Part shown: piece by piece, positions 1-64,000 of the stretch | Position numbering within the stretch: position 1 is the stretch's first letter | How the letters are laid out: each line of letters opens with the position of its first letter | DNA from: Bdellovibrionota bacterium | GTDB lineage: Bacteria; Bdellovibrionota; UBA2428 | DNA: 64,000 nucleotides | Direction of reading: 5' to 3' | Assembly (NCBI GenBank): GCA_044347615.1 | Contig: JBIKUK010000003.1 | Location: 139,895 to 203,894 of the forward strand | Program-made: the position numbers and the translations under genes | Notes under the pieces: generated by a model | Told to the model about the DNA's origin: nothing | What the model saw: the letters and a program-made list of their open reading frames with translations, nothing else | Database searches by the model: none

Positions 1-726
1 AGACGATTTTCGAATACTTATGATTTCCTGTATCTTTTCATCAACTAATTCTCGATGAGAAAGTCGCTCGTCGGCAATTTTGTCGAGTAAAGTTTTGTTG
101 GGGTAACTTGAAAAGAAAAAAGGAATAATCAGTCGAGTCTGTAAGTTTTGAGTGATGATTGGCCAAATTGCTGCGAAGGCGACTGTTGAATACGCAAAAA
201 TACTCGCATGGGGATCACCAGAGGCATGCGCTTTAGAGAGTGCAGGAATTCCCGTCACAAGCCCGTACACAAGCGTGCTGATCCACCAATTCATAAGAAC
301 CTTCATACGTGGAGTGATATTTTCTTCGAGAGTCACACCATTTCGAACAATTTGAGAAAGCTGATAAGAAACATAAGACTGAGCCATTGCTACAAGTGTG
401 TCACTGGTGAGAAATTCCTTACCCATCAACGTTCGCGCAACAAGCGCTCCTACTGGATCGTTCACCAAACCCATCACAGGAGTCTCAACAAGCATATAAA
501 AACGCTTGTTCTCATCTTTAAGACTTCTCATTAGGGGAATGACAGGAATAAAGTGACCTGCAAAATTTGCAGACTTAAGGAGAAAACTTTTTTCTTGATT
601 ATCAATTAGCTCTTCTTGATTTTGGTTTTGATTTTCAGAGGCAAAAGTTCTTTGAGAATAACTCAGCGGAGCCGTGAAAAGCCCAAATTGAAGCAGACAC
701 AGCAAACCTCTTTTTAAGCTAATCAT
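1..726 (-). CDS. hypothetical secreted protein; N-terminal 242 codons in window, 3' end beyond window start
   Basis: Manual reverse-complement translation: ATG at 726..724 gives MISLKRGLLCLLQFGLFTAPLSYS... (signal-peptide-like) and reads without a stop to position 1. Not in ORF table because no stop falls in the window. Makes plus-strand ORFs 152..534 spurious. No recognisable domain. Confidence 0.45.
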   Translation of the reverse strand, partial: MISLKRGLLCLLQFGLFTAPLSYSQRTFASENQNQNQEELIDNQEKSFLLKSANFAGHFIPVIPLMRSLKDENKRFYMLVETPVMGLVNDPVGALVARTLMGKEFLTSDTLVAMAQSYVSYQLSQIVRNGVTLEENITPRMKVLMNWWISTLVYGLVTGIPALSKAHASGDPHASIFAYSTVAFAAIWPIITQNLQTRLIIPFFFSSYPNKTLLDKIADERLSHRELVDEKIQEIISIRKSS

Positions 727-939
727 TAAACGCAAAAAGTACAGATCACGACTTACTGTGTCAACTCCAAAGGCGATTCATAAGATTGATTTTAAAGAGC
801 GTTTTCATTTGCCCTTATAGCTAAGAACCAAGAAAACACATAAGAATTACTTATGTTAAAAATAAAAAATCCTTTATTATCTTCTTGAGTCGCTCCCTCG
901 CTTTCGGTACAAATACCCATCGCTTCGAGGTGCAAGTTT

Positions 940-1968
940 TTGAAGCGAAAAACTTTAAAAAAGGTGCAAAAAAACGGAGCAATGACAAATTTTTTTAAAT
1001 CAAAAAAAACCAAAACCTTCACTCTTACGACTTTAACCTTTCTACTTTTAAGCTGCTCCAAAGAATACGAAATCGGCTCAAAAGACGAGCCTCTCAAACT
1101 TTACTTTGTCCCCTCTGATAACACTCAAAAAATTGAAAAAAATGCCGTGAGCGTCAAAGCGTTCATGGAGAAATTTGTTTCTCAAAAACTCTACAATAAA
1201 GACGAAGGATTCTATATTAAAACTGCCGTTCCCTTGAGCCACGTAGCTGTTGTTGAAGCTCTTGGAACCAAGCGCGCTGACTTTGCCGCTCTTGGCACAT
1301 TTGACTACGTCCTTGCAAAAGACATCAAAAAACTTTCTGTCGAAGCTGTTCTCAATATAGTGAGAGGCGAAAATGAACTCACTTACAAGAGTGCGATCAT
1401 TGCTCACGTCGACTCAAAAATTAACAACCTTGAAGATCTCAAAGGAAAGAAGTTTGCCTACGTCGATGCCTCTTCTGCATCTGGGTACATTCTTCCCAAC
1501 CTTCTTTTTAAAGATAAAAAAATTGATCTCGGTCAAACCGTTTTTGCTCAACGCCACGATAACGTCGTCACCATGGTTTACCAAAAACAAGTTGATGGCG
1601 GAGCGATCTACTACAATCTTCCTAAAGGAAAAGAAATGAAAGATGCCCGAGCTCGTGTGCTTACTCAATTTCCCGACGTTGAGAAAAAAGTAAAGATCAT
1701 TGGCTTCACTCAAGAAATCCCAAACGCCCCTTGGGTCTTGCGATCAAACCTTTACAAAGATCCCGTAAAATTCACAAAAGTTAAAGATGCTCTTCAAGAA
1801 GGAATTATTGCTTTTATGAAAACTGAAGAAGGCAAAGCTGCGATGATGGATCTTTATTCCATCACAGGCTTTGTCAAAACCAACGATGAAGACTTCAAGG
1901 ATGTTCGAAAGTCATTTCTTCAAGCGTATTCACAGTTAGAGGCAGAAAAAAAGACAACGACCAAATAA
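940..1968 (+). CDS. PhnD-family (phosphonate/phosphite ABC transporter) periplasmic substrate-binding lipoprotein
   Basis: Lipobox LLLSC after N-terminal basic/hydrophobic segment. Co-linear with E. coli PhnD (LKLYFVPS..., SKINNLEDLKGKKFAY vs PhnD SPINNLNDL..., GYILPNLLF). Alternative start at 982 (MTNFF). No permease/ATPase partner adjacent. Confidence 0.65.
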   Translation: MKRKTLKKVQKNGAMTNFFKSKKTKTFTLTTLTFLLLSCSKEYEIGSKDEPLKLYFVPSDNTQKIEKNAVSVKAFMEKFVSQKLYNKDEGFYIKTAVPLSHVAVVEALGTKRADFAALGTFDYVLAKDIKKLSVEAVLNIVRGENELTYKSAIIAHVDSKINNLEDLKGKKFAYVDASSASGYILPNLLFKDKKIDLGQTVFAQRHDNVVTMVYQKQVDGGAIYYNLPKGKEMKDARARVLTQFPDVEKKVKIIGFTQEIPNAPWVLRSNLYKDPVKFTKVKDALQEGIIAFMKTEEGKAAMMDLYSITGFVKTNDEDFKDVRKSFLQAYSQLEAEKKTTTK

Positions 1969-1984
1969 AGAAGGGGGAAGCAAA

Positions 1985-4222
1985 ATGAAACGTGTATCTC
2001 ACAACACACTCAAGGCCCTAAAAGCTCTTTTAATTATCTGCTCAATCTCTTCGAACAAAAATCTCTTCGCCGTTACTGCAAAATTAAAACCTGTAGGATG
2101 CCGACTTGTTCTTCAAACAGTGTACGATCAAGTACACCTTGCAAAAGAAAGCCCCACCGTCATCGATTCAAAAAGCTCAGCCCTCCAAAGAGCGGCTGTT
2201 CCACCCGAAGTTGATTCCGTCATCCAAGCTTTTGGCCCCTTTGAACAACCCTCTGCTGTTCAAGTTTTCTCCGATGGAAAACTTGGCGTATACGGAACAA
2301 AAACAGGCGTCGCACTTGCACGTGCAGACGTTGTGACCATGAAAAAAACGGTCGACCTTCTGACCGGAACTTCTCAACAAAAACATTTTGAGTTCAACAT
2401 TGACGGAAAAAAAGTCACTCTTGAAGGAGCCAGCAGCGTTGTTGGATCTGCACGCATTAAGAGATCATTTGCAGACGTTGATGCGGAATTAACTCTTGTC
2501 GTGAAATACGATGGCTTTAAAGAAGCTGACTTCCACGACCCCAACAGCACCTTCGCAAAAGCCGTCGAGCAATTTGTTTTAAAATATGTCCGAGAAGGTG
2601 AAGAAAGAGGAATGATTTTCTCAGAAGCCAAAGCCGGCCACCACGACCACATTCCGGCTGAAGCAGCCTCAACAAAAAGTAAAGCAATCAAATGGAGCAA
2701 AGAAAACATTAATAAAGGCGAGCAAAAAATTCCCTCTGAAATTCAGTCAAAAGACATTGCCTTCAGTTTTCGAGAAGGACTCACAAGCCACTCACGAATT
2801 AAATTCGATTGGTTTTTGCGTGTAGAAGTTCCGCAAGAATACCAAGCAAAATTCTCTGGGATGACCTCGCGTATCGTCGAAGGAAGTGTGATGCTCAACC
2901 TTGCAGGACGCAACGGCGAAAATAGTGCTGTTCCCTTTGTCAGCCAGATGACAGACTTTCCAGAACTTGGCGCGACAGGCGGACACATTGCTGTAGAAGG
3001 TTACGCAGACAACAAACCCCTCAAAATTACCTCTCTCTTTTTTGATCACAACGAATATGAAATTGCGCGATCTGTAACCGTGACAGCGCCTTTCACTCCT
3101 ATCTACTTTTTGGGAAAATCTGTTTTGAATGCAGCCCGAACCTACAGAGAACAAGGAAAAGTTTTTAAAGCTTTGAGAATTCTTTTTAGCCGCTTGAACT
3201 ACACAAACGACGTAGATGCTTATCGCATCGAGATGGAAAGAAATGGACAAAAAGAAAAAGCGGGGAGCTTTAGAGAAATCGTTTCTTCTTTTAGGAAAAT
3301 TGTCGAAGACCCTCTCATCAACGACCTCTCTTTACTTTTAGGCACAGCTAAAAACATGCTCAAACTTAAAGAACTTGGCTACGAATCTACCGCTGACGAA
3401 GCAGCTCTTGTCGCTGCCATCAACAAATACTCCAAGGAGCACCCCCAAGAACTGAGAACACAAATTCGTGAAATATCCGATCACCCCATCGACCTACTCC
3501 AAAAAGCAATCAACAATATTACTTGGAAAAGAATTTCTGAGCACAAAGGACTCAAGGGTTATATCGACTACACACTTAAAAACAATCAAGCTTTTTCAAA
3601 TCCAGAACTTCCGCCTGAGAGAATCTTTATTTCACTCACACCAAGCTCTACGTTCCTCGAACAATACGAAAACAATCTTGTTCAGTGGAAGTCTCAATAC
3701 CCTAACCTTATCTTTGAACACAAAAACGACTTGCACATGACGATTGCTTTCTTAGGACAGCTCTCCATGGAACAAAGACACAAAATGCAAGCAGGACTCA
3801 ATGAGTTTAACAGAACGCTTCAAGAAACGGATCTCAACTTTGAGGGAGCTTCTCTTCAAAAAATTGGTCGTGGAAAAAACGACGCCTTCATTGCACTTCG
3901 CTTTGACCCAGAGAGAGTTGACCCCAAACTCAAGGCTGCAATTTTAAAACTCAAACAAGAAGCCGCTCTTGCAGGAGTTGTTCCCGACAGACACTTCGAC
4001 TCGTTTGTTCCTCACATCACTCTTTGCAGTCTTCCTAAAGAGCTACAAGGTGAAAAGGGTCATTCAGACTTTGCTCACTTTCTTGCGAACGAAACAGCTC
4101 AAGGAATGAACACAAACACAGTCACTCATGACGTGAAAGTTCTCTACCGAGTCATCGACAACAAAAACGAAGCAGAGCCTGTCTATCGCGAAACAAAACT
4201 CGAAGAAGCAGGAACTCCGTAA
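1985..4222 (+). CDS. large protein (745 aa): ~560-aa N-terminal region of unknown function fused to C-terminal 2H phosphoesterase (LigT/ThpR-like RNA 2',3'-cyclic phosphodiesterase) domain
   Basis: C-terminal ~180 aa align with E. coli ThpR: RIFISLTPS / DLHMTIAFLGQLS (first H-x-T-x motif) / FVPHITLCSL (second H-x-T-x motif). RBS aagggggaag upstream. The N-terminal region has no motif I recognise. Confidence 0.6.
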   Translation: MKRVSHNTLKALKALLIICSISSNKNLFAVTAKLKPVGCRLVLQTVYDQVHLAKESPTVIDSKSSALQRAAVPPEVDSVIQAFGPFEQPSAVQVFSDGKLGVYGTKTGVALARADVVTMKKTVDLLTGTSQQKHFEFNIDGKKVTLEGASSVVGSARIKRSFADVDAELTLVVKYDGFKEADFHDPNSTFAKAVEQFVLKYVREGEERGMIFSEAKAGHHDHIPAEAASTKSKAIKWSKENINKGEQKIPSEIQSKDIAFSFREGLTSHSRIKFDWFLRVEVPQEYQAKFSGMTSRIVEGSVMLNLAGRNGENSAVPFVSQMTDFPELGATGGHIAVEGYADNKPLKITSLFFDHNEYEIARSVTVTAPFTPIYFLGKSVLNAARTYREQGKVFKALRILFSRLNYTNDVDAYRIEMERNGQKEKAGSFREIVSSFRKIVEDPLINDLSLLLGTAKNMLKLKELGYESTADEAALVAAINKYSKEHPQELRTQIREISDHPIDLLQKAINNITWKRISEHKGLKGYIDYTLKNNQAFSNPELPPERIFISLTPSSTFLEQYENNLVQWKSQYPNLIFEHKNDLHMTIAFLGQLSMEQRHKMQAGLNEFNRTLQETDLNFEGASLQKIGRGKNDAFIALRFDPERVDPKLKAAILKLKQEAALAGVVPDRHFDSFVPHITLCSLPKELQGEKGHSDFAHFLANETAQGMNTNTVTHDVKVLYRVIDNKNEAEPVYRETKLEEAGTP

Positions 4223-4224
4223 CT

Positions 4225-5052
4225 GTGAATTTATCGCCTCTTGAATTAGAAAAAGTATTCTTAGAAGCTCACGAAATCGCTTTGAAGTTTTTTAAATCAG
4301 CCACTCTACAAGTAGAAAACAAAGCCGACCTCAGTCCTGTCACACAAGCCGATCACGCGCTCAATGAATATTTCCTCAAAAAACTTACGCAAATTATTCC
4401 CAATTCAGCTGTTTTGGGAGAAGAAGGCAGCACTCGTATTCACGATCACGAACTTCCGCAATATTGTTGGATCCTAGACCCGATCGATGGCACAAAGGAG
4501 TTTATTTCGGGTAATGACGAATGGGCCGTGCAACTTTGCCTGTATGAAAAAAACGAAGGCTGTCTGCTTTCTATTTTATCACAACCTACTAAAAAACTTT
4601 TTTCTTATGCTCAAAAAGGCAAAGGTGCTTTCACAAAAGACCTCAGCACAGGAAACACCACTCAACTCAAAGCCTCTCACAAAAGCTCTTCTCTTGAGGC
4701 AACTCTTTTAGCTTCTAAAAGCCGTAAAGATACCTGGACAGAAAGCATTATTAAAAACCATCCCTTTAAAAATACAAACAGCGTAGGATCCATCGGGCTT
4801 AAAACTTTAGAAATCGCTTCTGGAAGAGCCGACTTCTACATGAACGGAGATCAAAAGTGTGGCGCGTGGGATATCTTCCCATGCCTGCCTTTTTTGATCG
4901 AAAGCGGAGCAGACTACTGGACCTCGAAAGATCTGAACTGGAAAGAAGAAATCAAAAACAAAAACATTCAGGCTCATTTTGCTTTTGGAACAAAGGGACT
5001 CATTCAAAACATGAAAGCTGATCTTGCCAAAAGTGTTTCCTCAATAGTTTAG
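4225..5052 (+). CDS. cysQ: CysQ-type 3'(2'),5'-bisphosphate nucleotidase / inositol monophosphatase-family 3'-phosphatase
   Basis: WILDPIDGTKEFISGND matches CysQ signature WLVDPLDGTKEFI (DGTKEF is CysQ-type, not SuhB-type). GTG start 3 nt after upstream TAA, suggesting translational coupling. Confidence 0.7.
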   Translation: MNLSPLELEKVFLEAHEIALKFFKSATLQVENKADLSPVTQADHALNEYFLKKLTQIIPNSAVLGEEGSTRIHDHELPQYCWILDPIDGTKEFISGNDEWAVQLCLYEKNEGCLLSILSQPTKKLFSYAQKGKGAFTKDLSTGNTTQLKASHKSSSLEATLLASKSRKDTWTESIIKNHPFKNTNSVGSIGLKTLEIASGRADFYMNGDQKCGAWDIFPCLPFLIESGADYWTSKDLNWKEEIKNKNIQAHFAFGTKGLIQNMKADLAKSVSSIV

Positions 5053-5066
5053 GAGACAAACCGGCG

Positions 5067-5849
5067 ATGACTCTTAAAGTTTTTACCCGATCAGGCCTAA
5101 GCCCTGAAGATTTTTTTGACTCACAAAAAAACGATAGCGCAAAAACACGGGCTGTTTTTACGATTGGAATTTCTGGATCTGGAAAATCTCACTGGTCTCG
5201 AATTGCTGAGCAAAACAATTGGAACGTTTTGAATTCCGACTCCATTCGTGTGGAATGGCTTAAGAAAGCCCAACTTGAAAATAAAAAAGTTCTGATCAAC
5301 GGACAACTCACCCTGCCCGACCCTCAAAATGAAGAGCATGTTTTTTGCCCTGAACTAAGAGCTCTTGTGATGGATAGCGATTACCTTCTTTCTCTTACAA
5401 AGCCTGAGCAGGCCGTTGTTTTTGATATCACAAACCTCACACTTCAAAGAGTTCCGCTTATGCTGAAAACAACTCTCAAAGGCTATGCAGTTGAAGCTCT
5501 TGTTTTTGCGCCCAACTCTCTGGAAGTGCATCAAAAAAACGTGTCGCTTCGAAAAAATGTTAAAAGTGGCTTGGGAGTTTCTGAAAAAGTTATCTCGGAT
5601 CTGTACAATACGTTTCAAGTTTTTTGCACAAACCTTAAAGCAAATCCTCAATCACAAATTATTAGCCAAGAAGAAATCAAAAAACTCTGCTCAACGTCTT
5701 TTGATTTTACTTTAATGAGAAAAAACCACGCTTCTTTTGAGGCTTTTTTATTGAGCCTCAGTCCTGAGCAAAAAGCATTCGCTCAAGAGCTCAGCCAAAA
5801 AGATATATTTAGTAAAATTGAATATGTCGACGTTCAAGAATTTATTTGA
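5067..5849 (+). CDS. P-loop kinase, T4 polynucleotide kinase-like (AAA_33 family)
   Basis: Walker A TIGISGSGKSHWSR followed by NVLNSDSIR resembles T4 Pnk kinase N-terminus TIGCPGSGKSTWAREF...NINRDDYR. Good RBS aggaga 8 nt upstream of ATG. Confidence 0.6.
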   Translation: MTLKVFTRSGLSPEDFFDSQKNDSAKTRAVFTIGISGSGKSHWSRIAEQNNWNVLNSDSIRVEWLKKAQLENKKVLINGQLTLPDPQNEEHVFCPELRALVMDSDYLLSLTKPEQAVVFDITNLTLQRVPLMLKTTLKGYAVEALVFAPNSLEVHQKNVSLRKNVKSGLGVSEKVISDLYNTFQVFCTNLKANPQSQIISQEEIKKLCSTSFDFTLMRKNHASFEAFLLSLSPEQKAFAQELSQKDIFSKIEYVDVQEFI

Positions 5850-5853
5850 AAAT

Positions 5854-6945
5854 CTAGATCCACAAAGATGCATCGCCATAAGAAAACAAGCGATAGTTTT
5901 TTGAAACCGCATATTGATAAGCTTCTTGTGCGAGCTTGAGCGATCCTCCAAAAACGCTCACCAACACAAAAAGAGATGATTGCGGCAAATGAAAATTAGT
6001 CATCAAAGCAGAAACTTTTTTGAATTCGTAACCTGGACGCACAAACAAACGGGTCTGACCTTGAACGAAATCCTCGCTAGGTGAAGATTTCCCTTGAAGA
6101 AAGTTCTTTAAATCCAAATCAGCTACCGTCTCGGTCAAACGGCAAGCCGTGGTTCCAATTGCTAAGACCTTTGAAGATTGCTGAATTTTTTGTGCCTCAG
6201 ACAAAAGCAATTCATAGGGCTCAGCATGTAATTGCGCCGCACTCAAATCATCTGTGCGCAAAGGCTCAAAAGTTCCCCGACCCACATGCAAATAAGTATC
6301 CGCAGATTGAATTTGCTGAGACTTTAACTGCTCCCATAGCTCATTTGTAAAATGCAAAGAAGCCGTAGGCGCTGCTGAACTCAGCGCGGGCCCTTGGGCC
6401 CACACAGGCTGGTAACGCTCACGATCGGCCTCTACGACATCGCGTTTGATATACGGAGGCAAAGGGATGCGTCCAAAACTCTCAATCCGAGCAACCGCCT
6501 CAAGAGAGGAAAAAGAAACTTCATCGGGACCACTCACGCACAAAATATCTTCACTGCCTTCGATTTTTAATTCTTCAGGGAATTTCAACTTTGCAACGTT
6601 CTTGATGAGCGCTTTCCAAGAAGTGGGAGAAAGTTTTTCCGTGAGAACAATTTCGTGGCGACTTCCTGTTTGTCTTTTGGCAAACAAACGCGCAGGCAAA
6701 ACGCGTGTGCGATTACGAACCCACAAATAGTCTTTTAAATAAGAATTCTGCGCAACAACGTGCGGAAGATCCGAAAACTTAAGATCTTCAAAACGAGGAA
6801 GTCCTCCCTCGGAATGGCGACGAACAATCAACAACCTGGATTCATCTCGCCGATCACTCGGAAAATGCGCGATAGAAGACTCCTCAAAATTATACGAGTA
6901 CTCGGCCAAGGAATTTGGCAAATCCGAAAAAGTCGCCTTTGTCAT
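5854..6945 (-). CDS. queA: S-adenosylmethionine:tRNA ribosyltransferase-isomerase
   Basis: DESRLLIV, RNRTRVLPARLF, GRIPLPPYIKR are QueA hallmarks. Start placed at internal MTKATF (6945) rather than ORF-table start 7005, which would overlap the next gene. Confidence 0.85.
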   Translation of the reverse strand: MTKATFSDLPNSLAEYSYNFEESSIAHFPSDRRDESRLLIVRRHSEGGLPRFEDLKFSDLPHVVAQNSYLKDYLWVRNRTRVLPARLFAKRQTGSRHEIVLTEKLSPTSWKALIKNVAKLKFPEELKIEGSEDILCVSGPDEVSFSSLEAVARIESFGRIPLPPYIKRDVVEADRERYQPVWAQGPALSSAAPTASLHFTNELWEQLKSQQIQSADTYLHVGRGTFEPLRTDDLSAAQLHAEPYELLLSEAQKIQQSSKVLAIGTTACRLTETVADLDLKNFLQGKSSPSEDFVQGQTRLFVRPGYEFKKVSALMTNFHLPQSSLFVLVSVFGGSLKLAQEAYQYAVSKNYRLFSYGDASLWI

Positions 6946-6994
6946 AGGCAAAGACTGTAAATTGCAAGAAGTTCTAGGACAAGCGAAATAGACC

Positions 6995-8215
6995 TTAACG
7001 AACACCCATAGAAAATAAATCGCGCTGAAAGGGAGCTTTATTTACAGGAGTACTTTCGCCGCTGATTCTTGCCCCGGGATAATAAGCAGAGAGAATTTTT
7101 TTATAATTCCATCCCTTCTCCGCAAGATTACGTGCGCCGATTTGGCTCAGGCCCACACCGTGACCAAAACCTCTTCCCTCTAAAAGCCAACCCGACCCCT
7201 TAGGCTCCACATCAAAAAGAGTACTCTTGATCCAACGACCGCCTAAAAGTTTTCTAAACTCTGAGCCCTTCAAAACTTTCGATCCACTATCTCCCACCAA
7301 ATAAACCTTTTGGACACGCTCGCCTTCGGTTCGCTCTACAATTTGAAAATCTCTCAGGGCTCCTAATCCAGGAATTTTAAACCCAAACCAAGGGCCAATC
7401 GAAACCTTCCATCGAAAGCGATCATCACTTGCCTCAGGAGGCGACCGCAAAGAATAAATAGAACCCTCTAACGTATTTTTAGACCCCCACACTGTTTCTG
7501 GCCGCTCGAGAGTGCCCCCCGATGAGGCATGGTAATAAGCCTTCACAACCTTGCCACTGCTCAACAAAACTTTTCCGCGAGTTTCTTGCACAGCAAAGTG
7601 GCTTTTAGCATCTTCCACATGAGCCCCTTTATAAACTTGATCCATGTCTGTGGAATCAAGATCGTATTCCATCTGTCGCGGCCGTCTTTCCTTAAGGCAA
7701 GCCAGCGCATAGCTTCTTGCCGCCACCACCTGCGCCTTTATTGCTTCTTTGGGATACTTCGAAGAAATTTCGCTATTCACTATGCCCACAAGATACGATT
7801 CCATATCCAGCTCATTCACAATCATGAGCTTGCGATCTTTCACAGGAATCAAATGAATCGTGTCGCGATAAAAAGCCTTGCCAATGTGAATAAATCCCTC
7901 GCCTGATTGAACAACGATGCGACCTTCGAACTTTAATTTTTTATTTTTGCCTTGGCAGATCCAGCCATCTCTAAATCGACAATTAAGTTCCGAACCCTGC
8001 AGGGCAATTCCATTTACTTTCAGCTCACTTGCCCGAAGGCTCAGTGGACGAAAAAACTCTCTTTGCTCTAACAGGATTCGGACCTTCAGAGGAAGGGGCT
8101 CCTTGATCTCTCGAACCACAGGAGAATCACCTTTCAGCGACTCATCTCCCTCCCCGTGGCCCAAGAGGGTCAGAAAGAAAGAAAGGACGACCAGAGTTGC
8201 CCAATTCCTCCCCAC
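6995..8215 (-). CDS. SpoIID/LytB-domain protein (secreted)
   Basis: N-terminal signal peptide; GFGHGVGLSQIGA matches the SpoIID/LytB conserved motif GHGVGMSQ.GA. Confidence 0.7.
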   Translation of the reverse strand: MGRNWATLVVLSFFLTLLGHGEGDESLKGDSPVVREIKEPLPLKVRILLEQREFFRPLSLRASELKVNGIALQGSELNCRFRDGWICQGKNKKLKFEGRIVVQSGEGFIHIGKAFYRDTIHLIPVKDRKLMIVNELDMESYLVGIVNSEISSKYPKEAIKAQVVAARSYALACLKERRPRQMEYDLDSTDMDQVYKGAHVEDAKSHFAVQETRGKVLLSSGKVVKAYYHASSGGTLERPETVWGSKNTLEGSIYSLRSPPEASDDRFRWKVSIGPWFGFKIPGLGALRDFQIVERTEGERVQKVYLVGDSGSKVLKGSEFRKLLGGRWIKSTLFDVEPKGSGWLLEGRGFGHGVGLSQIGARNLAEKGWNYKKILSAYYPGARISGESTPVNKAPFQRDLFSMGVR

Positions 8216-8350
8216 ACGATGATGCTAACAAGTGCCGCCCTGCGCGAGGAATAGTCAAATTGCGCAAGGCTCAAAAATTCTCTGACGAAATCGTCAAAAC
8301 TTCGGCAAGATCCTCTCGAAAAACCGCACTTTGAGAATTAAACATGTTTC

Positions 8351-9526
8351 GTGCGTTTGCGTATTTGTTTTTGGATTTTTATTTTTTCTTTGCTGAGCTG
8401 TCAGCGCGCAGAAAAAAATCTCAGCGTAGATTCCATCTACAAAAAAATAATTTCTCACAAAAGTATAACGGTCGAAGAAGCTCTCAAAGTTATTTCCCCC
8501 GAACTCAAAACTTATTTCACTCTCAAATTTGATTCCGATAGCATGCAAGGGGCCTCCCCCACTCACCCTCGAGCCATCACATCAAACGCCGAGGGAACGC
8601 TCTACATGAGTTTCAATGGTCACCCCGACCAAGACGAATATCACTCGCTTGAATTTTTGGAATACAAAAACGACGCTGTTTTACTTTCATCTATTCAATT
8701 TGATCCTGAAGGCAAAAAACTTCCCACACTTTTTCGCCCAGGCCCGCAGGATTCTTGCTTGAGCTGCCACAGAGGCATCGATCAAACAATCATACCCCTA
8801 TGGGAACCTTACGTTGGAACTCGAGACAAAGAGATGGATGTCGAGGGAGCGTATCGCGGACACAGGGTAGACAAAGCCTTCACCCAAAACCCCGAGGCCC
8901 TTAAGCAAGAAAAGAATCTGCAAGATTTTTTAAAGAGTGCCCCTCAACACCCTCGCTACCAAAAACTCACTCACTTAGTTTCAAGTTACAAGATCAATTC
9001 TCAAGATGATCAATCAGCAAACCTTCACAACACACTCATGAACTATCGCATTCAGCGCCTGATGGCTGACCAGCTCGCTCGAACGCTCCTCAAGCGCCCA
9101 AATTACCAAGCTATGAAGTTTGATCTTTTGGGTGCCGCCTTGGGATGCAAGGGTGTTCAAGCGCCCGTGGATTTTCGCACCCTCACAAGCGAAATTCATA
9201 TGACGAACATGGACATAACGGATCGCTTTGCCCAAAATCCTTTAGGTGCACGCTTTTTTAATACCGAGATTCTCGCGGCTTACTTGGCCCACTACGACCC
9301 TCGCCTTCAGCCCCTTTTGCCTGTGTTGTGGATAAGCCCCAAACAAGCTCCTCAAGCCTTCTTTGATGTGGCAAAACTACTCCCCTCAAGCCTCCAAACA
9401 ATCGATCAAATAAGTGTGCTGCCGCCCATTCCTGTGCTCAAAATCCTCTTCCAAGAAGGACGTTTTGTCTTGGATCGCACGACTCCCTGTGAGACGCTCC
9501 ATAAGCTTGTAAAAGCTGCGAATTAG
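8351..9526 (+). CDS. hypothetical lipoprotein with single CXXCH motif
   Basis: Lipobox LLSC. Internal DSCLSCHRG is a CXXCH heme-c-binding-type motif. Otherwise no recognisable domain. Confidence 0.55.
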   Translation: MRLRICFWIFIFSLLSCQRAEKNLSVDSIYKKIISHKSITVEEALKVISPELKTYFTLKFDSDSMQGASPTHPRAITSNAEGTLYMSFNGHPDQDEYHSLEFLEYKNDAVLLSSIQFDPEGKKLPTLFRPGPQDSCLSCHRGIDQTIIPLWEPYVGTRDKEMDVEGAYRGHRVDKAFTQNPEALKQEKNLQDFLKSAPQHPRYQKLTHLVSSYKINSQDDQSANLHNTLMNYRIQRLMADQLARTLLKRPNYQAMKFDLLGAALGCKGVQAPVDFRTLTSEIHMTNMDITDRFAQNPLGARFFNTEILAAYLAHYDPRLQPLLPVLWISPKQAPQAFFDVAKLLPSSLQTIDQISVLPPIPVLKILFQEGRFVLDRTTPCETLHKLVKAAN

Positions 9527-9600
9527 CCTCTTTTCGTCTTGACCAAGACCACATTCTGGTTGATGTTAGGAGGACATTTTAGGAACTATAAGGAAGAGCT

Positions 9601-10014
9601 ATGTCCACTGAAAAAGTAGAAAAAACTGAGAAAAAAACAAAGAAATCAGCAGCCCCCAAAGTTAAAACAACTAAAAACTGGAAAGCTCCTCTTGAGTTTC
9701 CTTATGCGGTTCTTCGTACGGGCTCCAAACAATATTGCGTTTCAAAAGGCGATCAGATTTTAGTTGAAAAACTAAATCTTGAGCCTGGAAGTTCTTGGAC
9801 TGCAGAAGAAGTTCTCTTCGTGGCTCAAAGTCCTGGAAAAATTCAAGTTGGAAAACCAACACTCGCAGGAGCGAAAGTGAAATGCGAAGTTCTTCAACAA
9901 ACACTCGACGGAAAGATTTTAATCCGTCACAGCCGTCGTCGCCAAAGCTCACAAAAAACTTTGGGACATCGTCAACCTCTCACACGTTTGCTCGTGACTG
10001 AGATTGTTGCTTAG
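9601..10014 (+). CDS. rplU: 50S ribosomal protein L21 with lysine-rich N-terminal extension
   Basis: YAVLRTGSKQYCVSKGDQILVEKL matches the L21 core YAVIKTGGKQYKV. C-terminal GHRQPLTRLLVTEI. RBS ggaag upstream. Confidence 0.9.
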   Translation: MSTEKVEKTEKKTKKSAAPKVKTTKNWKAPLEFPYAVLRTGSKQYCVSKGDQILVEKLNLEPGSSWTAEEVLFVAQSPGKIQVGKPTLAGAKVKCEVLQQTLDGKILIRHSRRRQSSQKTLGHRQPLTRLLVTEIVA

Positions 10015-10032
10015 GCAGAATAGGAGACAACT

Positions 10033-10299
10033 GTGGCATCAAAAAAAGCTGGTGGTAGTACCAAAAACGGACGTGATTCCAATCCAAAATACTTAGGCGT
10101 AAAAGCTTTTGGTGGAGAATTTGTAACATCAGGAAGCATTATCGTAAGACAACGTGGAACGAAGTTTCACGCGGGACGTAACGTAGGCCTTGGCCGCGAT
10201 CACACTCTCTTTGCATTGGCTGACGGTGTGGTGTCTTTCAAAAACCATAAATCTTCTCCTACACAAGTAGAGATTCTTCCAGTAGCTGTTGAAGCTTAA
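10033..10299 (+). CDS. rpmA: 50S ribosomal protein L27
   Basis: [24 protein letters not shown]...[14 protein letters not shown] is canonical L27. GTG start with RBS aggaga at 10022-10027. Confidence 0.9.
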
Positions 10300-10330
10300 G
10301 AAGACCGAAATTTAAAAACTTTATAAAAAA

Positions 10331-10364
10331 AGCACTCAATCTGATTGGGTGCTTTTTTTATTTT
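10331..10364 (+). terminator. rho-independent terminator after rpmA
   Basis: agcactcaat-ctg-attgggtgct hairpin (10-bp stem, one G-U pair) followed by tttttttatttt. Confidence 0.65.
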
Positions 10365-10378
10365 GAAGAGACGAAAAT

Positions 10379-11458
10379 ATGAATTTTATAGACGAAGCAA
10401 GTATCGATGTTCGCTCCGGTGACGGAGGTGCGGGCTCCGTACATTTCATGCGCCAAATCTATCGACCTCGAATGGGTCCTGATGGTGGCGATGGAGGCAG
10501 AGGCGGTCACCTTTATTTTGTGGCGACTCGTAACATGAGCAGTCTCTTGGATTTTCGTTTTCAAAAAAAATACTATGCTCCAAATGGTGAACCCGGACGA
10601 GGCACCGACAAAAACGGACGTAAAGGCAAAGATCTCGAAATTAAAGTTCCTGTAGGAACCATGGTCAAAGACGCTGAAACGGGCAAGATTTTGCTCGACC
10701 TGGTAGAAGCCGATAAACCCGTGCTCTTCTTAAAAGGTGGTCGCGGTGGATTGGGCAACATGAACTTTGCCACTTCACGCAGACAAACACCTAACTTTGC
10801 TCAACCTGGCGAAAAAGGCTCAGGCTTAAAAGTAAAACTCGAACTCAAACTCTTGGCCGACGTGGGCCTTGTAGGCTTTCCCAATGCGGGCAAATCAACG
10901 CTCATTTCAAAAATGAGTGCTGCGAAACCTAAAATCGCAAACTACCCCTTCACCACGCTTGTTCCTAATCTGGGCGTAGTGCGCGGAAAAAGTCGCGATT
11001 GGGTTTTAGCGGATATTCCAGGAATTATTGAAGGAGCAAGTGAAGGCAAGGGATTGGGGCACCAATTCTTAAGGCACTGCGAACGCACACATATGTTGAT
11101 CGTATTAATCGACAGTGATCCTTTAACTGATCGAAAACTAAGCGACGAATACAAAGTTCTGATGAAAGAGCTTAAGGCTTACTCAAAAGAACTCGCAAAA
11201 AAACCAAAACTCGTTGTGTTGAGCAAAGGGGATATTTGGAATGAAGAATCCATTACTCAACGCGAAGGGTATGCTGCCCTAAAAAAGCTTCTCAAAAAAA
11301 CTCCGCTTCTTATTTCTGCTCCAAGTGGAGAAGGCCTTGATGAACTCACTTTGAAAGTTGAAAGCGAATTGAAAAAAATTGGCAACATCAAGAGAGAGAA
11401 TGTCGTCAATGAAGAACTCAAACTTGGACCTCAAGATCTTTTCGACGAAGACAAGTAA
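10379..11458 (+). CDS. obg: GTPase Obg/CgtA
   Basis: Obg fold N-terminus GGDGGAGSVHF..GPDGGDGGRGG. G1 GFPNAGKST. G3 DIPG. G4 LSKGD. Confidence 0.9.
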   Translation: MNFIDEASIDVRSGDGGAGSVHFMRQIYRPRMGPDGGDGGRGGHLYFVATRNMSSLLDFRFQKKYYAPNGEPGRGTDKNGRKGKDLEIKVPVGTMVKDAETGKILLDLVEADKPVLFLKGGRGGLGNMNFATSRRQTPNFAQPGEKGSGLKVKLELKLLADVGLVGFPNAGKSTLISKMSAAKPKIANYPFTTLVPNLGVVRGKSRDWVLADIPGIIEGASEGKGLGHQFLRHCERTHMLIVLIDSDPLTDRKLSDEYKVLMKELKAYSKELAKKPKLVVLSKGDIWNEESITQREGYAALKKLLKKTPLLISAPSGEGLDELTLKVESELKKIGNIKRENVVNEELKLGPQDLFDEDK

Positions 11459-11606
11459 ATAAGACAAACAAAACGCTCTGTTCGCTTGAAATTAACGTCG
11501 TTGTTTAAAAAGGCGAACACTTTCCCCTATGAAGAGACACTGCGGGACGCACGGTCAAACAAAAGCACTTGGCCATACGCACAACAAAAGATAGACATAC
11601 CTCACT

Positions 11607-12230
11607 ATGTTAATAAGACCTTTCAGACCTCTCGTTACTCACACATTCATCCTTAGCAGCTTGTTTTCAATAGGCGTTAGGGCTTCCGAACTTTTGCACA
11701 AAACGGGAGTCGGAACCCGAGGCACATCCTCAACTCACAAGGAAGAAAACTTATACGAAAAATTTCAAATTTTTAACGATATATTTCCCCAATCTTCTTC
11801 TGAGATCGGCTTAGACAATGGATACATCGTTAAACTTTCTTTTGAAGCCTATCTAAATTCCATAGAAAAATTTAACAGAAAAACTCCCATCAAAAATGGT
11901 GATCCAAGTGTCAAGAAATGGATTCTTGAGAAAAAAGAAATTTTAAAAGAAAAAATTTATAATAGCTCATGGGTCGTAAAAGAATACAAAACATACAACA
12001 CCAACGAATTTAAACAAAAAAATAAATTTAAAGTATCCTACTCAAACGGTATCTATACTCTCTCAATTAATAAAGATGCTGAAGAAAATCCTGTGGACAT
12101 AAAGAACAATATCATTCAAGCCCTTGCCGTTATTTTAAAAACTGAAGAAACAGAATTTACAGTTGAAGAAATTACAAAAGAACTTTTGAAATCAATTATT
12201 CCGCTCAAAATAGAACCAAATGAGTTGTAA
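11607..12230 (+). CDS. hypothetical secreted K/N-rich protein
   Basis: Signal-peptide-like N-terminus. Very AT-rich, lysine/asparagine-rich body. No domain recognised. Flanked by long AT-rich intergenic regions. Confidence 0.45.
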   Translation: MLIRPFRPLVTHTFILSSLFSIGVRASELLHKTGVGTRGTSSTHKEENLYEKFQIFNDIFPQSSSEIGLDNGYIVKLSFEAYLNSIEKFNRKTPIKNGDPSVKKWILEKKEILKEKIYNSSWVVKEYKTYNTNEFKQKNKFKVSYSNGIYTLSINKDAEENPVDIKNNIIQALAVILKTEETEFTVEEITKELLKSIIPLKIEPNEL

Positions 12231-12232
12231 AA

Positions 12233-12430
12233 TTAAATTTTATCTTTAGGATGAACTGAAAGTTTTTTCTCTTCGCTTGAGGCAAAAGCACGGCGCGGAC
12301 GAAATGACTCTTGCTCGTCTTTTTCGAAAGAAACAGACGCAAGATTCATTAACAAACTTTTTGTTGCAAGCCCCACGGAACCTACAAAAACAAATACCCC
12401 AAGAATAAAAGCACCTAACTTCTTTCGCAT
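12233..12430 (-). CDS. small hypothetical membrane protein (65 aa)
   Basis: Single hydrophobic helix GAFILGVFVFVGSVGLA. Only ORF in a gap. Weak. Confidence 0.25.
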   Translation of the reverse strand: MRKKLGAFILGVFVFVGSVGLATKSLLMNLASVSFEKDEQESFRPRRAFASSEEKKLSVHPKDKI

Positions 12431-12570
12431 GTTCTTCTTATCGTAACTTTAAAGTAATAAAGGAATAATTAATTTATGGTTAATTTTGTGTTAAGACGCT
12501 CGTTTAACTCGCTTTTAAGCTAAAGCCATCCTAAGATAAAATCTTAACAAGAAAACGAGAACAAAAGACG

Positions 12571-13242
12571 ATGACCTCTCCCCATAAAAGAATCTATTTT
12601 GGAGGATCGTTTTTTCCGCCGCATAAAGCTCACACCGAGATGCTTCGACAAGCACTTAGTCTCGACAAAAACGCTCTGGCCTATATCGTACCCACCAAGC
12701 AAAATCCTCTCAAAGAAAGCCCCGGCTCTTCTCTGCAACTCATCCAAGCCTGGATGCTTGATCTAGCGAACGATCTCAGTCACGAACAGTTTTTAAGATG
12801 TGTCTTGGAACTTTCTGAATTCAATTCGAAAAACGAAAAGAGCTATACCGTTGAAACTCTCGAAGAACTTCAACGTAACGATCAGAAACATCATTTCCAG
12901 AATCAGGATCAAATAAAAACTGAATGGATTTTGCTCTTGGGAAGCGACTCCGCATTGAGCCTTGATCAATGGAAAAATCCTGAAAAACTAATCTCGCTTC
13001 TTTCTCAAGTCTGGGTTGTTCCTCGAAAAAACATTCACGATTCAAATTTTTCAATTGAGCAAACCCAAAAGCATGTTTCACAAAAACTTAAAAAATTAAA
13101 GGGCGACTCAAAGCTCAAACTCCTCAAAACTGTCAGTGATATTTCCTCTACAGAACTCAGAGAGAAAAACGATGGGGCCACGAGTCAGCTTCTCGATCAG
13201 TATTTAAGTCCTCATGTACGCGAAGTTTGGAAAAAACTTTGA
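12571..13242 (+). CDS. nadD: nicotinate-nucleotide adenylyltransferase (non-canonical motif)
   Basis: YFGGSFFPPHKAH corresponds to the NadD GGTFDPIHxGH box, with D to F and HxGH to HKAH substitutions. Downstream IVPTKQNPLK resembles IPNNVPPHK. Confidence 0.7.
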   Translation: MTSPHKRIYFGGSFFPPHKAHTEMLRQALSLDKNALAYIVPTKQNPLKESPGSSLQLIQAWMLDLANDLSHEQFLRCVLELSEFNSKNEKSYTVETLEELQRNDQKHHFQNQDQIKTEWILLLGSDSALSLDQWKNPEKLISLLSQVWVVPRKNIHDSNFSIEQTQKHVSQKLKKLKGDSKLKLLKTVSDISSTELREKNDGATSQLLDQYLSPHVREVWKKL

Positions 13243-13254
13243 TACATTAAAGGC

Positions 13255-14694
13255 ATGCGCCACTTTTGGACGGTCTTTTTTTTATGGGCAATCACATCTT
13301 GCTCTTCTTCAAATCAATCCTCCCCTGCTTCGGATTCAGCAAGCCAATCTAAGAGCTCTGAAAAACCTGCTGTTGCAACGATTACAAAAGAAGAAACCTT
13401 AGAGCCCTATCCTGGGCTCAAGATCGAACACGTTCAGCTCTCAAACGGACTCAATGCCTATCTCATTCCTCGCGAACAAAACGGTACAGTGGGCGTTGTG
13501 GTGGGCTACGAAGTGGGAAGCCGCTTTGAAACAGTGGGGCGCACAGGACTTGCGCATCTTTTCGAACACATGATGTTTCGAGGAACAGAAAGCTTCCCCC
13601 AGCCTTTTCAAACTCTATCCGAGTGGTCAGGGCACGAGTTTAACGCTTTCACTTCTGACGACCAAACCGTTTACCACGAAATGGTGCCCCTCAAAAACTT
13701 TGAAGAAGCTTTAAAGTTTGAATCTGAGCGCATGAGAAAACTTCTCATCACTCCCCAAGGATTCAACACCGAACGCGGTGCTGTCGTGTCTGAGAGGAAA
13801 ATGAATTACGAAGATTCTCCTGGTGGCAGATTGCACTTTGAGCTCTATCAAACAGCTTTCGACAAACACCCCTACAAAACCACTCCAATAGGTTGGCAGG
13901 ATGATATCGAACAAAGCAGCTTCGAAGACGCTCTGTCTTTTTATCATCGATACTACGCTCCCAACAGGGCCTCGATTGTTCTCATTGGCGACTTCAAAAC
14001 AGATGAGACAAAAAAACTTCTTTTAAAATATTTTGGCCCCTTTGAAGAGGTTCCCTTTAAAGAACTCGAAACGCCCAAAGAAACTCTCTTCAGAAAAAAT
14101 CGCAAAAAAACAATTCGCCTCAAAACTCAAGCGGTTTTCTTAGGTGATTCCGCTTTTTCACCCAGTTACAAAGATGAAGAAGCTTTTGCCGAGCTCTTCA
14201 TGTGCGTACTTTTTGCAGATTCTTCAAGCGGATACCTTCAACATGCTCTTGTCGAAAAAGGCATCGCGCGATCTGTCTCTGCATCCTGCTACCCGAGTGT
14301 CGACCCAGGACTTTCCACAATCACAATTGTAGGTGTACCTAAATTAAGTGCAGCCACGTTAGAAAAGAAATACGAAGAAGCCAAAAAAGGATTTTTAGCT
14401 TGGGCAAATAATGATCGCTTTGAGAATATCAAAAAATACTTTGAGATCTCCCAGCTTGAATCCATGCGAAGTCCTATGGATTTTGCCACATCCATTGCCA
14501 GCAACGCGGTCACAGCCAAAGACCCTCTCTATTCATTTAAACTTGTAGAAGCAGTAAAAAAACTAAAATTTGAAGACATCGAAAAACAATTCAAAAACAG
14601 AGAGAAGATTGGACAAACCCGTGTCCTTATTGTGCCTGCTGCGAAAAATGACCCCATGAAAAAAGACAAAACCATTCAAAAGGATAAAAAATGA
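13255..14694 (+). CDS. M16-family zinc peptidase (catalytic, HxxEH) lipoprotein
   Basis: GLAHLFEHMMFRGT inverted zincin HxxEH motif. Lipobox ITSCSS. Confidence 0.85.
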   Translation: MRHFWTVFFLWAITSCSSSNQSSPASDSASQSKSSEKPAVATITKEETLEPYPGLKIEHVQLSNGLNAYLIPREQNGTVGVVVGYEVGSRFETVGRTGLAHLFEHMMFRGTESFPQPFQTLSEWSGHEFNAFTSDDQTVYHEMVPLKNFEEALKFESERMRKLLITPQGFNTERGAVVSERKMNYEDSPGGRLHFELYQTAFDKHPYKTTPIGWQDDIEQSSFEDALSFYHRYYAPNRASIVLIGDFKTDETKKLLLKYFGPFEEVPFKELETPKETLFRKNRKKTIRLKTQAVFLGDSAFSPSYKDEEAFAELFMCVLFADSSSGYLQHALVEKGIARSVSASCYPSVDPGLSTITIVGVPKLSAATLEKKYEEAKKGFLAWANNDRFENIKKYFEISQLESMRSPMDFATSIASNAVTAKDPLYSFKLVEAVKKLKFEDIEKQFKNREKIGQTRVLIVPAAKNDPMKKDKTIQKDKK

Positions 14695-16112
14695 AAAACA
14701 TAATTAAGAATTTCTCATCACGCCTTTTATACTTTGTTTTGTTCTTGGGTATCTCTTCTGTTTCTTATTCCAAAATTTATCTTGATTACGAGGCCGACCC
14801 TCTTCCACTTATCAAAATCAATATACTTATTCCTGCCAAAGAAGCCTTCAAGACTGATACTGAAAATCTTGGCCTCAAAATTTTAGAAGAGTGCTTTGAA
14901 GGAGGTACTCTCAAAATTGATAAGCAAAAGTATCAAGACCTTTTAGCTTCGTATGGAGCTTCTCTTGAAATCTCAACCGGCCAATCGTACCAAGAAGTGG
15001 GTCTCACTTTTCCTTTGAGTGGCGGAAAAATCCCAGAAGGGCTTGTGCAACTTACAAAAGATTCTCTCTACGAACCGCGCATCATCGACGAAACTTATGA
15101 GCAGGCAAGAAAACTCCTCAAAGCAAACTTTATTGCAACGCTTGAAAGAGATAGCTCCCTGCTTATCTCTGCAATGAATCGCTATATGGGAGCAAAACTT
15201 TTTAACTTCCCTTTTTATGAAAGCTCTACTTTTGATCGAGTCAATATTGCGGCCATTCAGGACTTACACAAAAACTACTACAACCATGCCAACATTTGGA
15301 TAGGCGTAATTGGGCCCAAAGAACTCAAAGAAGAAATAAAAAAACTCAGCCAAAAACTTTTCTCTAACTCGGGCGACATTGAAGAAGGTATGCTTGAAAC
15401 AGAATTAAAAAGTGGCTTCGCCCTTCCGCAAACTGGAAAAATGAGTCCAACTTTTATCTTGATCGACAAAAAAGATTTAGCTCAAATAGACTACGGTTTT
15501 ATCCGAGTTGCTCATCAGAAAAAAGAAAACCAGCATGAGCTTACCGATAAAATCATAAACTATCTTCTCACTCGTGCAGGAATTGACAGCATCTATGGCC
15601 GAAAGATTCGTGCTGAAAAAGGCCTTGCGTATCAAGTATCAGGAATTTACACAGAGTATTTGGATTTTCCGGTGATTTCTCTTTTTTCAAATCCTCAACG
15701 ATCTAAGCAAAAAGAAGCGATTGAGGTTTTATCAGATCTCGTAAAAGGAACTTTTGAAAAAGCAGATCTTATCAACACTCTTCCGGATCCTTTTTTTAAT
15801 AGCAAACTTCTTTCTTATAAGAATGGTGAGCGCCAAGATGGAGCAACTCCCGATGGACGTCTCCATCGCCGAAAAGACGTGGCAACAAATGATATGAGTT
15901 TTGATTTTTACAAATCAAACATCGACAAATGGAATGTGAGCAAAACTCAAGCAACCAAAAGACTCACGAGCTTTACAAAAAACTCAAGCATGGTGATGGG
16001 AATCATTGGAGATGCAAGCGAACTTGAACCGCTTGTTAAAAAATCCTTTCCCAAATATCAACTCATTAAAATCTCGTATAAAGACGTCATTGAAAACACG
16101 TGGTTGAAGTAA
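14691..16112 (+). CDS. M16-family peptidase, likely non-catalytic partner subunit
   Basis: Same length and topology as its neighbour, no HxxEH motif, overlapping start (ATGA). Typical M16 pair. Confidence 0.7.
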   Translation: MKNIIKNFSSRLLYFVLFLGISSVSYSKIYLDYEADPLPLIKINILIPAKEAFKTDTENLGLKILEECFEGGTLKIDKQKYQDLLASYGASLEISTGQSYQEVGLTFPLSGGKIPEGLVQLTKDSLYEPRIIDETYEQARKLLKANFIATLERDSSLLISAMNRYMGAKLFNFPFYESSTFDRVNIAAIQDLHKNYYNHANIWIGVIGPKELKEEIKKLSQKLFSNSGDIEEGMLETELKSGFALPQTGKMSPTFILIDKKDLAQIDYGFIRVAHQKKENQHELTDKIINYLLTRAGIDSIYGRKIRAEKGLAYQVSGIYTEYLDFPVISLFSNPQRSKQKEAIEVLSDLVKGTFEKADLINTLPDPFFNSKLLSYKNGERQDGATPDGRLHRRKDVATNDMSFDFYKSNIDKWNVSKTQATKRLTSFTKNSSMVMGIIGDASELEPLVKKSFPKYQLIKISYKDVIENTWLK

Positions 16113-16127
16113 GGCTTAAATAAATCT

Positions 16128-16511
16128 CTAAGAAAATAAATCGCCGAAAGCTTCTATCTGCGCCAGAAGAGGAAGCTCTTTGAGCAAAACAAAAGACACA
16201 CTTTTATCGAGAGCTTCAAAAAGCTCTTGTGAGGGCGGTCGTTCTTCGGCCAAAAGTCCTAAGTAAACTCGCCGCCCATCAACCGTAGGCCAAATGCTTG
16301 GGTTTGCTTTCCACTCCGAATAAAGCCCCATAAGAAGTATTCGTGAAGAATCTTGAGCATGACTTAGGGCTTCAGAAACTTGCCCGCTTTCAACAACCCG
16401 CTCCACGCCTAAAAGCCCTGTAAGCTCACTCATTGTCTTTTCTAGCTTTTTATCGCAGGCTTGCCCCACCACAATCATCACTTCTGGCTGAGTTTTTATT
16501 GATTCTTTCAT
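16128..16511 (-). CDS. hypothetical protein (127 aa)
   Basis: Start moved to internal MKESIK (16511) to avoid overlapping divergent lipA start. No motif recognised. Confidence 0.4.
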   Translation of the reverse strand: MKESIKTQPEVMIVVGQACDKKLEKTMSELTGLLGVERVVESGQVSEALSHAQDSSRILLMGLYSEWKANPSIWPTVDGRRVYLGLLAEERPPSQELFEALDKSVSFVLLKELPLLAQIEAFGDLFS

Positions 16512-16533
16512 GAAAAAGTATTGAATTAGCAAT

Positions 16534-17553
16534 GTGGCAGACACAGCCCCAAAACTCAAGCAGTTAAAACCAAAGCCCGAGTGGCTCAAAGTTCGCGCGC
16601 CTGGTGGAGAGAATTATCTCAAAATAAAATCCCACCTCGCTCAATTTAATCTTCACACGGTTTGCGAAGAAGCCAGATGCCCCAACATCGGTGAATGCTG
16701 GGCGGGTGGAACAGCAACCTTCATGCTCTTGGGCGACACATGCACGCGAGGCTGTAAATTTTGCGCTGTCAAAACAGGTAACCCACGTGGAGTGGTCGAT
16801 GAGTTTGAACCCGAAAAAATTGCTCATACCGTATCAGGTATGAACCTAAGCTACATCGTTCTCACCTCGGTCGATCGCGATGACTTGCCCGATCAAGGCG
16901 CAGGCCATTTTGCCAAGACCGTAGAGCTCACAAAAGCTATGCGACCCGATATGCTCATCGAAGTGCTCACTCCCGATTGGAGAGGCGACGATAAGTGCAT
17001 CGAAGCCATGTCACATTCAAAAGCGGATGTTTTGGCTCATAACGTAGAAACCATTGAGCGATTGCAAAAAGAAGTGCGCGATCCGCGCTGCTCTTATTCG
17101 CAAAGCCTTTATGTTTTAGAAAATTATTTAAAAAAAGCTGAGTCTATTGGACGTCGAGTCGCGACCAAAACTTCCCTCATGATGGGCCTTGGTGAGAGCG
17201 ACGAAGAAGTTATTTCTTGTATGAAAGACATTCTCAACGTGGGCGTGAAAGTCCTCACTTTGGGACAGTACCTTCAACCCACTGAGCGTCGATTGACCGT
17301 GAAGGAATTCGTTTCACCCGAGCGTTTTTCCGCTCTTGCAAAAGAGGGAGAAGCCATGGGTTTTGCCTATGTCGCAGCGGGACCACTTGTGCGTTCAAGC
17401 TATCGAGCAGGGGAATATTTTATTGAAAAGATTTTGAGAGGGGAAAAAAGCGATGGATCCATCCTTAGCCCAAAAAAAACCAACATCGAAGAACACAGCA
17501 ACAGAATCCAAGGATCAACCCAGAGATCAATTCAAGGATCAATCCATGGCTAA
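16534..17553 (+). CDS. lipA: lipoyl synthase with short repetitive C-terminal tail
   Basis: CEEARCPNIGECW and TFMLLGDTCTRGCKFCAV are the two LipA cysteine clusters. C-terminal tail RIQGSTQRSIQGSIHG is encoded by an imperfect ~21-bp tandem repeat. Confidence 0.9.
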   Translation: MADTAPKLKQLKPKPEWLKVRAPGGENYLKIKSHLAQFNLHTVCEEARCPNIGECWAGGTATFMLLGDTCTRGCKFCAVKTGNPRGVVDEFEPEKIAHTVSGMNLSYIVLTSVDRDDLPDQGAGHFAKTVELTKAMRPDMLIEVLTPDWRGDDKCIEAMSHSKADVLAHNVETIERLQKEVRDPRCSYSQSLYVLENYLKKAESIGRRVATKTSLMMGLGESDEEVISCMKDILNVGVKVLTLGQYLQPTERRLTVKEFVSPERFSALAKEGEAMGFAYVAAGPLVRSSYRAGEYFIEKILRGEKSDGSILSPKKTNIEEHSNRIQGSTQRSIQGSIHG

Positions 17554-18565
17554 AAATCAAAAAGCTTTTCCCGTTCAACCTTTTAAAGATAAAGATTTTG
17601 CACTGCGCTTTTTTAAACTCATGACTCGCACTCGAGCTCTTGAAGAAAAACTCATCAAGATGTCGAAAAGTAGCGATGGCTTTTTCTGGATTGGCGGCCC
17701 CGGTGAAGAAGCCTTCCAAGTTGCACTTGGCCTACAAGTGGATAAAGGCGAAGGCCTTGAGCACGATATGCTTCACCTTCACTACCGCAGCAACGGATGC
17801 GTGCTCGCTATGGGCGAACCGTCTATTAACTTCATTCGCCAGATGAGATCCGTTGAGACAGATCCTTACTCAGGTGGAAGAAATTTTGCCGCTCACGTGT
17901 CTAAAAAAGAATGGAACGTTGTGCCCATTACCTCCACGATTGAAACTCAATTTTCTGTCGCACCAGGCACAGCTCGCGCTCAATGGCGTGCTCACAAAGA
18001 GGGAAAAAAAGCGGGAATCACAGTGGTTCTTGGCGGTGACGCAGGAACAGCGGAGGGAGATTTTGCAACCTGTCTTATTTGGTCTTCACGCCCAAATGAA
18101 GAGCTACCTCTTTTGATGATTGTAACAAACAATCAATTTGGAATTTCCACTCCTGCCTCTACCCAACACGGTGAGAAAAACATTGCCGATCGCGGAAAGG
18201 CTTTTGGAATCAAAACCGGTCTTGCAGATGGAAATAATCCAGAAAAGATCTGGAGCGCCCTGCGAGATGCACTCGAATACGTGCGTGAATCACGCAAACC
18301 TTATCTTTTGGAAGTCTCTGTTTCTCGTTTGAACGGCCATAGCTCCTCATCTGGAGCAAACCGTGTCGAAGGGGAAGAAGACTGCCTTGAGACTTTTCAG
18401 AAAAAACTCGAAAAACTAGGCTGGATCACAGCCGCAGAAGCTGACAAGCTTTACGAGGAAGCTGTTACTGAAATGAACGAAGGCCATGAACAGGCTCGCA
18501 AGGAAAACTATCCTTCAGCAGACAGTATCTTCGATCATGTTTTTGCTCCCAAAAAGACCGAATAA
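17546..18565 (+). CDS. 2-oxoacid dehydrogenase E1 component alpha subunit (TPP-dependent)
   Basis: E1-alpha family resemblance: N-terminal TRALEEKLIKMSKSSDGFFWIGGPGEEAF (R..EE...gg consensus), heterotetrameric alpha/beta type. Start at MAKNQ; ATG overlaps lipA stop (ATGGCTAA). Confidence 0.8.
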   Translation: MAKNQKAFPVQPFKDKDFALRFFKLMTRTRALEEKLIKMSKSSDGFFWIGGPGEEAFQVALGLQVDKGEGLEHDMLHLHYRSNGCVLAMGEPSINFIRQMRSVETDPYSGGRNFAAHVSKKEWNVVPITSTIETQFSVAPGTARAQWRAHKEGKKAGITVVLGGDAGTAEGDFATCLIWSSRPNEELPLLMIVTNNQFGISTPASTQHGEKNIADRGKAFGIKTGLADGNNPEKIWSALRDALEYVRESRKPYLLEVSVSRLNGHSSSSGANRVEGEEDCLETFQKKLEKLGWITAAEADKLYEEAVTEMNEGHEQARKENYPSADSIFDHVFAPKKTE

Positions 18566-18637
18566 AAAAAGCACTTTGCGCTATGGCTTTTTGCCAACAC
18601 CGTTGTCCGAACGCCCTATACAGCGTATAACAAATTT

Positions 18638-19708
18638 GTGGCAAATTTGGCTCAAGCAGTGAGGCTTGCGTTGCATTATGGTGAAACGCATTTAGGGGTA
18701 ACTGATATTTTTGGTGAAGACGTGGGACCTCCTCTAGAAGGTGTTTTCACTTGCACACAAGGACTCAAAAAAACATGGAACTCTCCTCTCGATGAAAGAG
18801 GTATTATTGGAACAGCCATGGGTCTTGCTCTAGCAGGACAAAAGCCCGTCGCTGAAATTCAATTCTGCGATTATATTTTTAACACAATCGACTTACTCAA
18901 ACTCGCAGGCAACAGTTACTGGTCTTCAAACGGTCAGTGGAATATGCCCATGGTTGTGATGACTCCTCACGGAGCAGGAATCCATGGATCGCTCTACCAT
19001 AGCCACTCATTTGATGCGTGGGCGACTCGTTTAGCTGGATGGAAGATCGTGATCCCTTCAAACGCTCGCGATGCTTATGGATTAATGTTGTCGGCAATCG
19101 AAGAACCCAATCCAGTGCTTTACCTTATTCCCAAAGCTTTGCTTCGAGCAAAAGGTGAAGAGCTGATTCCAGGCGAACCAGAAAACGATGCGGATCTTAG
19201 AAAAATGATCGATGCTCCCGTTATGGGAAGTGAAGCACGCAAAACATGGCAAGCTCAGTGGCCTGCTGTAGAATATGCGCCCATTCCAATTGGAAAAGCA
19301 AAAGTTGTGCGCGAAGGAAGCAATGCCGCTGTCGTCACCTACAGTCGCCACGTGCATATGGCGCGCGAAGTAGCAAATGAACTCGCGGCTGAAGGCAAAG
19401 GCGAAGTTCGAGTGATCGATTTGCGCTCACTCCACCCCTACGACTGGGAATGCATTTCTCAAGCGGTTAAAGATACAGGCGGAAAAGTTTTATTTGTGAA
19501 CGAAGATACTGAGATCACAAACTTTGCGGAACACTTGTTACGAAGAACAATCGAAGAACATTTTTATGAATTGCGCTCGCGACCACGCGTGTGCTTAGCA
19601 AAACATCTTCCGGGTGTGGGGCTTTCTCCCACTCTTGAAGAAGCAACCGTCCCTCAAAAAAGCGATATCAGGCGTGAGCTAGAAGCCATGCTCGATGAGA
19701 GATTTTAG
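18638..19708 (+). CDS. 2-oxoacid dehydrogenase E1 component beta subunit
   Basis: FGEDVG, GVFTCTQGL, SPLDERGIIGTAMGLALAG, EIQFCDYIF are typical transketolase-like E1-beta motifs. GTG start. Confidence 0.85.
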   Translation: MANLAQAVRLALHYGETHLGVTDIFGEDVGPPLEGVFTCTQGLKKTWNSPLDERGIIGTAMGLALAGQKPVAEIQFCDYIFNTIDLLKLAGNSYWSSNGQWNMPMVVMTPHGAGIHGSLYHSHSFDAWATRLAGWKIVIPSNARDAYGLMLSAIEEPNPVLYLIPKALLRAKGEELIPGEPENDADLRKMIDAPVMGSEARKTWQAQWPAVEYAPIPIGKAKVVREGSNAAVVTYSRHVHMAREVANELAAEGKGEVRVIDLRSLHPYDWECISQAVKDTGGKVLFVNEDTEITNFAEHLLRRTIEEHFYELRSRPRVCLAKHLPGVGLSPTLEEATVPQKSDIRRELEAMLDERF

Positions 19709-19744
19709 AAAATAAAGTTTTAGAAAATACTGAAGGAGTGATTT

Positions 19745-21160
19745 ATGAATTTTGAAGTTCCAGAACTAGGCGAAGGCGTACAAGAAGGCGAACTCATCGC
19801 ATGGAAAGTAAAAGTAGGCGACTCCGTGAGCATGGATCAACCCTTGCTTGAAGTGATGACCGACAAAGCAACTGTTGAAATCCCAAGTCCTGTTGCGGGA
19901 ACCATCAAAGAAATCAAAGCAGCCGAAGGCGATCGACTAAAAATTGGCCAAGTTATTTTGGTAATCGAAGAAGGCGCGAAAGCAAGTGCCGCAGCTTCAG
20001 CTCCTGCTCCAGCCGCTCCCCCTGCTCCTCAAGCAGCTGCTCCTATTGCGAATCAACAAGTTCACACAAAAGCAGAACCCGTATCTCTTAACACAAATAA
20101 TGGCGAACCTTATTCAGGTGACTTTCAAAAATCGTTTGATAGCTCAAACGTTCCCGCTTCTCCTTATGTGAGATCACTCGCTGCAAAAGCAGGCGTTGAT
20201 ATTCGCCAAGTAAAAGGTAGCGGTCCTATGGCGGGCAACGTGGCACGCGTTCTTGAAGAAGACGTACTTCGCTTTATCGACACTCAAGGCCGCGCAGCAA
20301 CAACAAGCGGAGCTTCTCAAGTAAGCTCATCAGTGAGCAGCGGCGGACTTCAGCGCGTGGAATCTCCTCGAGCAGCATCAAGCGGTTCACTCACAAAAGT
20401 ATCGTCTGTCCCCACCAAGGAACTTCCTGTAAATAATTTTAATTTCGAAGAAGTTGTCGAACGCAAACCTCTTCGCGGATTGAGAAGAGTGATTTCTCAA
20501 GCGATGGTGCGCAGTAAATTCACAGCGCCTCACTTTTCTTATGTCGATGAATTCGAATGCACAAGCCTCATGGCGTTGCGCGAAGAAATCAAAAAGAGCG
20601 CAGAATCTTACGGAATCAAATTTTCTTACCTGCCTTTTATCGTCAAAGCTGTTGTGGCTGCCTTGAAGGAATTCCCTCAAGTGAACGCAAGCCTTGAAGA
20701 AAAAGATGGCAATGCAGAATTGATTTATAAGAAATTTTATCACATCGGAATTGCGGTCTCGACTGAGAACGGACTCATCGTACCCGTCATCAAACACGCT
20801 GATAAAAAATCTTTGCTTCAAATCGCTCATGAAATTCAAACCCTCTCTGAAAAAACTCGCAGCGGAAAAGCAACAGCTGAAGAATTAAAAGGCTCTACGT
20901 TCTCGATCACTTCGATGGGAAATATCGGCGGAACTTTTGCAACTCCGATCATTAACTATCCTGAAGTTGCGATTATGGGTGTTTACAAAATCCAACAAAA
21001 ACCTGTTGTTAAAAACGGTCAGGTTGTTGTGGGCAACACCATGAACCTTTCTTTAAGCTGCGATCACCGCGTAGTGGATGGCGCTGTTGCCGGACAATTC
21101 TGCAACGCTGTGATTGATCGTCTCGCGCATCCATCTAAACTCATGTTGGAGATGATATGA
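19745..21160 (+). CDS. dihydrolipoamide acyltransferase E2 (single lipoyl domain)
   Basis: Lipoyl-lysine motif EVMTDKATVEIPSPVAG. Ala/Pro linker. Catalytic DHRVVDG. RBS gaaggag. Confidence 0.9.
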   Translation: MNFEVPELGEGVQEGELIAWKVKVGDSVSMDQPLLEVMTDKATVEIPSPVAGTIKEIKAAEGDRLKIGQVILVIEEGAKASAAASAPAPAAPPAPQAAAPIANQQVHTKAEPVSLNTNNGEPYSGDFQKSFDSSNVPASPYVRSLAAKAGVDIRQVKGSGPMAGNVARVLEEDVLRFIDTQGRAATTSGASQVSSSVSSGGLQRVESPRAASSGSLTKVSSVPTKELPVNNFNFEEVVERKPLRGLRRVISQAMVRSKFTAPHFSYVDEFECTSLMALREEIKKSAESYGIKFSYLPFIVKAVVAALKEFPQVNASLEEKDGNAELIYKKFYHIGIAVSTENGLIVPVIKHADKKSLLQIAHEIQTLSEKTRSGKATAEELKGSTFSITSMGNIGGTFATPIINYPEVAIMGVYKIQQKPVVKNGQVVVGNTMNLSLSCDHRVVDGAVAGQFCNAVIDRLAHPSKLMLEMI

Positions 21161-22605
21161 ACTTTGACGTCGTCGTAATTGGTGGTGGCCCAGGTGGCTA
21201 CGTGGCTGCAATTCGTGCGGCTCAAGAGGGATTCAAAACAGCTCTCATTGAACAACACAAATTGGGCGGAGAATGCCTCAACTACGGATGCATCCCTTCA
21301 AAAGCTCTCATCTCTGCAGGGCATGTGATCGATAAGATATCTCATGCTTCTACCATGGGAATCAACGTGCAAGGCATGAGTGTGGATCTTGCAAAACTCA
21401 TCGACTGGAAAGCATCCATCGTAAAATCTCTCACCGGCGGCATTGGGCAATTGCTCAAAGCTAACGGAGTGACTCATATTCCGGGCGCTGCCAAATTTGA
21501 AAAAGTCGAAGGCGGACAAAAAGTTATCTCAGTAAGCGGAGAAAAGCCTTCTCAAGTAACAGCTTCAAAAGTCATCATTGCCAGTGGATCCGAAACGGTT
21601 CAATTGCCCTTTCTTAAAATCGACGGGCAAAGTGTACTTGGATCCAAAGAAGCATTGGATGTAAAGAAAATCCCCGAGTCGATCACTGTAGTGGGCGGCG
21701 GATTTATTGGTCTTGAAATTGGAACTTTCTTTTCAAAACTTGGAACAAAAGTCACCGTTGTTGAAGCGACTGAGCAACTTCTTCCTGGCACCGACAAAGA
21801 GTGTGTGGAAGTTGTCTTTAAAAAATTAAAGAAAAAAGGCATCGAGCTTTTACTCAAAACAAAAGCAAAAGATTTCAAAAAAGTAGGAACAAAAGCTGAG
21901 CTCACTGTTGAAACAGCAGACGGACAAAGCAAAAAAATTCTTTCTGACTGGATTCTTTTAACAGTCGGCAGAAAACCTCGCTCCAAAGATCTCGGTCTTG
22001 AGAAAATTGGCGTTCAAGCAAACGAGCGCGGATTTATTCCCGTGAACAATCACCTTCTTACAAGTTGCCCTGGCGTGTATGCGATTGGCGACGTCATCGG
22101 AGGCCCTATGCTTGCTCACAAAGCGAGCAAAGAGGGATTGGTGGCTGTGGAGCACATGAAAAACCCAAGCACCACAATCGACATTAAAGCGTTGCCATGG
22201 GCGATCTTTGTTGATCCAGAAATTGCCGTTGTCGGTCACAGTGAAGAAAGCGCTCGTGCCGCGGGATGGAATCCTGTCACAGGCAAGTGCCCATTTGTAG
22301 CCAACGGACGCGCTCTCACCACAGGTGAAGCTGAAGGTTTCGCAAAGATCATCGTCGATCGCGATTCGGATCGCATCTTAGGCGCTACGATGGTGGGCCC
22401 TGATGTTTCAAACTTAATTATGGAAGTCGCTGTCGCGATTGAAATGGGTGCAACTTCACACGATTTAGCACTTACCGTTCACGCTCACCCCACACTTCCC
22501 GAAACTTTGATGGAAGCGGCAGAGGCTGTGCATGGAAGAGCGATTCACTTTTTCCAACGTAAGCCCAGCACTCCCACAACTACAAGCGCTTCGGTTAAAA
22601 GCTAA
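21157..22605 (+). CDS. lpdA: dihydrolipoyl dehydrogenase E3
   Basis: VVIGGGPGGYVAAIRAAQ FAD motif. Redox disulfide GGECLNYGCIPSKAL. HAHPTLPE C-terminal signature. Confidence 0.9.
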   Translation: MNFDVVVIGGGPGGYVAAIRAAQEGFKTALIEQHKLGGECLNYGCIPSKALISAGHVIDKISHASTMGINVQGMSVDLAKLIDWKASIVKSLTGGIGQLLKANGVTHIPGAAKFEKVEGGQKVISVSGEKPSQVTASKVIIASGSETVQLPFLKIDGQSVLGSKEALDVKKIPESITVVGGGFIGLEIGTFFSKLGTKVTVVEATEQLLPGTDKECVEVVFKKLKKKGIELLLKTKAKDFKKVGTKAELTVETADGQSKKILSDWILLTVGRKPRSKDLGLEKIGVQANERGFIPVNNHLLTSCPGVYAIGDVIGGPMLAHKASKEGLVAVEHMKNPSTTIDIKALPWAIFVDPEIAVVGHSEESARAAGWNPVTGKCPFVANGRALTTGEAEGFAKIIVDRDSDRILGATMVGPDVSNLIMEVAVAIEMGATSHDLALTVHAHPTLPETLMEAAEAVHGRAIHFFQRKPSTPTTTSASVKS

Positions 22606-22614
22606 ATAAAGAAT

Positions 22615-23313
22615 ATGAACTTTGTTGATTGGGGTCGTATTGATTATTCAGAGGCTCTGATCAAACAAAAAGAATTGCTCCGGCAACGGCAGGAAAACCT
22701 CATACAAGACACTTTTGTTTTTTGTGAGCATCCTGCCGTGATTACTTTGGGTAGAGGAAAACCCAAACCCGGAGAGCTTCCCTTTTTTGCTCCTCCTCAT
22801 ATTCCCACAGTGAATGTGGAACGCGGTGGCCTTGCAACTTATCATGGGCCAGGGCAGCTTGTGTGCTATCCGATTGTACGCCTCGCTCCCAAAAGCGAAA
22901 CCAATTTTCCTGGTGGAATCGTTTGCTTTATTCGCTTGCTCGAAAACTGGATGATTGAAGTTCTCAAAAAATACGATGTCCCTGCTTGGTCGATCGATGG
23001 AAAAACAGGCGTATGGGTGGGCGAAAAAGTAGGAGACAAAAGTAGCTCTCGCAAAATCGCAAGCATTGGTGTGGCTGTGAGCCACTGGGTGACTTATCAC
23101 GGACTTGCTTTTAATTTTGATACCGGAAAAAACATTTGGACAAGCTTTAATCCCTGCGGACTTGCTGGAGATTTGATGACTGATCTTAAAAGCGAACTGA
23201 TTCGAAATCCTTCTTTAGAAAGTAAAAGAGAAAAACTCAGCTACAAAAAACTCAAAGAAGAATTCGTTGAAAGCTTTTCTTCTTCACTCACTTGCGGGCT
23301 CACGATCACTTGA
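22615..23313 (+). CDS. lipB: octanoyltransferase (lipoyl(octanoyl) transferase)
   Basis: EHPAVITLGRG, RGGLATYHGPGQLVCYPI, KIASIGVAVSHWVTYHGLAFN are LipB signatures. Confidence 0.85.
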   Translation: MNFVDWGRIDYSEALIKQKELLRQRQENLIQDTFVFCEHPAVITLGRGKPKPGELPFFAPPHIPTVNVERGGLATYHGPGQLVCYPIVRLAPKSETNFPGGIVCFIRLLENWMIEVLKKYDVPAWSIDGKTGVWVGEKVGDKSSSRKIASIGVAVSHWVTYHGLAFNFDTGKNIWTSFNPCGLAGDLMTDLKSELIRNPSLESKREKLSYKKLKEEFVESFSSSLTCGLTIT

Positions 23314-23319
23314 TTGTTC

Positions 23320-24978
23320 CTATTCCTCAATCTCTTTCATCCGACCCGACTCGCCCAATCCTTTTTTTACCCCTTTAGTTAAGCCCTTAAACCTTCCCTC
23401 CAGAGCCTTCTTAACGGGCTTAGGTAAAAGAACGTTAGAAGCTCCCGCAAAGACACTGTGGATAACACAAGCGCGATAATCGGCAACAAGTTGAGCTTGA
23501 GAAGATTGCTCGGGATTTTCAGCACAAGCTACATCTTTGCTCAAATGATCTTTATTTAATCCACTATCGGTGAGTTTATTTAAATCCTTAGAACACTTCT
23601 GATAGGCATCCAAACCTCCCTTACCTAAAGAAAATATATCAAAACTTAAAGCTGCTTGGCTTGCTATTTTAGCTCTACTTGCAACCTGGGGCATGACCGC
23701 AGCAACTTCAGCGGCTAGCTTTGATTGACGAGCAGCTAAAAAGGCCATTCTTCCATAAGAGGCATACGAACTTAATCCCATCGTCAAAACAACGAGCCCC
23801 GCATTTACAGCAAAACCAGAAATAGCATCACTTTGATTATCTCCAGCTTTTCGAACTTTTTGAAAACAATCCGCAGCAATCAAATGCGTCTGAACCTGTG
23901 CGTCTTCTTGAGTAAGACTAGCTCCATTATTAAATGCTTTAATATCAAGGGGAGGTAACTTTTTTAATACTTCATCAAAGCGGCCACACATACTCGTATG
24001 TCCATTCATACATTCAGTCGCCCCCTGCAACTCTTTAAGCTCACCCGAAATGACTTTTCGAGTTTCCTTCAATTGATTGACCAAAGCTTCTTTAAAATTA
24101 TTTTTTGATTGATTGAAGGTAGCATTAAAAACTTTTCCTTTTAAAGCTGGATACATCGCCTCTAGAAACTCTATTTGTTTTAATTTTTCTGTAATCTTTG
24201 TACCTCTTTCAACATTTTCTAAATTTCTCGAGGGTTGAGAAAGTGTAACAGGATTCGAAGCTAAAATTGAAGTAGTTTTCTGAGATCTTAAATCATCGAC
24301 TTCTTTTTTAAGATTTATGTATCCAGGATATATCTCCTCCAACTCTTTTACTTGTTTTTCTAAACCACCCTGAGGTTTACACACTTTTAGCTTCTCGCAT
24401 CCGCTTTGCGCCATCTTGTGAACCAAAGAAGAGCAGTTTTGATCATCAAGAGAACTTTCACCTAACACAGAATCAATAGCCTGCAAGCTTTCAAGAGAGG
24501 CAAGAGCTCCAACCTTAAGACGAGCCATGTTTGAATAATATTCTGCTATTAAAAAGTTTTCTCTTTTTGGATCATCTATATAATTAAGACATTGAAGATT
24601 AAGATGTTCTTGATTGTTACCTAGCTTTGTTAGGTTATGACCTGAAAGACTTTTAGAGAGCTGTGTTGAATTTGTTTCCTTAGATAAATATCTAACACTC
24701 TTCCCGCAGAAATCATCATAACTACCCTCTTTGGTTAAATTCCAATTTCTTATGCTCGAAGTGGCATCTTTATTAATTTTTTCAATAAGATGTTCTGGGC
24801 AAGCGGACTCAGTTCGAACTTTTTTTGCAGAACCGTACTCCTTTTCCTCATTATAGCGATACCCTCCTTCTAATTCGCTTGATTGCCCAGAAGAATGGAA
24901 GCTTTTGGCAAAAGTGTTTTTCTGAAAAAATACTAAAAAAAGAATCAAAGAAATTCTTAACAAGAAATACAAAGGCAC
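23320..24978 (-). CDS. secreted cysteine-rich protein, paralog B of tandem pair (unknown family)
   Basis: Signal peptide. ~45-50% identical by eye to the upstream paralog across its length (AEYYSNMARLKVGALASLESLQAIDSVLG, KLKVCKPQGGLEKQVKELEEIYPGY, GGLDAYQKCSKDLNKL, VADYRACVIHSVFAG). Confidence 0.6.
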   Translation of the reverse strand: MPLYFLLRISLILFLVFFQKNTFAKSFHSSGQSSELEGGYRYNEEKEYGSAKKVRTESACPEHLIEKINKDATSSIRNWNLTKEGSYDDFCGKSVRYLSKETNSTQLSKSLSGHNLTKLGNNQEHLNLQCLNYIDDPKRENFLIAEYYSNMARLKVGALASLESLQAIDSVLGESSLDDQNCSSLVHKMAQSGCEKLKVCKPQGGLEKQVKELEEIYPGYINLKKEVDDLRSQKTTSILASNPVTLSQPSRNLENVERGTKITEKLKQIEFLEAMYPALKGKVFNATFNQSKNNFKEALVNQLKETRKVISGELKELQGATECMNGHTSMCGRFDEVLKKLPPLDIKAFNNGASLTQEDAQVQTHLIAADCFQKVRKAGDNQSDAISGFAVNAGLVVLTMGLSSYASYGRMAFLAARQSKLAAEVAAVMPQVASRAKIASQAALSFDIFSLGKGGLDAYQKCSKDLNKLTDSGLNKDHLSKDVACAENPEQSSQAQLVADYRACVIHSVFAGASNVLLPKPVKKALEGRFKGLTKGVKKGLGESGRMKEIEE

Positions 24979-25054
24979 TTATAGTTTTTCGACCACCAAC
25001 ATAAAAAACCTTAAGATTAAAAAGTTAAATTTTTATTAACTTAAGATTAAAACT

Positions 25055-26803
25055 TTATTTACTTGCAGGCTCAAGCTTGATTGAGTCCTTAAGCATTTTT
25101 GACCTTTTGTTTTTAGCTTCTTTGCCTTTCTCTCTTGTTTGAGAAAAAGTGACAACACCTCTCCTCACAAGACCTATACCTCCTTTAAATGGCCCCTCAA
25201 CGTTTTCTCTCAAATTCGAAGGTATAACCATGCCCGCTACACCCGCCACAATACTCTTCGCAACACAAGAACGATAATTGGCCACAAGCTGAGGCTGCGA
25301 TGATGATTGAGCAAATTGAGACGGACAAAGCACATCTTCCTTAGATGTATTTTTTTTATATTTTTGGTTACTCAACTTGTTAAGTTCTTTTGAGCAATGA
25401 TTATATGCATCTACTCCATTTTTCCCTAGAGTGAACAAATCAAATCCTAAAACAGTTCTGCTTGCGACGGTTGCTTTTTGTGACAAATTTACGGCTGCAT
25501 CCAGAACAGCTGCTCTATTGGCAAAAGTTGAAAGAAAAACCGAATTTTCAATGGCAGAAACTGCGGCTTTACAGTACGAAGCATAAGCACTGATTCCAAT
25601 AGTCGTAAGCGCGAGTGTCGTGCCCAGCACAAAATCCTTAAAAGCTTCACTTTGGTTTTCATTTACTTTTCTAATATTTTGCCGACACTCCACAGCTCCT
25701 AGGTAAGCTTGAACTTGTCCATCTTCAAAAGACAGCTCATCCCCTCTATTAAAGTGCTCAATATTTAGAGGAGGCGTTTTATATAGAAGCTCATCAAAAC
25801 CTGCGCAACCACCCACTCCGCGCATACAATAAACACCCTCTTGATATTCTTTAAACTGCTCGAAGACTTTTACTCTACTTTTTTTGATTTGATTTTTTAT
25901 GGCTTCTAAAAAATTTTGTTTAGAAGGATCAAAAGTTTTTAAAAACTCTTTTCCCTTAAGTGTTGGATAAATTGATTCAAGTGCTTTTACTTTATTTTCA
26001 TTTTCTGCAGCTTTTTTTTCTCTTGCTGAAAATTCTAAAATTTTTTCTCTATGAGGCGTATAACCTGGCCCCATATTCACAACAGATAGAGTATTGGCAG
26101 ACCTCAAATCAGCAATTTCTTTTTTGAGGGTCATATACTGAGGATAAACATCCTGTAATTCTTGCGCTTGTAACGCGAGACCCCCTCTCGGCTCACAAGA
26201 CTTGAGCTTTTTGCAAGCCTGAATGACATAAGGCATTCCTTCACGAGGACACTCTACATCCGGGAGGCCTTTTTTCCCCAAAAGAGAATCAATAGCAGCC
26301 ATACTTTCGAGCGAAGCAACAGAGGCAATCCTGAGACGTGCCATATTAGAATAATACTCAGCCACTAAAAATTTTCTTCCAACTGGATCTTTCACTAAGT
26401 TGATACATCTTTCAGAAATATTTTTTTCGTTATTACCTAAAGCTGTTAGAGGATGTGAAAAAAGTCGATTTGAAAGTTCTGTTGCGTCCGGAGTTTCAAC
26501 TAATTTGGAAAGAGCATTTGTGCAATAATCATCCGAATTACCAATTTTTTTTCCATACCAATTCCTGACATTTACATTTGCATCGCCATCTATTCTTTCA
26601 ATCAAATCAAAAGGACACGAGTCCCAAGTCTTACTTTGGGTTTTTAAATACTCACCCTCTTCTTGAGCAGAAAGCTTGATTCTTAATTCCTGAGAATCTT
26701 CAAAAGTTGGATGAATATTTTTTGCAAAAGCTGACCCTTCCCAAAAAAAGATACTTAAATAAAAAATCCCCGAAAAAAATGGGATTAAAAAATCTAAATG
26801 CAC
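25055..26803 (-). CDS. secreted cysteine-rich protein, paralog A of tandem pair (unknown family)
   Basis: Signal peptide. Conserved blocks AEYYSNMARLRIASVASLESMAAIDSLLG, KLKSCEPRGGLALQAQELQDVYPQY, NGVDAYNHCSKELNKL, VANYRSCVAKSIVAG shared with 23320..24978. Confidence 0.6.
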   Translation of the reverse strand: MHLDFLIPFFSGIFYLSIFFWEGSAFAKNIHPTFEDSQELRIKLSAQEEGEYLKTQSKTWDSCPFDLIERIDGDANVNVRNWYGKKIGNSDDYCTNALSKLVETPDATELSNRLFSHPLTALGNNEKNISERCINLVKDPVGRKFLVAEYYSNMARLRIASVASLESMAAIDSLLGKKGLPDVECPREGMPYVIQACKKLKSCEPRGGLALQAQELQDVYPQYMTLKKEIADLRSANTLSVVNMGPGYTPHREKILEFSAREKKAAENENKVKALESIYPTLKGKEFLKTFDPSKQNFLEAIKNQIKKSRVKVFEQFKEYQEGVYCMRGVGGCAGFDELLYKTPPLNIEHFNRGDELSFEDGQVQAYLGAVECRQNIRKVNENQSEAFKDFVLGTTLALTTIGISAYASYCKAAVSAIENSVFLSTFANRAAVLDAAVNLSQKATVASRTVLGFDLFTLGKNGVDAYNHCSKELNKLSNQKYKKNTSKEDVLCPSQFAQSSSQPQLVANYRSCVAKSIVAGVAGMVIPSNLRENVEGPFKGGIGLVRRGVVTFSQTREKGKEAKNKRSKMLKDSIKLEPASK

Positions 26804-26861
26804 TTTTATGTTTTTCGTAAAAAAAAGAACTAAGCTTTAAATATTAATTTAAAGTTAAGGA

Positions 26862-27887
26862 CTATCCAAAATCACCTTGTTCAATTTGAGTTTTGCCATT
26901 TTGTAGATGGTATATTTTGGCAAACTTTTTTAACTTTAAATTGATAATCAAAACAGAATCCAAAGAAGGTCTTGTGCGAAGGCTAAACTCATAAGCAATG
27001 CGATGAATCGCTTGTGGATAAAAGTCTCCCTCGTGCATTCCTTCATTTACAAAATACTCAGGAATTTCTCCTTCAATAAACAAAACCGCACTCAATTCCA
27101 CTCGCTCAGTTAATCGAGTTAAAGCAAAGTCAGCTTTACGAAAAGCAGATTTTACTCCCGCAACAACATTGTAACTTGATCCTATTCGCTTCACTTCACG
27201 AAAAGCTAAAATCTTTCCGGTCTCGGGATCGCTCAATCTCAAATCCATACTTTTACTAGCTTGTTTTTCATCCAAACGAGAAAAAAATCCTTTTGGAGGC
27301 TCAAAAGCTACGCGAACATTCATCGAGCGCAAAACACTCAACGCATAAGCTCCTTCGTAGAGACGATAATTTAATTCTGTTGGCCGATTGGTCGTTAAAA
27401 ACTTAATCCACGACTCGTAGTTTTCTATTCCCACCTTCAAATGAAAGCGTTCAAGGGCTGCAAATATCTTTTCAGCCCATGCTTTTTTGATTGGGTCCGA
27501 TAAGGATTTTAAAATTGTTTCGTAACTACTTTTGAGATCTGAATGCAGTAAAGTCTCTTGAGGATCTTTTAAAAAATTAAACTCAAGCTGGCGAGGCAAA
27601 GCATTTTCTTCATTCACCTCATCGCTAGCCTTAGAGAGCTCAGTTTTAGAAGTCTCAGATTTAACAGGAAAAGCTTTTTTTGAAATATAACTGTAATTAA
27701 AAACTGGCTGCCCAGAAGAATCTAAAGTTAAATCCTCTAAACGATGTAAAACGTCTTGAACTTCAAGTGGAGACAGGTAGATTTCACTAATTTTTTGTCT
27801 GAGAACCTCTCTACAAGCAGCATAAGACTTAAGACTACCCCCCAAAAACAGAAGCCAAAAATAAGCTATTAACCATCGCTTGATCAT
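26862..27887 (-). CDS. hypothetical secreted protein, first gene of the three-gene minus-strand cluster
   Basis: Signal peptide MIKRWLIAYFWLLFLGGSLKSYAA. 59-bp gap to next gene. No domain recognised. Confidence 0.5.
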   Translation of the reverse strand: MIKRWLIAYFWLLFLGGSLKSYAACREVLRQKISEIYLSPLEVQDVLHRLEDLTLDSSGQPVFNYSYISKKAFPVKSETSKTELSKASDEVNEENALPRQLEFNFLKDPQETLLHSDLKSSYETILKSLSDPIKKAWAEKIFAALERFHLKVGIENYESWIKFLTTNRPTELNYRLYEGAYALSVLRSMNVRVAFEPPKGFFSRLDEKQASKSMDLRLSDPETGKILAFREVKRIGSSYNVVAGVKSAFRKADFALTRLTERVELSAVLFIEGEIPEYFVNEGMHEGDFYPQAIHRIAYEFSLRTRPSLDSVLIINLKLKKFAKIYHLQNGKTQIEQGDFG

Positions 27888-28059
27888 TTTTTGAACATTT
27901 CCACCCTGCGTTCAAACACACCGAACACCGTGCCTCAATAAATAAAATATTGGTTGTCGCAAAGCAATATTCTTGATTCTAAGGCCCGTACAAGCCCCAT
28001 GAACACTTCCTCTATAAAAGAGGCTTGTCAAAGGTAGAGAATGTGGCTTTTATAGAGGC

Positions 28060-28767
28060 GTGCTCTCTAAAGAAGCGTCTCTTATAAGGGACATGTTTAA
28101 CTCAGTTGCGGAAAGTTACGATTCTGCCAATGATCTATTGTCTTTGGGCATGCATCGAATTTGGAAAAAGAATTTTGTTAATGGAATCTCTAAAGATAAC
28201 AAAACATTTTTCGAAATATTAGATTGCGCAACGGGCACCGGGGACATCGCCATTGAAATCCAACGCCATTACAAAAGAGCTAAAGTCACAGGTATTGATT
28301 TTAGCGAAAAAATGCTCGACCAGGCCCCTGCAAAAGCTGAAAAAGCTGGATTTAAAAAAATTCGCTTTTTAGCGGCAGATATTTTAAAGCTGCCCTTCTC
28401 TGACAACAGTTTTGACCACATCACCATCAGTTTCGGTATTCGAAATGTTGAAAATCTACTGGGTGCGATTTCGGAATTTGAACGAGTTCTTAAACCTCAC
28501 GGCAAACTTCATGTTCTTGAGTTTGGTCAGCCTCAAAATAAAATTTGGTCAAAAGTTTATGGAACCTATCATCGTAAAGTCCTTCCTTTTTTAGGTGGTC
28601 TCATTAGCGGCAACCAAGAAGCCTACAGCTACCTCAATAAGAGCTCTGAAGAATTCCCCTCGGGAAAAGAATTTATAAAACAATTCTCAACCACAACTTG
28701 GAAAGATCTGGAAGTCACTCCACTTTTAGGAAGCGTTGCTTATATTTATCGCTTAGAAAAAATTTAA
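28060..28767 (+). CDS. ubiE: demethylmenaquinone / ubiquinone C-methyltransferase
   Basis: MFNSVAESYDSANDLLSLGMHRIWKK matches UbiE/MenG VAxxYDxMNDLMSxGxHRLWKR. SAM motif LDCATGTGD. Start could be ATG 28093 rather than GTG 28060. Confidence 0.85.
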   Translation: MLSKEASLIRDMFNSVAESYDSANDLLSLGMHRIWKKNFVNGISKDNKTFFEILDCATGTGDIAIEIQRHYKRAKVTGIDFSEKMLDQAPAKAEKAGFKKIRFLAADILKLPFSDNSFDHITISFGIRNVENLLGAISEFERVLKPHGKLHVLEFGQPQNKIWSKVYGTYHRKVLPFLGGLISGNQEAYSYLNKSSEEFPSGKEFIKQFSTTTWKDLEVTPLLGSVAYIYRLEKI

Positions 28768-28780
28768 GAATTTAAAAAAT

Positions 28781-29758
28781 TCAAAGCTGATTCAATCTTT
28801 TCATCAGAATTTGATCTGCAAGGACAAGCCATGCCATTGCCTCAAACACAACAAGTGCTCGCAAAAGTATACACGGATCGTGACGACCTTGCTTGGCAAC
28901 GTCCAACACAGAACTCGTAGGCTTTACGGCGATTTGAAATAAAACAGTTTCACCTGTGGTGATCCCTCCACGAATTCCTCCATAGGGATTGCTCTGAGTG
29001 TTTTGTGATGAGTGAAAAGCACTTCCCTCCCCATGGGCAGCCTCAAAACCCGCACCCAGCTCAACTCCCACCACTGCTCCCACAGACATGAGAGCCTTGG
29101 CCATCTCAGACTTGAATTTCAAAAATACAGGCTCTCCCAAACTTTGAGGAGGATGAAAAATCTGCAAAGCTGCTAAACCGCCGTAACTTTTGCCTTCTTT
29201 TTTAGCCTCCATCAAAAGGCTAGAGAGTTTTTCCTCAAATAATTCGTCATGAGATTTGAGAACTCCTACACTTTTAATTTCAGATAACACTCGAAGTTCC
29301 GGGTAAAGTTGCGTGCAAAACATCTTGGCTACAGCACCAGCTAAAACACGTGAAAGAGTTTCGCGACCCGAGGCACGGCCTCCACCGCGATGATCAAAGT
29401 GATCAAATTTATTCAGCCACAAATCATCTGCATGACCTTGGCGAAATCCATTTTTTTTCAAAAGGTCATAGTCTTCACTTTTTTGATCTTTGTTTTGAAC
29501 GGTAATCGCAATGGGGGTTCCTAATGTTTTATTTTCAAAAACACCACTCAAAACCTGAGGGGCATCCGCTTCATGGCGAGCACTTACTAAAGCAGATGAT
29601 CCCGGTCTTCGACGGGCTAGAAAATCCTGCATGATTTCTTCTTTGAAAACAACTCCTGCTGGACACCCGTCAATCACGACACCCATAGAAGGCCCATGAC
29701 TTTCGCCAAAAGACGTGAGGCTAAAGGCATTGCCAAAAGAGTTCGACCGAAGCGACAT
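28781..29758 (-). CDS. aroC: chorismate synthase
   Basis: FGESHGPSMGVVIDGCPAG and RPGSSA...RSSARET-like motifs (GRHDPC, GGGRASGRETLSRV). Confidence 0.9.
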   Translation of the reverse strand: MSLRSNSFGNAFSLTSFGESHGPSMGVVIDGCPAGVVFKEEIMQDFLARRRPGSSALVSARHEADAPQVLSGVFENKTLGTPIAITVQNKDQKSEDYDLLKKNGFRQGHADDLWLNKFDHFDHRGGGRASGRETLSRVLAGAVAKMFCTQLYPELRVLSEIKSVGVLKSHDELFEEKLSSLLMEAKKEGKSYGGLAALQIFHPPQSLGEPVFLKFKSEMAKALMSVGAVVGVELGAGFEAAHGEGSAFHSSQNTQSNPYGGIRGGITTGETVLFQIAVKPTSSVLDVAKQGRHDPCILLRALVVFEAMAWLVLADQILMKRLNQL

Positions 29759-29806
29759 ATTGAGAGGAAAATCATAGCAGATGGCCCTCTCAAGAGCGAC
29801 GAATCT

Positions 29807-31651
29807 TTAAAGCTCAGACCAGTAAGATTGCTGCAAACGAGCCTGAATTTCGAAAAACTCTAAGCCGCTAAGATAGGGAATTTTTTGATGAAAGCCATAA
29901 AGCCGAGCATTTGATTTTGGAGAATAGGAAAGATCCAAAACCTTTTGAATGTTTGTAAAGGGGGGTAAAGGAGCTTCATCTCCAGCGGCCCATAAAAGAA
30001 ATGGACGCTCTAAACTTTGCCCTTTTTTCTTTAAACATACATTTTGCGAAGCCGAAAAAAGCTGCACATTCTCAAGCAAATCAAAAGCTTGCTCAGCTAT
30101 AGCGCCAGAGCCCCATATGATCCACGAGGTCTCTTGACTTGAATGATTGCTTGAAAAATCGGCAATTATTTTTTTTAGAGCAGCTATATCCGTATTTGCT
30201 CTTTTCCAGACCGTTTTTTGTGAATCTGTCTGGATTTTAAAAAGCGTATTATGAACCTCGCTTGAGTTCGCATCTAAAGGAATTGAATTTTTGAGCAAAA
30301 CCTCATGTTTTTTAAGCGGACTTGTCACCGCAAAAGCACACGCACCAAGGTCATCTAAAAAAGAAAAAGTTTTTTCAATCAACTCTTCTTTTGAAAGAGG
30401 AATCGCATAAAAATTCATGTGCTTTTTTTTAAAAAACTCATCATGAAAGGTTGGCGAATAAGAATGGAGAACAGGGTCGCCCAAAATCGCAGCAAAGCGT
30501 GTAGACTCGCTTGTAGAATCAACCTGACAAGACCACTGGCAAAGTGTGGGTTGATCCGCCAAGCCCTCTCGACCCTCTCGTAAAAAATTAAGCTTTTGCT
30601 TGCCCTTCATAAAAAGACGAAACCATTGCCACTTGGGAAAGCTTACAAAAGCATTTGGATTCTTTGTTGAAGGACTTCGAGGAAAAATATTTTTTCTCGA
30701 AGGATTTTCTAGCCACCACTTATAAAGAATCTCTAACTCTTCGAAAGAAGAAATCTCTGGAGCTGCCTTCAATTGAATATCTGAATTTTGTTCTATAAAA
30801 GCCTCTAAGCTCTGAAGATCTTTTGCTAAAGACTCCCTTAAATAATGAAGCGAAAAATAAGAAACATTAAGACCTGAAGGAGGCAACCCCAAGTGAATAT
30901 CCCAATCAGATAAAACATTAGGCAAAGAAAAAATTTCAGAATTAACCTTTTCAACTTTTCTAAAACTTAAAAGAAAACGCACCTTGGAAAACTTCAAAAC
31001 AAGCTTTTTTATTTCTTCAAAATTTTTTTCAAAACTCCAAAGATCATTGCGTAATTCAAAAACTAAATTCCACGCTTTCTTTGCGTCGATAACTTGCTCC
31101 AAATCCCGATGAGATTCCGGAAACAAAGTCAAAACACTTTCATTTTCAAATTTTAATTCATTAAAAATCCACCGTACTGGAACTTGTGCCGACAAAAGAT
31201 CCTCTCCTTCACGCAAAGTCCATACGCAATCAGCTTTTGATCGATAACGGAGCTCCCGTTCTTGAAAATTTTTTGCAAAATTTACTGGATCAGAAGTTCC
31301 CACCAAAGGACGATCTAGGAAATATCTTGGAAATTGATCTGAATCTCGCTGAAGCCACAGCGACTTAAAATTTTCTGGCCAAAAACTCGCACAATAACCT
31401 GCCCCCACAACAATCATTGCCGAAGCCTCGTTCTTTAACTCATTATTTAATTCCCTAAGAATCTTTTCTTCTAAAGCTCTAAAGCCTGCTTCTCCTTCTT
31501 GCTGGAAGATATCCGTAATTTTCTTATGGCTTCGCTTTTCGATTTCAGCATCTAAATCAAAAGTTTTTGAAAAAAGATGGCCATAGCGCTTCAAAAAAGA
31601 AGTCTTTCCTACACCACGATGCCCAATAATGAGCCATTTCTCATTGACCAC
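29807..31651 (-). CDS. multidomain shikimate-pathway fusion: shikimate kinase (N) - ~200-aa middle region (possibly degenerate type I dehydroquinase) - shikimate dehydrogenase (C)
   Basis: N-terminus IIGHRGVGKTSF...ITDIFQQEGEAGFRALEEK is AroK-like. C-terminal part from AAILGDPVLHSYSPTFHDE carries the AroE GxxGxPIxHSxSPxxHN signature. Middle region not confidently assigned. Confidence 0.7.
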   Translation of the reverse strand: MVNEKWLIIGHRGVGKTSFLKRYGHLFSKTFDLDAEIEKRSHKKITDIFQQEGEAGFRALEEKILRELNNELKNEASAMIVVGAGYCASFWPENFKSLWLQRDSDQFPRYFLDRPLVGTSDPVNFAKNFQERELRYRSKADCVWTLREGEDLLSAQVPVRWIFNELKFENESVLTLFPESHRDLEQVIDAKKAWNLVFELRNDLWSFEKNFEEIKKLVLKFSKVRFLLSFRKVEKVNSEIFSLPNVLSDWDIHLGLPPSGLNVSYFSLHYLRESLAKDLQSLEAFIEQNSDIQLKAAPEISSFEELEILYKWWLENPSRKNIFPRSPSTKNPNAFVSFPKWQWFRLFMKGKQKLNFLREGREGLADQPTLCQWSCQVDSTSESTRFAAILGDPVLHSYSPTFHDEFFKKKHMNFYAIPLSKEELIEKTFSFLDDLGACAFAVTSPLKKHEVLLKNSIPLDANSSEVHNTLFKIQTDSQKTVWKRANTDIAALKKIIADFSSNHSSQETSWIIWGSGAIAEQAFDLLENVQLFSASQNVCLKKKGQSLERPFLLWAAGDEAPLPPFTNIQKVLDLSYSPKSNARLYGFHQKIPYLSGLEFFEIQARLQQSYWSEL

Positions 31652-31664
31652 ATGGCAAGATTAA

Positions 31665-32645
31665 TTGAAAATACTTTCAATGGCTTCAAAAAAGAAACCC
31701 ACCAAAACTCCCTCAAAGAAAAAAAGCCCGTCAAAAAACGCAAAAACAACGACATCCCACCCTAGCCCTAGCAAGTTTAGCGAAAAAGTGGATCGCTGGG
31801 TAAGATCACGAGTTCGAGAAGAAGTCATTCAAAGCAAACTTTCACTCATGGGCACCACTGTTTACGGCAATGAAAGCAAACGAAAAATCGCGATCGATAT
31901 GCTCGAACGTTATACCGGACACAAGCTCGAAGACTTTGCGAAACAAATCATTCTTACAAATTTTCCCTATTATATTGAACGCTTTAAAGCTCTCCTACCG
32001 GATGCAACCCTCACAACAGGAAGTGCTTTTACGGTGGCCACTTCCAAAAGTGCCAACGTCAGCATCATCGAGTTTGGCGTAGGATCAGCAGTCGCCGCTC
32101 TTGTGGGCGAATTAATTAGCGTAGTCGACCCCTCCGCTGTTCTTTTCCTAGGACTTTGCGGAGCCGTTCACAACTCTCTCGAAGTTGGAGATTTCATACT
32201 TCCCATCGCAGCCGTACGCGGAGAAGGCGTTTCAATTCACTTTTTGCCCAAAGAAGTTCCCGCACTTCCTACTTTCAAAGTACAAAAATTCGTAAGCCAG
32301 ATCCTTGTCGAAGCCGGACACGATTATCGAACTGGTACTGTTCATACAACTGACTTTAGATTTTGGGAATTCGACAAAGGGTTTATTCAAACACTTATCT
32401 CAGAGCGAGTTTTAGCTGTTGAAATGGAAACAGCATCTCTTTTCACAAGTTGCTTTGCGAGCAAGGTCAACATCGGCGCTCTTCTTCTTGTGAGTGACTG
32501 CCCCATGAGAGAAGGCGGAATTAAGACTAAAGAATCTGCCAGAGAGGTCTTTAGAAAATTCACGGATATTCACATTGAACTAGGAATCAAAGCAATGACT
32601 AACATCGCCACTCGCGGTGAGCACATTCGCCATTATCAATGGTAA
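31665..32645 (+). CDS. PNP/UDP-family nucleoside phosphorylase/nucleosidase-like protein with lysine-rich N-terminal tail
   Basis: IIEFGVGSAVAALVGELIS and LGLCGAV..GDFILP resemble the phosphorylase-I fold (MTA/AMP nucleosidase family). N-terminal ~40 aa K/S/P-rich tail. Confidence 0.5.
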   Translation: MKILSMASKKKPTKTPSKKKSPSKNAKTTTSHPSPSKFSEKVDRWVRSRVREEVIQSKLSLMGTTVYGNESKRKIAIDMLERYTGHKLEDFAKQIILTNFPYYIERFKALLPDATLTTGSAFTVATSKSANVSIIEFGVGSAVAALVGELISVVDPSAVLFLGLCGAVHNSLEVGDFILPIAAVRGEGVSIHFLPKEVPALPTFKVQKFVSQILVEAGHDYRTGTVHTTDFRFWEFDKGFIQTLISERVLAVEMETASLFTSCFASKVNIGALLLVSDCPMREGGIKTKESAREVFRKFTDIHIELGIKAMTNIATRGEHIRHYQW

Positions 32646-32648
32646 AAA

Positions 32649-33401
32649 TTATTGAAAATATCGATTGAGAATATTTCTACAGGATCGGATGTAATCTCTA
32701 AGCTTTGGTTTAGGATCTGGTTTTTTGTAGAGGGAAAGAGCTAAAATTTCTTGAGCAACTCCAGGAAACACATATTCCTCTAAACGCTGAAGATCCCCTC
32801 GCCCAGCAGCCTCGCGAATATCCTTGGAGTGAATATCATGATCTGTGGGAGAAAAAACTCTTTCTAAATCTTTTCCTCCAAGCTTTTTTGGAATTTCTTT
32901 TTCATCGATTTCATCAGGTGTGAGCAACAACCATTTCTCAACTTTTTGAGTGTATGCCCCAAGCACCGCCCATTTGTTTTCAAGCGAATCTTTTCCGAGC
33001 ACGCCCAACCAATTTAGATTTTGAAATTTTTCATTCAAATAATTTCGAACTTTTTTGCTTATGGGAAAACCAAGGTCGGTACTATGCGGGATCAACACCC
33101 GAGGATGATTTTGATAGGCGGCCATCAACAGCTTAAGTCGAATCTCAGAAGAAAGGGCAAAAGGTTTATGAGGAGTGACATCGTTAGGGATAATCAAAAC
33201 GTAATCGGCCTCGCCTGATTCCAAAATTCTTTCAACATGTTCGTGGTGACGCAAATGAGGCGGACTAAAGGTTCCGTTAAAAACAGCAATCTTAGATCCC
33301 TCATCGAGTTTTACCTTGTCTGTAGGAATCGCAAAAGAAATTGCGGGAGCTATTAACAAAAAGCATTTATTGAATAATTTTAAAAAACCCAAACCTCGCA
33401 C
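32649..33401 (-). CDS. NadD-family nucleotidyltransferase paralog with N-terminal signal peptide / membrane anchor
   Basis: IAVFNGTFSPPHLRHHEHVERI...YVLIIPNDVTPHKP...WLGVLGKDSL is co-linear with E. coli NadD (LFGGTFDPVHYGH...VTIIPNNVPPHRP...IIGQDSL). Preceded by hydrophobic FLKLFNKCFLLIAPAISFA. No alternative downstream start codon seen. Confidence 0.55.
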   Translation of the reverse strand: MRGLGFLKLFNKCFLLIAPAISFAIPTDKVKLDEGSKIAVFNGTFSPPHLRHHEHVERILESGEADYVLIIPNDVTPHKPFALSSEIRLKLLMAAYQNHPRVLIPHSTDLGFPISKKVRNYLNEKFQNLNWLGVLGKDSLENKWAVLGAYTQKVEKWLLLTPDEIDEKEIPKKLGGKDLERVFSPTDHDIHSKDIREAAGRGDLQRLEEYVFPGVAQEILALSLYKKPDPKPKLRDYIRSCRNILNRYFQ

Positions 33402-33543
33402 GCCGCGTTAATTTAGCAGCAAAGTTCTTTTTTGTATCGAGCTTTTTATAGCTCCAAAATGCTGAGTATTTTCAATGTTTTAATGAACGCCATCCGTAAA
33501 CCTCCAGCTGGAAAGCCACTCACTCTTCGACTAACCTCTTTGC

Positions 33544-34455
33544 ATGACTTGGCTCATTCGCGACCACAAGAACAATACAACAGCTTCTCAATTTAAAAAA
33601 AATCTGAACTCCGGAAAGCTTCAGCGCTTTGTGGGAGCTTGGTCGCCTTACATTGCTCTCATGGTTCATAAGTTAAATTTTGAAGGTGTTTATATATCAG
33701 GAGCAGGAGTTTCCAATGACTTAGGATTTCCAGATATCGGTCTCACTACGTTGAGCGAAGTCGTGGCTCGTGGGCATGCGATAGCTCGTATAACTCCCCT
33801 CCCCACCATGATCGACATCGACACAGGCTTTGGTGAAACCATGAATGCGGCTCGCACAATTCGTGAACTTGAAGATGCTGGCATCACAAGCTGCCACATG
33901 GAAGATCAAATCAATCCCAAGCGCTGTGGGCACTTAGAAAACAAAGGTCTCGTGGACACCCAATCCATGGTGCTCAAAATTCAAGCGGCTGCCAAAAGCC
34001 GCCGCAATAGCGACTTTGTGATTTGCGCTCGAACAGATGCACGCGGAGTCGAGGGACTCGACAAGGCCATCGCAAGAGCCAAGGCTTACGTCGATGCAGG
34101 AGCCGATATGATTTTCCCCGAAGCTCTCCAAGACGAAAAAGAATTCGAAATTTTTCGCAAAGAAATAAAAGTTCCCCTTCTTGCCAACATGACGGAGTTT
34201 GGAAAATCCAAACTTCTTTCTGTCTCTACACTTGAGCGCTTGGGTTACAACATGGTGATTTACCCTATGACAACCTTCCGCTTGGCAATGAAAGCGATCG
34301 AAGATGGCCTCAAAGAAATTTCTGCTAAAGGAACGCAAGAAGGCCTTCTTGATAAAATGCAAACTCGAAGCCGCCTCTACGAAGTTCTTGAATATGAAAA
34401 GTACAATGACTTCGACCAAGGCCTCTTTAACTTTAAGCTGAACAAAGACCAATAA
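33544..34455 (+). CDS. prpB: 2-methylisocitrate lyase (ICL/PEPM family)
   Basis: TMIDIDTGFG and KRCGHLENK (PrpB/ICL K-x-C-G-H motif). Confidence 0.8.
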   Translation: MTWLIRDHKNNTTASQFKKNLNSGKLQRFVGAWSPYIALMVHKLNFEGVYISGAGVSNDLGFPDIGLTTLSEVVARGHAIARITPLPTMIDIDTGFGETMNAARTIRELEDAGITSCHMEDQINPKRCGHLENKGLVDTQSMVLKIQAAAKSRRNSDFVICARTDARGVEGLDKAIARAKAYVDAGADMIFPEALQDEKEFEIFRKEIKVPLLANMTEFGKSKLLSVSTLERLGYNMVIYPMTTFRLAMKAIEDGLKEISAKGTQEGLLDKMQTRSRLYEVLEYEKYNDFDQGLFNFKLNKDQ

Positions 34456-34546
34456 TACAAAATCAATAACTGATCGCGCTGAAAGATCATTGAAAGATAC
34501 CTGAAGCGACCTAGACCTATGCCATTTTTCGGATAAGCTTTTATCT

Positions 34547-35680
34547 ATGACAAATGTCGTTGAAGTAAAAAAAGGTCTCGATGGTGTAGTGGTAGATGAT
34601 ACAGCGATCAGCAAAGTCATGCCCGACATCAATGCTCTTGTTTATTACGGATATCCCGTTCAAGATCTTGCCGATCAATGCTCATTTGAAGAAGTCGCTT
34701 ACCTTTTGTGGCACGGTGAGCTCCCGAATAAAGCTCAGCTCGATCAATTTTCAAAAGAAGAACGTAGCCGAAGAAACATTTCTCCTGCTCTTCAAAAAGT
34801 CATTGAGCTTTTCCCCAAACACTCTCACCCCATGGACACTGTTCGCACAGGAGCAAGCTTCCTAGGCTGCGAAGACGAGCGCATTTGGGACAACAGCCCC
34901 GCGACTAACTACGACAAATCCGTAAGTCTTCTTGCAAAAATCCCCACTGTAATCGCCTATGATTATCGCCTCAAAAAAGGCCTCAAAATCATCGAGCCTC
35001 GCAGCGATTTATCTATCTCTGAAAATTTTTTCCATATGTGTTTTGGCGAAGTTCCTCACAAAGATATCGTCAAAGCCTTCGATGCTTCACTCACTCTCTA
35101 CGCTGAACACAGCTTCAACGCGTCTACCTTTGCGGCACGTGTGATCACTTCTACAACAAGCGATCTTCACAGTGCGGTGACAGGTGCGATTGGCGCCTTG
35201 AAGGGCCCCCTCCATGGTGGAGCCAACGAGCAAGTCATGTACATGCTCAAAGAAGTGGATGACCCTGCAAAGGCTGAGCAGTGGATGCTCGATGCCCTTG
35301 CTCAAAAGAAAAAAGTTATGGGCTTTGGTCACAGAGTTTATAAACGAGGTGATTCACGCGCACCCACAATGAACAAATACGGGCTTCAAGTGGCAAAAAT
35401 CAAAGGTGAAATGAAGTGGCACCAAATTTCTGAAAAACTTGAAAAAGTAATGATCGAAAAGAAAAATATCTATCCAAATTTGGATTTTCCTGCAGGACCT
35501 GCGTATTACCTCATGGGCTTTGACATCGATATGTTCACACCTATCTTTGTCATGAGCCGCATCACTGGGTGGACTGCTCACATTATTGAGCAAACAGCGA
35601 GCAATCGATTGATTCGCCCTTTGAGCAATTACACAGGACGAGCTGAGCGCAAAGTTATTTCTTTGAATCAGCGGGCGTAA
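34547..35680 (+). CDS. prpC: 2-methylcitrate synthase / citrate synthase family
   Basis: GFGHRVYK citrate-synthase signature. AEHSFNASTF. Located after prpB. Confidence 0.85.
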   Translation: MTNVVEVKKGLDGVVVDDTAISKVMPDINALVYYGYPVQDLADQCSFEEVAYLLWHGELPNKAQLDQFSKEERSRRNISPALQKVIELFPKHSHPMDTVRTGASFLGCEDERIWDNSPATNYDKSVSLLAKIPTVIAYDYRLKKGLKIIEPRSDLSISENFFHMCFGEVPHKDIVKAFDASLTLYAEHSFNASTFAARVITSTTSDLHSAVTGAIGALKGPLHGGANEQVMYMLKEVDDPAKAEQWMLDALAQKKKVMGFGHRVYKRGDSRAPTMNKYGLQVAKIKGEMKWHQISEKLEKVMIEKKNIYPNLDFPAGPAYYLMGFDIDMFTPIFVMSRITGWTAHIIEQTASNRLIRPLSNYTGRAERKVISLNQRA

Positions 35681-35712
35681 GCGTATACAAGGTTCTTCTA
35701 GAAGAGGAATCC

Positions 35713-36891
35713 TTGAGCTTAACAACTGATCATTCAATTAAAGATCTAACGGCGCATTTTAAAATTTCGATTTTCTCCTCGCAGCATTTCGATTTTTTTA
35801 AAAGTCCTTCTTTTTTAGGTTCTGAATACATTCTTGCTGTTGCCTATGAGGACGTGCCTAAAAATGCTTCGCGTACTCCTCGCTCTTACTTAAATATTTT
35901 TGAAATAAAACCCAATGAGAGAAAAAATGCTCAAGAACTTTCTTCAGAAATTTTAACAAAGCTTTGTGATGAGCTTTTAGAAAAAATGCCTCGTGAGATC
36001 ACCATAACAGCGCTTTTTGACTGTCGCTCAATCTCTAGAAATTCTCTCTCTTACTGGAAATGGCAAGACAGAAAAGCTTTGCTCTTAACAGGAAAATATC
36101 CGCCCCTTATCGAACGCTCTCAAGAATGTGCGCAAAATTTTTTACTTCTCAAACAAAAAGAACGAAGCTTTCTGGCTCCTGATATCAACTGGCAAGAAGT
36201 CGATCCCTCAAAACACACCTCATGCCTTGAGCGTAAAGCTCTTAGAAATTTCTACGACCTCACACATCCCGAACTTGAATCAATCGTCAAAGAAATCGAT
36301 CGTAAGAAAAAAATTCTTGTTCATGTATGCTGTGGGCCCGATGCTGCGGGCGTCATTGAACAACTCCAAGAAGAATTTGAAGTTCTTTGTTTTTGGTATG
36401 ACCCTAACATTCAACCCAAAGAAGAATACGATCTTAGACTTCAAGCTTTTGAAAAAGTTGCAGAATTAAAAAACACAAAAGCCATCATCGGCGAGTACGA
36501 CGTTGAAAACTTTTTTGAAAACATCAAAGGATTAGAACATACGCCTGAACAAGGCGCTAAATGCTCTGTTTGCTACGATATGCGCCTTGAACGATCTGCT
36601 CTCGAAGCGAAAAAACAAAACTGTGATTTATTCACCACCACTCTCGCTATTTCTCCTCACAAGGTTCAGCAAAAACTAAAAGCTTTTGGAGAAGTTGCCG
36701 CAAAAAGGCACGGCGTTCCCTACCTTGCGCGCAACTTTATGAAGCACGAAGGATTCAAAGAAAGCGTGAAGTTCACCATCGAAAACGATATCTACAGACA
36801 AGATTACTGTGGATGCCTCTACTCACTCCACGAAGGCGGCCCCAAAGCTCGCCAAATGGCTGATCAATTAGAATTTGAGAAAAAAATTTAA
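35713..36891 (+). CDS. queH: epoxyqueuosine reductase QueH (DUF208) with ~190-aa N-terminal extension of unknown function
   Basis: C-terminal 200 aa: KKILVHVCCGPDAAGV, CSVCYDMRLE, YRQDYCGC match the QueH cysteine motifs. N-terminal half has no recognisable motif; a true start further downstream is possible. Confidence 0.65.
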   Translation: MSLTTDHSIKDLTAHFKISIFSSQHFDFFKSPSFLGSEYILAVAYEDVPKNASRTPRSYLNIFEIKPNERKNAQELSSEILTKLCDELLEKMPREITITALFDCRSISRNSLSYWKWQDRKALLLTGKYPPLIERSQECAQNFLLLKQKERSFLAPDINWQEVDPSKHTSCLERKALRNFYDLTHPELESIVKEIDRKKKILVHVCCGPDAAGVIEQLQEEFEVLCFWYDPNIQPKEEYDLRLQAFEKVAELKNTKAIIGEYDVENFFENIKGLEHTPEQGAKCSVCYDMRLERSALEAKKQNCDLFTTTLAISPHKVQQKLKAFGEVAAKRHGVPYLARNFMKHEGFKESVKFTIENDIYRQDYCGCLYSLHEGGPKARQMADQLEFEKKI

Positions 36892-36893
36892 GA

Positions 36894-38240
36894 TTATTTT
36901 TTTAGCCTAGTAAAAAAACTAAAAACCTTACCTATACCAACAACTGGTTTCATCAAAATATAAAATATTTTATATGAATTTATCTTCTTTGCTAACCAAA
37001 ATGCTCTATGACTGAGCCATCGCATACTTAGGCGGTGAATATGCTTTAGGCAAAATCCTAAAGACAAATTATCTAAACTGGCTTTTATTCGTTTTTCAGG
37101 GCGCCAGAATCCAAGAAAATCGCAAAACCATAATCTGAACGACAATCCCAAAGACCTATGTTCGAGAGATGCTCTCTGAGAAGCCACAACTCTTTCAGCT
37201 GTCTCAGAAGTTAAATGAATCAATCCTTTCTCAAATGCGCTTGAAACGAGCTGATCCAATTCGCGATTTCTTAAAATAAGAATGTTTGTACCCTTGTCAT
37301 CTGAAGTATAAGGATCCAACCAAGCGTCACCTATAACCATATCAGCTGTTTCACCAAAAATATCATCACAATAATCACAAGCTTTGAGCTTCATTAAGCC
37401 AGCACCCCAATCCGTACCGAACAACTTTGAATTATTTTTTCGGTATTCAACCCCATCAAGTGCTACTTTTGTTTGATAAAATGAGGATCTACCTGATCTT
37501 ATTTTATGTCTGAAATCAATTGAAAATTTTTTGCTAAATGAGCCGTTTAACTGTAAAGCTAGCAACCTTGCATATTCAGTACTTTTCAAGTGTCCACAGA
37601 ATAAAGCAATACAAAATTTTATTCTTTTTTTAAATATTGGATCTTGTTCCATCAGCAAGCGAACAGCCTTTATAAAACATGGAACTCCAACAATTACACA
37701 TGCTCCCTCTTTAGCCTTAACCTCTTTTAGACAGTCCGCCAAAGTCACTGGGTAATATCTTGACTTAGATCCATTCAATATCTCCTCTGAAGTAGATGAA
37801 ATATTATAATTAAAAATTACATCATCTGATTCAGCAGATCCAACGTGAATCACATGGTCAACCAATTTATTTTTTTTTTATTGATCTAGAATCCAAGTAC
37901 CAAAACCTCCAGAACTACCAGACAATCGATAGTTACCTTCGGCCACATAACCCGCATAAATAGAATTATATTTTCCCAAATTTTTGCTTTCGTTATCGCA
38001 ACCTGAATATAACTTACTGTTTAAATAATTTTCATTAGTAAAGCTATTTGAAAAAGGACAAATATTTAAATAGTTTGTTTGTGTTCCTTGAAAAGAAGAA
38101 ACCTGAAAAGGGAAATACTGGCCAAAAGTATTAAGATGCATTTCAAAAGGTGAATCATCTGGGACACAACAAACGCCACACCCTACGCAATATCCGTTAT
38201 CAATAACATTTTTTTTTAGTACATCAGCTGCTTTAACCAT
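36894..38240 (-). pseudogene. coenzyme F420 hydrogenase/dehydrogenase beta-subunit-like protein interrupted by in-frame TAA (two ORFs 37878..38240 and 36894..37865 in the same frame)
   Basis: Upstream ORF carries ferredoxin-like CVGCGVCCVPDD. Downstream ORF has an FrhB-C-like region (FCGHLKS). They are separated only by ...CAA TAA AAA AAA AAT AAA TTG..., an in-frame ochre stop inside an A10 tract. Downstream part would need a TTG start. Confidence 0.5.
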
Positions 38241-38264
38241 TTACCACTATACTAACTTAATAAT

Positions 38265-39377
38265 ATGAAAATAGGACAAGTTACACTTATTTACACAACC
38301 GTCAATTACGGGCAGACATTACAAGCATATGCCCTTCAAAAAGTTTTAATATCAAGAGGTCACCAACCCTTTTTAATTAATCACGGAATAAACATAAACA
38401 ATTCATTAAGAAGTTTTATAAAATATAAAATCTATGCTTTGTTCAATTTTCTAAACATTTCAAGGTTTCCATTTAAAGTTTTAAATGAAATCAACAGAGC
38501 TGCCCATTTTATTAGGTTTAAAAGAAAATATTTACAAATAGGACCATACATAAGCGACATATCAAAAACACCTCCTGATGCCGATTGTTTTGTTGTCGGA
38601 AGCGATCAAGTTTGGAATCACTCTTTTGCAAAAAACCTCGAGGCCGATCTAAGTTTTTACTTTTTAAATTTTGCAGCAAAAAAAAAAATATCGACTTATT
38701 CCTATGCAGCTAGTTTTGGCTTTGAAGAACTAGACCCATCACTCATAAAAATGTACAAAGTTTTAGTAAAAAATTTGTCTAAAGTGAGTGTGAGAGAGAA
38801 CTCCGGAGTAAAAATATGTGCAGACCTTGGGCTTGAAAATGTCACAGTCGTCCCAGACCCAACTCTTTTACTCTTAAAGGAAGAATGGCAGAATCTAATA
38901 GAAAACAACCCCTCTAAGAATGTGAAAAGAAAAGTTTTTATCTATGCATTGGGAATAGATTTTGAAATCTTTCTTCAGGATATTATCAAATTAAAATCAT
39001 CTATGTTTGAAATTATTAACGTTTTCCCCAACCATAGATTAGAAACCCACCCACTTTCAATTAATCAATGGTTGCAAGAAATTTCTGAAGCGAGTTTTGT
39101 CGTTACAAACTCTTTTCACGGAACCGTTTTTAGCATTATTTTCGAAAAACCTTTCATCTGTGTTTTGCGATTAGGAAAAGCCTCTAAAATGAACGACAGG
39201 GTCATTTCTTTGCTTAATAAGCTAGGTTTAGAAAATCAAATCGCCAAAGATCCGAGCGAATTTAAAGAAAAACTTGAAACAATTAACAACTCTTCTATTG
39301 ATTGGGATTTAGTCAAAAAAAGATTAGATGAATTCAAAAAAACTGGCTTTGATTTTCTAGAATCTATAGGCCTCTGA
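38265..39377 (+). CDS. polysaccharide pyruvyl transferase (CsaB/WcaK family)
   Basis: VVGSDQVWN motif and overall PS_pyruv_trans layout. Divergent from the F420H2-DH-like gene, a commonly conserved pairing. Confidence 0.75.
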   Translation: MKIGQVTLIYTTVNYGQTLQAYALQKVLISRGHQPFLINHGININNSLRSFIKYKIYALFNFLNISRFPFKVLNEINRAAHFIRFKRKYLQIGPYISDISKTPPDADCFVVGSDQVWNHSFAKNLEADLSFYFLNFAAKKKISTYSYAASFGFEELDPSLIKMYKVLVKNLSKVSVRENSGVKICADLGLENVTVVPDPTLLLLKEEWQNLIENNPSKNVKRKVFIYALGIDFEIFLQDIIKLKSSMFEIINVFPNHRLETHPLSINQWLQEISEASFVVTNSFHGTVFSIIFEKPFICVLRLGKASKMNDRVISLLNKLGLENQIAKDPSEFKEKLETINNSSIDWDLVKKRLDEFKKTGFDFLESIGL

Positions 39378-39391
39378 GGATAATCATCCGA

Positions 39392-40378
39392 TCAATTAGG
39401 GCTAGCCACGAGTTCAACGTCGTCTAAGTGATCAACCAAAATTTGTGGATTTGCCTGCTGGGGATCCACAACGTTTCCTTTGCCCTTAATTTTCACAATC
39501 ACTGTGGGGTTAATTAATTTATTTCGACCATTTGTAACTTTTGAAGCATCACCTGCATCCCAAAAGGCTGCCAATTTTTCTCTGATTTTTTTAAATAATT
39601 CCTGATCCTCGAAATTTACAATCGTGTACTGACGAGAAAGACCATCCGCAATATCTTCTTTCACAGCAAAAACATCAAATATTACCTGAGAACTCTTAGG
39701 AAACTTTACCAACACCCCCGTGCGCTCAATATCTTTTCCATGAATCTCTACAATCGCTACTTTTTTCTTAAGACTTAAAGCGCGTAAATGCTTGGGATAC
39801 TCCGGAGTAGAAGCAAGCTTTGCTGTCATCTCGACCACATCGTTTCGATAAAGCTCGGGCAACTGCACTCCTGGAGCTAAACGCACAGGCAACACGACAT
39901 CTTGATATTCCACCACTAAAAGTTTGTTCTCTTGGTTGATTGCATGAACAAGAGCCCGAAAACGAGTTCTCTCATTTGGAAAGTTTTTTGGAAAAGCAGA
40001 TTGACGATCATAAGCCTCTCCGTAACTTGTTTGAGAATTTTCTTCGATAACAAGTTTGGTAACGTTGATATGTTTTTGGGGTGCCTTCACAATAATCTCG
40101 CCCCAAACTCTCACACGATCGTGTCTTTTGACCTCTGAAAGTTGCTTTCTAATATCTGGATCCTTCGATAGGAGTGAAACAAATTCAAATTTGAAAAAAT
40201 CCTGCGGGTCACGCAAAGTTCCTACCCAATGACCCTGATCTTGTGGTGCTCCGTGAATTTCTAGACGCACACCTTTGCCTGCCAAATCATCGACAAGACT
40301 CGCACAACCAATGCATGAAAATAAAATTGAAAGAAAAAATACTTTTAAAAACCCCTGCTCCTGCTTTTTCATAACCAT
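39392..40378 (-). CDS. hypothetical lipoprotein
   Basis: Lipobox FSCIGC. No domain recognised. Confidence 0.5.
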   Translation of the reverse strand: MVMKKQEQGFLKVFFLSILFSCIGCASLVDDLAGKGVRLEIHGAPQDQGHWVGTLRDPQDFFKFEFVSLLSKDPDIRKQLSEVKRHDRVRVWGEIIVKAPQKHINVTKLVIEENSQTSYGEAYDRQSAFPKNFPNERTRFRALVHAINQENKLLVVEYQDVVLPVRLAPGVQLPELYRNDVVEMTAKLASTPEYPKHLRALSLKKKVAIVEIHGKDIERTGVLVKFPKSSQVIFDVFAVKEDIADGLSRQYTIVNFEDQELFKKIREKLAAFWDAGDASKVTNGRNKLINPTVIVKIKGKGNVVDPQQANPQILVDHLDDVELVASPN

Positions 40379-40519
40379 TGTTCTTAAGTCTCATGAGAAA
40401 TATTTGCAATTTTCAACGCTCTGCTCATAAAAGAATTTTATTCTATATCAACAAATTTTAGGTTTCTTTTGAATTCAAATAAGTCTAGTTTCGCGCAAAA
40501 GCCTTAGAAGCTTTAAAAA

Positions 40520-41926
40520 ATGAAGCGATTTATTTTTAACTTTTTAAAAGTTTTTTTTCTTTCGGGCTCCTTTTTATTTTCATTTACGTCCTTTTCACAA
40601 AATCTTGAAATTCCACTTCCCGCAAACGCCTATGAAGCAGAGCTCAGCGCAGATCAATTGGAAAAACAATTTATAGAAAGTGCTGTCTCCCACAATATTT
40701 CAAATCCCAAAGAAAACGCTACGCTTCTCTTTTTGTACGCAGGCGAAAGAGTTCCACAAAATATCCGCTGGCTCGCTTCTGTTCTGACTAAGAGAGGTGT
40801 TTGGGTAAAATTCGAAAGAGATCGCTCCAACGAAGAAGGCCTTGAGCTTGTTGAAAATCTCGAAAAATCACAAGACAAATGGCTAGATCCCTTTCTTGCT
40901 AAAGTGAGCGAAAAAGAAACTCAAATCGCTCACGATCGAAATTTTTCGGAAAAAATCAAATACGCGCTTAATGTTTCAAACGCTGAGTTAAAAAAATTTT
41001 TTGGCCTCAGGCAAGGCCTTCGCTTTTACCTTGTACAAAAAGCTTTTACCAATCATAAAACAGGCTTTCGCCAACCCCTGAGTCGCATGGTTCACGACTT
41101 AGCCTGGCAATCTCCCCTGGTTGTTTTTTCTACTTTCAGCGCGATTTATTCGGTCATGAAAAATATCATGCCCATAAGTCCTGATTTTTTTAACTGGACT
41201 CACTACCAATTATTTTTTTCGATGCGTGAACAAATCCACGCAAGCGGAGACGTTCTTCCTCTTGATCCTCTTTATTTTGGAATGGCTGCCGCTATGGTGC
41301 GCACCTTTTGGGGAGTTTTTGATCGAGCAGCGGATGCCGAGCTTAAGCTAGGAAAAAAATACAACCCTTATAAAAATCGTCTCGAAACACCCTACGCATG
41401 GCAAGTGGCTTCTCAGTTCATGCTTTCGTTTGTAGGAGACCTTTACATCCTTGTTTTTGGTCATGTAACTTCTATGGTTTATAGCGGTCAAGCCTTGAGC
41501 GGCCCTTTTGGGGTAGTGGAAATGCTTGGAGAAGTCCCTCACGTCATGCTCAATTCCATGACCGGAGCTTTTGCCAAGAAACTACCGAAATCCATTATTT
41601 TTCACTACGTAAGAAAAGGAACTCTCGCCCAAAAAGGACAGGCCATTTCCAACGCTGTTTTTGGCTATTTCTACTCTGTCCTCAAGATTGCAAACTTACT
41701 TCACGCCGGCGTGCTGGCAGATAGTATTTACTACGGTCTGGGAATCTCCGGCCTTGCCTATGAAATCTACCGTCTGGCAGACAATTATCGAATCTCTCAA
41801 GAGACCAAAACAATCGCTCAAGCACTTAGAAAAAAGTGGGAACAAAGCAAGAAAATCACTCAAACCGGGGGTGAAAAACAAAGCTGCCGTATTTTTCTCT
41901 CAAAGAGCCCGCACTTGAAAATGTAA
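40520..41926 (+). CDS. hypothetical secreted/membrane protein (468 aa) immediately upstream of AAA+/M41 protease gene
   Basis: Signal peptide MKRFIFNFLKVFFLSGSFLFSFTSFS. Several hydrophobic segments in C-terminal half. No domain recognised. Confidence 0.5.
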   Translation: MKRFIFNFLKVFFLSGSFLFSFTSFSQNLEIPLPANAYEAELSADQLEKQFIESAVSHNISNPKENATLLFLYAGERVPQNIRWLASVLTKRGVWVKFERDRSNEEGLELVENLEKSQDKWLDPFLAKVSEKETQIAHDRNFSEKIKYALNVSNAELKKFFGLRQGLRFYLVQKAFTNHKTGFRQPLSRMVHDLAWQSPLVVFSTFSAIYSVMKNIMPISPDFFNWTHYQLFFSMREQIHASGDVLPLDPLYFGMAAAMVRTFWGVFDRAADAELKLGKKYNPYKNRLETPYAWQVASQFMLSFVGDLYILVFGHVTSMVYSGQALSGPFGVVEMLGEVPHVMLNSMTGAFAKKLPKSIIFHYVRKGTLAQKGQAISNAVFGYFYSVLKIANLLHAGVLADSIYYGLGISGLAYEIYRLADNYRISQETKTIAQALRKKWEQSKKITQTGGEKQSCRIFLSKSPHLKM

Positions 41927-42007
41927 CGCTAAGCGTTATGTAAAGCATATGTAAGCTCAGTATAGCATTTGTAAGTTCTCAAAATCATAAATATTTAGCA
42001 CAAGAGA

Positions 42008-45000
42008 ATGTACTTTATGGCATATCAACGAGGGTGGAAAAAATGCTTCTTAACTTTGATACTTCTTTTGGGCTTTGGCGCAGCGACATCAAGTTTCGCG
42101 GCCAAAGAAGATTACTTCAGTGACCATCCAGCAATTGAACAAGAGCTAAAGGCAAAACTTGTCGTTTCTTTTGTGAAATTGAAAGAAATCTGCCTGAAGG
42201 CAATGGATCCTCAAGTAGATTATCTAACCGAGGAAGAAGTCTTCAAGGCACAAGAATACCTCACTCGAATCAAACAATACAAATTTGAATTCCTTGCTCA
42301 CCTCGTTAAAGATCACGCCTATTCTTTGCGAAAATATTTTCCCGATCTTTATCAGATTAAAAAAACGCCCGCTAAAAGCAGATTCTTTTTTCGCTACACG
42401 ACTCTTCTGACTTTTTACTACAGCGCTCTTGCAGAATTAGGAATTGCTCAAGACGTTCCTTTTATCGAAGCAGAAGCCGACGAGTTCGTTCACCTACAAA
42501 AGCATTTCAAGACGAAGCACGCTTTTGTTCACGATGATAGCAAGAAAGCTTACGACTCCCTTCTCAACAAATTGCATTACGCTATTCGAATTTCAGAAAA
42601 CAAAACAAATAAAGCTCGATACATAACTGAAATTTCAGATCCTGATCATCCTGATTTCATGCCTATCTCAAAAGCTCAAAACTTTTTAGAAGCAACTGGA
42701 GATAGCAGACTTGCAAAAGTAGATGCTCTCAACCCCGATCACTTCTCTCCTCAACAGATCGAAATTTTTCGCGCTGCTATTCAAGGCAATGCAATCGGAC
42801 AACAAGATGCCGAAGATGCTTTTGCTCGAATGGAAACAAAACGTCTCCTAGGTGCTACCGACGGCAAGCCTCAAAAGGTATGGCTCATGGGCCCCACTGC
42901 TACAGGTAAAGATGCCTATACTCACGCCTTTGCTTCTGCCATCAATATTGGCAAAAGTGCCAGTGAAGCAGATCATGTCTTTGAATTACCCGTTGTCCAC
43001 AATGAAGGTGATTTGAGTACAATCACGGGCTCATCTACTGGATACGTTGGATCAAATGCACAATCGCGCTTCGTTCACTTTCTCGTAAATCACTCGGGTG
43101 GCAAATATCACATCGACTTAGACGATACAGGAAAAGAAATCGTCTTGGATGGTCCTCACCCCGAACACGAGGGAGCTACCTTTAAGCCAAGTCAGGCAGT
43201 TGTTTTTATCAACAAAATTGACCAATGGTCTTCTGAGTTCATTGATAAAATTTTGATTGATCTTGTTTCAAAAGGAAAAATGGTTATCCGAGCGCCTGGA
43301 CAAGATGGTCTTGCTGAAATTCAAGTGCCCGTAAATATCGTCGTAGCTTCTCAACACGGAAGTGAAATCATTTTTCCTGACGACCGTGAAGGAAAAGAAG
43401 TGACTCTCAAACAAGCTCTCTTGAACTACGATACAGCCCGCAAAGACAAGTCTAAGCTACGTAACGCCATCGAAAGAAGAGGCGCCCTAAGGCTTGATCG
43501 ACCAGACGAAAGACCTCGAAGTGTTCCGTCTGATTTCACAAACCTTTTTTCAAACGAAGAGCTTGTTCTCTTTAAGCCTCATGATGAAGAAATTTTAAAA
43601 GAAATCACCCGTAGAAAAATTCAGGCAAAAATTAAAACCTATCAGGGAATTCAAAAATACTTGGGGCAAGCAAACTTTGAAATCCTCCCAGAAACGGTAG
43701 CCTATATTTCAAAGTTTAAACGTAAACTCATCGATGGAGCGAAAGGAATAGATTCGATCATTGATGATTTTATCGAAAAGCCAATCCTTACGGCTCTTCA
43801 AAATGGTGAGCTCAAAGATGAAGGTCCAACGGGAAGAACTTATGTCCTCGGAATTGTAGAGGACAAAGAAAGCCACATTGTTCTTCAAATAAAAACTCGT
43901 GATCCCAAAAACGAGGGAGCCTTCCTCGAAGATCAGACAAAAAACATTTACGTCAGAACAGTCGAAACGCCTCCAGACCTATTCAGTGAAGCTGAAAAAG
44001 TAAAATTTGAAAATTTTGAAAAGAATTTTTCAAAACATATTTTCGGCTTTCAAGAACTAGGAAAGCAATTCTCAAAAGCACTTTATCTAAGCGAAGCTCT
44101 AAGCCGAAGAAGTAGCATTGGAAAAGCAAGACGCTTTATGGAATTGGGTCTTTCTGCAACAGGAAAAACTCAAACTGCAAAAGAAGTGAATCGCTTTTAC
44201 TACGGAGAAGATGCTCAACTTGAAATGATCGACTTCAACAACGTTAACCATAAACAAGACGTTCAAGACTTACTCTACGGTCGAAGAGGCGAAGGCCCCA
44301 GTCCGTTCATGAAAGCTTACGATAAAAATAACGGAAAAGTTTTGATCCTCCTGGACGAAATCGCCAACGTCAGAGACATCAACGCTCTCGTCCCTCTTTA
44401 CCAATTGCTAGACGAAGCAAAGGTAACTGGATTTAACGATAACGTTCCTCGTTTAATGGAAAACGTTACTTTCATTCTCACAGGTAACGCTACGGAAGAA
44501 ATCTATCGAGTGATTATGAGAAGCATCCCTGAAGAAATTCAGCGCCAGGCTCAAATCGATATCTACAAAAGATTCAATAACGACCCTCAATACAAGAGAG
44601 CCGTTTTAGAATCGCACTTTCGCCAAGCATTCCTTAACCGATTTCCACCCGAAAATATCGTTATCTTCCCGCCCTTGAGCCACGAAGCTTTGCGCGAACT
44701 TGTGCACTCAAAGATTGGAATTTTTGAAAAAGGAATCACCGAAAACCTCAAGTCCAGAAAGATCGAACTCCAATTTGAAAGCCCTGAAAATTTTGAAAAA
44801 TTTGTAGAAGCTATCGAATGGGCAGCTTTTGATGTGTGGGTACAAGGTCGCTCCATTGAAGCTTTCGTGAACGAAACTCTTGATGCAGACATTCTTGTTG
44901 CCTTGAAAAGCCTTCATCTTAAAGACGGAGAGCCCGTAATTTTGAAATTTATCGAAACAAGAGAAACCGACACTCACGACTCAAAACGTCGCGATATTAT

Positions 45001-46000
45001 TCTAGCTCTTGAACATGCTGGGGAGTCTCAAACCATTCAAGTTCAAGGAAAGAAAGTTCTTTCGCGAGTCAGTGACACAAAAGTAGCGCGCTTGATTACC
45101 GGCGCTCACGAAGCTGGACACGAGATTGCCAGAAGAGCTCTTTCTCGTGAATTCACTAAATCTAAAAAAGTCAGTATCATTCCTGGAGTTGCAGAAATTG
45201 CAGGGGAATACATTTATTACGCTGGAGTTGCTTCCTGGGAAGAAATCGCTAAAACATGCGGCACTCGAAATGACATGCTCGCTCAAATGGCAGAACTCAT
45301 TGCGGGTGGCGAAGCTGGTCGTATGGTAACAGTCGGAAATGTTTCAGAACATGGCCAAAGTAACGACTTGGAACGTACGAACGCTATTGCTGAAATCATG
45401 ATCCTCAAATGGGGTCTTGAAGGCAGCTGGGGCTTTGAAGGTCCAGGGCGTGGAGAAACGGTTAACCAATACTTAAATCGACTCTCACCTGAGCAACGAC
45501 GTAAACTTGAACTTGCTAAAGCAAATGTAATTCAAGAAGCGACAGATATAGCTCAAGAGGTTTTAAAAGATAACCGAGAAACTCTCTTTGCCTTTGGTCG
45601 CGAAGTCACTCGCTTAGGAGAAGTTGACTCTGCGGCGATTGAGAAATTTTTCTCAGAGCACGAAGTTGCAGATTACTGGAGTAAACCCAAAAAAGGCCGC
45701 GTGGCTCAAGCTTTCAAAAAAGTTTTTGATTGGACTAAAAAACTTCGTGAAGCAAAAGCCCCCAGTACTCGAACTCCTATTCTTGTAAAAGAATTTGTAG
45801 CAGATGTCGAAAAAGCAGAAGTTGCTAAGATCGAGGATATTCTTTCTGAAAGAAAAGCAGCAGAAATTGCTCACATCAAAGTCCCCTCGCATCTTAAGTA
45901 TAAGAGCCAGCAAGAAAGCAACTCTAAGACCTCTTGGGCGCTTGCAGTTGTGCCTCAAACACAAATTTCTGCAAATTGCTTAACCTTGTTGCGAAGATAA
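42008..46000 (+). CDS. 1330-aa signal-peptide protein with two tandem ClpA/B-D2-type (AAA_2) ATPase modules and a C-terminal FtsH-like M41 zinc metalloprotease domain
   Basis: Module 1 resembles Clp D2: GPTATGKD (Walker A with D instead of S/T), TGYVGSNAQSRF (cf. ClpB GAPPGYVGYEEGG), VVFINKIDQW (Walker B DE replaced by NK). Module 2 aligns residue-for-residue with ClpB D2: GLSATGKTQTAKEV...MIDFNNVNHKQDVQDLLYG...VLILLDEIANV...LLDEAKVTG...NVTFILTGN. C-terminus RLITGAHEAGHEIARRAL...KVSIIPGVAEIAGEY...GQSNDLERTNAIAEIMILKWGL matches FtsH M41 (HEAGHA...KVTIIPRG...GASND...A..MV..WG). N-terminal hydrophobic signal CFLTLILLLGFGAATSSFAA. Confidence 0.8.
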   Translation: MYFMAYQRGWKKCFLTLILLLGFGAATSSFAAKEDYFSDHPAIEQELKAKLVVSFVKLKEICLKAMDPQVDYLTEEEVFKAQEYLTRIKQYKFEFLAHLVKDHAYSLRKYFPDLYQIKKTPAKSRFFFRYTTLLTFYYSALAELGIAQDVPFIEAEADEFVHLQKHFKTKHAFVHDDSKKAYDSLLNKLHYAIRISENKTNKARYITEISDPDHPDFMPISKAQNFLEATGDSRLAKVDALNPDHFSPQQIEIFRAAIQGNAIGQQDAEDAFARMETKRLLGATDGKPQKVWLMGPTATGKDAYTHAFASAINIGKSASEADHVFELPVVHNEGDLSTITGSSTGYVGSNAQSRFVHFLVNHSGGKYHIDLDDTGKEIVLDGPHPEHEGATFKPSQAVVFINKIDQWSSEFIDKILIDLVSKGKMVIRAPGQDGLAEIQVPVNIVVASQHGSEIIFPDDREGKEVTLKQALLNYDTARKDKSKLRNAIERRGALRLDRPDERPRSVPSDFTNLFSNEELVLFKPHDEEILKEITRRKIQAKIKTYQGIQKYLGQANFEILPETVAYISKFKRKLIDGAKGIDSIIDDFIEKPILTALQNGELKDEGPTGRTYVLGIVEDKESHIVLQIKTRDPKNEGAFLEDQTKNIYVRTVETPPDLFSEAEKVKFENFEKNFSKHIFGFQELGKQFSKALYLSEALSRRSSIGKARRFMELGLSATGKTQTAKEVNRFYYGEDAQLEMIDFNNVNHKQDVQDLLYGRRGEGPSPFMKAYDKNNGKVLILLDEIANVRDINALVPLYQLLDEAKVTGFNDNVPRLMENVTFILTGNATEEIYRVIMRSIPEEIQRQAQIDIYKRFNNDPQYKRAVLESHFRQAFLNRFPPENIVIFPPLSHEALRELVHSKIGIFEKGITENLKSRKIELQFESPENFEKFVEAIEWAAFDVWVQGRSIEAFVNETLDADILVALKSLHLKDGEPVILKFIETRETDTHDSKRRDIILALEHAGESQTIQVQGKKVLSRVSDTKVARLITGAHEAGHEIARRALSREFTKSKKVSIIPGVAEIAGEYIYYAGVASWEEIAKTCGTRNDMLAQMAELIAGGEAGRMVTVGNVSEHGQSNDLERTNAIAEIMILKWGLEGSWGFEGPGRGETVNQYLNRLSPEQRRKLELAKANVIQEATDIAQEVLKDNRETLFAFGREVTRLGEVDSAAIEKFFSEHEVADYWSKPKKGRVAQAFKKVFDWTKKLREAKAPSTRTPILVKEFVADVEKAEVAKIEDILSERKAAEIAHIKVPSHLKYKSQQESNSKTSWALAVVPQTQISANCLTLLRR

Positions 46001-46038
46001 ACGAAACTCTCATTGGACTCTAAATAAACGCACAACTT

Positions 46039-46073
46039 GAGATCCTAAGCCTTGACTAGGGCTTAGGATCTCT
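46039..46073 (+). terminator. perfect 13-bp stem-loop after the AAA+/M41 gene (probable terminator or RNA structure, weak U-tract)
   Basis: gagatcctaagcc-ttgactag-ggcttaggatctc, followed by ttcaagaa rather than a clean T-run. Confidence 0.35.
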
Positions 46074-46079
46074 TCAAGA

Positions 46080-47597
46080 ATGCTGGGACGAGAGCGCTGT
46101 AAGATGAGTCTAAAATTTTTAAAACTTTCAAAATCCGAACTGTATTTTCTTGCAATGATTCTCGCGATGACTCTTTTAGGGCTCATCGTCGAACTCAGCG
46201 ACGATGAAGTCTACTACTGGAGCTGGAGTCTAAGACCCGCTCTTTCCTACTTTGACCATCCCCCACTTCAAGCGTGGACAACCGCTCTCTCAACGAGTCT
46301 TTTTGGCAAGAATAACTTTGCCGTAAGACTTCCTGCTATTCTTTTTCTTATTTTTTCAGGCTGGCTTCTTCTAAAGCTTGCCAAAAAACACAAGATTGAA
46401 GACTCAGCGCTCTGGATTTGCCTTAACTCACCTACTTTCTATATTTTCTCATGGATCATACTTCCCGACATTTGCTTTCTTCCCTTAGCACTTTTAAGCC
46501 TTTATCTAGCTGAAAGTAAAAAATACTTTCGATCAGGAATAAGCAGCGGCTTTGCTTTGCTCGCAAAATGGCACGCCCTTCTGCTTCTACCTGCCGTTTG
46601 CTTTTCTATTCTTTTCAAAGAAAAAGAAAACTTTAGATCAAAAATAAAAAATCTTTTTTCATATCTTATTCCTGCATGTGTTTTACAAATACCTGTTCTT
46701 ATTTGGAACGCACAACACAACTGGGAGCCTTTTTACTACCATTTCGTAAAACGACACGCTCGCCACTCTCACAAAATTTTAGATCTTTTAAAAAATGGAT
46801 TTTCTTTTATAACAGTCTTCTTATTGCTCATGGGCTTTGGCTTTATCTATCTAGCTTTTCAGTATTTCAAAACATCCTTAAAAAAAGGAAAGTTCTCATT
46901 TCAGAAATCAGACTTATTTCTTTTAGCGTATGCAGTACCTTTTATTGGAATATTCGGACTATCGGCGATAAACGGTGAAACGCGCGTCTACTGGACGTGC
47001 TTTGCTGTCTACCCTCTTTCGATTTTTCTGCTAAAACATGCAACTCAAAAACAAAGAGAAACTTTTTCAAAAATTTCTCAAAAAACTTTTATTATCTTCA
47101 CTCCTATCATCTTTGCAATTCTACTTTTTCCAGTTGGTTATGTTATTAAGCCGATCGTTGAAATTTATCGAAAATACGATTTAAGGATGTCACCTCGAGG
47201 TGATTTTCGAGGCTGGAAGGAATGGGGCGAAAAAACCCTTCAAACACTTGAGACTCCTAAAGATCAAACTCTTTTTATAGCAGCAGACTTTCGACTTGCT
47301 TCACAGCTTTTGTGGAACATGCCCCTCTCTCTTGAAAACGTTCACTGCATTGATAACCACAACCAATACAAAACATGGACGGCTCCAGATTCGCGAAAAT
47401 TTTTAAAAGCTATTTTTGTAGGCGACAATAGACATGGACTTGAAAAAGAACGCTTTCAAAGCATTTGCCATCACCCTCTCGCATGGAAAGAAAGCGAAAC
47501 ACTTCTTCTAGGAAAAGCCATAAAACTGATAACTGAAAGCGAATGCCGTGAGCTCAATCACGAAAAGTATGCAGACTTGATGAGCCTTTCTCGGTAA
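46080..47597 (+). CDS. ArnT/PMT-family (GT39/GT83-like) membrane glycosyltransferase
   Basis: DDEVYYWSWSL...YFDHPPL matches the ArnT/PMT_2 N-terminal motif (DEaYYw..w...yfdHPP). Multiple TM segments. Start may be 46104. Confidence 0.7.
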   Translation: MLGRERCKMSLKFLKLSKSELYFLAMILAMTLLGLIVELSDDEVYYWSWSLRPALSYFDHPPLQAWTTALSTSLFGKNNFAVRLPAILFLIFSGWLLLKLAKKHKIEDSALWICLNSPTFYIFSWIILPDICFLPLALLSLYLAESKKYFRSGISSGFALLAKWHALLLLPAVCFSILFKEKENFRSKIKNLFSYLIPACVLQIPVLIWNAQHNWEPFYYHFVKRHARHSHKILDLLKNGFSFITVFLLLMGFGFIYLAFQYFKTSLKKGKFSFQKSDLFLLAYAVPFIGIFGLSAINGETRVYWTCFAVYPLSIFLLKHATQKQRETFSKISQKTFIIFTPIIFAILLFPVGYVIKPIVEIYRKYDLRMSPRGDFRGWKEWGEKTLQTLETPKDQTLFIAADFRLASQLLWNMPLSLENVHCIDNHNQYKTWTAPDSRKFLKAIFVGDNRHGLEKERFQSICHHPLAWKESETLLLGKAIKLITESECRELNHEKYADLMSLSR

Positions 47598-48073
47598 ACA
47601 AGCTCTGCGGCTCCAAAAAAGAGAATTCCATAAAAGGCATCGCCTAAAAGAGCGTTTCTCAAAAAAGGAATTCCGGCCACTAAACAAGCTATATAGCCTT
47701 GCATCGTTTGAGGATAGAAATTTCCCTGAAAGAAAAACGCTGTATTTGTAAAAAAGAAAAAGAATAAAGAAGCCGGAATTAAAAATAAAAGCTTTTGTAA
47801 ATAAGAGAGTTTTTTCATGACGAAAAAACCAACCACAGAGACAAGCATAAAAGCCACGTAAACTGCCCACATGTAGGGATAAAAGCCTAAAATGCAATCA
47901 CTTAAAAAAAGAGCTGCTAAGGGAATACAAAAAGATTCCGTTGCTTTCTTCAAGTAAGAAACACCTAGGAGAGATAAGACTGTAAGAGATGTAAAGTTGT
48001 CCGGATGAGGAACCAGACGACTAAAGGCAGCTAAAAATACTAGAGTTATTAAAATCCAAGGATATTTTTTCAT
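47558..48073 (-). CDS. small polytopic membrane protein (171 aa), last gene of metH operon
   Basis: 5-6 hydrophobic helices. Start overlaps metH stop (ATGA). No family recognised. Convergent 40-bp overlap with arnT-like gene end. Confidence 0.5.
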   Translation of the reverse strand: MKKYPWILITLVFLAAFSRLVPHPDNFTSLTVLSLLGVSYLKKATESFCIPLAALFLSDCILGFYPYMWAVYVAFMLVSVVGFFVMKKLSYLQKLLFLIPASLFFFFFTNTAFFFQGNFYPQTMQGYIACLVAGIPFLRNALLGDAFYGILFFGAAELVYRERLIKSAYFS

Positions 48074-50595
48074 TTTCCTATTCCCATTTCTTTTAGCAAT
48101 ACAATAACTCGCTCAACTTCAGAGACAACCGTTCCGACGTCAGTGGAAAACCCATCAGCTGATATTTCTTTTGCAAAATCAGGAGTCACAACAGCTCCTC
48201 CAATTAAAACCTTAAAAGGAAGCTTACGCTCTTTGACAGCATCAATCACCACTTTCATTTGCATCATCGTTGTGGTCATCAAAGCTGAAAGAGCAACAAC
48301 TTGTGCTTTTTCCTTGATCGCTGTTTCGATAATCAATTCAGACTCAACGTTTCGACCTAAATCGATCACATTAAAACCAAAATTTCTAAGCATCAGGATA
48401 CATATGTTTTTTCCGATATCATGAATATCGCCTTTGACAGTGGCAAAAACAACAGTTCCCTTATCGCTTCCAGCTGAGCTTGCCGCACGAGCCTTGACCA
48501 GTAAGGGCTCAAGTACACCAACCCCCGCTTTCATGGCATCTGCTGCTGCAATAAGATGAGGAATAAACTTCACTCGAGCCCCAAAGAGATTTCCCAAATG
48601 CCTAATTGCGGGAGTCATCACTTCAAGAAACAAATTCATGGCATCCGCTGGACGTTCTTCAATAAATTGCTGAGTACATTTCACGGTTCGATCTTTTTGT
48701 CCTTCAACAATAGAACGAAAAATATCTTTTTCTAAATCGGAAACCTTTTCTAAAAAGTCAGGCTCTTTGTTGGGGTTATCTTTTGCCGATGGAGCTGCCG
48801 AACCCGCAGCCCCCGCCGCTCCTCCATGGCCTGCTCCACCCACAGCGAGATCAATTTTATCAGCAAAGTTTTCAATAAAACCCTGAACCGAATCAGCCTT
48901 AGGCCCCCACATATTCGCGGCACCTGCGAGAGCTTTGCCCATTTGATCTGTAACAGACATGATAGCTGAATCCAAACCATGCTGAACCGCACTTGATAAA
49001 AACGCATTATGAACAAATGTTCTATTCGGCAGACCAAAACTTACATTACTCAACCCCAAAGTTGTCGCTGCTCCAGGAAAATATTCTTTAATGAGCGCAA
49101 TTGTTTTTAAGCTTTGCTTAGAACCGTCTTGCATGGCTGAAACAACCAAACCTAAACAATCAAAAACAATATCTTCTTCTTTGAAATTATGTTTTTCAAA
49201 AAGTATTTTGGTTATTTTTTGAGCATTTTTTAAGCGGTCCTCTGCTCGAACAGGAACATCAACACCCGTGCACATACAAACCACTGCAGCACCGTGTTTT
49301 TTCATAATAGGAATGGCTTCGTCTAGCTTTTCATCTTCTGCGTTGAGACTATTAAGCAGAGGTCTTCCATAATAAACACTGGCTCCCGTATCGAGAGCAA
49401 AGCTATTGGCACTATCGATCATCAAAGGAACTGAATATTTATTTTGCACAGCCACAACAGCTGTTTTCATAAGAGCAGGTTCATCGACAAGAGGGACGCC
49501 CACGTTCAAATCTAACAATTTCCCACCCGCTTTTGTTTGTGCCTCCGCATCGGCAAGCAACAATTCAAGATCACCCTTCTTGAGGGATTCACTTAATTTT
49601 TTTCTTCCAGAGGGATTCATCTTTTCGCCAATCGGAACAAAAGGATGATTTCCCCCAAGCAAGACATAGGAAGAAAGACTCGACACAAGAACACGTGAGG
49701 CTTTTGAAGGATCTTTACGAAGAGAACTAAGCTGTGAAGATTTTTCTTTTACAAGGCGAATAAACTCAGGCGTTGTTCCGCAACATCCTCCGATGATATG
49801 TGCGCCCGCTTCGATAAATCTCTGCACATAAGGCTCAAGATCTTTTGCGCTCATTGGAAATTGAGTGCGACCTTCTTTAATTTTAGGCAATCCCGCATTG
49901 GGCTGAACGCTGATGTACAAAGGACTTACGCGAGACATCTTTTCGACAATTTTCACCATGGGCTCAGGTCCTGTTGAGCAGTTCACTCCTACTGCATCCG
50001 CGTGAAACCCTTCTGCAATGGCTGCAATATTTTCAGGAGTCGCACCTGTATCAGTTATTGCATCCGTATTAAACGTGGCATGTGCAACAAGAGGAATTGA
50101 AGAAGAAGCACTTCTCACGGCCGAGAGAGCCGCGCGAAATTCAATGCTATCAAACATTGTTTCGACAACAATTAAATCAACACCAATTTTAACAAGCGCA
50201 ACGGCTTGCTCGTAAAAGATTTCACAAACTTCATCAAAAGATTTTTGTCCTGTTGGATAGACCGTTTCTCCAGAGGGTCCAATATCACCTGCGACAAAAC
50301 ATCGCCCAGCACCGGCTTTGCGTGCAACTTCAACGGCTTTGGCATTGATCTCATACAAACGTTTATCGGATTGATACTCTGCCAAGCGCCACTTGCTGGC
50401 ACCAAAAGTATTGGTGAGAAGTATATCTGCTCCCGCATCTGCATATTCTTTTTGAGCTTTAAAAATAACTTCCGAATTATCCATCATCCAAACATCAGGG
50501 GCCATCCCTGCTGGTAGACCTCTGTTTTGAAGCAAAGCTCCCATGGAACCATCCAAGACAAGTATTCTTTTTTTGAGTTCGCTTCTAAAATCCAT
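48070..50595 (-). CDS. metH: cobalamin-dependent methionine synthase lacking the C-terminal AdoMet reactivation domain
   Basis: N-terminal homocysteine-binding domain (ILVLDGSMGALLQNRG). Pterin-binding domain. C-terminal B12-binding domain with DxHxxG (GDIHDIGKNI). Ends at 841 aa versus ~1227 for E. coli MetH. Confidence 0.85.
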   Translation of the reverse strand: MDFRSELKKRILVLDGSMGALLQNRGLPAGMAPDVWMMDNSEVIFKAQKEYADAGADILLTNTFGASKWRLAEYQSDKRLYEINAKAVEVARKAGAGRCFVAGDIGPSGETVYPTGQKSFDEVCEIFYEQAVALVKIGVDLIVVETMFDSIEFRAALSAVRSASSSIPLVAHATFNTDAITDTGATPENIAAIAEGFHADAVGVNCSTGPEPMVKIVEKMSRVSPLYISVQPNAGLPKIKEGRTQFPMSAKDLEPYVQRFIEAGAHIIGGCCGTTPEFIRLVKEKSSQLSSLRKDPSKASRVLVSSLSSYVLLGGNHPFVPIGEKMNPSGRKKLSESLKKGDLELLLADAEAQTKAGGKLLDLNVGVPLVDEPALMKTAVVAVQNKYSVPLMIDSANSFALDTGASVYYGRPLLNSLNAEDEKLDEAIPIMKKHGAAVVCMCTGVDVPVRAEDRLKNAQKITKILFEKHNFKEEDIVFDCLGLVVSAMQDGSKQSLKTIALIKEYFPGAATTLGLSNVSFGLPNRTFVHNAFLSSAVQHGLDSAIMSVTDQMGKALAGAANMWGPKADSVQGFIENFADKIDLAVGGAGHGGAAGAAGSAAPSAKDNPNKEPDFLEKVSDLEKDIFRSIVEGQKDRTVKCTQQFIEERPADAMNLFLEVMTPAIRHLGNLFGARVKFIPHLIAAADAMKAGVGVLEPLLVKARAASSAGSDKGTVVFATVKGDIHDIGKNICILMLRNFGFNVIDLGRNVESELIIETAIKEKAQVVALSALMTTTMMQMKVVIDAVKERKLPFKVLIGGAVVTPDFAKEISADGFSTDVGTVVSEVERVIVLLKEMGIGK

Positions 50596-50617
50596 ATGTC
50601 TTACCTCTCAATTTAAC

Positions 50618-52102
50618 TTAAAAATTTAAATTTCTAACAAAAGCATCTTGAAAATCATCTTGTAGCGCAAGCTCTAAAGGCTTTAATTTTTTTAAAAGTT
50701 CAGCACAGTACTTTTCTTGCTCATCAAGACTTGAAATCGCATACAAGAGAGTTCCCTTGAGCGAACTATTTCCAATCGTTTCAAAAGGAATTTCCTCAGG
50801 TAAAAGCCCAATACCTCTCACCGCTTCTTCTTTGAGGTGCTCAGCAAAAGTACCTGCAAGATAAATCTTTTTTGGACGAACTCCGGCTCGATCAATCAAA
50901 AGGTCACAAGCCGTTCGAGTTGCCGATTTAGCCAATTGAAATTCACGAACATCATCTGCAACAAGGTAGATTTCATCATTCAACATCAACTTGCCATCTG
51001 GAAGATAACCGTCGCTCTGAAGTAATTCCCCTTTAACAGCTTCATAGAGTATATCCATCAAACCCGAACCACAAATTCCACGAGGCTTATCTTGACCAAT
51101 TGTTTCCAAATCCCACTGAGAGTTTTTATAAACAGCATGACTAATAGCGCCAGCCTCAGCTCGCATACCTTGGACAATATTTCCACCTTCAAAAGCAGGC
51201 CCGGCAGGAGCACTCGAAAAATAAAACTCCCCTTTCCCGTTTGCGAGGACAATTTCTGTATTTGTTCCAATATCCACAAGCATCCAAGGCTCTTGAGCTT
51301 GAAGCTTTTCAATATAAAAAAGTCCTGCAAAAGTATCTGCACCTACAAAGCCTCCCAAAAGAGGAAGCGATTTAAACTTTATGTTTAGTTTGTCAGAAAA
51401 AGACTCAAAAGCCTCTCTGTAAAGAGGTTGAAAAGGAAAAACCGCAAGACTTGAAATATCCCAATTGTGTAAAAAACTAAGAATCGCGGAATTACCTGAG
51501 CAAAAAAGTCCCTTTTCCTTGGCCTTACCAAACAACTCAGGGCGAAGCTTTTCGATTTCTTTTAAACATGGTCCAAGCGACTCCAGAATCTTTTCATGAA
51601 GTAAAGAGACTCCCCGATCTTGAGCAACTTTTAACCGAGTCATGACATCCGCACCAAAACGAACCTGTTTATTGAGCAAATGAGTTTCTACTAAAACATT
51701 GCCATTCTCATCTGCAAGAGCCACGACAACACCAGTGGACCCAAGATCACAGACAAGCACAGGACTCACGCAAGAAGAATGTTCGCTTTTGACGATCACT
51801 CGAGGCTTTGCATTTAGATTTTCAACATCAGGCACTAAACAACTTAGATTTGTTCTCGGATGAGCTTGGCAAGAAAGCCTCCACCCCGCAGCTAATTCAG
51901 ATTCTGAAAAAGCTTTTCTATCAGCAGCTGTGATCGCTACAAAACCTTCTTTAATTTTGACTCGACACTTTGTACAACTTCCCGCACCTCCGCACGCTGC
52001 ATTCACAGGAATTCCCGCATCTTGTAAAAAATGCAGAAGCTTATGACCAACATTAACTTGAAGTTCAAAATTCTCAGATCGAGATTCAACTTTTATTTTC
52101 AT
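50618..52102 (-). CDS. RACo-like protein: N-terminal plant-type [2Fe-2S] ferredoxin domain + ASKHA-fold ATPase domain (DUF4445; reductive activator of corrinoid proteins family)
   Basis: CGGAGSCTKCRVKI (C-x4-C-x2-C ferredoxin motif). ASKHA phosphate motifs LVCDLGSTGVVVAL and DIGTNTEIVLA. Confidence 0.7.
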   Translation of the reverse strand: MKIKVESRSENFELQVNVGHKLLHFLQDAGIPVNAACGGAGSCTKCRVKIKEGFVAITAADRKAFSESELAAGWRLSCQAHPRTNLSCLVPDVENLNAKPRVIVKSEHSSCVSPVLVCDLGSTGVVVALADENGNVLVETHLLNKQVRFGADVMTRLKVAQDRGVSLLHEKILESLGPCLKEIEKLRPELFGKAKEKGLFCSGNSAILSFLHNWDISSLAVFPFQPLYREAFESFSDKLNIKFKSLPLLGGFVGADTFAGLFYIEKLQAQEPWMLVDIGTNTEIVLANGKGEFYFSSAPAGPAFEGGNIVQGMRAEAGAISHAVYKNSQWDLETIGQDKPRGICGSGLMDILYEAVKGELLQSDGYLPDGKLMLNDEIYLVADDVREFQLAKSATRTACDLLIDRAGVRPKKIYLAGTFAEHLKEEAVRGIGLLPEEIPFETIGNSSLKGTLLYAISSLDEQEKYCAELLKKLKPLELALQDDFQDAFVRNLNF

Positions 52103-52119
52103 TATTTTTTAAATAATTT

Positions 52120-53976
52120 TCATTTCCTAAAAAGCTTTATAAGCTCCAAAGCAACTTCTACTTTACCCAAAGGAGCATTCACACAAAAGCCCTCGCAAGA
52201 ATTTTCTAATTTCTTCATGGTTTTGAGGGCAAGATCTATTCCTCGCTTTATAGCTTCTTCTTTGTTATCTTTTGTTTTTTCCATTTCTTGCAAAATAGAT
52301 TCAGGAACCTTCACACCAGGAACCTCATGTGCAAGAAACTCTGCATTTGCGTAACTGATAAAGGGCCAAATACCAACAAGATGTGGTCGACTATCCGCTG
52401 AGATATTTTCCCGCCAGCGCATATAAGACTCAGGATCAAAGATGGGTTGTGTCACCGCAAAATCAGCTCCTGATTCACATTTGTATTTCCAGCGTTGTAT
52501 TTCGAGCTCAATATTAATTGCTGTTGGATTAGAAGCCACCCCAATACCAAAATTAGTGGGCTTGCCCAAATTTTCGCCCTTAGGACTTATTCCTTTGTTG
52601 AGAGAATTCATCATGTAGGTCAAACCAATTGCATCAACATCATAAACCGAAGTTGCCTCGCGATTATTTCCAAGCTTAGGAGGATCACCTGTTACAACAA
52701 GTACATCATAAACAGAATTCACATAAGCGCCCAAAAGATCCGACTGAAGCGCAATCAAGTTACGATCACGCGTTGTAAAATGTGGCAAAGCTTTTAAGTT
52801 AAACCTTGGATCTCTGTTTACAAGAGAAGCCACATGCATGGAGCTAATACGAGTACTTGCACGAGGACCATCGGGAACGTTTACAAAATCAATTTTATTT
52901 TGATCGATTAATTCCAATTGCTGAAGAAACTTCTCAACATCAGGTCCCTTGGGCGGAAGAACTTCAATCGAAAAGATCTTTCTTCCTTCTCTTAACTTCT
53001 GACCCATGTACGATTCTTTGCGTTCGATTAAAGGTCTTTGAGTAACTTGGATTTTTTGAGAATCTTTTTTTTCAGCACTCTGATCGCGCACAACAACGAC
53101 ACGCTTTGAATTGAGCATTCGAACTGCATTTCGGATGGCACGAATGTGATCAGGACCCGTTCCGCAACATCCCCCCACACCTGCAGCTCCAGCCTCAACA
53201 AAATTCTTCGCATATTTTGCCATATAGTCAGGGCTTGTCATATAAAAATAACGCCCGTTGAGCTGATTAGGAATGCCCGCATTTGGCTGAACGATAATCG
53301 GTTTAGTTATTGACGGAGCAATCTTTTTAAGTGTTTTATATAAATCACTCGGCCCCTGACCACAATTAAGGCCTACAGCCTGTATGTCCTCACGATGAGA
53401 AATTCTATCTATGAAATTTTGAATCAAATTCTCTTGATGACTGATAGGCGCAAAAGAAGCCAGAATCGGAGTTTTTGAATCCACACTTCGAACACCTTCT
53501 ATGGCGTCTTCTAATTCCGAAATATTTGTAAAGGTTTCTAAAATATAAAGATCAAAGTTTCCGTGTTTCAAAGCGGCAGCTGCAATTTCTGCAAAATAAG
53601 ACCGCGCCTCTTGTCGGCTGGTAGGCCCCAGCGGCTCAATTAAGACTCCCGTAGGTCCAATAGAAAAAGCAATTTTTACGTCTGTTCCCTTACGAGCCTT
53701 GTTGGCTATTTCAAGAGCAGCTTTTATGAGTTCCCCTTGCTTATCTTCGATATCAAACTTTTTCAGCTGAGGGCGACTAATCGAAAACGTATTGGTTGTA
53801 ATAACATTTGCACCTGCTTTGATATAAGCCTCATGGACGGCAAGAACATCTCCAGGGGCACTTAGATTAAGTTCCTCGAAAGGTCGATTGATAAAAAAAC
53901 CCTTCCCATAGAGCTCTGTTCCAATTCCGCCATCAAAAACAATTATTCCATTGTCAAACACTCTCTTATGATTCAT
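52120..53976 (-). CDS. bifunctional homocysteine S-methyltransferase / 5,10-methylenetetrahydrofolate reductase (YitJ-like)
   Basis: N-terminal IVFDGGIGTELYGKG...VITTNTF Hcy-methyltransferase domain. C-terminal MTHFR-like domain. 618 aa as in B. subtilis YitJ. Confidence 0.8.
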   Translation of the reverse strand: MNHKRVFDNGIIVFDGGIGTELYGKGFFINRPFEELNLSAPGDVLAVHEAYIKAGANVITTNTFSISRPQLKKFDIEDKQGELIKAALEIANKARKGTDVKIAFSIGPTGVLIEPLGPTSRQEARSYFAEIAAAALKHGNFDLYILETFTNISELEDAIEGVRSVDSKTPILASFAPISHQENLIQNFIDRISHREDIQAVGLNCGQGPSDLYKTLKKIAPSITKPIIVQPNAGIPNQLNGRYFYMTSPDYMAKYAKNFVEAGAAGVGGCCGTGPDHIRAIRNAVRMLNSKRVVVVRDQSAEKKDSQKIQVTQRPLIERKESYMGQKLREGRKIFSIEVLPPKGPDVEKFLQQLELIDQNKIDFVNVPDGPRASTRISSMHVASLVNRDPRFNLKALPHFTTRDRNLIALQSDLLGAYVNSVYDVLVVTGDPPKLGNNREATSVYDVDAIGLTYMMNSLNKGISPKGENLGKPTNFGIGVASNPTAINIELEIQRWKYKCESGADFAVTQPIFDPESYMRWRENISADSRPHLVGIWPFISYANAEFLAHEVPGVKVPESILQEMEKTKDNKEEAIKRGIDLALKTMKKLENSCEGFCVNAPLGKVEVALELIKLFRK

Positions 53977-53995
53977 CTCTAAGGTTTTAAATTCA

Positions 53996-55804
53996 ATGAA
54001 AATTTTTTATTTTTGGGCCATTATTTTGAGCTCATTCTTTTTTCAGTTTTTAAGGTCTCAACCAAAAGAACAAGAAATCGTCGTCTCGGTCGAGAGCCAA
54101 GAAATTGACGAAAGCCCCTCTCCCCAAAATTACCAACTACCTAAGCAATCTCTCGAAATCTCCTCACAAAAAACCCTGGGAGATATTTTAAAAAAAGAAA
54201 ACGGCTTTCAATTTAATTCTAACTTTCAAGGCATTAGCACGAGCACCATTCGAGGCCTTGGAAACGGAAACATTCTTGTTATCTGGAATGGTATACGACT
54301 CAATGACTTACTTGATCCAAGCTCAAGCTTTGATTTTTCGAGACTCAAATTATCAGGTGAAGAAAAAATAGAAATCATCAGAGGACCTGAGGCAAGCATT
54401 TGGGGATCAAGTTCAACAGGAGCCGTTGTCTTCATTCATCAAGATCTTTCAAAAGCAAAAAGTCATCTAGAAGGAAGCTATGCCACATACAACAGCTTTA
54501 ACCTTGAAGGTCTTTTTCAAAAAAACTTTAGAAACACAAAATCCTTAATTTTTGGAAACCTATTTTCAACAGAGGGCATCTCCTCCGCTAGCTCAAAATT
54601 AGGAAATAGCGAAAAAGACGGAAGAAGCTCTCAAAACGGATTCTTCTTTACGAATACTCAACTTTCTAAAAACTGGAACCTTAACTCTTCTTCTTTTATC
54701 AACCACTCCTTCAACGAAGCTGATTTAAGAGGTGGCACTGGAGGTGACGAAATAGGAGCGCGCGATTCAGGACTCAATCTGGCCCTTCACCTGAACGCAC
54801 TCTATGACTCTCAGAAAAACTATCAAAACAAAAGCTCAATTTCTTATCAAAAAGATTTTCGTTATCATAAAAACTCAGTTGAATATGCTCGCTATGAAAG
54901 TGATTTCGTATCTCTTCAAAATGAAAATAAATGGAAAATTGGAGAGCAACACAAACTCACTTCTGCTTTTGAGAGTGACTTTGAAAAAGCAAACAGTTCA
55001 GAAACAACAGGGATCATCAACAAAAAGAAATACTCCTTAGGCCTGAGAAATCTCTACGATGCACATTTTGAGAAATTTGATTTTAAAGCGGGCCTCAGAC
55101 TTGAGAAAGAACTCAATCTTTCTTCCAAATTAAATCTAGCTTATTTCTCAAGCCTAAGCCTGCCCATCCATTTAACAAATTCTATTCTTCATTTATCAGC
55201 TGCCAAAGCCTACAGAAGAGCAAGCCTCTACCAACTTTTTTCAAGCTACGGGAATCCCTCGCTTCAAGCTGAGGATGTTGTTTCCTACGAGGCTGGAATT
55301 CTCCAAGATCTTGAAAAAATTAATTCGACCTTTGAAACAACTTTTTTTGACAATCACTTAAAAGAAAGTATCGACTTTGATTTTGTCACAGAAAAATACT
55401 TTAATGGAGGCGATAAAAAAAACCACGGAATAGAAAGTGCTCTTGAAACCAAGTGGAACTCTAAAGTAAAAACTCGAACAACTTACACATGGACAGATTC
55501 CCAATCTTTAAGGGTTGCCGAACACAAAGCCTCGCTCGGATTAACCTATAACATTTCACCTACATTAAAGATGACTTACGAAGCTCTCTTTAATGGACGC
55601 AAAAAAGACATCGATGCGGTCACTTATGATGTTAAACTCATGAAACCCTATTGGCTCTTGAACTCATACTTTGAATATAAAATAAAAGAAAATCTTCTTG
55701 CTAGATTTCACATAGACAATATTCTTAATACTGAGTACGAGGAAATTGATGGATTTGGAAGCCCAGGAAGGTACACAAAACTTTCACTCAGGTACTCATT
55801 CTAA
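53996..55804 (+). CDS. TonB-dependent outer-membrane receptor, BtuB-like
   Basis: Signal peptide. Candidate TonB box EIVVSVE. Plug domain (ILKKENGFQF...IEIIRGPEASIWGSSSTGAVVFI). C-terminal RYTKLSLRYSF ending in aromatic residue. ~600 aa like BtuB. Confidence 0.75.
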   Translation: MKIFYFWAIILSSFFFQFLRSQPKEQEIVVSVESQEIDESPSPQNYQLPKQSLEISSQKTLGDILKKENGFQFNSNFQGISTSTIRGLGNGNILVIWNGIRLNDLLDPSSSFDFSRLKLSGEEKIEIIRGPEASIWGSSSTGAVVFIHQDLSKAKSHLEGSYATYNSFNLEGLFQKNFRNTKSLIFGNLFSTEGISSASSKLGNSEKDGRSSQNGFFFTNTQLSKNWNLNSSSFINHSFNEADLRGGTGGDEIGARDSGLNLALHLNALYDSQKNYQNKSSISYQKDFRYHKNSVEYARYESDFVSLQNENKWKIGEQHKLTSAFESDFEKANSSETTGIINKKKYSLGLRNLYDAHFEKFDFKAGLRLEKELNLSSKLNLAYFSSLSLPIHLTNSILHLSAAKAYRRASLYQLFSSYGNPSLQAEDVVSYEAGILQDLEKINSTFETTFFDNHLKESIDFDFVTEKYFNGGDKKNHGIESALETKWNSKVKTRTTYTWTDSQSLRVAEHKASLGLTYNISPTLKMTYEALFNGRKKDIDAVTYDVKLMKPYWLLNSYFEYKIKENLLARFHIDNILNTEYEEIDGFGSPGRYTKLSLRYSF

Positions 55805-56327
55805 ATTTACGAATTTCTTTGCAATCTCTCTTCTTCTACATATCATTGGACTAGGATTTTTCTTCAAAAAAAACACCAACCCTTTTCTTTCAGATAAAAA
55901 AATTGTCATCCATTTAAGCGGAGGAGAAAAGACTCAAATTTTAAAGCAAAAAAATAATTACGAACAAGCAAAATTAAGCACCCACAAAAAAACCCAAAAC
56001 TCCTTTGCGACTCTCTCTCATCCAATATCAGAAAGATTTTCAAACACAAAAGACGACACTCTAACCTCTGCTGCAAACTTTGAAGCAGTATACCCTCGCC
56101 TTTCAAGAATATTCAAAGAGCAAGGAGAGGTCGTTTTCAAAATTAAAAAATCTGATCACATAGAAAAACTAAGTTTTGAAATGATCAAATCATCTAGTCA
56201 CAAAAGACTTGATCACGCTGCTGAAGAAGCTCTCGAAACAAACAAAAAGAAAATTTTAACTTTAATCCAGGATCAAAACATAGAGCATATTCGCTTCGAA
56301 TTTAAACTTACCCGAAAAGAACCATAA
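55746..56327 (+). CDS. TonB-family protein (C-terminal TonB domain)
   Basis: N-terminal TM helix FAISLLLHIIGLGFFF. C-terminal AVYPRLSRIFKEQGEVVFKIKK...SSSHKRLDHAAEEAL resembles the TonB C-terminal domain. ORF-table start overlaps the receptor gene by 58 nt; true start uncertain. Confidence 0.5.
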   Translation: MMDLEAQEGTQNFHSGTHSKFTNFFAISLLLHIIGLGFFFKKNTNPFLSDKKIVIHLSGGEKTQILKQKNNYEQAKLSTHKKTQNSFATLSHPISERFSNTKDDTLTSAANFEAVYPRLSRIFKEQGEVVFKIKKSDHIEKLSFEMIKSSSHKRLDHAAEEALETNKKKILTLIQDQNIEHIRFEFKLTRKEP

Positions 56328-56342
56328 TTTTCTGAAAATAAT

Positions 56343-57389
56343 TTATTTCTTAACGAATAGGTAATGAGACACTCCCCATTCCTGTCCTTTTTTATATCCA
56401 AAAAGCTCTGCACACGACAAAAAGAATATCCGCCATCGTTGAAACCAACGAGCCGACTCTTTTTCACCATAGGTTCTTTTTAAAATTTCCATAACCTGTG
56501 GTTTTTTTTGATCTAAATTCTTTAGCCAGTCCTCAGATGTTTTAGAATAATGAGTTCCATTCCAAAGCCATTGCTTTGAAAGTTTCATGTCTTTTTGAAA
56601 ATAACTTAAAAGGCTGTGGCTCGGCATTTGACCGCCCGTAAAAAAATACTTACCCATCCAATTATCTTCCCCCTCGGTTTCAAAAAGATAGGGAGAGCTT
56701 TTATGAGTAAAAATGTGAACAAAAAGTTTTCCTTCAGGCTTTAACCAAGTTGAAATTCGATGGAGCAATAACTCGTAATTTCTCAAATGCTCAAACATTT
56801 CAACACTGGCCACACGATCAAAAAGACCAAATTCTTCTGCTAAAGTCTCTACGTTTTCAATGTTTCGAGTGAGGACTTGAACATTCCTCAGACCTTCACT
56901 TTCGCAGCGCTCCTGAATATAAAGCCTTTGAGGCTGAGAATTAGACAAAGCGACAATTTTTGAGTTTGGATATTTTCGAGCCATCGCCAAAGTTAACGAT
57001 CCCCAGCCGCAGCCTAATTCAAGAATGCTCATTCCATCTTTAATTTCAATTCGGTGAACGGTCTCCTGAAGAGCAATATCTTCAGCTTTATCCAAAGTTG
57101 TATCTGGATCAGAGTAGTAAGCGGAACTGTATTTTTTATTTTTACCTAAAACTAAATGAAAAAACTCAGAGGGAAGTTCATAATGCTGTTCATTTGCTTT
57201 GTGGGCCTCGGGAGCAAGGGGAGATTTTTTTAACTCCTCAACATATTCAAGAACCTTCTCATTTAAAAGCATCTCATCTTTGAGGGTGATACTTTTTAAA
57301 CGATCACGACATAACTTACGAATTCCCATGCGAATTGCAAAATCAGGAACCAAACCACGCTCCATCGCCTCAATCACAAGATTATACAT
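56343..57389 (-). CDS. Cfa-like class I SAM-dependent methyltransferase
   Basis: ILELGCGWGSLTLAMARKY SAM motif. Cfa-family layout. Confidence 0.8.
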   Translation of the reverse strand: MYNLVIEAMERGLVPDFAIRMGIRKLCRDRLKSITLKDEMLLNEKVLEYVEELKKSPLAPEAHKANEQHYELPSEFFHLVLGKNKKYSSAYYSDPDTTLDKAEDIALQETVHRIEIKDGMSILELGCGWGSLTLAMARKYPNSKIVALSNSQPQRLYIQERCESEGLRNVQVLTRNIENVETLAEEFGLFDRVASVEMFEHLRNYELLLHRISTWLKPEGKLFVHIFTHKSSPYLFETEGEDNWMGKYFFTGGQMPSHSLLSYFQKDMKLSKQWLWNGTHYSKTSEDWLKNLDQKKPQVMEILKRTYGEKESARWFQRWRIFFLSCAELFGYKKGQEWGVSHYLFVKK

Positions 57390-57390
57390 T

Positions 57391-58662
57391 TTAAATTTCC
57401 TCCTTGAATAAAGGTTTTGTTAAAGAAATCTGTGCGCAACCAATACTCTTTTCTCTAAAACCACCCTCGCAGTAGGCAAAATAGAATTGCCACATGCGAT
57501 AAAGCTCATCGGAGTACCCCAAAGAAAGCACCTCTGCCTTCCTTTCTCTCAACGAATCACTCCACGACCTCAACGTTTTTGCATAGTGAATTCCAATGTC
57601 TTCCAAATTGTCTAATTTAAAATCAGTTTTTTTCTTAATCGCATCCGACATGGCATGTACCGATGGAATGCCTGAACCAGGGAAAATATGGCGTTGAATA
57701 AAATCAACATTATTTTTCGCTTGATCATAGTACTGATCTCGAATCGTAATAGCTTGCAACAACATTTGCCCATGAGGCTTTAATCGTCGGCTACACACTT
57801 CAAAATATGTTTCTAAGTGATCAAGTCCTACGGCTTCAATCATTTCTATCGAAACAACTTTGTCAAAAGTACCTTCAAGCAACCGGTAATCTTTCAAAAG
57901 TAAGGTAATCCGATCTTGAAGATGAGCTTCGCGAATTCTTTTTTCCGCAAGCTCATATTGCTTTTGAGAAATTGTGGTGGTCGTAATGCGACACCCGTAA
58001 TTTTGGGCGGCATGAAGAGCAAAGCCGCCCCATCCTGTTCCAATTTCAAGAATATGATCAGAAGGCTTGAGATTTAGCTTGCGGCAAATGCGATCGTTCT
58101 TTTCTGTTGAAGCCTCAAACATGGTGGAATCAGCTTTCAAAAAGACACCACTGCTGTACATAAGAGTTGAATCAAGGAATAAAGAAAAAAAATCATTCCC
58201 TAAATCGTAATGGGCGCGAATATTATCTTTCGATCCAGAGAGAGAGTTCTTTTTGAGTCGGTGACTTAATTTAGCAAAAGGAGAGAACAAAGCACCTGCT
58301 CCTGCATCAAGAGCATTAAGAATATCCCTATTCAAAACAAAAATTCGAACCAAAGAAACAAGATTGTCACAATCCCAATCCGCTTCCATATAGCTTTCAG
58401 CCGCTCCAATAGAGCCCCCTAAAGCCATACGACTATAAGCTCTCAATCGATGAATTTTAATTTGAGCCTGATAACAAGCTGGAGCGTTTCTATCCCCTAA
58501 CGCAAAAGACCCTTCCTCAGGATCTATAATCTCAACAAATGAATCTTTAATTCCAGAAAGTTTTTTTATTAATAGATCTCGACACAATTTATCTGCAAAA
58601 CCTGCTTGCAATAAATTTCTTACAGAAAGTCGAGGCCGAGTCACTTCACGAGCAGCTGTCAT
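57391..58662 (-). CDS. cfa: cyclopropane-fatty-acyl-phospholipid synthase
   Basis: ILEIGTGWGGFALHAAQNYGCRITTTTIS is near-identical to the E. coli Cfa SAM motif region. 423 aa. Confidence 0.85.
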   Translation of the reverse strand: MTAAREVTRPRLSVRNLLQAGFADKLCRDLLIKKLSGIKDSFVEIIDPEEGSFALGDRNAPACYQAQIKIHRLRAYSRMALGGSIGAAESYMEADWDCDNLVSLVRIFVLNRDILNALDAGAGALFSPFAKLSHRLKKNSLSGSKDNIRAHYDLGNDFFSLFLDSTLMYSSGVFLKADSTMFEASTEKNDRICRKLNLKPSDHILEIGTGWGGFALHAAQNYGCRITTTTISQKQYELAEKRIREAHLQDRITLLLKDYRLLEGTFDKVVSIEMIEAVGLDHLETYFEVCSRRLKPHGQMLLQAITIRDQYYDQAKNNVDFIQRHIFPGSGIPSVHAMSDAIKKKTDFKLDNLEDIGIHYAKTLRSWSDSLRERKAEVLSLGYSDELYRMWQFYFAYCEGGFREKSIGCAQISLTKPLFKEEI

Positions 58663-59440
58663 ACTTGAACTCCTTGTTTTTAGGATGCGAAAAAAAAGGG
58701 ATCCCCTTTAATTTTAAAATTAGTGCTTGAAAATAAATAGCCACAAAAGCTTTAAGAGTTAACAAGGGATATGAGATAAGTGTCATACACACATTCCAAG
58801 GATTTAGCTTTCGACTCTTTAAAAGCATAGTCGCATCAAAGATTTTTTGGGACCCCTCGAAACCAAAATTTTCCATATGCACGCTTAAAAGCTGCCCTTT
58901 GTCATAACCCCTAAAGTCTAAAGAAGGAGAACTAAAAGACCAACTGTATTTTTGCTCCATCGGCAAAAAGGGTGAGACATGAAAATCTTTTTCAAATTTG
59001 AAATTTTGTATTTTTTCTTGAACGTTACATTTTAAAACATAAGTATGCCGCTCATTCCAAGGAGTGTTTGTAATTTCAGCAACAATAGCCTGCAAGACCT
59101 CATCTTTGGAATAACAATAATAAAAACTCACAGGATTAAAACAAAACCCTAAATATCGAATTTGCGTTAAAAGACGAATAGCACCTTCTGGTCTAAAGCC
59201 TAAAATCTCAGCAACTTTTGAGCGAACACTCTCATCAAGTGAAAGCCCAGGATTTCCCAAATAATCTGATCTTCGAAAACTTAAAAAACCAGCTTTTTGT
59301 GAAAACAAAAAAGGTATTCGAAATAAATGATCTATTTCCGCTAAGTCCAAATAAAACAAAGCGACATTGTAATTAAAAAAATGTTTTTTAGGAGAAAATC
59401 GACGGTGTCTCAACGTCCCTGTGTAAAGAGCACTTTTCAA
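58646..59440 (-). CDS. DUF1365 family protein
   Basis: ALYTGTLRHRRF N-terminus typical of DUF1365. Conserved position between amine-oxidase-like gene and cfa. Confidence 0.75.
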   Translation of the reverse strand: MKSALYTGTLRHRRFSPKKHFFNYNVALFYLDLAEIDHLFRIPFLFSQKAGFLSFRRSDYLGNPGLSLDESVRSKVAEILGFRPEGAIRLLTQIRYLGFCFNPVSFYYCYSKDEVLQAIVAEITNTPWNERHTYVLKCNVQEKIQNFKFEKDFHVSPFLPMEQKYSWSFSSPSLDFRGYDKGQLLSVHMENFGFEGSQKIFDATMLLKSRKLNPWNVCMTLISYPLLTLKAFVAIYFQALILKLKGIPFFSHPKNKEFKYDSCS

Positions 59441-60693
59441 AATTCACACCCAAGAGAAGAAGCTACCCTCAATCCGCTCTTCACCCCATCTTCATGAAAG
59501 CCAAAACCCCAGTAAGCTCCACAAAAATGAAGGCGATCTTTTCCACTCACTTTGTGCCATTCATTTTGAGCACTTACAGCTGCCTGAGTATAAATAGGAT
59601 GATCATAGACAAAACGACCCAAAATTTTCTTAGAATCTATTTGCTCCGTCATATTCAACGAAACACAAAAAGTTTCAGGCGCCTGTAACCCCTGCAAAAT
59701 ATTCATATTGTAGGTCACAGCCACATTTGATTTTTCTTTTTGAGGAATCCAATAATTCCAAGCAGCCCAGGCCCGCTGTGATTTTGGCAGGACAGAAATA
59801 TCTGTATGTAAAACCGTATCGTTTGCTTGATAGGCAAAACAAGACAAAACATTTCTCTCTTCCTCAAAAGGAGAATCAATCATCGCCAAGGTTTGATCCG
59901 AGTGAGAAGCGAATACAACTTGATCGAAATCCTCTTCCCGTTGTTGCCCGTTTTCTAAAAAATAAAGTCTCACTCCCGCCTCTAAGCGTTTCACTTTTTT
60001 TACGGGATAATTGAGTCGAATTCGCTCCTTAAAGCTTTTTATTAAAGGCTCTATATATGAGTGAGAACCACCCTTTATAACTCGCCAAACGGGACGCTCA
60101 TTGACACTGATCATTCCGTGATTTTTAAAAAATCGAATAAAATATCCCAATGGAAAATCTTCCATTTGCTTGGTAGAGGCCGACCAAATAGCCGCTCCCA
60201 TAGGAACGATGTAATGATTTTTAAATTCTGCAGAGTATTTGTTTTGAAGCAAAAACTCCCCCAACGTTAAATTATCTGCAAGTGGATTTCCGACCAAAAC
60301 TGTTGCTTCTTTATTGAATCTCAAAATATCGAAAACCATTTTGTAAAAACTGGGATTTATCAAATTTCTTCTTTGAGCAAAAAGACCATTCAAATCAGTT
60401 CCGTTGTACTCAAGGCCAGACGATTCAGCTTTGACGCTAAAACTCATTGATGATTCCTGAGAAGCAACCCCAATCTGATTCATGAGTTTTATAAAATTTG
60501 GATAAGTCCAATCATTGAAAACAATAAATCCTGTATCGATAAAATATTTTCCAGATTCTACTTCGACAGGAACCGTGTGAGTATGGCCACCGATATAATC
60601 ACCTGCTTCAAAAACATGAACTTCATGTTTTTTTGAAAGCACGTAGGCTGCTGAAAGACCCGAAATCCCCGATCCAACAACAGCAATTTTCAT
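59437..60693 (-). CDS. FAD/NAD(P)-dependent oxidoreductase (amine oxidase family)
   Basis: KIAVVGSGISGLSAAYVL dinucleotide-binding motif. Confidence 0.85.
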   Translation of the reverse strand: MKIAVVGSGISGLSAAYVLSKKHEVHVFEAGDYIGGHTHTVPVEVESGKYFIDTGFIVFNDWTYPNFIKLMNQIGVASQESSMSFSVKAESSGLEYNGTDLNGLFAQRRNLINPSFYKMVFDILRFNKEATVLVGNPLADNLTLGEFLLQNKYSAEFKNHYIVPMGAAIWSASTKQMEDFPLGYFIRFFKNHGMISVNERPVWRVIKGGSHSYIEPLIKSFKERIRLNYPVKKVKRLEAGVRLYFLENGQQREEDFDQVVFASHSDQTLAMIDSPFEEERNVLSCFAYQANDTVLHTDISVLPKSQRAWAAWNYWIPQKEKSNVAVTYNMNILQGLQAPETFCVSLNMTEQIDSKKILGRFVYDHPIYTQAAVSAQNEWHKVSGKDRLHFCGAYWGFGFHEDGVKSGLRVASSLGCEF

Positions 60694-60702
60694 AAAATAA
60701 TC

Positions 60703-61869
60703 CTACCCAGGAAGATTTCCTTTATTTAATTCACGAGCCAAAATTATTCGCATCACTTCATTGGTACCTGCGCCAATCTCAATTAATTTTGCGTCGCGCA
60801 TATAACGCTCAACAGGATATTCCTTGGTGTACCCATACCCCCCTAACATTTGAATTCCATCAAGAGCGATTTTGGTTGCACGGTGAGCCGCAAAAAGTTT
60901 TGCGCTTGTTCCTAGAAGAAGTGCCTCACGAGAATCCAGCCCCTTTCGTTCAATCGCCGCAGCTGCTTCATACGTTAAGCTTCGGGCTGCAAGATATTCA
61001 GCTGTTGCATCGGCCAACATTTTTTGAATCATTTGAAAATCAATCAAAGGCATATCGAATTGTTTGCGCTCTTGAGTATAGCGAGTGCAATATTCAATTG
61101 TGGCTTTCGAGATACCCAATGAAATCCCTGCAATTGTCACTCTCTCTAAGAGTAGGTTGTGACTCATATGCGCAATAGAACTGGCTTCTTCTCCCACACG
61201 ATTGGCAACGGGCACTTTGCAATTTTCAAAAATAAGCTCGCTTGTTGGAGAAGCCCGCATTCCTAATTTATTAAGTTTTTTTCCAACTGAAAAACCAGGA
61301 GCATTTTTCTCAACGATAAACGTCGTAATGTCTTTTCTAGAAGGACCCGTCTTTGCATAAACCCAAAAAAAGTCTGCATAGGGGCCATTTGTGATCCACA
61401 TTTTTGTTCCATTTAAAATGTAATGATCGCCTTCTTTTTTAGCTTGTAACTTCAAACCAAACGCATCACTCCCCGCGCCGGGCTCACTAATAGCCATCGC
61501 TCCCAACCATTCACCCGAACAAAGCTTTGGAAGATATTTCTTTTTTTGCTCTTCAGAGCCGTTTTGACTTAAATTATTCACAGCCAAAATTGAGTGCGCT
61601 AAATAGGATAACGTCGTTGAGGCACAAACGGCTCCCAATTCTTCCATAACAAGAGTGGCAGCAATGGCTCCCATGCCCGCTCCGCCATGGGCCTCATCAG
61701 AGGTAATGCCGAGCAATCCCATTTCACCAAGCTTTTTAAGGGCTTGGTGGTTAAAACCCTGCTTCTCATCAAGCTCTTCAGCCTGGGGCTTAAGCTCCGT
61801 TTCGGCAAAACGGCGCACGGATTTTTGAAGTTCATGGTGAAAGTCCTCAAAGAAAAGACTCATAATCAT
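60703..61869 (-). CDS. acyl-CoA dehydrogenase
   Basis: Typical ACAD layout: EWLGAMAISEPGAGSD, C-terminal MQMLGGYGYTKEYPVERYMRDAKLIEIGAGT. Confidence 0.85.
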   Translation of the reverse strand: MIMSLFFEDFHHELQKSVRRFAETELKPQAEELDEKQGFNHQALKKLGEMGLLGITSDEAHGGAGMGAIAATLVMEELGAVCASTTLSYLAHSILAVNNLSQNGSEEQKKKYLPKLCSGEWLGAMAISEPGAGSDAFGLKLQAKKEGDHYILNGTKMWITNGPYADFFWVYAKTGPSRKDITTFIVEKNAPGFSVGKKLNKLGMRASPTSELIFENCKVPVANRVGEEASSIAHMSHNLLLERVTIAGISLGISKATIEYCTRYTQERKQFDMPLIDFQMIQKMLADATAEYLAARSLTYEAAAAIERKGLDSREALLLGTSAKLFAAHRATKIALDGIQMLGGYGYTKEYPVERYMRDAKLIEIGAGTNEVMRIILARELNKGNLPG

Positions 61870-61904
61870 TTTCTAATCGAGAAACAGGAACTAAGCTAGA
61901 GACC

Positions 61905-63014
61905 ATGAATATTGCGAATTCCATTGAAGAGCTCGTAGGGTCAACCCCCCTTTTGAGGCTTTCAAAATCTCTTAAAAACATCCCTGCTGGGAAATGGATG
62001 ATCGAAGAAAAAAAACTCTCTCATGCTTTTTCTTTAAAGGGCGATGTTTTGAGCAAGATTGAATTCTTAAATCCCGCGGGAAGTGTCAAAGACAGAATAG
62101 CCATTCACATTGTAAATAAAGCTGAGCAACGGGGCGAACTCAAAGCTGGCTCGACAATTGTTGAAGCCACTTCGGGAAACACAGGGGCTGGACTGGCCAT
62201 GGTTGCCGCAAAAAGAGGCTATAAAGCCGTATTTGTCATGCCTGATAAAATGTCTGCTGAAAAAATAAACGCCCTAAGAGCTTTTGGTGCTAAAGTTGTG
62301 ATCACGCCGAACACAGTTCCCCCTGAAGATCCTCGAAGTAACTACCGTGTGGCAGAACGCTTAGCCAAAGAAATTCCGAATGCTTTTTTGGCCAACCAAT
62401 ATCACAACCCCGACAACCCTGAAGCCCATTATTTTTCAACAGGTCCCGAAATCTGGAAGCAATGTGAAGGCAAAATCGATTATTTCATTTGTGGTCTTGG
62501 AACCGGAGGAACCGTCACAGGAATTGCAAAATATCTTAAAGAAAAAAATCCCAAATTAAAAGTTATTGGAATCGATCCCATCGGAAGCCTTTATTACGAC
62601 ATTCTCAAAACTGGTCATGGAACGGGCGCGAAAACTTATCTCGTCGAGGGAATTGGAGAAGATTTTGTTCCCAGCACCATCGATCTCAAATTGATTGATG
62701 AATGCATTTATGTGAGTGATACCGAATCTTTTTCGGCAACCCGAATGCTTGCGCAGGAAGAAGGCCTTCTTGTAGGGGGATCTTGCGGTTCTGCTTACTA
62801 TGGTGGCGTACAATACTTAGGTTGGCTTGAGTCACAAGGACTCACCGATTACAGAGCCGTTATTCTTTTGCCCGATTCGGGAAGTCGCTACCTTTCAAAA
62901 GTTTTCAACGACGTATGGCTTAAAGAAAAAAATGTTCGTACAGAGTGGAACGAGCTCAAACTTGGAGCCGATGTCGAATATATTGAGGGAGCCAAAACTA
63001 TACCCGGTGTTTAG
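61905..63014 (+). CDS. PLP-dependent cysteine synthase / cystathionine beta-synthase family enzyme
   Basis: PLP lysine region LNPAGSVKDRIA. Glycine-rich GTGGT loop. Confidence 0.85.
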   Translation: MNIANSIEELVGSTPLLRLSKSLKNIPAGKWMIEEKKLSHAFSLKGDVLSKIEFLNPAGSVKDRIAIHIVNKAEQRGELKAGSTIVEATSGNTGAGLAMVAAKRGYKAVFVMPDKMSAEKINALRAFGAKVVITPNTVPPEDPRSNYRVAERLAKEIPNAFLANQYHNPDNPEAHYFSTGPEIWKQCEGKIDYFICGLGTGGTVTGIAKYLKEKNPKLKVIGIDPIGSLYYDILKTGHGTGAKTYLVEGIGEDFVPSTIDLKLIDECIYVSDTESFSATRMLAQEEGLLVGGSCGSAYYGGVQYLGWLESQGLTDYRAVILLPDSGSRYLSKVFNDVWLKEKNVRTEWNELKLGADVEYIEGAKTIPGV

Positions 63015-63055
63015 ATATATTGAAATGTGTTAGCTTCTTCTTGAAATGAAAATTC

Positions 63056-64000
63056 AAGGCGAAACAAAAAATCGACTCAAAAAATTTTTAAATCTCAAAG
63101 AAAAAAGTTTAGCCATTCACGGAGGCCAAGAACCAGACCCTATCACAGGTGCGGTGATGCCCCCCATTTATCAAACCTCTACCTATGCTCAAAAAGCTCC
63201 CGCTCAACCTATTGGTGAATTTGAATATTCTCGCTCGCACAACCCCACAAGACGCTCCCTTGAAGATTGCCTCGCTCTTTTGGAAGGAGGTACCTACGGA
63301 CTCGCAACATCAAGCGGGATGAGTGCGATTCATTTGGTGCTTGGACTCTTAAGCCCAGGTGATGAAGTTCTTTGCGGAGACGATGTTTACGGAGGAACTT
63401 ATCGAATCCTTACCACTATTGCTAAAAGACATGGACTCAAAGCAAAGTTTTTGAATTTTACTGAACTCGATAAAAATCCAAAACTTATCGAAGAAAATTC
63501 GAGCAAAAACACAAAACTTGTTTGGCTTGAAACTCCCACTAATCCCACTCTTAAAGTTTTTGATATTCAAAAAATTGCGGCTATTTGCAAAAAAAACAAA
63601 TGGCTTCTCTGTGTTGATAACACCTTTATGACTCCTGTTTTTCAAAAACCACTTTCACTCGGAGCAGATCTCGTTATTCATTCTCTCACCAAATACATTG
63701 GCGGACACAGCGATACAGTGGCGGGAGCCATTATTACTAACTATTCAAAGCTTGCCGATCAACTTTATATTGACCAAAACTCTGTGGGATCTATTTGCCC
63801 TCCATTTGACTCCTGGCTTTTATTGCGAAGCTTAAAAACACTTCCTGTGCGAATGCGTGCCCACCAAGAAAACGCGCTCTCTCTTGCAAGTTGGCTTGAG
63901 AACCATCCCAAAATTCAAAAAGTCATTTACCCTGGACTCAAATCTCACCCTCAACATTCTCTTGCCAAAAAACAGATGCTTGGTTTTGGAGGAATGCTCA
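63056..64000 (+). CDS. Cys/Met-metabolism PLP-dependent enzyme (cystathionine gamma-lyase/synthase family), 3' end outside window
   Basis: HGGQEPDPITGAVMPPIYQTSTY...EYSRSHNPTR are the N-terminal MetB/MetC-family motifs. SLTKYIGGHSD contains the PLP lysine. Reads to the window end. Confidence 0.8.

Follow-up and report, generated by a model that had tools for sequence, protein, structure and literature searches.

In a 64,000-nucleotide stretch of a Bdellovibrionota genome (contig JBIKUK010000003.1; hereafter the window), we identified a cluster that combines a binding lipoprotein, an exported 2H phosphoesterase and a cytoplasmic phosphatase-kinase pair. We tentatively read it, with a probability of about 0.45, as a five-gene module of predatory Bdellovibrionota in which end-healing chemistry would be reused for nutrient salvage of prey RNA products rather than for repair. 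Because the cluster includes a binding lipoprotein and its first enzyme is exported, recycling of prey RNA breakdown products appears likelier than repair of the cell's own RNA. A first-pass annotation of this DNA had proposed one RNA end-healing trio, with a nucleotide-salvage module as a secondary idea. The secondary idea is the better fit; the conserved signal peptide of the 2H protein, the uptake-type lipoprotein heading the operon and the ABC importer genes adjoining the module in relatives all argue against a single healing trio.

Organization and distribution of the gene cluster

Features are on the + strand unless stated otherwise. The operon begins with a gene for a PhnD/PtxB-family binding lipoprotein (940-1968), which ends 16 nt upstream of ORF1 with a strong ribosome-binding site in between (GAAGGGGGAAG). 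ORF1 (1985-4222; 745 aa, ATG to TAA) encodes an exported multidomain protein, BIG2H, and is followed by ORF2 (4225-5052; 275 aa, GTG to TAG), an IMPase-superfamily phosphomonoesterase, and ORF3 (5067-5849; 260 aa, ATG to TGA), a PNK-like P-loop kinase. Divergent from the operon lies the 3' part of gene X (1-663, - strand), which encodes an exported protein and runs off the left edge of the window. The first-pass annotation had placed the three ORFs exactly, but its extent of 1985-5849 was too narrow and missed the upstream lipoprotein and the fifth, divergent exported protein, as well as the conserved signal peptide of the 2H protein. Its description of the genes as tightly packed was right: ORF1 and ORF2 are 2 nt apart (TAA-CT-GTG), and a GGAG ribosome-binding site overlaps the ORF2 stop codon ahead of ORF3 (TAGGAGAC), although this second gap is 14 nt, not 15. 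The base composition of the operon is like that of the neighbouring genes. Rfam gave no match anywhere in the window and PADLOC no defence-system match for the module. No ABC ATPase or permease is encoded within the window, which counts against salvage; a PhnC/E-type ABC importer is encoded elsewhere in the source genome.

The grouping of these genes is beyond chance. Wherever a relative had sufficient sequence on either side (about 12 lineages, kinase identity 27-49%), its phosphatase and kinase genes were adjacent or fused, and the adjacent genes often overlap by 4-11 nt. Fusions of 535-569 aa occur in at least three divergent groups (P0014/P0081/P0082, P0016 and P0026); P0026 stands alone beside pyruvate kinase, without transporter genes, a point against salvage. 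The cluster includes the large 2H protein in 7 of these lineages and a PhnD-family binding lipoprotein in 8, while PhnC/E-type ABC genes directly follow the kinase at L010, L012 and L021 (counted as 2 lineages). In addition, four lineages have a small 2H-SAK protein, which matches the Pfam model 'Swiss Army Knife, 2H phosphoesterase domain' and in most cases lacks a signal peptide. Neither a ligase, which the first-pass annotation had already reported missing here, nor Hen1 or RtcA/B is found at this or any related module locus (about 12 lineages). Scanning 185,579 species genomes gave eight matches, all to Bdellovibrionota; every genome match bearing a taxon name likewise came from this group.

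ORF1 encodes an exported protein with a 2H domain

ORF1 has only 6 close homologues among 5.8 billion proteins, and full-length relatives with 27-39% identity at L021, L022, L023 and L025. Residues 1-30 (1985-2074) form a signal peptide (MKRVSHNTLKALKALLIICSISSNKNLFA/V), judged, like the others, by hand from the sequence. A signal peptide is present in all six full-length family members examined and absent from the phosphatases and kinases; its character is kept (K/R, a 10-14-residue hydrophobic core and a small-x-small site) and its sequence is not. Hydropathy over 10 residues peaks at 2.45-3.19 (residues 12-23) in the ORF1 family, versus <=2.0 in the phosphatases and kinases outside the P-loop strand. 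Since this signal peptide is conserved, ORF1 must lie in a different compartment from the two cytoplasmic enzymes.

The C-terminal quarter of ORF1 contains a LigT/ThpR-like 2H phosphoesterase domain (aa 546-723, 3620-4153; Pfam LigT_PEase, E 1.2e-6, 29.1 bits vs a cut-off of 23.3). It carries an HxTxxF motif (3734-3751, HMT at aa 584-586) and an HxTxxS motif (4013-4030, HIT at aa 677-679), and H584, T586 and H677 are invariant across the homologues. In a Foldseek search with the ORF1 model, E. coli LigT was the best match (5ldm, E 2.3e-5, 20-22% identity) and all other significant matches were 2H proteins, the structure models in this study being of modest quality (pLDDT 69 and 60). The aromatic residue of HxTxxF, base-stacking in ThpR, is kept as Phe or Tyr; the Arg of the HxTxxR motif, essential in ThpR, is absent, which counts against salvage, and the score against the NCBIfam ThpR equivalog (34.5 bits) is below its cut-off of 65.7.

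The conserved N-terminal domain (aa 84-410, 2234-3214) is followed by a helical region to about aa 536. This part, about 540 aa or two thirds of ORF1, had no match in Pfam, PDB-sequence or Foldseek searches. Invariant in eight divergent homologues are G154, S155, D164, D166, K216, D221, T230, S232, K236, W237, R271, K273, D275, R296 and E299, including a GS-x8-DxD motif (2441-2488) that is accompanied by an acidic residue in the adjoining strand. The acidic and basic residues among them resemble the set expected in an enzyme that uses NTPs; this would be odd for an exported protein and also counts against salvage.

The cytoplasmic phosphatase-kinase pair

ORF2 matches Pfam Inositol_P (E 4.8e-38) and has the metal/substrate motifs GEEGS (4417-4431), DPIDGTKEF (aa 85-93, 4477-4503) and WD (4867-4872). 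Hydropathy showed no N-terminal hydrophobic segment, as expected of a cytoplasmic protein, and by sequence ORF2 is confirmed as a phosphomonoesterase at the level of the IMPase superfamily only. The label 'CysQ-type' in the first-pass annotation is not established: the equivalog scores for CysQ (111 bits, cut-off 228.8) and HisN (105 bits) are about equal and both far below cut-off, which again counts against salvage. NCBIfam NF010678 was matched weakly.

ORF3 matches Pfam AAA_33 (E 2.7e-7, 31.4 bits vs a cut-off of 27), so that the three enzyme superfamilies had been named correctly, and the motifs quoted for them (HMT and HIT in ORF1, DPIDGTKEF in ORF2, GISGSGKS in ORF3) are all present. In searches of the PDB with kinase-family profiles, T4 Pnk ranked first (E 7.5e-17 and 6e-9), and the next matches were likewise all polynucleotide kinases (Pnkp1, the Mucorales RNA 5'-OH kinase, mammalian PNKP and CthPnkp); the single-sequence comparison of ORF3 with T4 Pnk was not significant (E 1.9). 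The kinase was thus rightly called PNK-like. A match to another kinase family, such as gluconate or shikimate kinase, or the lack of the trio in other genomes was to have spoken against the original proposal; since the kinase matches polynucleotide kinases and the trio co-occurs widely, neither was found. The P-loop GISGSGKS (aa 34-41, 5166-5189), the general-base Asp and DxxR of NSDSIR (D58 and R61, 5232-5249), the DxTN of FDITNLTLQR (D120, N123 and R128, 5421-5450) and the Arg of the lid segment (R162, 5547-5570) are unchanged across 20 aligned family sequences, and K40, S41, D58, R61, D120 and R162 correspond to K15, S16, D35, R38, D85 and R126 of T4 Pnk. The role of the general-base Asp in polynucleotide kinases has been described (PMC11571804). 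The family is small (1.84 billion representatives contained just 69 of its clusters) and has a specific C-terminal extension (aa 176-260, 5592-5846).

The binding lipoprotein and gene X

The lipoprotein likely starts at the ATG at 982. It matches Pfam Phosphonate-bd (E 2.9e-39) and TIGR01098 (167 bits vs a cut-off of 112), and has the same family membership as the binding proteins of the PhnCDE, PtxABC and GpxABCD importers (TCDB 3.A.1.9), whose ATPase and permease types adjoin the module at the three loci with ABC genes. Unlike in those systems, the PhnD equivalog cut-off is missed (114 vs 261 bits), and genes for C-P lyase, PtxD or glycerol-phosphate metabolism were not found near the module. 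Among solved structures PtxB is the closest (5o2j, E 9e-20); it binds phosphite, an observation against salvage. Eight module binding proteins share the lipobox LLLSC (1042-1056), an S-x-S-G motif (1471-1485) and RHD (1552-1560). The phosphoryl-binding S-x-S and His residues are kept; the aromatic cap restricting PtxB to phosphite is absent, with IPNAPW (1717-1734) in place of 'EYPQYPW'. The PhnD family also binds phosphate monoesters, GpxB being an example (PMC12718374).

Gene X had no Pfam family or PADLOC match. Its own family HMM matches the window at 37-663 (- strand, E 3e-63), and homologues adjoin the module at L001, L002, L008, L011, L013 and L024.

Proposed role and alternatives

The substrates, reaction order and link to predation that we infer are as follows. 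Outside the cytoplasm, the 2H domain of ORF1 would open 2',3'-cyclic phosphates, presumed leftovers of metal-independent RNases, on mono- or oligonucleotides to give phosphomonoesters (2' or 3') whose 5'-OH is free; ThpR products carry a 2'-phosphate (PMC4201822). The lipoprotein would bind the phosphoryl group of the opened products and hand them to a PhnC/E-type ABC importer. In the cytoplasm, the kinase would phosphorylate the 5'-OH (Np to pNp) and the IMPase-family enzyme would take off the 2'/3'-phosphate (pNp to pN), so that ordinary 5'-nucleotides would result. Nucleoside 3'-monophosphates are substrates of T4 Pnk, and a 5'-phosphate is required by CysQ-type enzymes, so the kinase would act before the phosphatase. 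Bdellovibrio nucleic acids are reportedly built largely from prey nucleoside monophosphates, according to a statement in PMC7529429 citing Ruby (1985) and Rittenberg (1975).

It is less probable, and on balance unlikely, that a non-nucleotide compound (a polyol, sugar or lipid-head-group phosphate, or a cyclic phosphate) is taken up and processed, with the 2H domain opening a cyclic phosphodiester and the kinase-phosphatase pair moving or exchanging phosphate on the imported molecule. PhnD-family ligands include phosphite, phosphonates and glycerol phosphates, and IMPase-family substrates include inositol, histidinol and sugar phosphates, consistent with the equal HisN and CysQ scores of ORF2. 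Weak Pfam matches in the wider kinase family include the small-molecule kinases Zeta toxin and 6PF2K, and Foldseek with the kinase model did not separate PNK from other P-loop kinases. Such a substrate fits poorly, however, with sequence profiles topped by polynucleotide kinases only, with the invariant T4 Pnk DxxR and lid Arg, and with a 2H domain closest to RNA- or nucleotide-acting LigT that keeps the base-stacking aromatic.

Cytoplasmic RNA end-healing, in which kinase, phosphatase and 2H enzyme would turn 5'-OH/2',3'-cyclic-phosphate breaks into 5'-P/3'-OH ends, for repair by a ligase encoded elsewhere or to make damaged RNA degradable, appears doubtful, and the balance of evidence is against a cytoplasmic RNA-repair complex. 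Within the window the sole 2H enzyme is exported, the first gene of the operon encodes an uptake lipoprotein, ABC importer genes are linked in relatives, about 12 lineages are without ligase, Hen1, RtcA or RtcB, and PADLOC gave no defence-system match. We know of no IMPase-family enzyme that acts on RNA 3' ends, which adds to these objections. The argument for healing comes from the kinase's nearest solved relatives, all polynucleotide kinases, and from the classical healing pair of Trl1, 2H plus PNK (PMC11571804). In the four lineages with small, mostly cytoplasmic 2H-SAK proteins, a purely cytoplasmic healing trio would be possible, which also counts against salvage.

Very improbable is a role in signalling, in which exported ORF1 would produce or degrade a nucleotide-like signal outside the cell through an NTase-like N-terminal domain and the 2H phosphodiesterase, the lipoprotein would be a sensor like AioX and ArrX and the cytoplasmic pair would reset the imported signal: the window without ABC genes, PhnD-family proteins such as ArrX among the lipoprotein's PDB relatives, the invariant GS-x8-DxD motif and the cleavage of 2'-5' oligonucleotides by some 2H enzymes (AKAP18 and MHV ns2 are among the fold matches) agree with it, but neither a histidine kinase nor another transducer is conserved beside the module, ABC genes adjoin it at three loci and the NTase likeness is supported by neither sequence nor fold.

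Comparison with known systems

If salvage is the true role, the kinase-phosphatase pair would be a functional analogue of T4 Pnkp with a non-homologous phosphatase. Like T4 Pnkp, it joins a P-loop 5'-OH kinase to a predicted 3'-phosphate-removing enzyme, in several relatives as one polypeptide. Unlike in T4 Pnkp, the phosphatase has the IMPase fold rather than HAD/DxDxT and occupies the N-terminal side, and the kinase is enlarged by an 85-aa C-terminal domain and by roughly 40 inserted residues. The module is also embedded in an uptake operon without a ligase partner. E. coli ThpR/LigT, an RNA 2',3'-cyclic phosphodiesterase, shares with ORF1 the two HxT motifs and the aromatic of HxTxxF, but not the large exported context. 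Trl1/AtRNL (fungal/plant tRNA ligase), Pnkp/Hen1, Pnkp1-Rnl-Hen1 and RtcAB likewise bring together a PNK-type kinase, a cyclic phosphodiesterase and phosphatase activity, whereas the lineages examined here have no ligase, methyltransferase or cyclase and split the parts between compartments, linked to a binding protein and ABC importer. ORF2 shares the IMPase fold and metal-binding motifs with CysQ, the 3'(2'),5'-bisphosphate nucleotidase, and is not its equivalog by score. For the fusion of a kinase to a nucleotide 2'/3'-phosphatase of the IMPase family, archaea offer a precedent in their IMPase-type NADP phosphatase/NAD kinase, to which the weak NF010678 match of ORF2 relates, although the kinase there is NadK-type and not PNK-like. 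Under salvage, the module would resemble E. coli CpdB, a periplasmic 2',3'-cyclic phosphodiesterase/3'-nucleotidase, in that products of RNases would undergo processing ahead of uptake, outside the cytoplasm (PMC4905662). CpdB is not homologous and strips the phosphate to give nucleosides, whereas the module would retain a phosphorylated intermediate.

Gene layout of the cluster

The first-pass annotation described three same-strand genes at 1985-5849 as a candidate RNA end-healing operon. The genes are present with all of the quoted motifs, as ORF1 (1985-4222, + strand, 745 aa), ORF2 (4225-5052, +, 275 aa) and ORF3 (5067-5849, +, 260 aa), and Pfam and NCBIfam agree with the three enzyme superfamilies proposed for them: LigT-like 2H, inositol-monophosphatase (IMPase) family and AAA_33 P-loop kinase, respectively. 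The gap between ORF1 and ORF2 is 2 nt (TAA-CT-GTG); that between ORF2 and ORF3 is 14 nt, and a GGAG there overlaps the stop codon. The base composition of the three ORFs is like that of the neighbouring genes. The proposed span contains the ORFs but is too narrow for the cluster: a PhnD-like lipoprotein gene (940-1968, +) stops 16 nt ahead of ORF1, with a strong ribosome-binding site between the two, and the 3' part of another member of the conserved set, gene X (1-663, -), runs off the left edge. Rfam gave no match anywhere in the window, PADLOC gave none for the four window proteins and X, and the promoter and terminator scan provided no usable operon boundaries.

The ORF3 kinase family

In a single-sequence search, ORF3 gave a weak match to T4 Pnk in the P-loop region (E 1.9). 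The family is rare: a search of 5.8 billion proteins yielded seven close ones, and 1.84 billion representatives yielded 69 clusters. A profile of 58 family sequences retrieved T4 Pnk first (E 7.5e-17) over residues 2-146, the whole kinase domain, followed by Pnkp1, the Mucorales RNA 5'-OH kinase (RazKIN), mammalian PNKP and Clostridium thermocellum Pnkp (CthPnkp). A profile narrowed to the 20 closest sequences of full length still had T4 Pnk as its top match (E 6e-9), over the segment from the P-loop to the DxxR motif only. The alignment of 20 family members shows no change in the P-loop GISGSGKS (34-41) or in NSD58SIR61; G37, G39, K40, S41, D58, R61, F93, D120, R128, F147, R162 and G168 are its invariant positions. 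The HMMER alignment pairs K40, S41, D58, R61, D120 and R162 with K15, S16, D35, R38, D85 and R126 of T4 Pnk. ORF3 therefore has the GxxGxGKS/T P-loop of T4 Pnk-type kinases and, approximately 20 residues on, the general-base Asp in DxxR; in polynucleotide kinases, this Asp acts as the general base and activates the 5'-OH (PMC11571804).

Foldseek with the kinase model, which is of medium quality (pLDDT 69), returned generic P-loop kinases only, none at E≤1e-3, and was not discriminating; the family assignment rests on the sequence profiles, with the Foldseek result left out. Gluconate, shikimate and APS kinase were rejected as identities, since the profiles put only polynucleotide kinases at the top, and the earlier proposal of a PNK-like kinase was borne out. 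Judged by its nearest relatives in these profiles, ORF3 is a PNK-like kinase, at a resolution that does not separate a mononucleotide from a polymer substrate. tblastn of the kinase against phages found nothing, and a metagenome scan with the kinase profile, for which the back-translated P-loop pattern was too generic, yielded only seven weak, uninformative loci.

In at least 25 of the 69 clusters, the P-loop is preceded by an N-terminal signal peptide, a Cys and then the family motif [ST]P.[ED][YF]F (cluster proteins P0023, P0028, P0030, P0034-36, P0041-46, P0048-51, P0053-56, P0058, P0061-63 and P0066). These proteins look like exported ATP-dependent kinases. In one such context (locus L026, 3315-4208) the kinase gene stands alone, with cpYpsA and GDPD genes beside it.

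The ORF2 phosphatase

ORF2 contains the metal and substrate motifs of the IMPase family (GEEGS, DPIDGTKEF and WDIFP, for GEE, DPxDGT and WD) and matches Pfam Inositol_P with an E of 4.8e-38. It scored 111.4 bits against the CysQ model TIGR01331 (cut-off 228.8) and 104.7 bits against the HisN model TIGR02067 (cut-off 275), and its PDB neighbours are HisN, CysQ and other IMPases intermingled. Because ORF2 is far under both cut-offs and the PDB ranking is mixed, the label "CysQ-type" given to it by the first-pass annotation is assumed and does not follow from these results.

ORF1 combines a predicted signal peptide, a conserved domain and a 2H domain

The LigT-like 2H domain recognized by Pfam and NCBIfam occupies only the C-terminal quarter of ORF1 (aa 546-702), scoring 29.1 bits against Pfam LigT_PEase (cut-off 23.3). 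In a Foldseek search with the ORF1 model, E. coli LigT leads (E 2.3e-5), and the 19 matches at E≤1e-3 all belong to the 2H proteins; confidence in the structure models is modest. The HxT motifs H584-M-T and H677-I-T, invariant or HxS in eight homologues, place ORF1 in the 2H superfamily. Its score of 34.5 bits against TIGR02258 (cut-off 65.7) leaves it outside the ThpR/LigT subfamily. ORF1 keeps the HxTxxF of ThpR as HMTIAF and has HITLCS as its second motif, with S, T, F, Q, H or E across the family in place of the Arg of HxTxxR. This Arg is essential in ThpR (PMC4201822).

The first 30 residues of ORF1 are signal-peptide-like by hand inspection, which was used for all such assignments. In every full-length homologue there are basic residues, 10-14 residues of hydrophobic core and a small-x-small cleavage site, while the sequence itself is unconserved, and the phosphatases and kinases of the module have nothing comparable. 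The exported proteins in and around the module commonly carry a Cys, not part of a lipobox, 3-12 residues past the predicted cleavage site. Examples are ORF1 itself (PVGC39, window 2090-2101) and proteins encoded at L010 6104-7024, L010 7024-8118, L011 5166-6458 and L023 4978-7164, and this Cys could have a lineage-specific part in sorting or in disulfide formation.

For the N-terminal 540 aa of ORF1, nothing was found in Pfam, NCBIfam, PDB sequence and profile searches, Foldseek or tblastn against plasmids. A well conserved domain spans residues 84-410; its invariant residues include Asp, Lys, Arg, Glu, Thr and Ser but no His or Cys. An invariant G-S-x8-D-x-D (aa 153-168, window 2441-2488) lies between two predicted strands, and a conserved acidic residue is found on the next predicted strand (aa 210-216, window 2612-2632). 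By analogy, the motif recalls the Pol-beta nucleotidyltransferase signature, a lead only, since neither sequence nor fold searches support it.

Binding protein and transporter genes

The lipoprotein encoded at 940-1968 scores 167 bits against TIGR01098 (cut-off 112). Among solved structures, the phosphite binder PtxB (E 9e-20), marine PhnD, HtxB, ArrX and E. coli PhnD are closest to it. All eight module binding proteins have a lipobox and retain the S-x-S-G and His that bind the phosphoryl head group in the PhnD/PtxB family, in agreement with membership of this binding-protein family (3.A.1.9). The "EYPQYPW" of PtxB, an aromatic cap excluding larger ligands, is "IPNAPW" in the module proteins. 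As the family includes GpxB, which takes glycerol phosphates (PMC12718374), a phosphate monoester is a plausible ligand by analogy. Genes for an ABC ATPase or permease are absent from the 64-kb window; at three loci from two lineages (L010, L012 and L021) a PhnC/E-type ATPase and permease directly follow the kinase. Phosphonate catabolism of the C-P lyase type, suggested by analogy to PhnP and PhnN, was set aside because C-P lyase genes are not found nearby.

Conservation of the gene neighbourhood

Neighbourhoods were collected by genome scan, profile search and contig look-ups and summarized with family HMMs. The phosphatase gene is immediately upstream of the kinase gene in approximately 12 lineages, in every case with enough sequence, at kinase identities down to 27%. 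The PhnD-like lipoprotein occurs in the cluster in eight lineages, an ORF1-like protein in seven, gene X in five and a small "2H-SAK" protein in four. In the species-genome collection, all eight matches are Bdellovibrionota MAGs, one of them 97-98% identical to the window. RNA ligase, Hen1/methyltransferase, RtcA/cyclase and RtcB were found at no locus in the approximately 12 lineages by Pfam annotation and scans.

Relatives with 52% ORF1 identity have the phosphatase and kinase joined in one 535-aa protein, with the lipoprotein, ORF1 and divergent gene X in window order, and such fusions occur in three divergent groups. They are natural kinase-phosphatase fusions analogous to T4 Pnkp, with a phosphatase of a different fold. 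At L027 (8001-9710), a high-GC fused phosphatase-kinase of 569 aa (P0026) lies beside pyruvate kinase and SpoIID genes, with no binding protein, 2H or ABC gene nearby. A tandem, mirror-like duplication is seen at L011 (6469-11748), in the order binding protein, phosphatase, kinase, phosphatase, kinase, binding protein; the paralogues share 27-35% identity with those of the window. The ORF1-like gene is absent at L010 (6104-8118) and L012 (1443-3463), where two translationally coupled genes upstream of the phosphatase-kinase-ABC genes encode exported proteins of ~306 and ~364 aa with no assigned family, which may stand in for ORF1.

Gene X encodes a product of 350-430 aa whose N-terminus is signal-like and which matches no family in Pfam or PADLOC; homologues are at L001 7596-8726 (-), L011 5166-6458, L013 478-1644 and L024 7050-8114 (-). 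A multi-pass permease was rejected, as hydropathy showed the N-terminal signal-like segment only. The 2H-SAK proteins (186-208 aa; Pfam PF22547, "Swiss Army Knife, 2H phosphoesterase domain") are encoded at L021 16041-16625, L022 9001-9627, L023 3182-3775 and L025 3384-3944 (-). A signal peptide is present only on the L022 copy, and the window contains no homologue.

Possible function of the cluster

ORF1, the lipoprotein and X are predicted to be outside the cytoplasm and the phosphatase and kinase inside, with an ABC importer linking the two sets in some lineages. A split of this kind speaks for a pathway of uptake and conversion and against a repair complex in the cytoplasm. We give a probability of about 0.45 to such a pathway yielding 5'-nucleotides from prey RNA. 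The 2H enzyme would open 2',3'-cyclic phosphates, the 2'/3'-phosphomonoester products would be imported, the PNK-type kinase would add a 5'-phosphate and the IMPase-type enzyme would then take off the 2'/3'-phosphate. T4 Pnk phosphorylates nucleoside 3'-phosphates, which fits the kinase acting first, and bisphosphate nucleotidases require a 5'-phosphate, which fits the phosphatase acting second. This chemistry is the most economical scheme, with putative substrates for every protein. Bdellovibrio is reported to reuse prey nucleoside monophosphates (PMC7529429), so the restriction of the module to predatory bacteria fits salvage. Weak points are the lack of ABC genes in the window, the unexplained large N-terminal domain of ORF1, the fused phosphatase-kinase without other module genes, and the signal peptides on at least 25 kinase clusters, which are unexpected for ATP-dependent enzymes.

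A more elaborate proposal is doubtful. It would be an undescribed route of predatory Bdellovibrionota in which 2'/3'-phosphorylated 5'-OH RNase products enter by PhnD-type import and become 5'-nucleotides by a PNK-IMPase "phosphate swap", together with an exported ORF1 whose new catalytic domain, possibly nucleotidyltransferase-like, is active in the prey compartment. That the module handles a non-nucleotide organophosphate is unlikely; the family of the binding protein does include a glycerol phosphate binder, but the kinase profiles lead to polynucleotide kinases. Cytoplasmic RNA healing, as first annotated, is helped by the mostly cytoplasmic 2H-SAK proteins of four lineages, but is improbable given the signal peptide of ORF1 and the placing of parts in two compartments; with no ligase accompanying the module, it is also unlike Pnkp/Hen1, Pnkp1-Rnl-Hen1 and RtcAB. 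A sensing role is very improbable.

If the salvage reading is true, RNA-repair chemistry (cyclic phosphodiesterase, 5'-kinase and 3'-phosphatase) would have been recruited for feeding by bacteria that digest other bacteria, a phosphonate-type transporter family would carry nucleotides, and, on the more elaborate proposal, a polynucleotide-kinase-type enzyme would have its first physiological role in nutrition, not repair. It would also offer testable genes for the old observation that Bdellovibrio reuses prey nucleotides without full dephosphorylation, and a molecular handle on its nucleotide uptake, reported in 1975-1985. If it is wrong, the cluster is still an uncharacterised operon, conserved and specific to predatory bacteria. 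The literature, to the extent searched, contained no description of the module or of the Pfam 2H-SAK family. The domains themselves are already known; undescribed as far as searched are their arrangement, the IMPase-PNK fusion, the uptake context, the kinase subfamily and two proteins or domains without known family. The record gains a PNK-like kinase family that is rare (69 clusters in 1.84 billion proteins) and apparently exported in many of its members, along with these two conserved proteins or domains.

Genes flanking the cluster

Compared with L001 (786-13802) and L002 (1-13811), the window (1-11458) has its X-to-kinase block inverted as a whole against the conserved block of QueA, SpoIID, L21, L27 and Obg genes. 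Between the SpoIID and L21-L27-Obg genes, the window encodes a predicted lipoprotein of 391 aa with an LLSC lipobox (8351-9526, +), in place of which L001 and L002 have ORFs of unrelated size.

What the first reader, a model, noticed from the sequence alone, without database searches (positions are those of the whole stretch)
42008..46000. Giant exported chimeric AAA+ protease: tandem Clp-D2-type ATPase modules (first one catalytically degenerate) fused to an FtsH-like M41 peptidase
The second ATPase module is co-linear with the ClpB/ClpA D2 domain over ~120 residues, with intact Walker A and Walker B. The first module keeps the Clp-D2 GYVG-region but has Walker A GKD and Walker B NK instead of DE, so it is predicted to be ATPase-dead. 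The C-terminal 200 aa are clearly an M41 (FtsH-type) HEAGH zinc protease. FtsH normally pairs M41 with a classical AAA module and two TM helices. Here M41 is welded to Clp-type modules behind a cleavable-looking signal peptide. I do not recognise this architecture as a described family. An ATP-dependent machine placed behind a Sec signal is itself puzzling: it could be an inner-membrane-anchored protease facing the cytoplasm after an N-in anchor, or a genuinely periplasmic protein.
Basis: partly seen in the sequence, partly recalled or inferred. Interest (0 to 1): 0.85.

Follow-up and report, generated by a model that had tools for sequence, protein, structure and literature searches.

The report
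Exported double-Clp ATPase fused to FtsH-type protease
This gene encodes a 1330-residue enzyme that joins two ClpB-type ATP motors to an FtsH-type zinc protease behind a secretion signal; it belongs to an undescribed family of about 100 sequence clusters seen so far only in predatory Bdellovibrionota, and it raises the question of where an exported ATP-driven machine gets its ATP.

Summary
Window 42008-46000 (+) is one intact 1330-aa ORF under strong purifying selection. It contains:
- a Sec-type signal peptide;
- a variable helical N-domain;
- two Clp/Hsp100 D2-type AAA+ modules;
- an M41 (FtsH-type) HEAGH zinc protease;
- a 130-aa tail with an invariant Cys.

Module 2 has every ATPase residue intact. 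Module 1 in this protein lacks the catalytic Glu, the Arg finger and the sensor-2 Arg, but keeps the GYVG pore loop.

New here: this is not a one-off. An exhaustive HMM search finds about 105 co-linear representative clusters. Every named one is from Bdellovibrionota, annotated only as "AAA family ATPase", "hypothetical" or auto-"ClpA".

Across 91 full-length members:
- HExxH and the module-2 Arg finger are present in 91/91, and module-2 GK[TS] in 90/91;
- 77/91 have signal-peptide-like N-termini;
- module 1's GKD P-loop is the conserved family norm (75/91), and most members keep module 1's catalytic residues, so the window's clade is a derived, inactivated variant.

No Pfam or NCBIfam family model and no paper describes this architecture.

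Best reading: an exported hexameric unfoldase-protease of predatory bacteria, working where prey ATP is available. Export and the ATP source are inferred, not shown.

The parts
42008..46000 (+). Whole gene, 1330 codons plus stop
   Evidence: ORF list. Family HMM matches it end to end, 1169 bits, and it is the only copy in the window. dN/dS is 0.023 vs L002 and 0.044 vs L003.
42008..42100 (+). Predicted Sec signal peptide (res 1-31; n-region R8/K11/K12, hydrophobic core FLTLILLLGFGAA, c-region TSSFA with cleavage predicted after A31). The real start may be M4.
   Evidence: Only segment with 19-residue hydropathy above 1.6. Conserved in relatives. Heuristic census finds 77/91 family members with the same kind of N-terminus, and 7/7 complete metagenome loci. 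SignalP could not be run.
42101..42757 (+). N-terminal helical domain (res 32-250), variable across the family, no known domain
   Evidence: No Pfam hit here or in seven other members' N-regions. Length before module 1 varies from 90 to 590 aa. The only model covering it has low confidence.
42758..43972 (+). AAA+ module 1 (res 251-655), Clp/Hsp100 D2-type, a pseudo-ATPase in this protein
   Evidence: Profile vs PDB ClpB D2, E 2e-5. hhalign vs ClpB D2 99.9%, E 3.8e-31, and vs module 2 99.3%. AF2 model is confident. dN/dS 0.015.
42890..42913 (+). Module 1 P-loop GPTATGKD (res 295-302), Asp in place of the Walker A Thr/Ser
   Evidence: Direct reading. GKD occurs in 75/91 family members.
43028..43054 (+). 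Module 1 pore loop GSSTGYVGS (res 341-349)
   Evidence: Aligns to ClpB D2 GAPPGYVGY. The Tyr position is aromatic (Y/F/H) in 82/91.
43199..43222 (+). Module 1 Walker B position VVFINKID (res 398-405), N402-K403 instead of D-E. The Arg-finger position is L513 and the sensor-2 position is K579.
   Evidence: hhalign register against module 2 LILLDEIA. The family norm is NE/R/R; NK occurs in only 3/91.
43973..44977 (+). AAA+ module 2 (res 656-990), Clp/Hsp100 D2-type, catalytically complete
44147..44170 (+). Module 2 Walker A GLSATGKT (res 714-721)
   Evidence: GK[TS] in 90/91.
44342..44365 (+). Module 2 Walker B LILLDEIA (res 779-786)
   Evidence: DE in 78/91, EE in 10/91.
44639..44641 (+). Module 2 Arg finger R878 (FLNR)
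   Evidence: Aligns to Hsp104 FLNR. R in 91/91.
44849..44851 (+). Module 2 sensor-2 R948 (QGRSI)
   Evidence: R in 19/91, including the window clade; Ala in 66/91.
45086..45595 (+). Peptidase M41 domain (res 1027-1196)
45107..45121 (+). Zinc site HEAGH (res 1034-1038). The third ligand D1120 lies at 45365-45367 in SNDLER.
   Evidence: Aligned to HEAGH and NDIER of T. maritima FtsH. HExxH in 91/91 and Asp in 90/91.
45596..45997 (+). C-terminal extension (res 1197-1330) ending in the invariant Cys motif C1324-LTLL (Cys codon 45977-45979)
   Evidence: Cys in 87/91, always 4-25 residues from the end, in the motif C-x-x-[LAF]-[LF]. The linker before it is predicted disordered.

Best explanation
The gene encodes a member of an undescribed, apparently Bdellovibrionota-specific family of AAA+ proteases. 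Shown: a signal-peptide-like N-terminus, a variable N-domain, two Clp/Hsp100 D2-type AAA+ modules in tandem, an M41 zinc-protease domain with a complete active site, and a tail with an invariant Cys. Inferred from what is established for Clp/Hsp100, FtsH and Lon: the protein forms a hexamer in which ring 1, ring 2 and the M41 ring stack, and substrates are unfolded, threaded through the axial channel and cut in the M41 chamber. In this particular protein only ring 2 can hydrolyse ATP (Walker A/B, sensor 1, Arg finger and sensor 2 are all intact). Ring 1 has lost the catalytic Glu, the Arg finger and sensor-2, but it keeps the GYVG pore loop and is under equally strong purifying selection. It therefore probably acts as a passive substrate-gripping or scaffold ring. 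Inferred from the N-terminus: the protein is exported by Sec, so it works outside the predator's cytoplasm. Most speculative step: it is fuelled by prey-derived ATP, either reaching the predator's periplasm or the bdelloplast, or after delivery into the prey, and it serves to digest folded prey proteins.
Against: No dedicated signal-peptide or topology predictor could be run, so export rests on heuristics. The bacterial periplasm is generally held to lack ATP (established knowledge). No route across the outer membrane or into prey is indicated, and there is no conserved neighbouring gene. 14/91 members show no signal peptide, possibly because of mis-called starts. Hexamer formation and ring stacking were not modelled. 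Module 2 has no canonical aromatic pore loop: I-[L/F/Y]-G, with Leu in 50/91. Predatory lifestyle is inferred from taxonomy of MAGs, not shown for this organism. Only 5 of 30 representative clusters looked up carried an organism name.
Confidence: 0.5

Rival explanations
1. The N-terminal segment is an uncleaved signal anchor. The enzyme stays tethered to the predator's inner membrane facing its own periplasm, like mitochondrial i-AAA/Yme1 facing the intermembrane space. There it performs envelope protein quality control or remodelling during intraperiplasmic growth, using ATP that diffuses in through outer-membrane porins from the prey.
For: It has the same N-in/C-out orientation signals as the main explanation. 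M41 proteases are normally membrane-tethered. There is a precedent of outward-facing FtsH predictions.
Against: Hydrophobic runs are short (median 14 uncharged residues) and are followed by AxA-like sites in 64/77. That pattern is typical of cleaved signals rather than anchors. It shares the ATP-supply problem.
Confidence: 0.2
2. The bulk of the protein is cytoplasmic. The N-terminal hydrophobic segment is an N-out anchor or a peripheral membrane helix, and the protein is a cytoplasm-facing FtsH-like quality-control or regulatory protease with Clp-type motors.
For: This would remove the ATP paradox. All known bacterial AAA+ proteases work in the cytoplasm (established knowledge). 14/91 members lack a detectable signal.
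Against: 71/77 have net-positive residues before the hydrophobic run, and 61/77 have acidic or neutral residues after it. The positive-inside rule therefore puts the N-terminus inside and the body outside. The hydrophobic cores are too short for a stable reverse anchor. There is no second TM segment.
Confidence: 0.15
3. The protein is exported but ATP-independent. The AAA+ rings serve only as an oligomerisation scaffold or holdase for an extracytoplasmic zinc protease.
For: Module 1 in this clade shows that a ring can lose catalysis and still be retained under selection. Module 2 sensor-2 is Ala in 66/91.
Against: Module 2's Walker A Lys, Walker B Glu, sensor-1 Asn and Arg finger are invariant or nearly so across sequences only 22-30% identical. 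That is hard to explain without selection for hydrolysis.
Confidence: 0.1
4. The ORF is an assembly or annotation artefact that fuses separate Clp-like and FtsH-like genes.
For: None found.
Against: The same co-linear architecture appears in about 105 representative clusters from independent metagenomes and MAGs, including a 3.3-Mb contig. Four genome loci and ten metagenome loci carry it. There are no frame breaks, and purifying selection acts on all domains.
Confidence: 0.01

Closest known systems
FtsH (M41 AAA protease; TIGR01241)
   Different: The motor is of the Clp/Hsp100 D2 (AAA_2) type, not classic AAA (PF00004 is below threshold). There are two motors instead of one. There is no two-TM anchor with a periplasmic domain; a signal peptide takes its place. 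There is an extra C-terminal tail with an invariant Cys. TIGR01241 scores 45.6 against a cut-off of 600.
Class I Clp/Hsp100 unfoldases (ClpB, Hsp104, ClpA, ClpC)
   Same: Two AAA+ modules lie in tandem. They show D2-type hallmarks: the IGQ helix, the GYVG pore loop, FLNR Arg finger, GAR-type sensor-2 and the D2-small lid. Foldseek aligns both modules to D1+D2 protomers.
   Different: Both modules are D2-like: hhalign to D2 gives E 1e-31 and 1e-37, while D1 matches only at the P-loop region. There is no Clp_N or middle domain. The protease is fused rather than recruited (ClpP). Module 1 carries a ~40-aa HSGGRY insertion and a GKD P-loop. The protein is predicted to be exported.
Mitochondrial i-AAA (Yme1) and phytoplasma FtsH copies predicted to face outward
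   Same: These are AAA proteases whose catalytic domains are placed in a compartment other than the producer's cytoplasm or matrix, where ATP comes from elsewhere (PMC6981957).
   Different: They are canonical single-ring, membrane-anchored FtsH-type enzymes. The outward orientation in phytoplasma is itself only predicted.
Plasmodium HSP101 (PTEX) and Torsins
   Different: They are eukaryotic, have no protease domain, and work in compartments with an established ATP supply.
Lon (LonA/LonB)
   Different: Lon has a serine-lysine S16 protease, a single ATPase ring, and is cytoplasmic.

Membership tests
FtsH / M41 AAA protease | Peptidase M41 domain with HEXXH and an Asp third zinc ligand | tested here: met
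   Pfam 48.1 bits against a cut-off of 29.9. HEAGH and NDLER align to T. maritima FtsH. Conserved in 91/91 and 90/91.
FtsH / M41 AAA protease | Single classic AAA module (PF00004) with second region of homology | tested here: not met
   PF00004 scores 17.2 bits, below the cut-off of 21.2; the best model is AAA_2. TIGR01241 scores 45.6 against 600 and covers only the protease part.
FtsH / M41 AAA protease | Two N-terminal TM helices flanking a periplasmic domain, with the catalytic part in the cytoplasm | tested here: not met
   There is only one hydrophobic segment, residues ~13-31, and its charge distribution predicts N-in/C-out.
Clp/Hsp100 class I (ClpA/ClpB/ClpC) | D2-type AAA_2 module with a D2-small lid | tested here: met
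   Module 2: Pfam AAA_2 36.4 bits against a cut-off of 27. Both modules match ClpB D2 at hhalign Prob 99.9%. The module-1 lid matches ClpB D2-small with i-E 6e-11.
Clp/Hsp100 class I (ClpA/ClpB/ClpC) | D1 module of the classic type plus a Clp_N domain, and equivalog-level similarity | tested here: not met
   There is no Clp_N or PF00004 hit. D1 similarity is limited to 54-71 columns around the P-loop. TIGR03346, TIGR02639 and TIGR03345 score 42-44 bits against cut-offs of 885-1232.
Catalytically active AAA+ module (module 2) | Walker A GK[TS], Walker B DE, sensor-1 Asn, Arg finger and sensor-2 Arg | tested here: met
   K720-T721, D783-E784, N827, R878 and R948, by alignment to Hsp104/ClpB. Enzymatic activity was not tested.
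Catalytically active AAA+ module (module 1) | Walker A GK[TS], Walker B DE, Arg finger and sensor-2 Arg | tested here: not met
   The window has K301-D302, N402-K403, L513 and K579. In 65/91 family members the set is KD / xE / R / R.
Sec-exported protein with a cleavable type I signal peptide | Positive n-region, 7-15-residue hydrophobic core, small residues at -3/-1, and no lipobox or twin-Arg motif | tested here: inconclusive
   The sequence features fit: R8/K11/K12, a 13-residue core and S-F-A|A. They recur in 77/91 members. This was only a home-made heuristic; SignalP/DeepTMHMM and experiment were not available.
Hexameric stacked-ring AAA+ protease | Six-fold ring assembly with inter-subunit Arg fingers and an axial channel leading to the protease chamber | not testable with these tools

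The most novel reading that the evidence does not exclude
A whole family of catalytically intact, two-ring AAA+ unfoldase-proteases is secreted by predatory Bdellovibrionota. It operates outside the cell that makes it, in the predator's periplasm, the bdelloplast or the prey cytoplasm, and runs on the prey's ATP to dismantle folded prey proteins. A family-specific GKD/NE nucleotide site in ring 1 and an invariant C-terminal Cys (a possible zinc 'cysteine switch' keeping the protease latent until delivery) would be adaptations to that life.
Probability: 0.4. Interest if true: 0.9.

Novelty: new variant of a known kind. Interest (0 to 1): 0.72.

Why it matters
AAA+ proteases are textbook cytoplasmic (or organellar) machines, because they need ATP. 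A conserved family with invariant ATPase and protease sites that also carries secretion signals would be the first candidate for an energy-dependent protease deployed outside a bacterial cell. It would point to a way predators exploit prey ATP. It makes a concrete question testable: where and when is ATP available during predation? It also gives a natural series for studying how double-ring unfoldases divide labour. That series includes ring 1 active, ring 1 dead, a GKD P-loop, and a pore loop in one ring with the ATPase in the other. It would also be a new domain architecture for protease classification, since MEROPS M41 has so far been paired with classic AAA.

Tried and rejected
- AF2 on residues 1-655 with only 4 sequences gave pLDDT 43.6 and was discarded. 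A 46-sequence MSA fixed this for residues 240-1330, so the N-domain remains unmodelled.
- hhalign of module 1 vs module 2 with 4 sequences was inconclusive (Prob 7%). It became decisive with 91 sequences.
- Two profile searches of the word-indexed protein database were unproductive: one was swamped by ClpB, the other returned a single fragment. Taxonomy therefore rests on names of cluster members and four genome loci.
- afdb50 was unavailable.
- Conserved gene neighbourhood: none across ten metagenome loci, the window and the P0003 contig. An operon-partner explanation was dropped.
- Defence-system reading: PADLOC gives only generic AAA_2 similarity to DolB, so it was rejected.
- Tat signal: no twin-Arg motif in the window protein, and only sporadic RR in the family, so it was rejected.
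- Lipoprotein: no lipobox Cys at +1 in the window protein.
- Sortase, exosortase or MYXO-CTERM-type sorting signal for the C-terminal Cys: rejected, because no hydrophobic helix plus basic tail follows the Cys.
- Strict GKD-with-NE compensatory swap: not strict, since KD also occurs with DE in 4 members.
- Known domains in family N-terminal regions: none.
- Literature searches for the architecture or for exported AAA+ proteins in Bdellovibrio found nothing specific.
Full report
**1. The observation**

Window 42008..46000 (+) is a single uninterrupted ORF of 1330 codons.
- Pfam finds Peptidase_M41 at residues 1027-1196 (E 1.7e-12, 48.1 bits, cut-off 29.9).
- Pfam finds AAA_2 at residues 710-880 (E 7e-9, 36.4 bits, cut-off 27). 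Classic AAA (PF00004) stays below threshold.
- NCBIfam gives only partial matches, far below their cut-offs. ClpV/ClpB/ClpA D2 regions score 42-44 bits against cut-offs of 885-1232. The FtsH protease part scores 45.6 bits against 600.
- phmmer against PDB aligns residues 648-939 to Hsp104/ClpB NBD2 (E 9e-13). It aligns the C-terminal part to T. maritima FtsH, with HEAGH, SIIP, GG.A and NDLER in register.

- Module 1: GPTATGKD (295-302), GSSTGYVGS (341-349), VVFINKID (398-405).
- Module 2: GLSATGKT (714-721), LILLDEIA (779-786), sensor-1 N827, FLNR878, QGR948.
- Protease: HEAGH (1034-1038) and D1120.

One correction: M41 is followed by a further ~130 residues.

**2. Is module 1 really a Clp D2-type module?**

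Pfam does not see it in the single sequence. Three other lines of evidence do.
- A 4-sequence profile of residues 1-655 hits ClpB D2 in PDB in two co-linear stretches. One runs from IGQ through Walker A to GYVG, the other covers the D2-small lid (E 2e-5).
- With 91 family members, profile-profile comparison gives the following:

| Comparison | Prob | E-value | Aligned columns |
|---|---|---|---|
| Module 1 vs ClpB D2 | 99.9% | 3.8e-31 | 306 |
| Module 2 vs ClpB D2 | 99.9% | 4.8e-37 | 306 |
| Module 1 vs module 2 | 99.3% | 2e-20 | 313 |
| Module 1 vs ClpB D1 | 84.2% | 7.3e-6 | 54 |
| Module 2 vs ClpB D1 | 68.3% | 4.7e-5 | 71 |

- An AlphaFold2 model of residues 240-1330 built on a 46-sequence alignment is confident (pLDDT 84.6, pTM 0.61).
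  - Foldseek aligns 770-830 columns of it to double-ring ClpC1/ClpB/Hsp104/ClpA protomers (E 1e-17 to 1e-15).

Both modules are therefore D2-type. Module 1 carries a family-specific ~40-residue insertion (FLVxHSGGRY...) between the pore loop and Walker B.

**3. It is a family, not a singleton or an artefact**

The word-indexed database returned only three relatives (96, 88 and 51% identity), all with the same architecture. The exhaustive HMM search of 1.84 billion representatives gave a different picture.
- It found 113 hits at E<=1e-30.
- About 105 of them match in one co-linear stretch across module 1, module 2 and M41. Most are 1250-1450 aa long.

The gene also occurs in four genome loci and ten metagenome loci with GC from 0.38 to 0.60.

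Against close relatives, dN/dS is 0.023 (L002) and 0.044 (L003). Module 1 scores 0.015 (L002) to 0.041 (L003), so it is also strongly constrained. dS is near saturation, so these ratios are approximate.

Mis-assembly is excluded.

**4. Who has it**

All named carriers are Bdellovibrionota.
- Window relatives come from Bdellovibrionota and Bacteriovoracaceae MAGs.
- P0085 is from a Bdellovibrionales bacterium, as is P0010.
- P0015 is from Pseudobdellovibrionaceae/Bdellovibrionales and sits on a 3.3-Mb contig. P0077/P0178 are from Bdellovibrionota/Bdellovibrionaceae and include marine samples.

Source names are "AAA family ATPase", "hypothetical protein" or an automatic "ClpA". Only 5 of the 30 representative clusters I looked up carried an organism name, so the restriction to this phylum is provisional.

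The window itself is ordinary chromosome. It carries Obg, QueA, the 2-oxoacid dehydrogenase complex, lipoyl synthase and MetH-type genes.

No neighbouring gene is conserved across the family.

**5. Family census (91 full-length members)**

| Feature | Count (of 91) |
|---|---|
| Module 2 GK[TS] | 90 |
| Module 2 Walker B DE | 78 (plus EE in 10) |
| Module 2 sensor-1 Asn | all |
| Module 2 Arg finger | 91 |
| Module 2 sensor-2 | Ala 66, Arg 19 (including the window clade) |
| HExxH | 91 |
| Zinc-ligand Asp | 90 |
| Module 1 P-loop GKD | 75 |
| Module 1 Walker B NE | 61 |
| Module 1 KD / xE / Arg finger / sensor-2 Arg all together | 65 |

- GKD is thus a conserved variant of the P-loop, not decay.
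- The window, P0001 and P0002 have NK, L and K at the module-1 Walker B, Arg-finger and sensor-2 positions. P0003 has KT/EK/M/N.
- The nearest outgroups (P0004-P0010) are intact there. Inactivation of ring 1 is therefore derived in this clade.
- The pore-loop aromatic residue sits in module 1 (G-[Y/F/H]-[VIL]-G-S, 82/91). Module 2 has I-[L/F/Y]-G-x-[RK]-D, with Leu in 50.
- In this protein, the ring that keeps the canonical gripping loop is therefore the ring that cannot hydrolyse ATP.

**6. The N-terminus**

The only hydrophobic stretch in the protein is residues ~13-31.
- It has a positive n-region (R8, K11, K12) and a 13-residue hydrophobic core.
- It has S-F-A|A at the -3/-1 positions and an acidic mature N-terminus.
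- It has no lipobox and no twin-Arg motif.

By a simple heuristic, 77/91 members have such a segment starting within the first 35 residues.
- The median uncharged run is 14 residues.
- 71 have a net-positive n-region.
- 64 have an AxA-like site.

In the seven metagenome loci with a complete 5' end, all show a signal-like segment once alternative start codons are allowed. Some of the 14 'signal-less' members are therefore probably mis-called starts.

The charge distribution argues for N-in/C-out. The short cores argue for a cleaved signal rather than an anchor.

I could not run SignalP or DeepTMHMM. Export is therefore well supported by sequence features but not proven.

**7. How it most likely works**

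- Shown: the domain order, the intact catalytic sets in module 2 and M41, the dead-but-conserved module 1, the signal-like N-terminus, and the apparent phylum restriction.
- Inferred from established Clp/Hsp100, FtsH and Lon mechanism: hexameric stacked rings, ATP-driven threading by ring 2, ring 1 acting as a passive grip or scaffold, and cleavage in the M41 chamber.
- Inferred from the signal: action outside the producer's cytoplasm.
- Speculative: the ATP comes from the prey.

Three precedents make the speculative step conceivable.
- Phytoplasma FtsH copies are predicted to face the host (PMC6981957).
- Plasmodium HSP101 and Torsins are signal-bearing Clp-D2 relatives working outside the cytosol (their biology is from my own knowledge).
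- Bdellovibrio is reported to transport ATP (Ruby & McCabe 1986, listed as ref b39 in PMC4834554; I did not read the paper itself).

The rivals are a periplasm-facing membrane-tethered form, a cytoplasm-facing form, and an ATP-independent exported form. Each is listed with its own test.

**8. Comparison and novelty**

It works like a Clp/Hsp100 double-ring unfoldase feeding an FtsH-type protease.
- It is not a member of FtsH. It has no classic AAA module and no two-TM anchor, and it falls far below the equivalog cut-off.
- It is not a member of ClpA/B/C. It has no D1-type module and no Clp_N domain, and it falls far below those cut-offs too.

No Pfam or NCBIfam model is specific to it. None of the seven literature searches, nor a review of secreted enzymes of Bdellovibrio and like organisms (BALOs), mentions it.

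I rate it a new variant of a known kind (AAA+ protease), with an unusual and potentially important predicted location.

**9. Unexplained**

- The chemistry of the GKD/NE site.
- The invariant C-terminal Cys (87/91), which lies 4-25 residues from the end in C-x-x-[LAF]-[LF], after a disordered linker. It could be a cysteine switch on the zinc, a disulfide partner or a targeting signal.
- The function of the variable N-domain, which has no known domain.
- The source of ATP.

Noticed in passing
window 45977-45979 (C1324) and the C-termini of family members P0003-P0106: A Cys is invariant in 87/91 family members. It always lies 4-25 residues from the C-terminus in the motif C-x-x-[LAF]-[LF], after a predicted disordered linker and a conserved 'P..VADI..I ... 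V.LP..LP' stretch. No hydrophobic helix follows it, so it is not a sortase-type sorting signal. A zinc 'cysteine switch', a disulfide or a targeting motif are all possible.
   Followed up: partly
window 42890-42913 and 43199-43222 (module 1 P-loop and Walker B): The family norm in module 1 is GKD (75/91), paired mostly with NE at Walker B (61/91). The catalytic Glu, Arg finger and sensor-2 are retained in 65/91. This is a conserved non-canonical nucleotide site whose chemistry is unknown. The window clade is a further-degenerated derivative.
   Followed up: partly
window 40520-41926 (+): A 468-aa protein with a signal-like N-terminus and a hydrophobic C-terminal half has no Pfam or PADLOC hit. 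It sits 81 bp upstream of the target on the same strand and is syntenic in the close relatives L002 and L003. It is absent next to the 51%-identical P0003 and in other family loci.
   Followed up: partly
window 48070-53976 (-): Methionine-synthase functions are split and re-fused: S-methyl_trans + Pterin_bind + B12-binding (841 aa), a RACo-like reductive activator with a 2Fe-2S domain (494 aa), and an S-methyl_trans + MTHFR fusion (618 aa).
   Followed up: no
window 23320-26803 (-): Two large adjacent ORFs (552 and 582 aa) have no Pfam hit at E<=1e-5. They lie in the lowest-GC part of the window (0.36-0.37).
   Followed up: no
window 35713-36891 (+): The QueH (epoxyqueuosine reductase) domain occupies only residues 201-373 of a 392-aa ORF. 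The N-terminal 200 residues are unassigned.
   Followed up: no
L006 3596-4129, L009 181-735, L011 4677-5213: A ~180-aa ORF upstream of the family gene is shared by three metagenome loci. L006 and L011 are otherwise syntenic. It is not found in the window or the other loci and was not characterised.
   Followed up: no
L004 8001-8303 (contig JBILWH010000015.1) vs L001 (JBILWH010000174.1): The same MAG holds a full copy of the gene on a 4-kb contig. It also holds the first 101 codons (97% identity) at the end of another contig. This is probably assembly fragmentation or strain mixture rather than a paralogue.
   Followed up: no
window 42008-42019: Two in-frame ATGs (M1 and M4) are present. Database relatives P0001 and P0002 are called from M4, and an AAGAGA purine run lies 9 nt upstream of the second ATG, so the true start may be M4. 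This does not affect the signal-peptide reading.
   Followed up: partly

Follow-up and report, generated by a model that had tools for sequence, protein, structure and literature searches.

RACE-type ATPases, the family defined by PF00111, PF17651 and PF14574, reduce the protein-bound Co(II) of corrinoid proteins with ATP (PMC7317905), an activity that a preliminary description of the present locus had rightly attributed to the RACo/DUF4445 family. In the complex of RACo, the CoFeSP activator of Carboxydothermus hydrogenoformans (3ZYY, 4C1N), with its substrate, Ser398 of the activator ligates Co(II) (PMC4934906). Related proteins have also been connected with methionine synthase (MetH): DUF4445/RamA-like genes of Desulfovibrio (DvMF_1398, Dde_2711) and Phaeobacter (PGA1_c15200) are cofit with, or required beside, a MetH that lacks the reactivation domain PF02965 (Price et al. 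2018, PMC5764234), GapMind includes PF14574 as an alternative way to reactivate B12 (10.1101/741918), and in Ruegeria a RamA homolog is induced with the corrinoid-dependent methionine/GBT system (PMC12478193). MetH without the C-terminal domain has been reported from delta-proteobacteria (PMC545781), and TM0268/TM0269 of Thermotoga maritima are, according to Huang et al. 2007 as cited in PMC10293825, a four-domain MetH and a separate activation-domain protein (PDB 1J6R).

ATP-driven reactivation of a MetH without PF02965 is therefore an already published idea, and the operon described here is a clear new example of it rather than a discovery or a new principle; the current picture, of which the ATP-driven route is already part, is unchanged. 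The upkeep of MetH without a reactivation domain nevertheless bears on genome-based prediction of methionine prototrophy and of dependence on B12, in which a truncated MetH is often wrongly scored as incomplete. In addition, the operon of Bdellovibrionota provides a compact, genetically linked pair of activase and MetH that would be convenient for a biochemical proof of RACE-type MetH repair; the searchable literature yielded no demonstration of a RACE-type ATPase acting biochemically on MetH.

Organization of the locus

Open reading frame (ORF) calling and Pfam scans of the 64-kb stretch of DNA analysed here (the window) place four tightly packed genes on the minus strand, in the order yitJ-type, RACo-like, metH and DUF6580. 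This is the order given in the preliminary description (metF/homocysteine methyltransferase fusion, activase, metH, small membrane protein), with the DUF6580 gene lying just outside the interval 48070-53976 that it had covered.

52120-53976, minus strand: operon gene 1, YitJ-type homocysteine methyltransferase/MTHFR fusion, 618 aa (PF02574 and PF02219)
50618-52102, minus strand: RACE-type (RACo/RamA-like, DUF4445) reductive activase homolog, 494 aa (Fer2, Raco_middle and RACo_C_ter)
48070-50595, minus strand: four-domain MetH, 841 aa (PF02574, PF00809, PF02607 and PF02310; no PF02965)
47558-48073, minus strand: DUF6580 membrane protein, 171 aa (PF20221, 140.8 bits)
47546-47563, minus strand: terminator-like hairpin over the DUF6580 stop codon, a weak candidate for the operon end (pattern scan)
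53996-55804, plus strand: BtuB-like TonB-dependent receptor, candidate outer-membrane B12 receptor (Plug domain; TIGR01779 is the best NCBIfam match)
55746-56327, plus strand: possible TonB-like protein 3' of the receptor, a weak assignment (TIGR01352 below cutoff)

Because the junctions along the operon measure 17 nt (yitJ/RACo-like) and 22 nt (RACo-like/metH, where GAGAGG precedes the metH ATG) and metH and DUF6580 share a 4-nt ATGA overlap, they indicate co-transcription and translational coupling, and a methionine-synthesis operon of an uncultured Bacteriovoracaceae/Bdellovibrionota bacterium is the best explanation of the locus. The gap between yitJ and the divergent btuB-like gene is just 19 nt, so promoters would have to sit within coding sequence; a pattern scan for hairpins and promoters gave counts no higher than the shuffled expectation. 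An S-box or cobalamin riboswitch appears to be absent from the locus, as the Rfam scan of the window gave no hit at the gathering thresholds, and a riboswitch search in 10 related loci returned no matches. Three sub-threshold matches at E<=1 within 47000-56500 (two snoRNA families and tmRNA) were taken as chance.

The first gene product joins an N-terminal homocysteine S-methyltransferase domain (residues 12-285; PF02574, 202 bits) to a C-terminal MTHFR domain (residues 325-593; PF02219, 129.5 bits), carries its Zn cysteines in LNCGQGP and GGCCGTGP, and belongs to NCBIfam NF006396 (593.5 bits against a cutoff of 453, over residues 6-617), in agreement with its earlier labelling as a YitJ-like fusion. 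The YitJ of Bacillus subtilis is the same two-domain fusion and works with MetE under S-box control, whereas the gene described here has no detectable riboswitch and heads a metH operon.

MetH and its RACo-like neighbour

The MetH protein comprises the homocysteine, pterin, B12 cap and B12 domains of a cobalamin-dependent methionine synthase (EC 2.1.1.13), along with the expected motifs: the Zn cysteines C206, C271 and C272 and, in the B12 domain, DxHxxG (D723-I-H725-D-I-G728) followed by S770-A-L and G799-G800. Alignment A4 shows no variation at the three cysteines or at D723, H725, G728, S770, L772, G799 and G800. By BLASTP the protein aligns to residues 8-838 only of E. coli MetH and ends about 37 residues later, where the B12 domain ends; the C-terminal AdoMet-binding PF02965 domain of full-length E. 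coli-type MetH (residues 938-1208 in E. coli) is missing according to Pfam, and the metH stop codon is overlapped by the DUF6580 gene. The preliminary description of this protein, as a MetH that stops after its B12-binding domain and lacks the AdoMet/flavodoxin-dependent reactivation module, thus holds. Its score against TIGR02082 (470) is below the cutoff of 1010.85, and the four-domain architecture is common to all of the best 120 MetH homologs.

The other components of a classical reactivation system were also sought nearby. The Pfam scans, which took in 51 of the 59 ORFs of at least 120 aa in the window (the eight left out each overlap a larger gene), found no PF02965 protein, flavodoxin or second corrinoid protein among these main ORFs, MetH being the sole corrinoid protein found. 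A tblastn search of the six frames of the window with E. coli MetH residues 897-1227 reached E 0.12 at best, which is chance level, and three TM0269-type profiles run against the six-frame ORFs produced chance-level matches only. One candidate for a hidden activation domain, a 75-aa antisense segment at 4067-4291 (13.9 bits, E 0.004), was judged to be a cysteine-rich chance match.

The gene directly upstream of metH encodes a [2Fe-2S] ferredoxin plus ASKHA protein of the RACo/DUF4445 type, as first proposed. In the profile search for this family, Fer2 (45.5 bits, cutoff 21), Raco_middle (76.6 bits) and RACo_C_ter (165.5 bits) all scored above their cutoffs, and the best PDB match is RACo 3ZYY (E 2.5e-42, residues 5-490). 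The [2Fe-2S] cluster cysteines of the N-terminal, plant-type ferredoxin domain (C37, C43, C46 and C78) and the ASKHA motifs of the C-terminal ATPase domain (D119xGxT123, D277xGTN281xE and G342xCG345) are invariant in alignment A1, with DLGSTG, DIGTNTE and GICGSG aligned to DIGTTT, DIGTNGE and GICGSG of RACo. The two proteins accordingly have in common the Fer2, middle and ASKHA domains, the phosphate/adenosine motifs and the four cluster cysteines, but they differ in length (631 aa in RACo, 494 aa here) and in the linker domain (RACo ~108-186, about 80 residues), which is missing here, query residue 94 being aligned to RACo residue 187. The position of the Co-ligating Ser398, a residue that may not define the RACE-type family, is occupied by Pro299, with an invariant Ser297 two residues upstream. 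The substrates presumably differ as well: CoFeSP is base-off/His-off, whereas MetH, the presumed substrate here, is His-on (DxHxxG), and the docking chemistry may therefore differ. Since the activase homolog scores far under the NCBIfam equivalog cutoffs for AcsV (NF040756, 212 against 800 bits) and RamA (TIGR04270, 95.8 against 500), it is, as judged from its sequence, a distinct subfamily and an ortholog of neither.

Compared with the systems of Price et al., on the basis of their published descriptions rather than sequence orthology, the locus shares the combination of a MetH, whole or split, that lacks PF02965 and a ferredoxin/DUF4445 protein for which ATP-dependent reduction of cob(II)alamin has been proposed, but here the activase gene lies between yitJ and metH in an operon that is conserved across the phylum. 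DvMF_1398 additionally differs in having two DUF4445 domains, and the Phaeobacter system in its three-part MetH and its need for DUF1638; the host is probably an aerobe, as are Phaeobacter and Ruegeria. With TM0268/TM0269 the locus shares a four-domain MetH whose reactivation partner is encoded by the adjoining gene, although the partner here would be a non-homologous, ATP-dependent activase.

The gene upstream of metH in related loci

A survey of the co-occurrence of truncated metH with RACo homologs had been suggested at the outset. The order yitJ/RACo-like/metH is kept in 13 of 13 Bdellovibrionota loci (L001, L002, L006, L007 and L009-L017) over a RACo identity of 38-90%. Upstream genes were also counted over the informative members of a set of 80 metagenome loci sampled around MetH, with ACT standing for the gene of a stand-alone TM0269/PF02965-type activation-domain protein. 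Where MetH is at least 52% identical to that of the window, a RACo-like gene lies directly upstream of metH in 10 of 12 loci and ACT in none. ACT occupies the upstream position in 33 of 43 loci at 43-50% MetH identity and in 3 of 9 at 36-39%, both groups being devoid of RACo-like genes there, which for the more distant four-domain metH genes pooled amounts to 36/52. No locus of this sample has a RACo-like gene and ACT together. The identity of ACT was confirmed at L095:7169-7852 (PF02965 30.4 bits, cutoff 25; PDB 1J6R, 4e-14) and L094:7318-8004 (PDB 1J6R, 2e-10). Because RACo-like or ACT fills the same upstream position, and never both, the pattern looks like an in-place swap in which the classical reactivation protein gave way to an ATP-dependent reductive activase, and the alternation offers a simple genomic rule for the repair route of a four-domain MetH. 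The conserved position next to metH and the mutual exclusion with ACT argue for a functional coupling of the RACo-like protein to MetH.

These counts also bear on a classical alternative, in which a stand-alone PF02965/TM0269-type protein, AdoMet and flavodoxin or ferredoxin reactivate MetH from elsewhere in the genome and the RACo-like protein serves another corrinoid methyltransferase or function, its place in the operon being incidental. Stand-alone ACT is indeed common in this MetH clade, and the RACo-like family, to judge from its neighbourhoods, is not MetH-specific, because its nearest homologs outside Bdellovibrionota (at most 39% identity) adjoin stand-alone corrinoid proteins or unrelated genes; a stand-alone corrinoid protein, not MetH, is the neighbour in 32 of 71 such loci. 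Moreover, no RACo-like gene adjoins metH in L097 and L153, whose MetH proteins are 71-73% identical to that of the window, and our search for PF02965 and flavodoxin covered 64 kb, one part of the genome. We nonetheless consider classical reactivation improbable here: the ACT that adjoins metH in relatives never does so in a locus with a RACo-like gene, the latter is wedged between yitJ and metH and kept there down to 38% identity, and PF02965, flavodoxin and other corrinoid proteins are absent not only from the window but also from the 13 related Bdellovibrionota loci (~6-21 kb each).

The location of the RACo-like gene directly downstream of yitJ, the end of which its start overlaps in L002 and L006, raises the further question of whether the [2Fe-2S]/ASKHA protein is the electron-transfer partner of the YitJ-type MTHFR and not of MetH, as some MTHFRs use ferredoxin-type partners. 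To this we attach very little weight, given that the RACo middle and ASKHA domains are typical of corrinoid activases, that metH directly follows yitJ in L162 with no RACo-like gene, and that the alternation with ACT marks MetH as the partner.

A TM0269-like domain is fused to a RACo-like protein in 26 Lachnospiraceae proteins, which, in Rosetta-stone fashion, hint at a link between RACo-like proteins and the activation domain. On balance we lean slightly towards a scenario in which a dedicated RACE-type ATPase replaced a TM0269-type protein at the same chromosomal position in Bdellovibrionota, so that an aerobic organism would repair a His-on cobalamin enzyme with ATP and independently of AdoMet and flavodoxin. 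In that case the Lachnospiraceae fusions would represent intermediates, evolutionary or mechanistic, with an old docking domain recruiting a new electron pump. The searchable literature yielded no description of either the in-place swap or the TM0269-like/RACo-like fusion.

Proposed reactivation cycle and corrinoid supply

Three independent lines, namely the conserved gene order, the exclusion between RACo-like genes and ACT, and the published DUF4445 genetics, support the reading advanced in the preliminary description, that the RACo-like protein reactivates this MetH with ATP in place of the AdoMet/flavodoxin module, to which we assign a probability of roughly three in four. According to this model, the YitJ-type protein would supply 5-methyl-THF, and the four-domain MetH would pass the methyl group to homocysteine via cob(I)alamin/methylcob(III)alamin. 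Occasional oxidation of the cofactor would leave inactive cob(II)alamin, at which point the RACo-like protein would step in by docking on the B12 domain of the MetH encoded in the same operon, and ATP binding and hydrolysis in the ASKHA domain would drive an uphill electron from the [2Fe-2S] cluster, itself presumably fed by an electron donor, to Co(II). Methyl-THF would then remethylate the regenerated Co(I) as in ordinary turnover, so that neither AdoMet nor flavodoxin nor the PF02965 domain would be needed and MetH repair would be independent of AdoMet. The corrinoid itself would be brought in by the BtuB-like receptor and perhaps also DUF6580.

The receptor matches TIGR01779 (TonB-B12) over its full length and by a wide margin over any other family (E 1.4e-45), although its 156 bits are below the equivalog cutoff of 599.7; it is transcribed divergently from the operon and holds the same position in L001, L009, L010 and L096. 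DUF6580, with 6-7 TM helices, is a putative transporter with an ECF S-component-like fold: the best PDB matches of its AF2 model (pLDDT 92.5) in Foldseek are ThiT 3RLB (prob 0.95, TM 0.53, E 0.36) and PanT, with weak E values of 0.36-0.53 and BtuM absent from the matches, and a PDB search with the sequence gave no match. Its substrate is possibly a corrinoid. The gene is also found downstream of metH in L001, L009, L101 and L104, and no B12 gene context was seen for DUF6580 in B. bacteriovorus, Occallatibacter, a Bacteroidota MAG and one further locus. Since the operon is flanked by the divergent receptor and DUF6580, a link to B12 uptake is suggested.

Such a link would also fit a role of the RACo-like protein mainly in cofactor acquisition, as a one-time chaperone that reduces newly imported cob(III)/cob(II)alamin (arriving through the receptor and DUF6580) for the first loading or methylation of apo-MetH, and not as a cyclic reactivase. 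The closest relatives do have both flanking genes, and the Pfam scans found no B12 biosynthesis genes in the window. We regard this role as unlikely, however, because the more distant loci L002, L006 and L011-L017 keep RACo-like/metH without receptor and DUF6580, so that the core link is to MetH itself; in addition, known RACE-type ATPases work on protein-bound Co(II) (PMC7317905), and ACT, the partner that was displaced, serves reactivation and not uptake. Next to the receptor gene, the ORF at 55746-56327 has no Pfam match and resembles the TonB C-terminal family TIGR01352 (tonB_Cterm) at E 0.005 and 17.2 bits, against a cutoff of 27.1.

Architecture of the methionine operon

Four ORFs share the same orientation on the minus strand between 47558 and 53976:

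52120-53976 (-): yitJ-type bifunctional Hcy-methyltransferase/MTHFR, 618 aa (PF02574, 202 bits; PF02219, 129.5 bits)
50618-52102 (-): RACo-like protein, 494 aa (Fer2, Raco_middle and RACo_C_ter, each over its Pfam cutoff)
48070-50595 (-): four-domain MetH, 841 aa (Hcy, pterin, B12-cap and B12-binding domains; PF02965 absent by Pfam)
47558-48073 (-): DUF6580 membrane protein, 171 aa (Pfam)

ORF and domain calls bore out the order proposed in the preliminary description (metF/Hcy-methyltransferase fusion, activase, metH, small membrane protein), although the span assigned to it, 48070-53976, holds only the first three genes and leaves the membrane protein just outside. The first gene product clears the NCBIfam equivalog cutoff for bifunctional homocysteine S-methyltransferase/methylenetetrahydrofolate reductase (NF006396, 593.5 bits vs 453). 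Consecutive genes are separated by 17 nt, by 22 nt (with a GAGAGG preceding the metH start) and by a 4-nt ATGA overlap, and such tight junctions point to a single transcript with translational coupling. No riboswitch was detected in the window or in 10 related loci.

As had been read from the sequence, MetH ends after its B12-binding domain, retains DxHxxG and lacks the reactivation module, according to both Pfam and an alignment with the E. coli enzyme: the window protein aligned to residues 8-838 of E. coli MetH and stops about 37 residues further on, whereas the E. coli activation domain occupies residues 938-1208 (Pfam). The Zn cysteines and the cobalamin motifs (D723-x-H725-x-x-G728, S770-x-L and G799-G800) are invariant across the clade, and the four-domain architecture recurs in all of the best 120 homologs (48-93% identity). 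Pfam scans of 51 of the 59 window ORFs of at least 120 aa (the other eight each overlap a larger gene) returned no PF02965, flavodoxin or corrinoid protein besides MetH. The best tblastn match of E. coli MetH 897-1227 to the whole window reached an E-value of only 0.12, and TM0269-type profiles gave no credible match among the six-frame ORFs of the window and 13 related loci.

The Pfam domains confirm that the gene directly upstream of metH encodes a [2Fe-2S] ferredoxin plus ASKHA ATPase of the RACo/DUF4445 type. Its closest solved relative is Carboxydothermus hydrogenoformans RACo (3ZYY, E 2.5e-42), and among 12 homologs neither the cluster cysteines (C37, C43, C46 and C78) nor the ASKHA nucleotide motifs vary. 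The protein lacks the RACo linker domain and is shorter for that reason, its residue 94 aligning to RACo residue 187, and it carries Pro299 where RACo has Ser398, the Co(II) ligand in the RACo-CoFeSP complex (PMC4934906). Since its NCBIfam scores fall far under the curated cutoffs for AcsV (212 vs 800) and RamA (96 vs 500), it represents a distinct subfamily of the RACE-type ATPases.

Alternative genes directly upstream of metH

We surveyed the activase from two directions. In the activase-centred survey, homolog contexts were taken from the encoding contigs and from one genome per species. The order yitJ-type gene, RACo-like gene, four-domain metH is conserved in 13/13 Bdellovibrionota loci (RACo-like identity 38-90%); a complete metH is adjacent in none of 71 non-Bdellovibrionota genome loci (RACo-like identity at most 39%), 32 of which have a stand-alone corrinoid protein nearby. 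The RACo-like family as a whole serves varied corrinoid proteins, its Bdellovibrionota branch being tied specifically to MetH. The MetH-centred scan covered 80 loci on metagenome contigs, annotated by six-frame phmmer and hmmsearch.

Genes directly upstream of metH at informative loci, by MetH identity to the window protein (ACT, stand-alone TM0269/PF02965-type activation-domain gene of ~220 aa)
At least 52%: 12 loci; RACo-like 10; ACT 0
43-50%: 43 loci; RACo-like 0; ACT 33
36-39%: 9 loci; RACo-like 0; ACT 3

The co-occurrence of truncated metH with RACo homologs, which the preliminary description proposed to survey, holds among close relatives of the window MetH; 36 of the 52 more distant loci have ACT instead, and no locus of the MetH-centred sample carries both. 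The ACT-bearing loci (L094:7318-8004, L095:7169-7852 and 34 more within L106-L173) have MetH 36-50% identical to that of the window. ACT identity was verified on two examples, L095 (PF02965 at 30.4 bits against a cutoff of 25; T. maritima TM0269, PDB 1J6R, E 4e-14) and L094 (1J6R, E 2e-10); experiments have established TM0269 as the separate protein that reactivates MetH in T. maritima (Huang et al. 2007, cited in PMC10293825). The two exceptions in the closest group, L097:3391-7502 and L153:1083-3136, are Bdellovibrionota-type metH genes (71-73% identical) with unrelated neighbours, L097 having a divergent alpha/beta hydrolase instead; their activase must be elsewhere in the genome or missing. 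Occupation of the same position, upstream of the same MetH type, by either the classical reactivation protein or a RACo-like ATPase bears the signature of non-orthologous displacement, and this alternation is, at the level of gene neighbourhoods, the strongest evidence here that the RACo-like protein would perform reactivation.

Proposed reactivation mechanism and earlier work

The idea of an ATP-driven reactivation of MetH in place of reductive methylation is supported by the genomic coupling, by the alternation with ACT and by published genetics. Methyl-THF would be supplied by the yitJ-type MTHFR, and MetH would alternate between Co(I) and methyl-Co(III). Once MetH has been oxidised to inactive Co(II), the RACo-like protein would dock on the B12 domain, and ATP binding and hydrolysis would drive electron transfer from the [2Fe-2S] cluster of the RACo-like protein to the cobalt; the resulting Co(I) would be remethylated from methyl-THF without AdoMet. 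We consider it likely, at roughly three chances in four, that the RACo-like ATPase regenerates the Co(I) of MetH with ATP in this AdoMet-independent manner. The architecture, the motifs and the genomic coupling were observed directly in this analysis; which partner the protein serves, what donates electrons to its cluster, its freedom from AdoMet and how the His-on ligand is dealt with are inferred.

Several delta-proteobacterial MetH proteins without the C-terminal reactivation domain have been reported (Rodionov et al. 2004, PMC545781). In Desulfovibrio alaskensis and D. vulgaris Miyazaki, whose MetH lacks PF02965, ferredoxin plus DUF4445 (RamA-like) proteins are cofit with this enzyme, and Phaeobacter needs such a protein to make methionine (Price et al. 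2018, PMC5764234). GapMind accepts PF14574 in place of PF02965 (10.1101/741918), a RamA homolog of Ruegeria is co-induced with a corrinoid-dependent methionine/glycine-betaine system (2025 study, PMC12478193), and a review covers how RACE-type ATPases couple ATP to the reduction of Co(II) to Co(I) (PMC7317905). In the open-access literature we found no paper on an in vitro RACE-type reaction on MetH, and no description of DUF6580, of the operon in Bdellovibrionota or of the alternation between RACo-like and TM0269-type genes. The principle has been published before, and the window operon is a well-defined further example of it; the in-place swap of ACT for the RACo-like protein and a Lachnospiraceae fusion are modestly new comparative points.

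This fusion was found in 26 RACo-like ORFs of Lachnospiraceae and related Clostridia (L003:8001-10175, L022:1475-3715, L024:3959-6181 and 23 more loci), which encode proteins of ~720-800 aa with a ~210-aa N-terminal extension ending in a conserved HDCRxCxNxxC motif. The extension profile matches TM0269 (1J6R, E 1.7e-4, residues 33-181 vs 48-201) and nine of the 26 extensions match PF02965 weakly, so that the two B12-reactivation modules are sometimes joined in one chain, a Rosetta-stone type of link between the MetH-type activation fold and RACE-type ATPases. Many fusion genes adjoin stand-alone corrinoid proteins. Separately, in Aquisphaera insulae (L034:4708-9467) an 867-aa RACo-like ORF, extended by 376 aa at its N terminus, is preceded by a corrinoid-protein gene and then a homocysteine-methyltransferase-domain gene; together they may represent a split-MetH-like system that brings its own activase.

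Flanking genes, host and other window features

A receptor gene diverges from the operon, with 19 nt between start codons and no cobalamin riboswitch detected:

53996-55804 (+): TonB-dependent receptor, BtuB-like, 602 aa (TIGR01779)

The vitamin B12 receptor family TIGR01779 is clearly its best NCBIfam match (full-length, E 1.4e-45, under the equivalog cutoff), and the next ORF downstream shows a weak resemblance to the TonB C terminus, the pair spanning 53996-56327 (+). L001, L009, L010 and L096 also have the receptor at this position, and DUF6580 lies 3' of metH in L001, L009, L101 and L104; more distant relatives have neither. The AlphaFold model of DUF6580 (pLDDT 92.5) has as top PDB matches the ECF S-components ThiT (probability 0.95, TM 0.53) and PanT (probability 0.35, TM 0.31), at E 0.36-0.53, which suggests a small vitamin-type transporter fold. 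A corrinoid substrate is only a guess, because DUF6580 had no B12 context at the four loci inspected elsewhere (B. bacteriovorus, Occallatibacter, a Bacteroidota MAG and one more).

The nearest genome locus, L009, belongs to an uncultured Bacteriovoracaceae MAG (RACo-like protein 90% identical, MetH domains 98-100%), and the remaining relatives are labelled Bdellovibrionota, Bdellovibrionia or Bdellovibrionales. The exact window proteins are present in public sequence with generic annotation only. The window also codes for a pyruvate/2-oxoacid dehydrogenase complex, citrate synthase and acyl-CoA dehydrogenase, which would fit an aerobic heterotroph.

Adjoining the B12 locus, 56343-60693 (-) encodes two cyclopropane-fatty-acid-synthase-like methyltransferases, DUF1365 and a flavin amine oxidase, a cluster that appears unrelated to the methionine operon. 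A 392-aa ORF at 35713-36891 (+) has a QueH (B12-independent epoxyqueuosine reductase) domain restricted to residues 201-373, its N-terminal ~200 aa matching nothing in Pfam or NCBIfam; QueA is at 5854-7005. The mostly unannotated 1330-aa protein at 42008-46000 (+) combines AAA_2 (Cdc48-type) ATPase and Peptidase_M41 (FtsH-type) domains. Three successive large ORFs (552, 582 and 341 aa) without a Pfam match occupy 23320-27887 (-), the lowest-GC part of the window (0.36-0.37 vs ~0.41 overall). Finally, a 614-aa ORF at 29807-31651 (-), adjoining chorismate synthase, carries shikimate kinase (12-144) and shikimate dehydrogenase N-terminal (389-470) domains, possibly as a multi-domain aro fusion.
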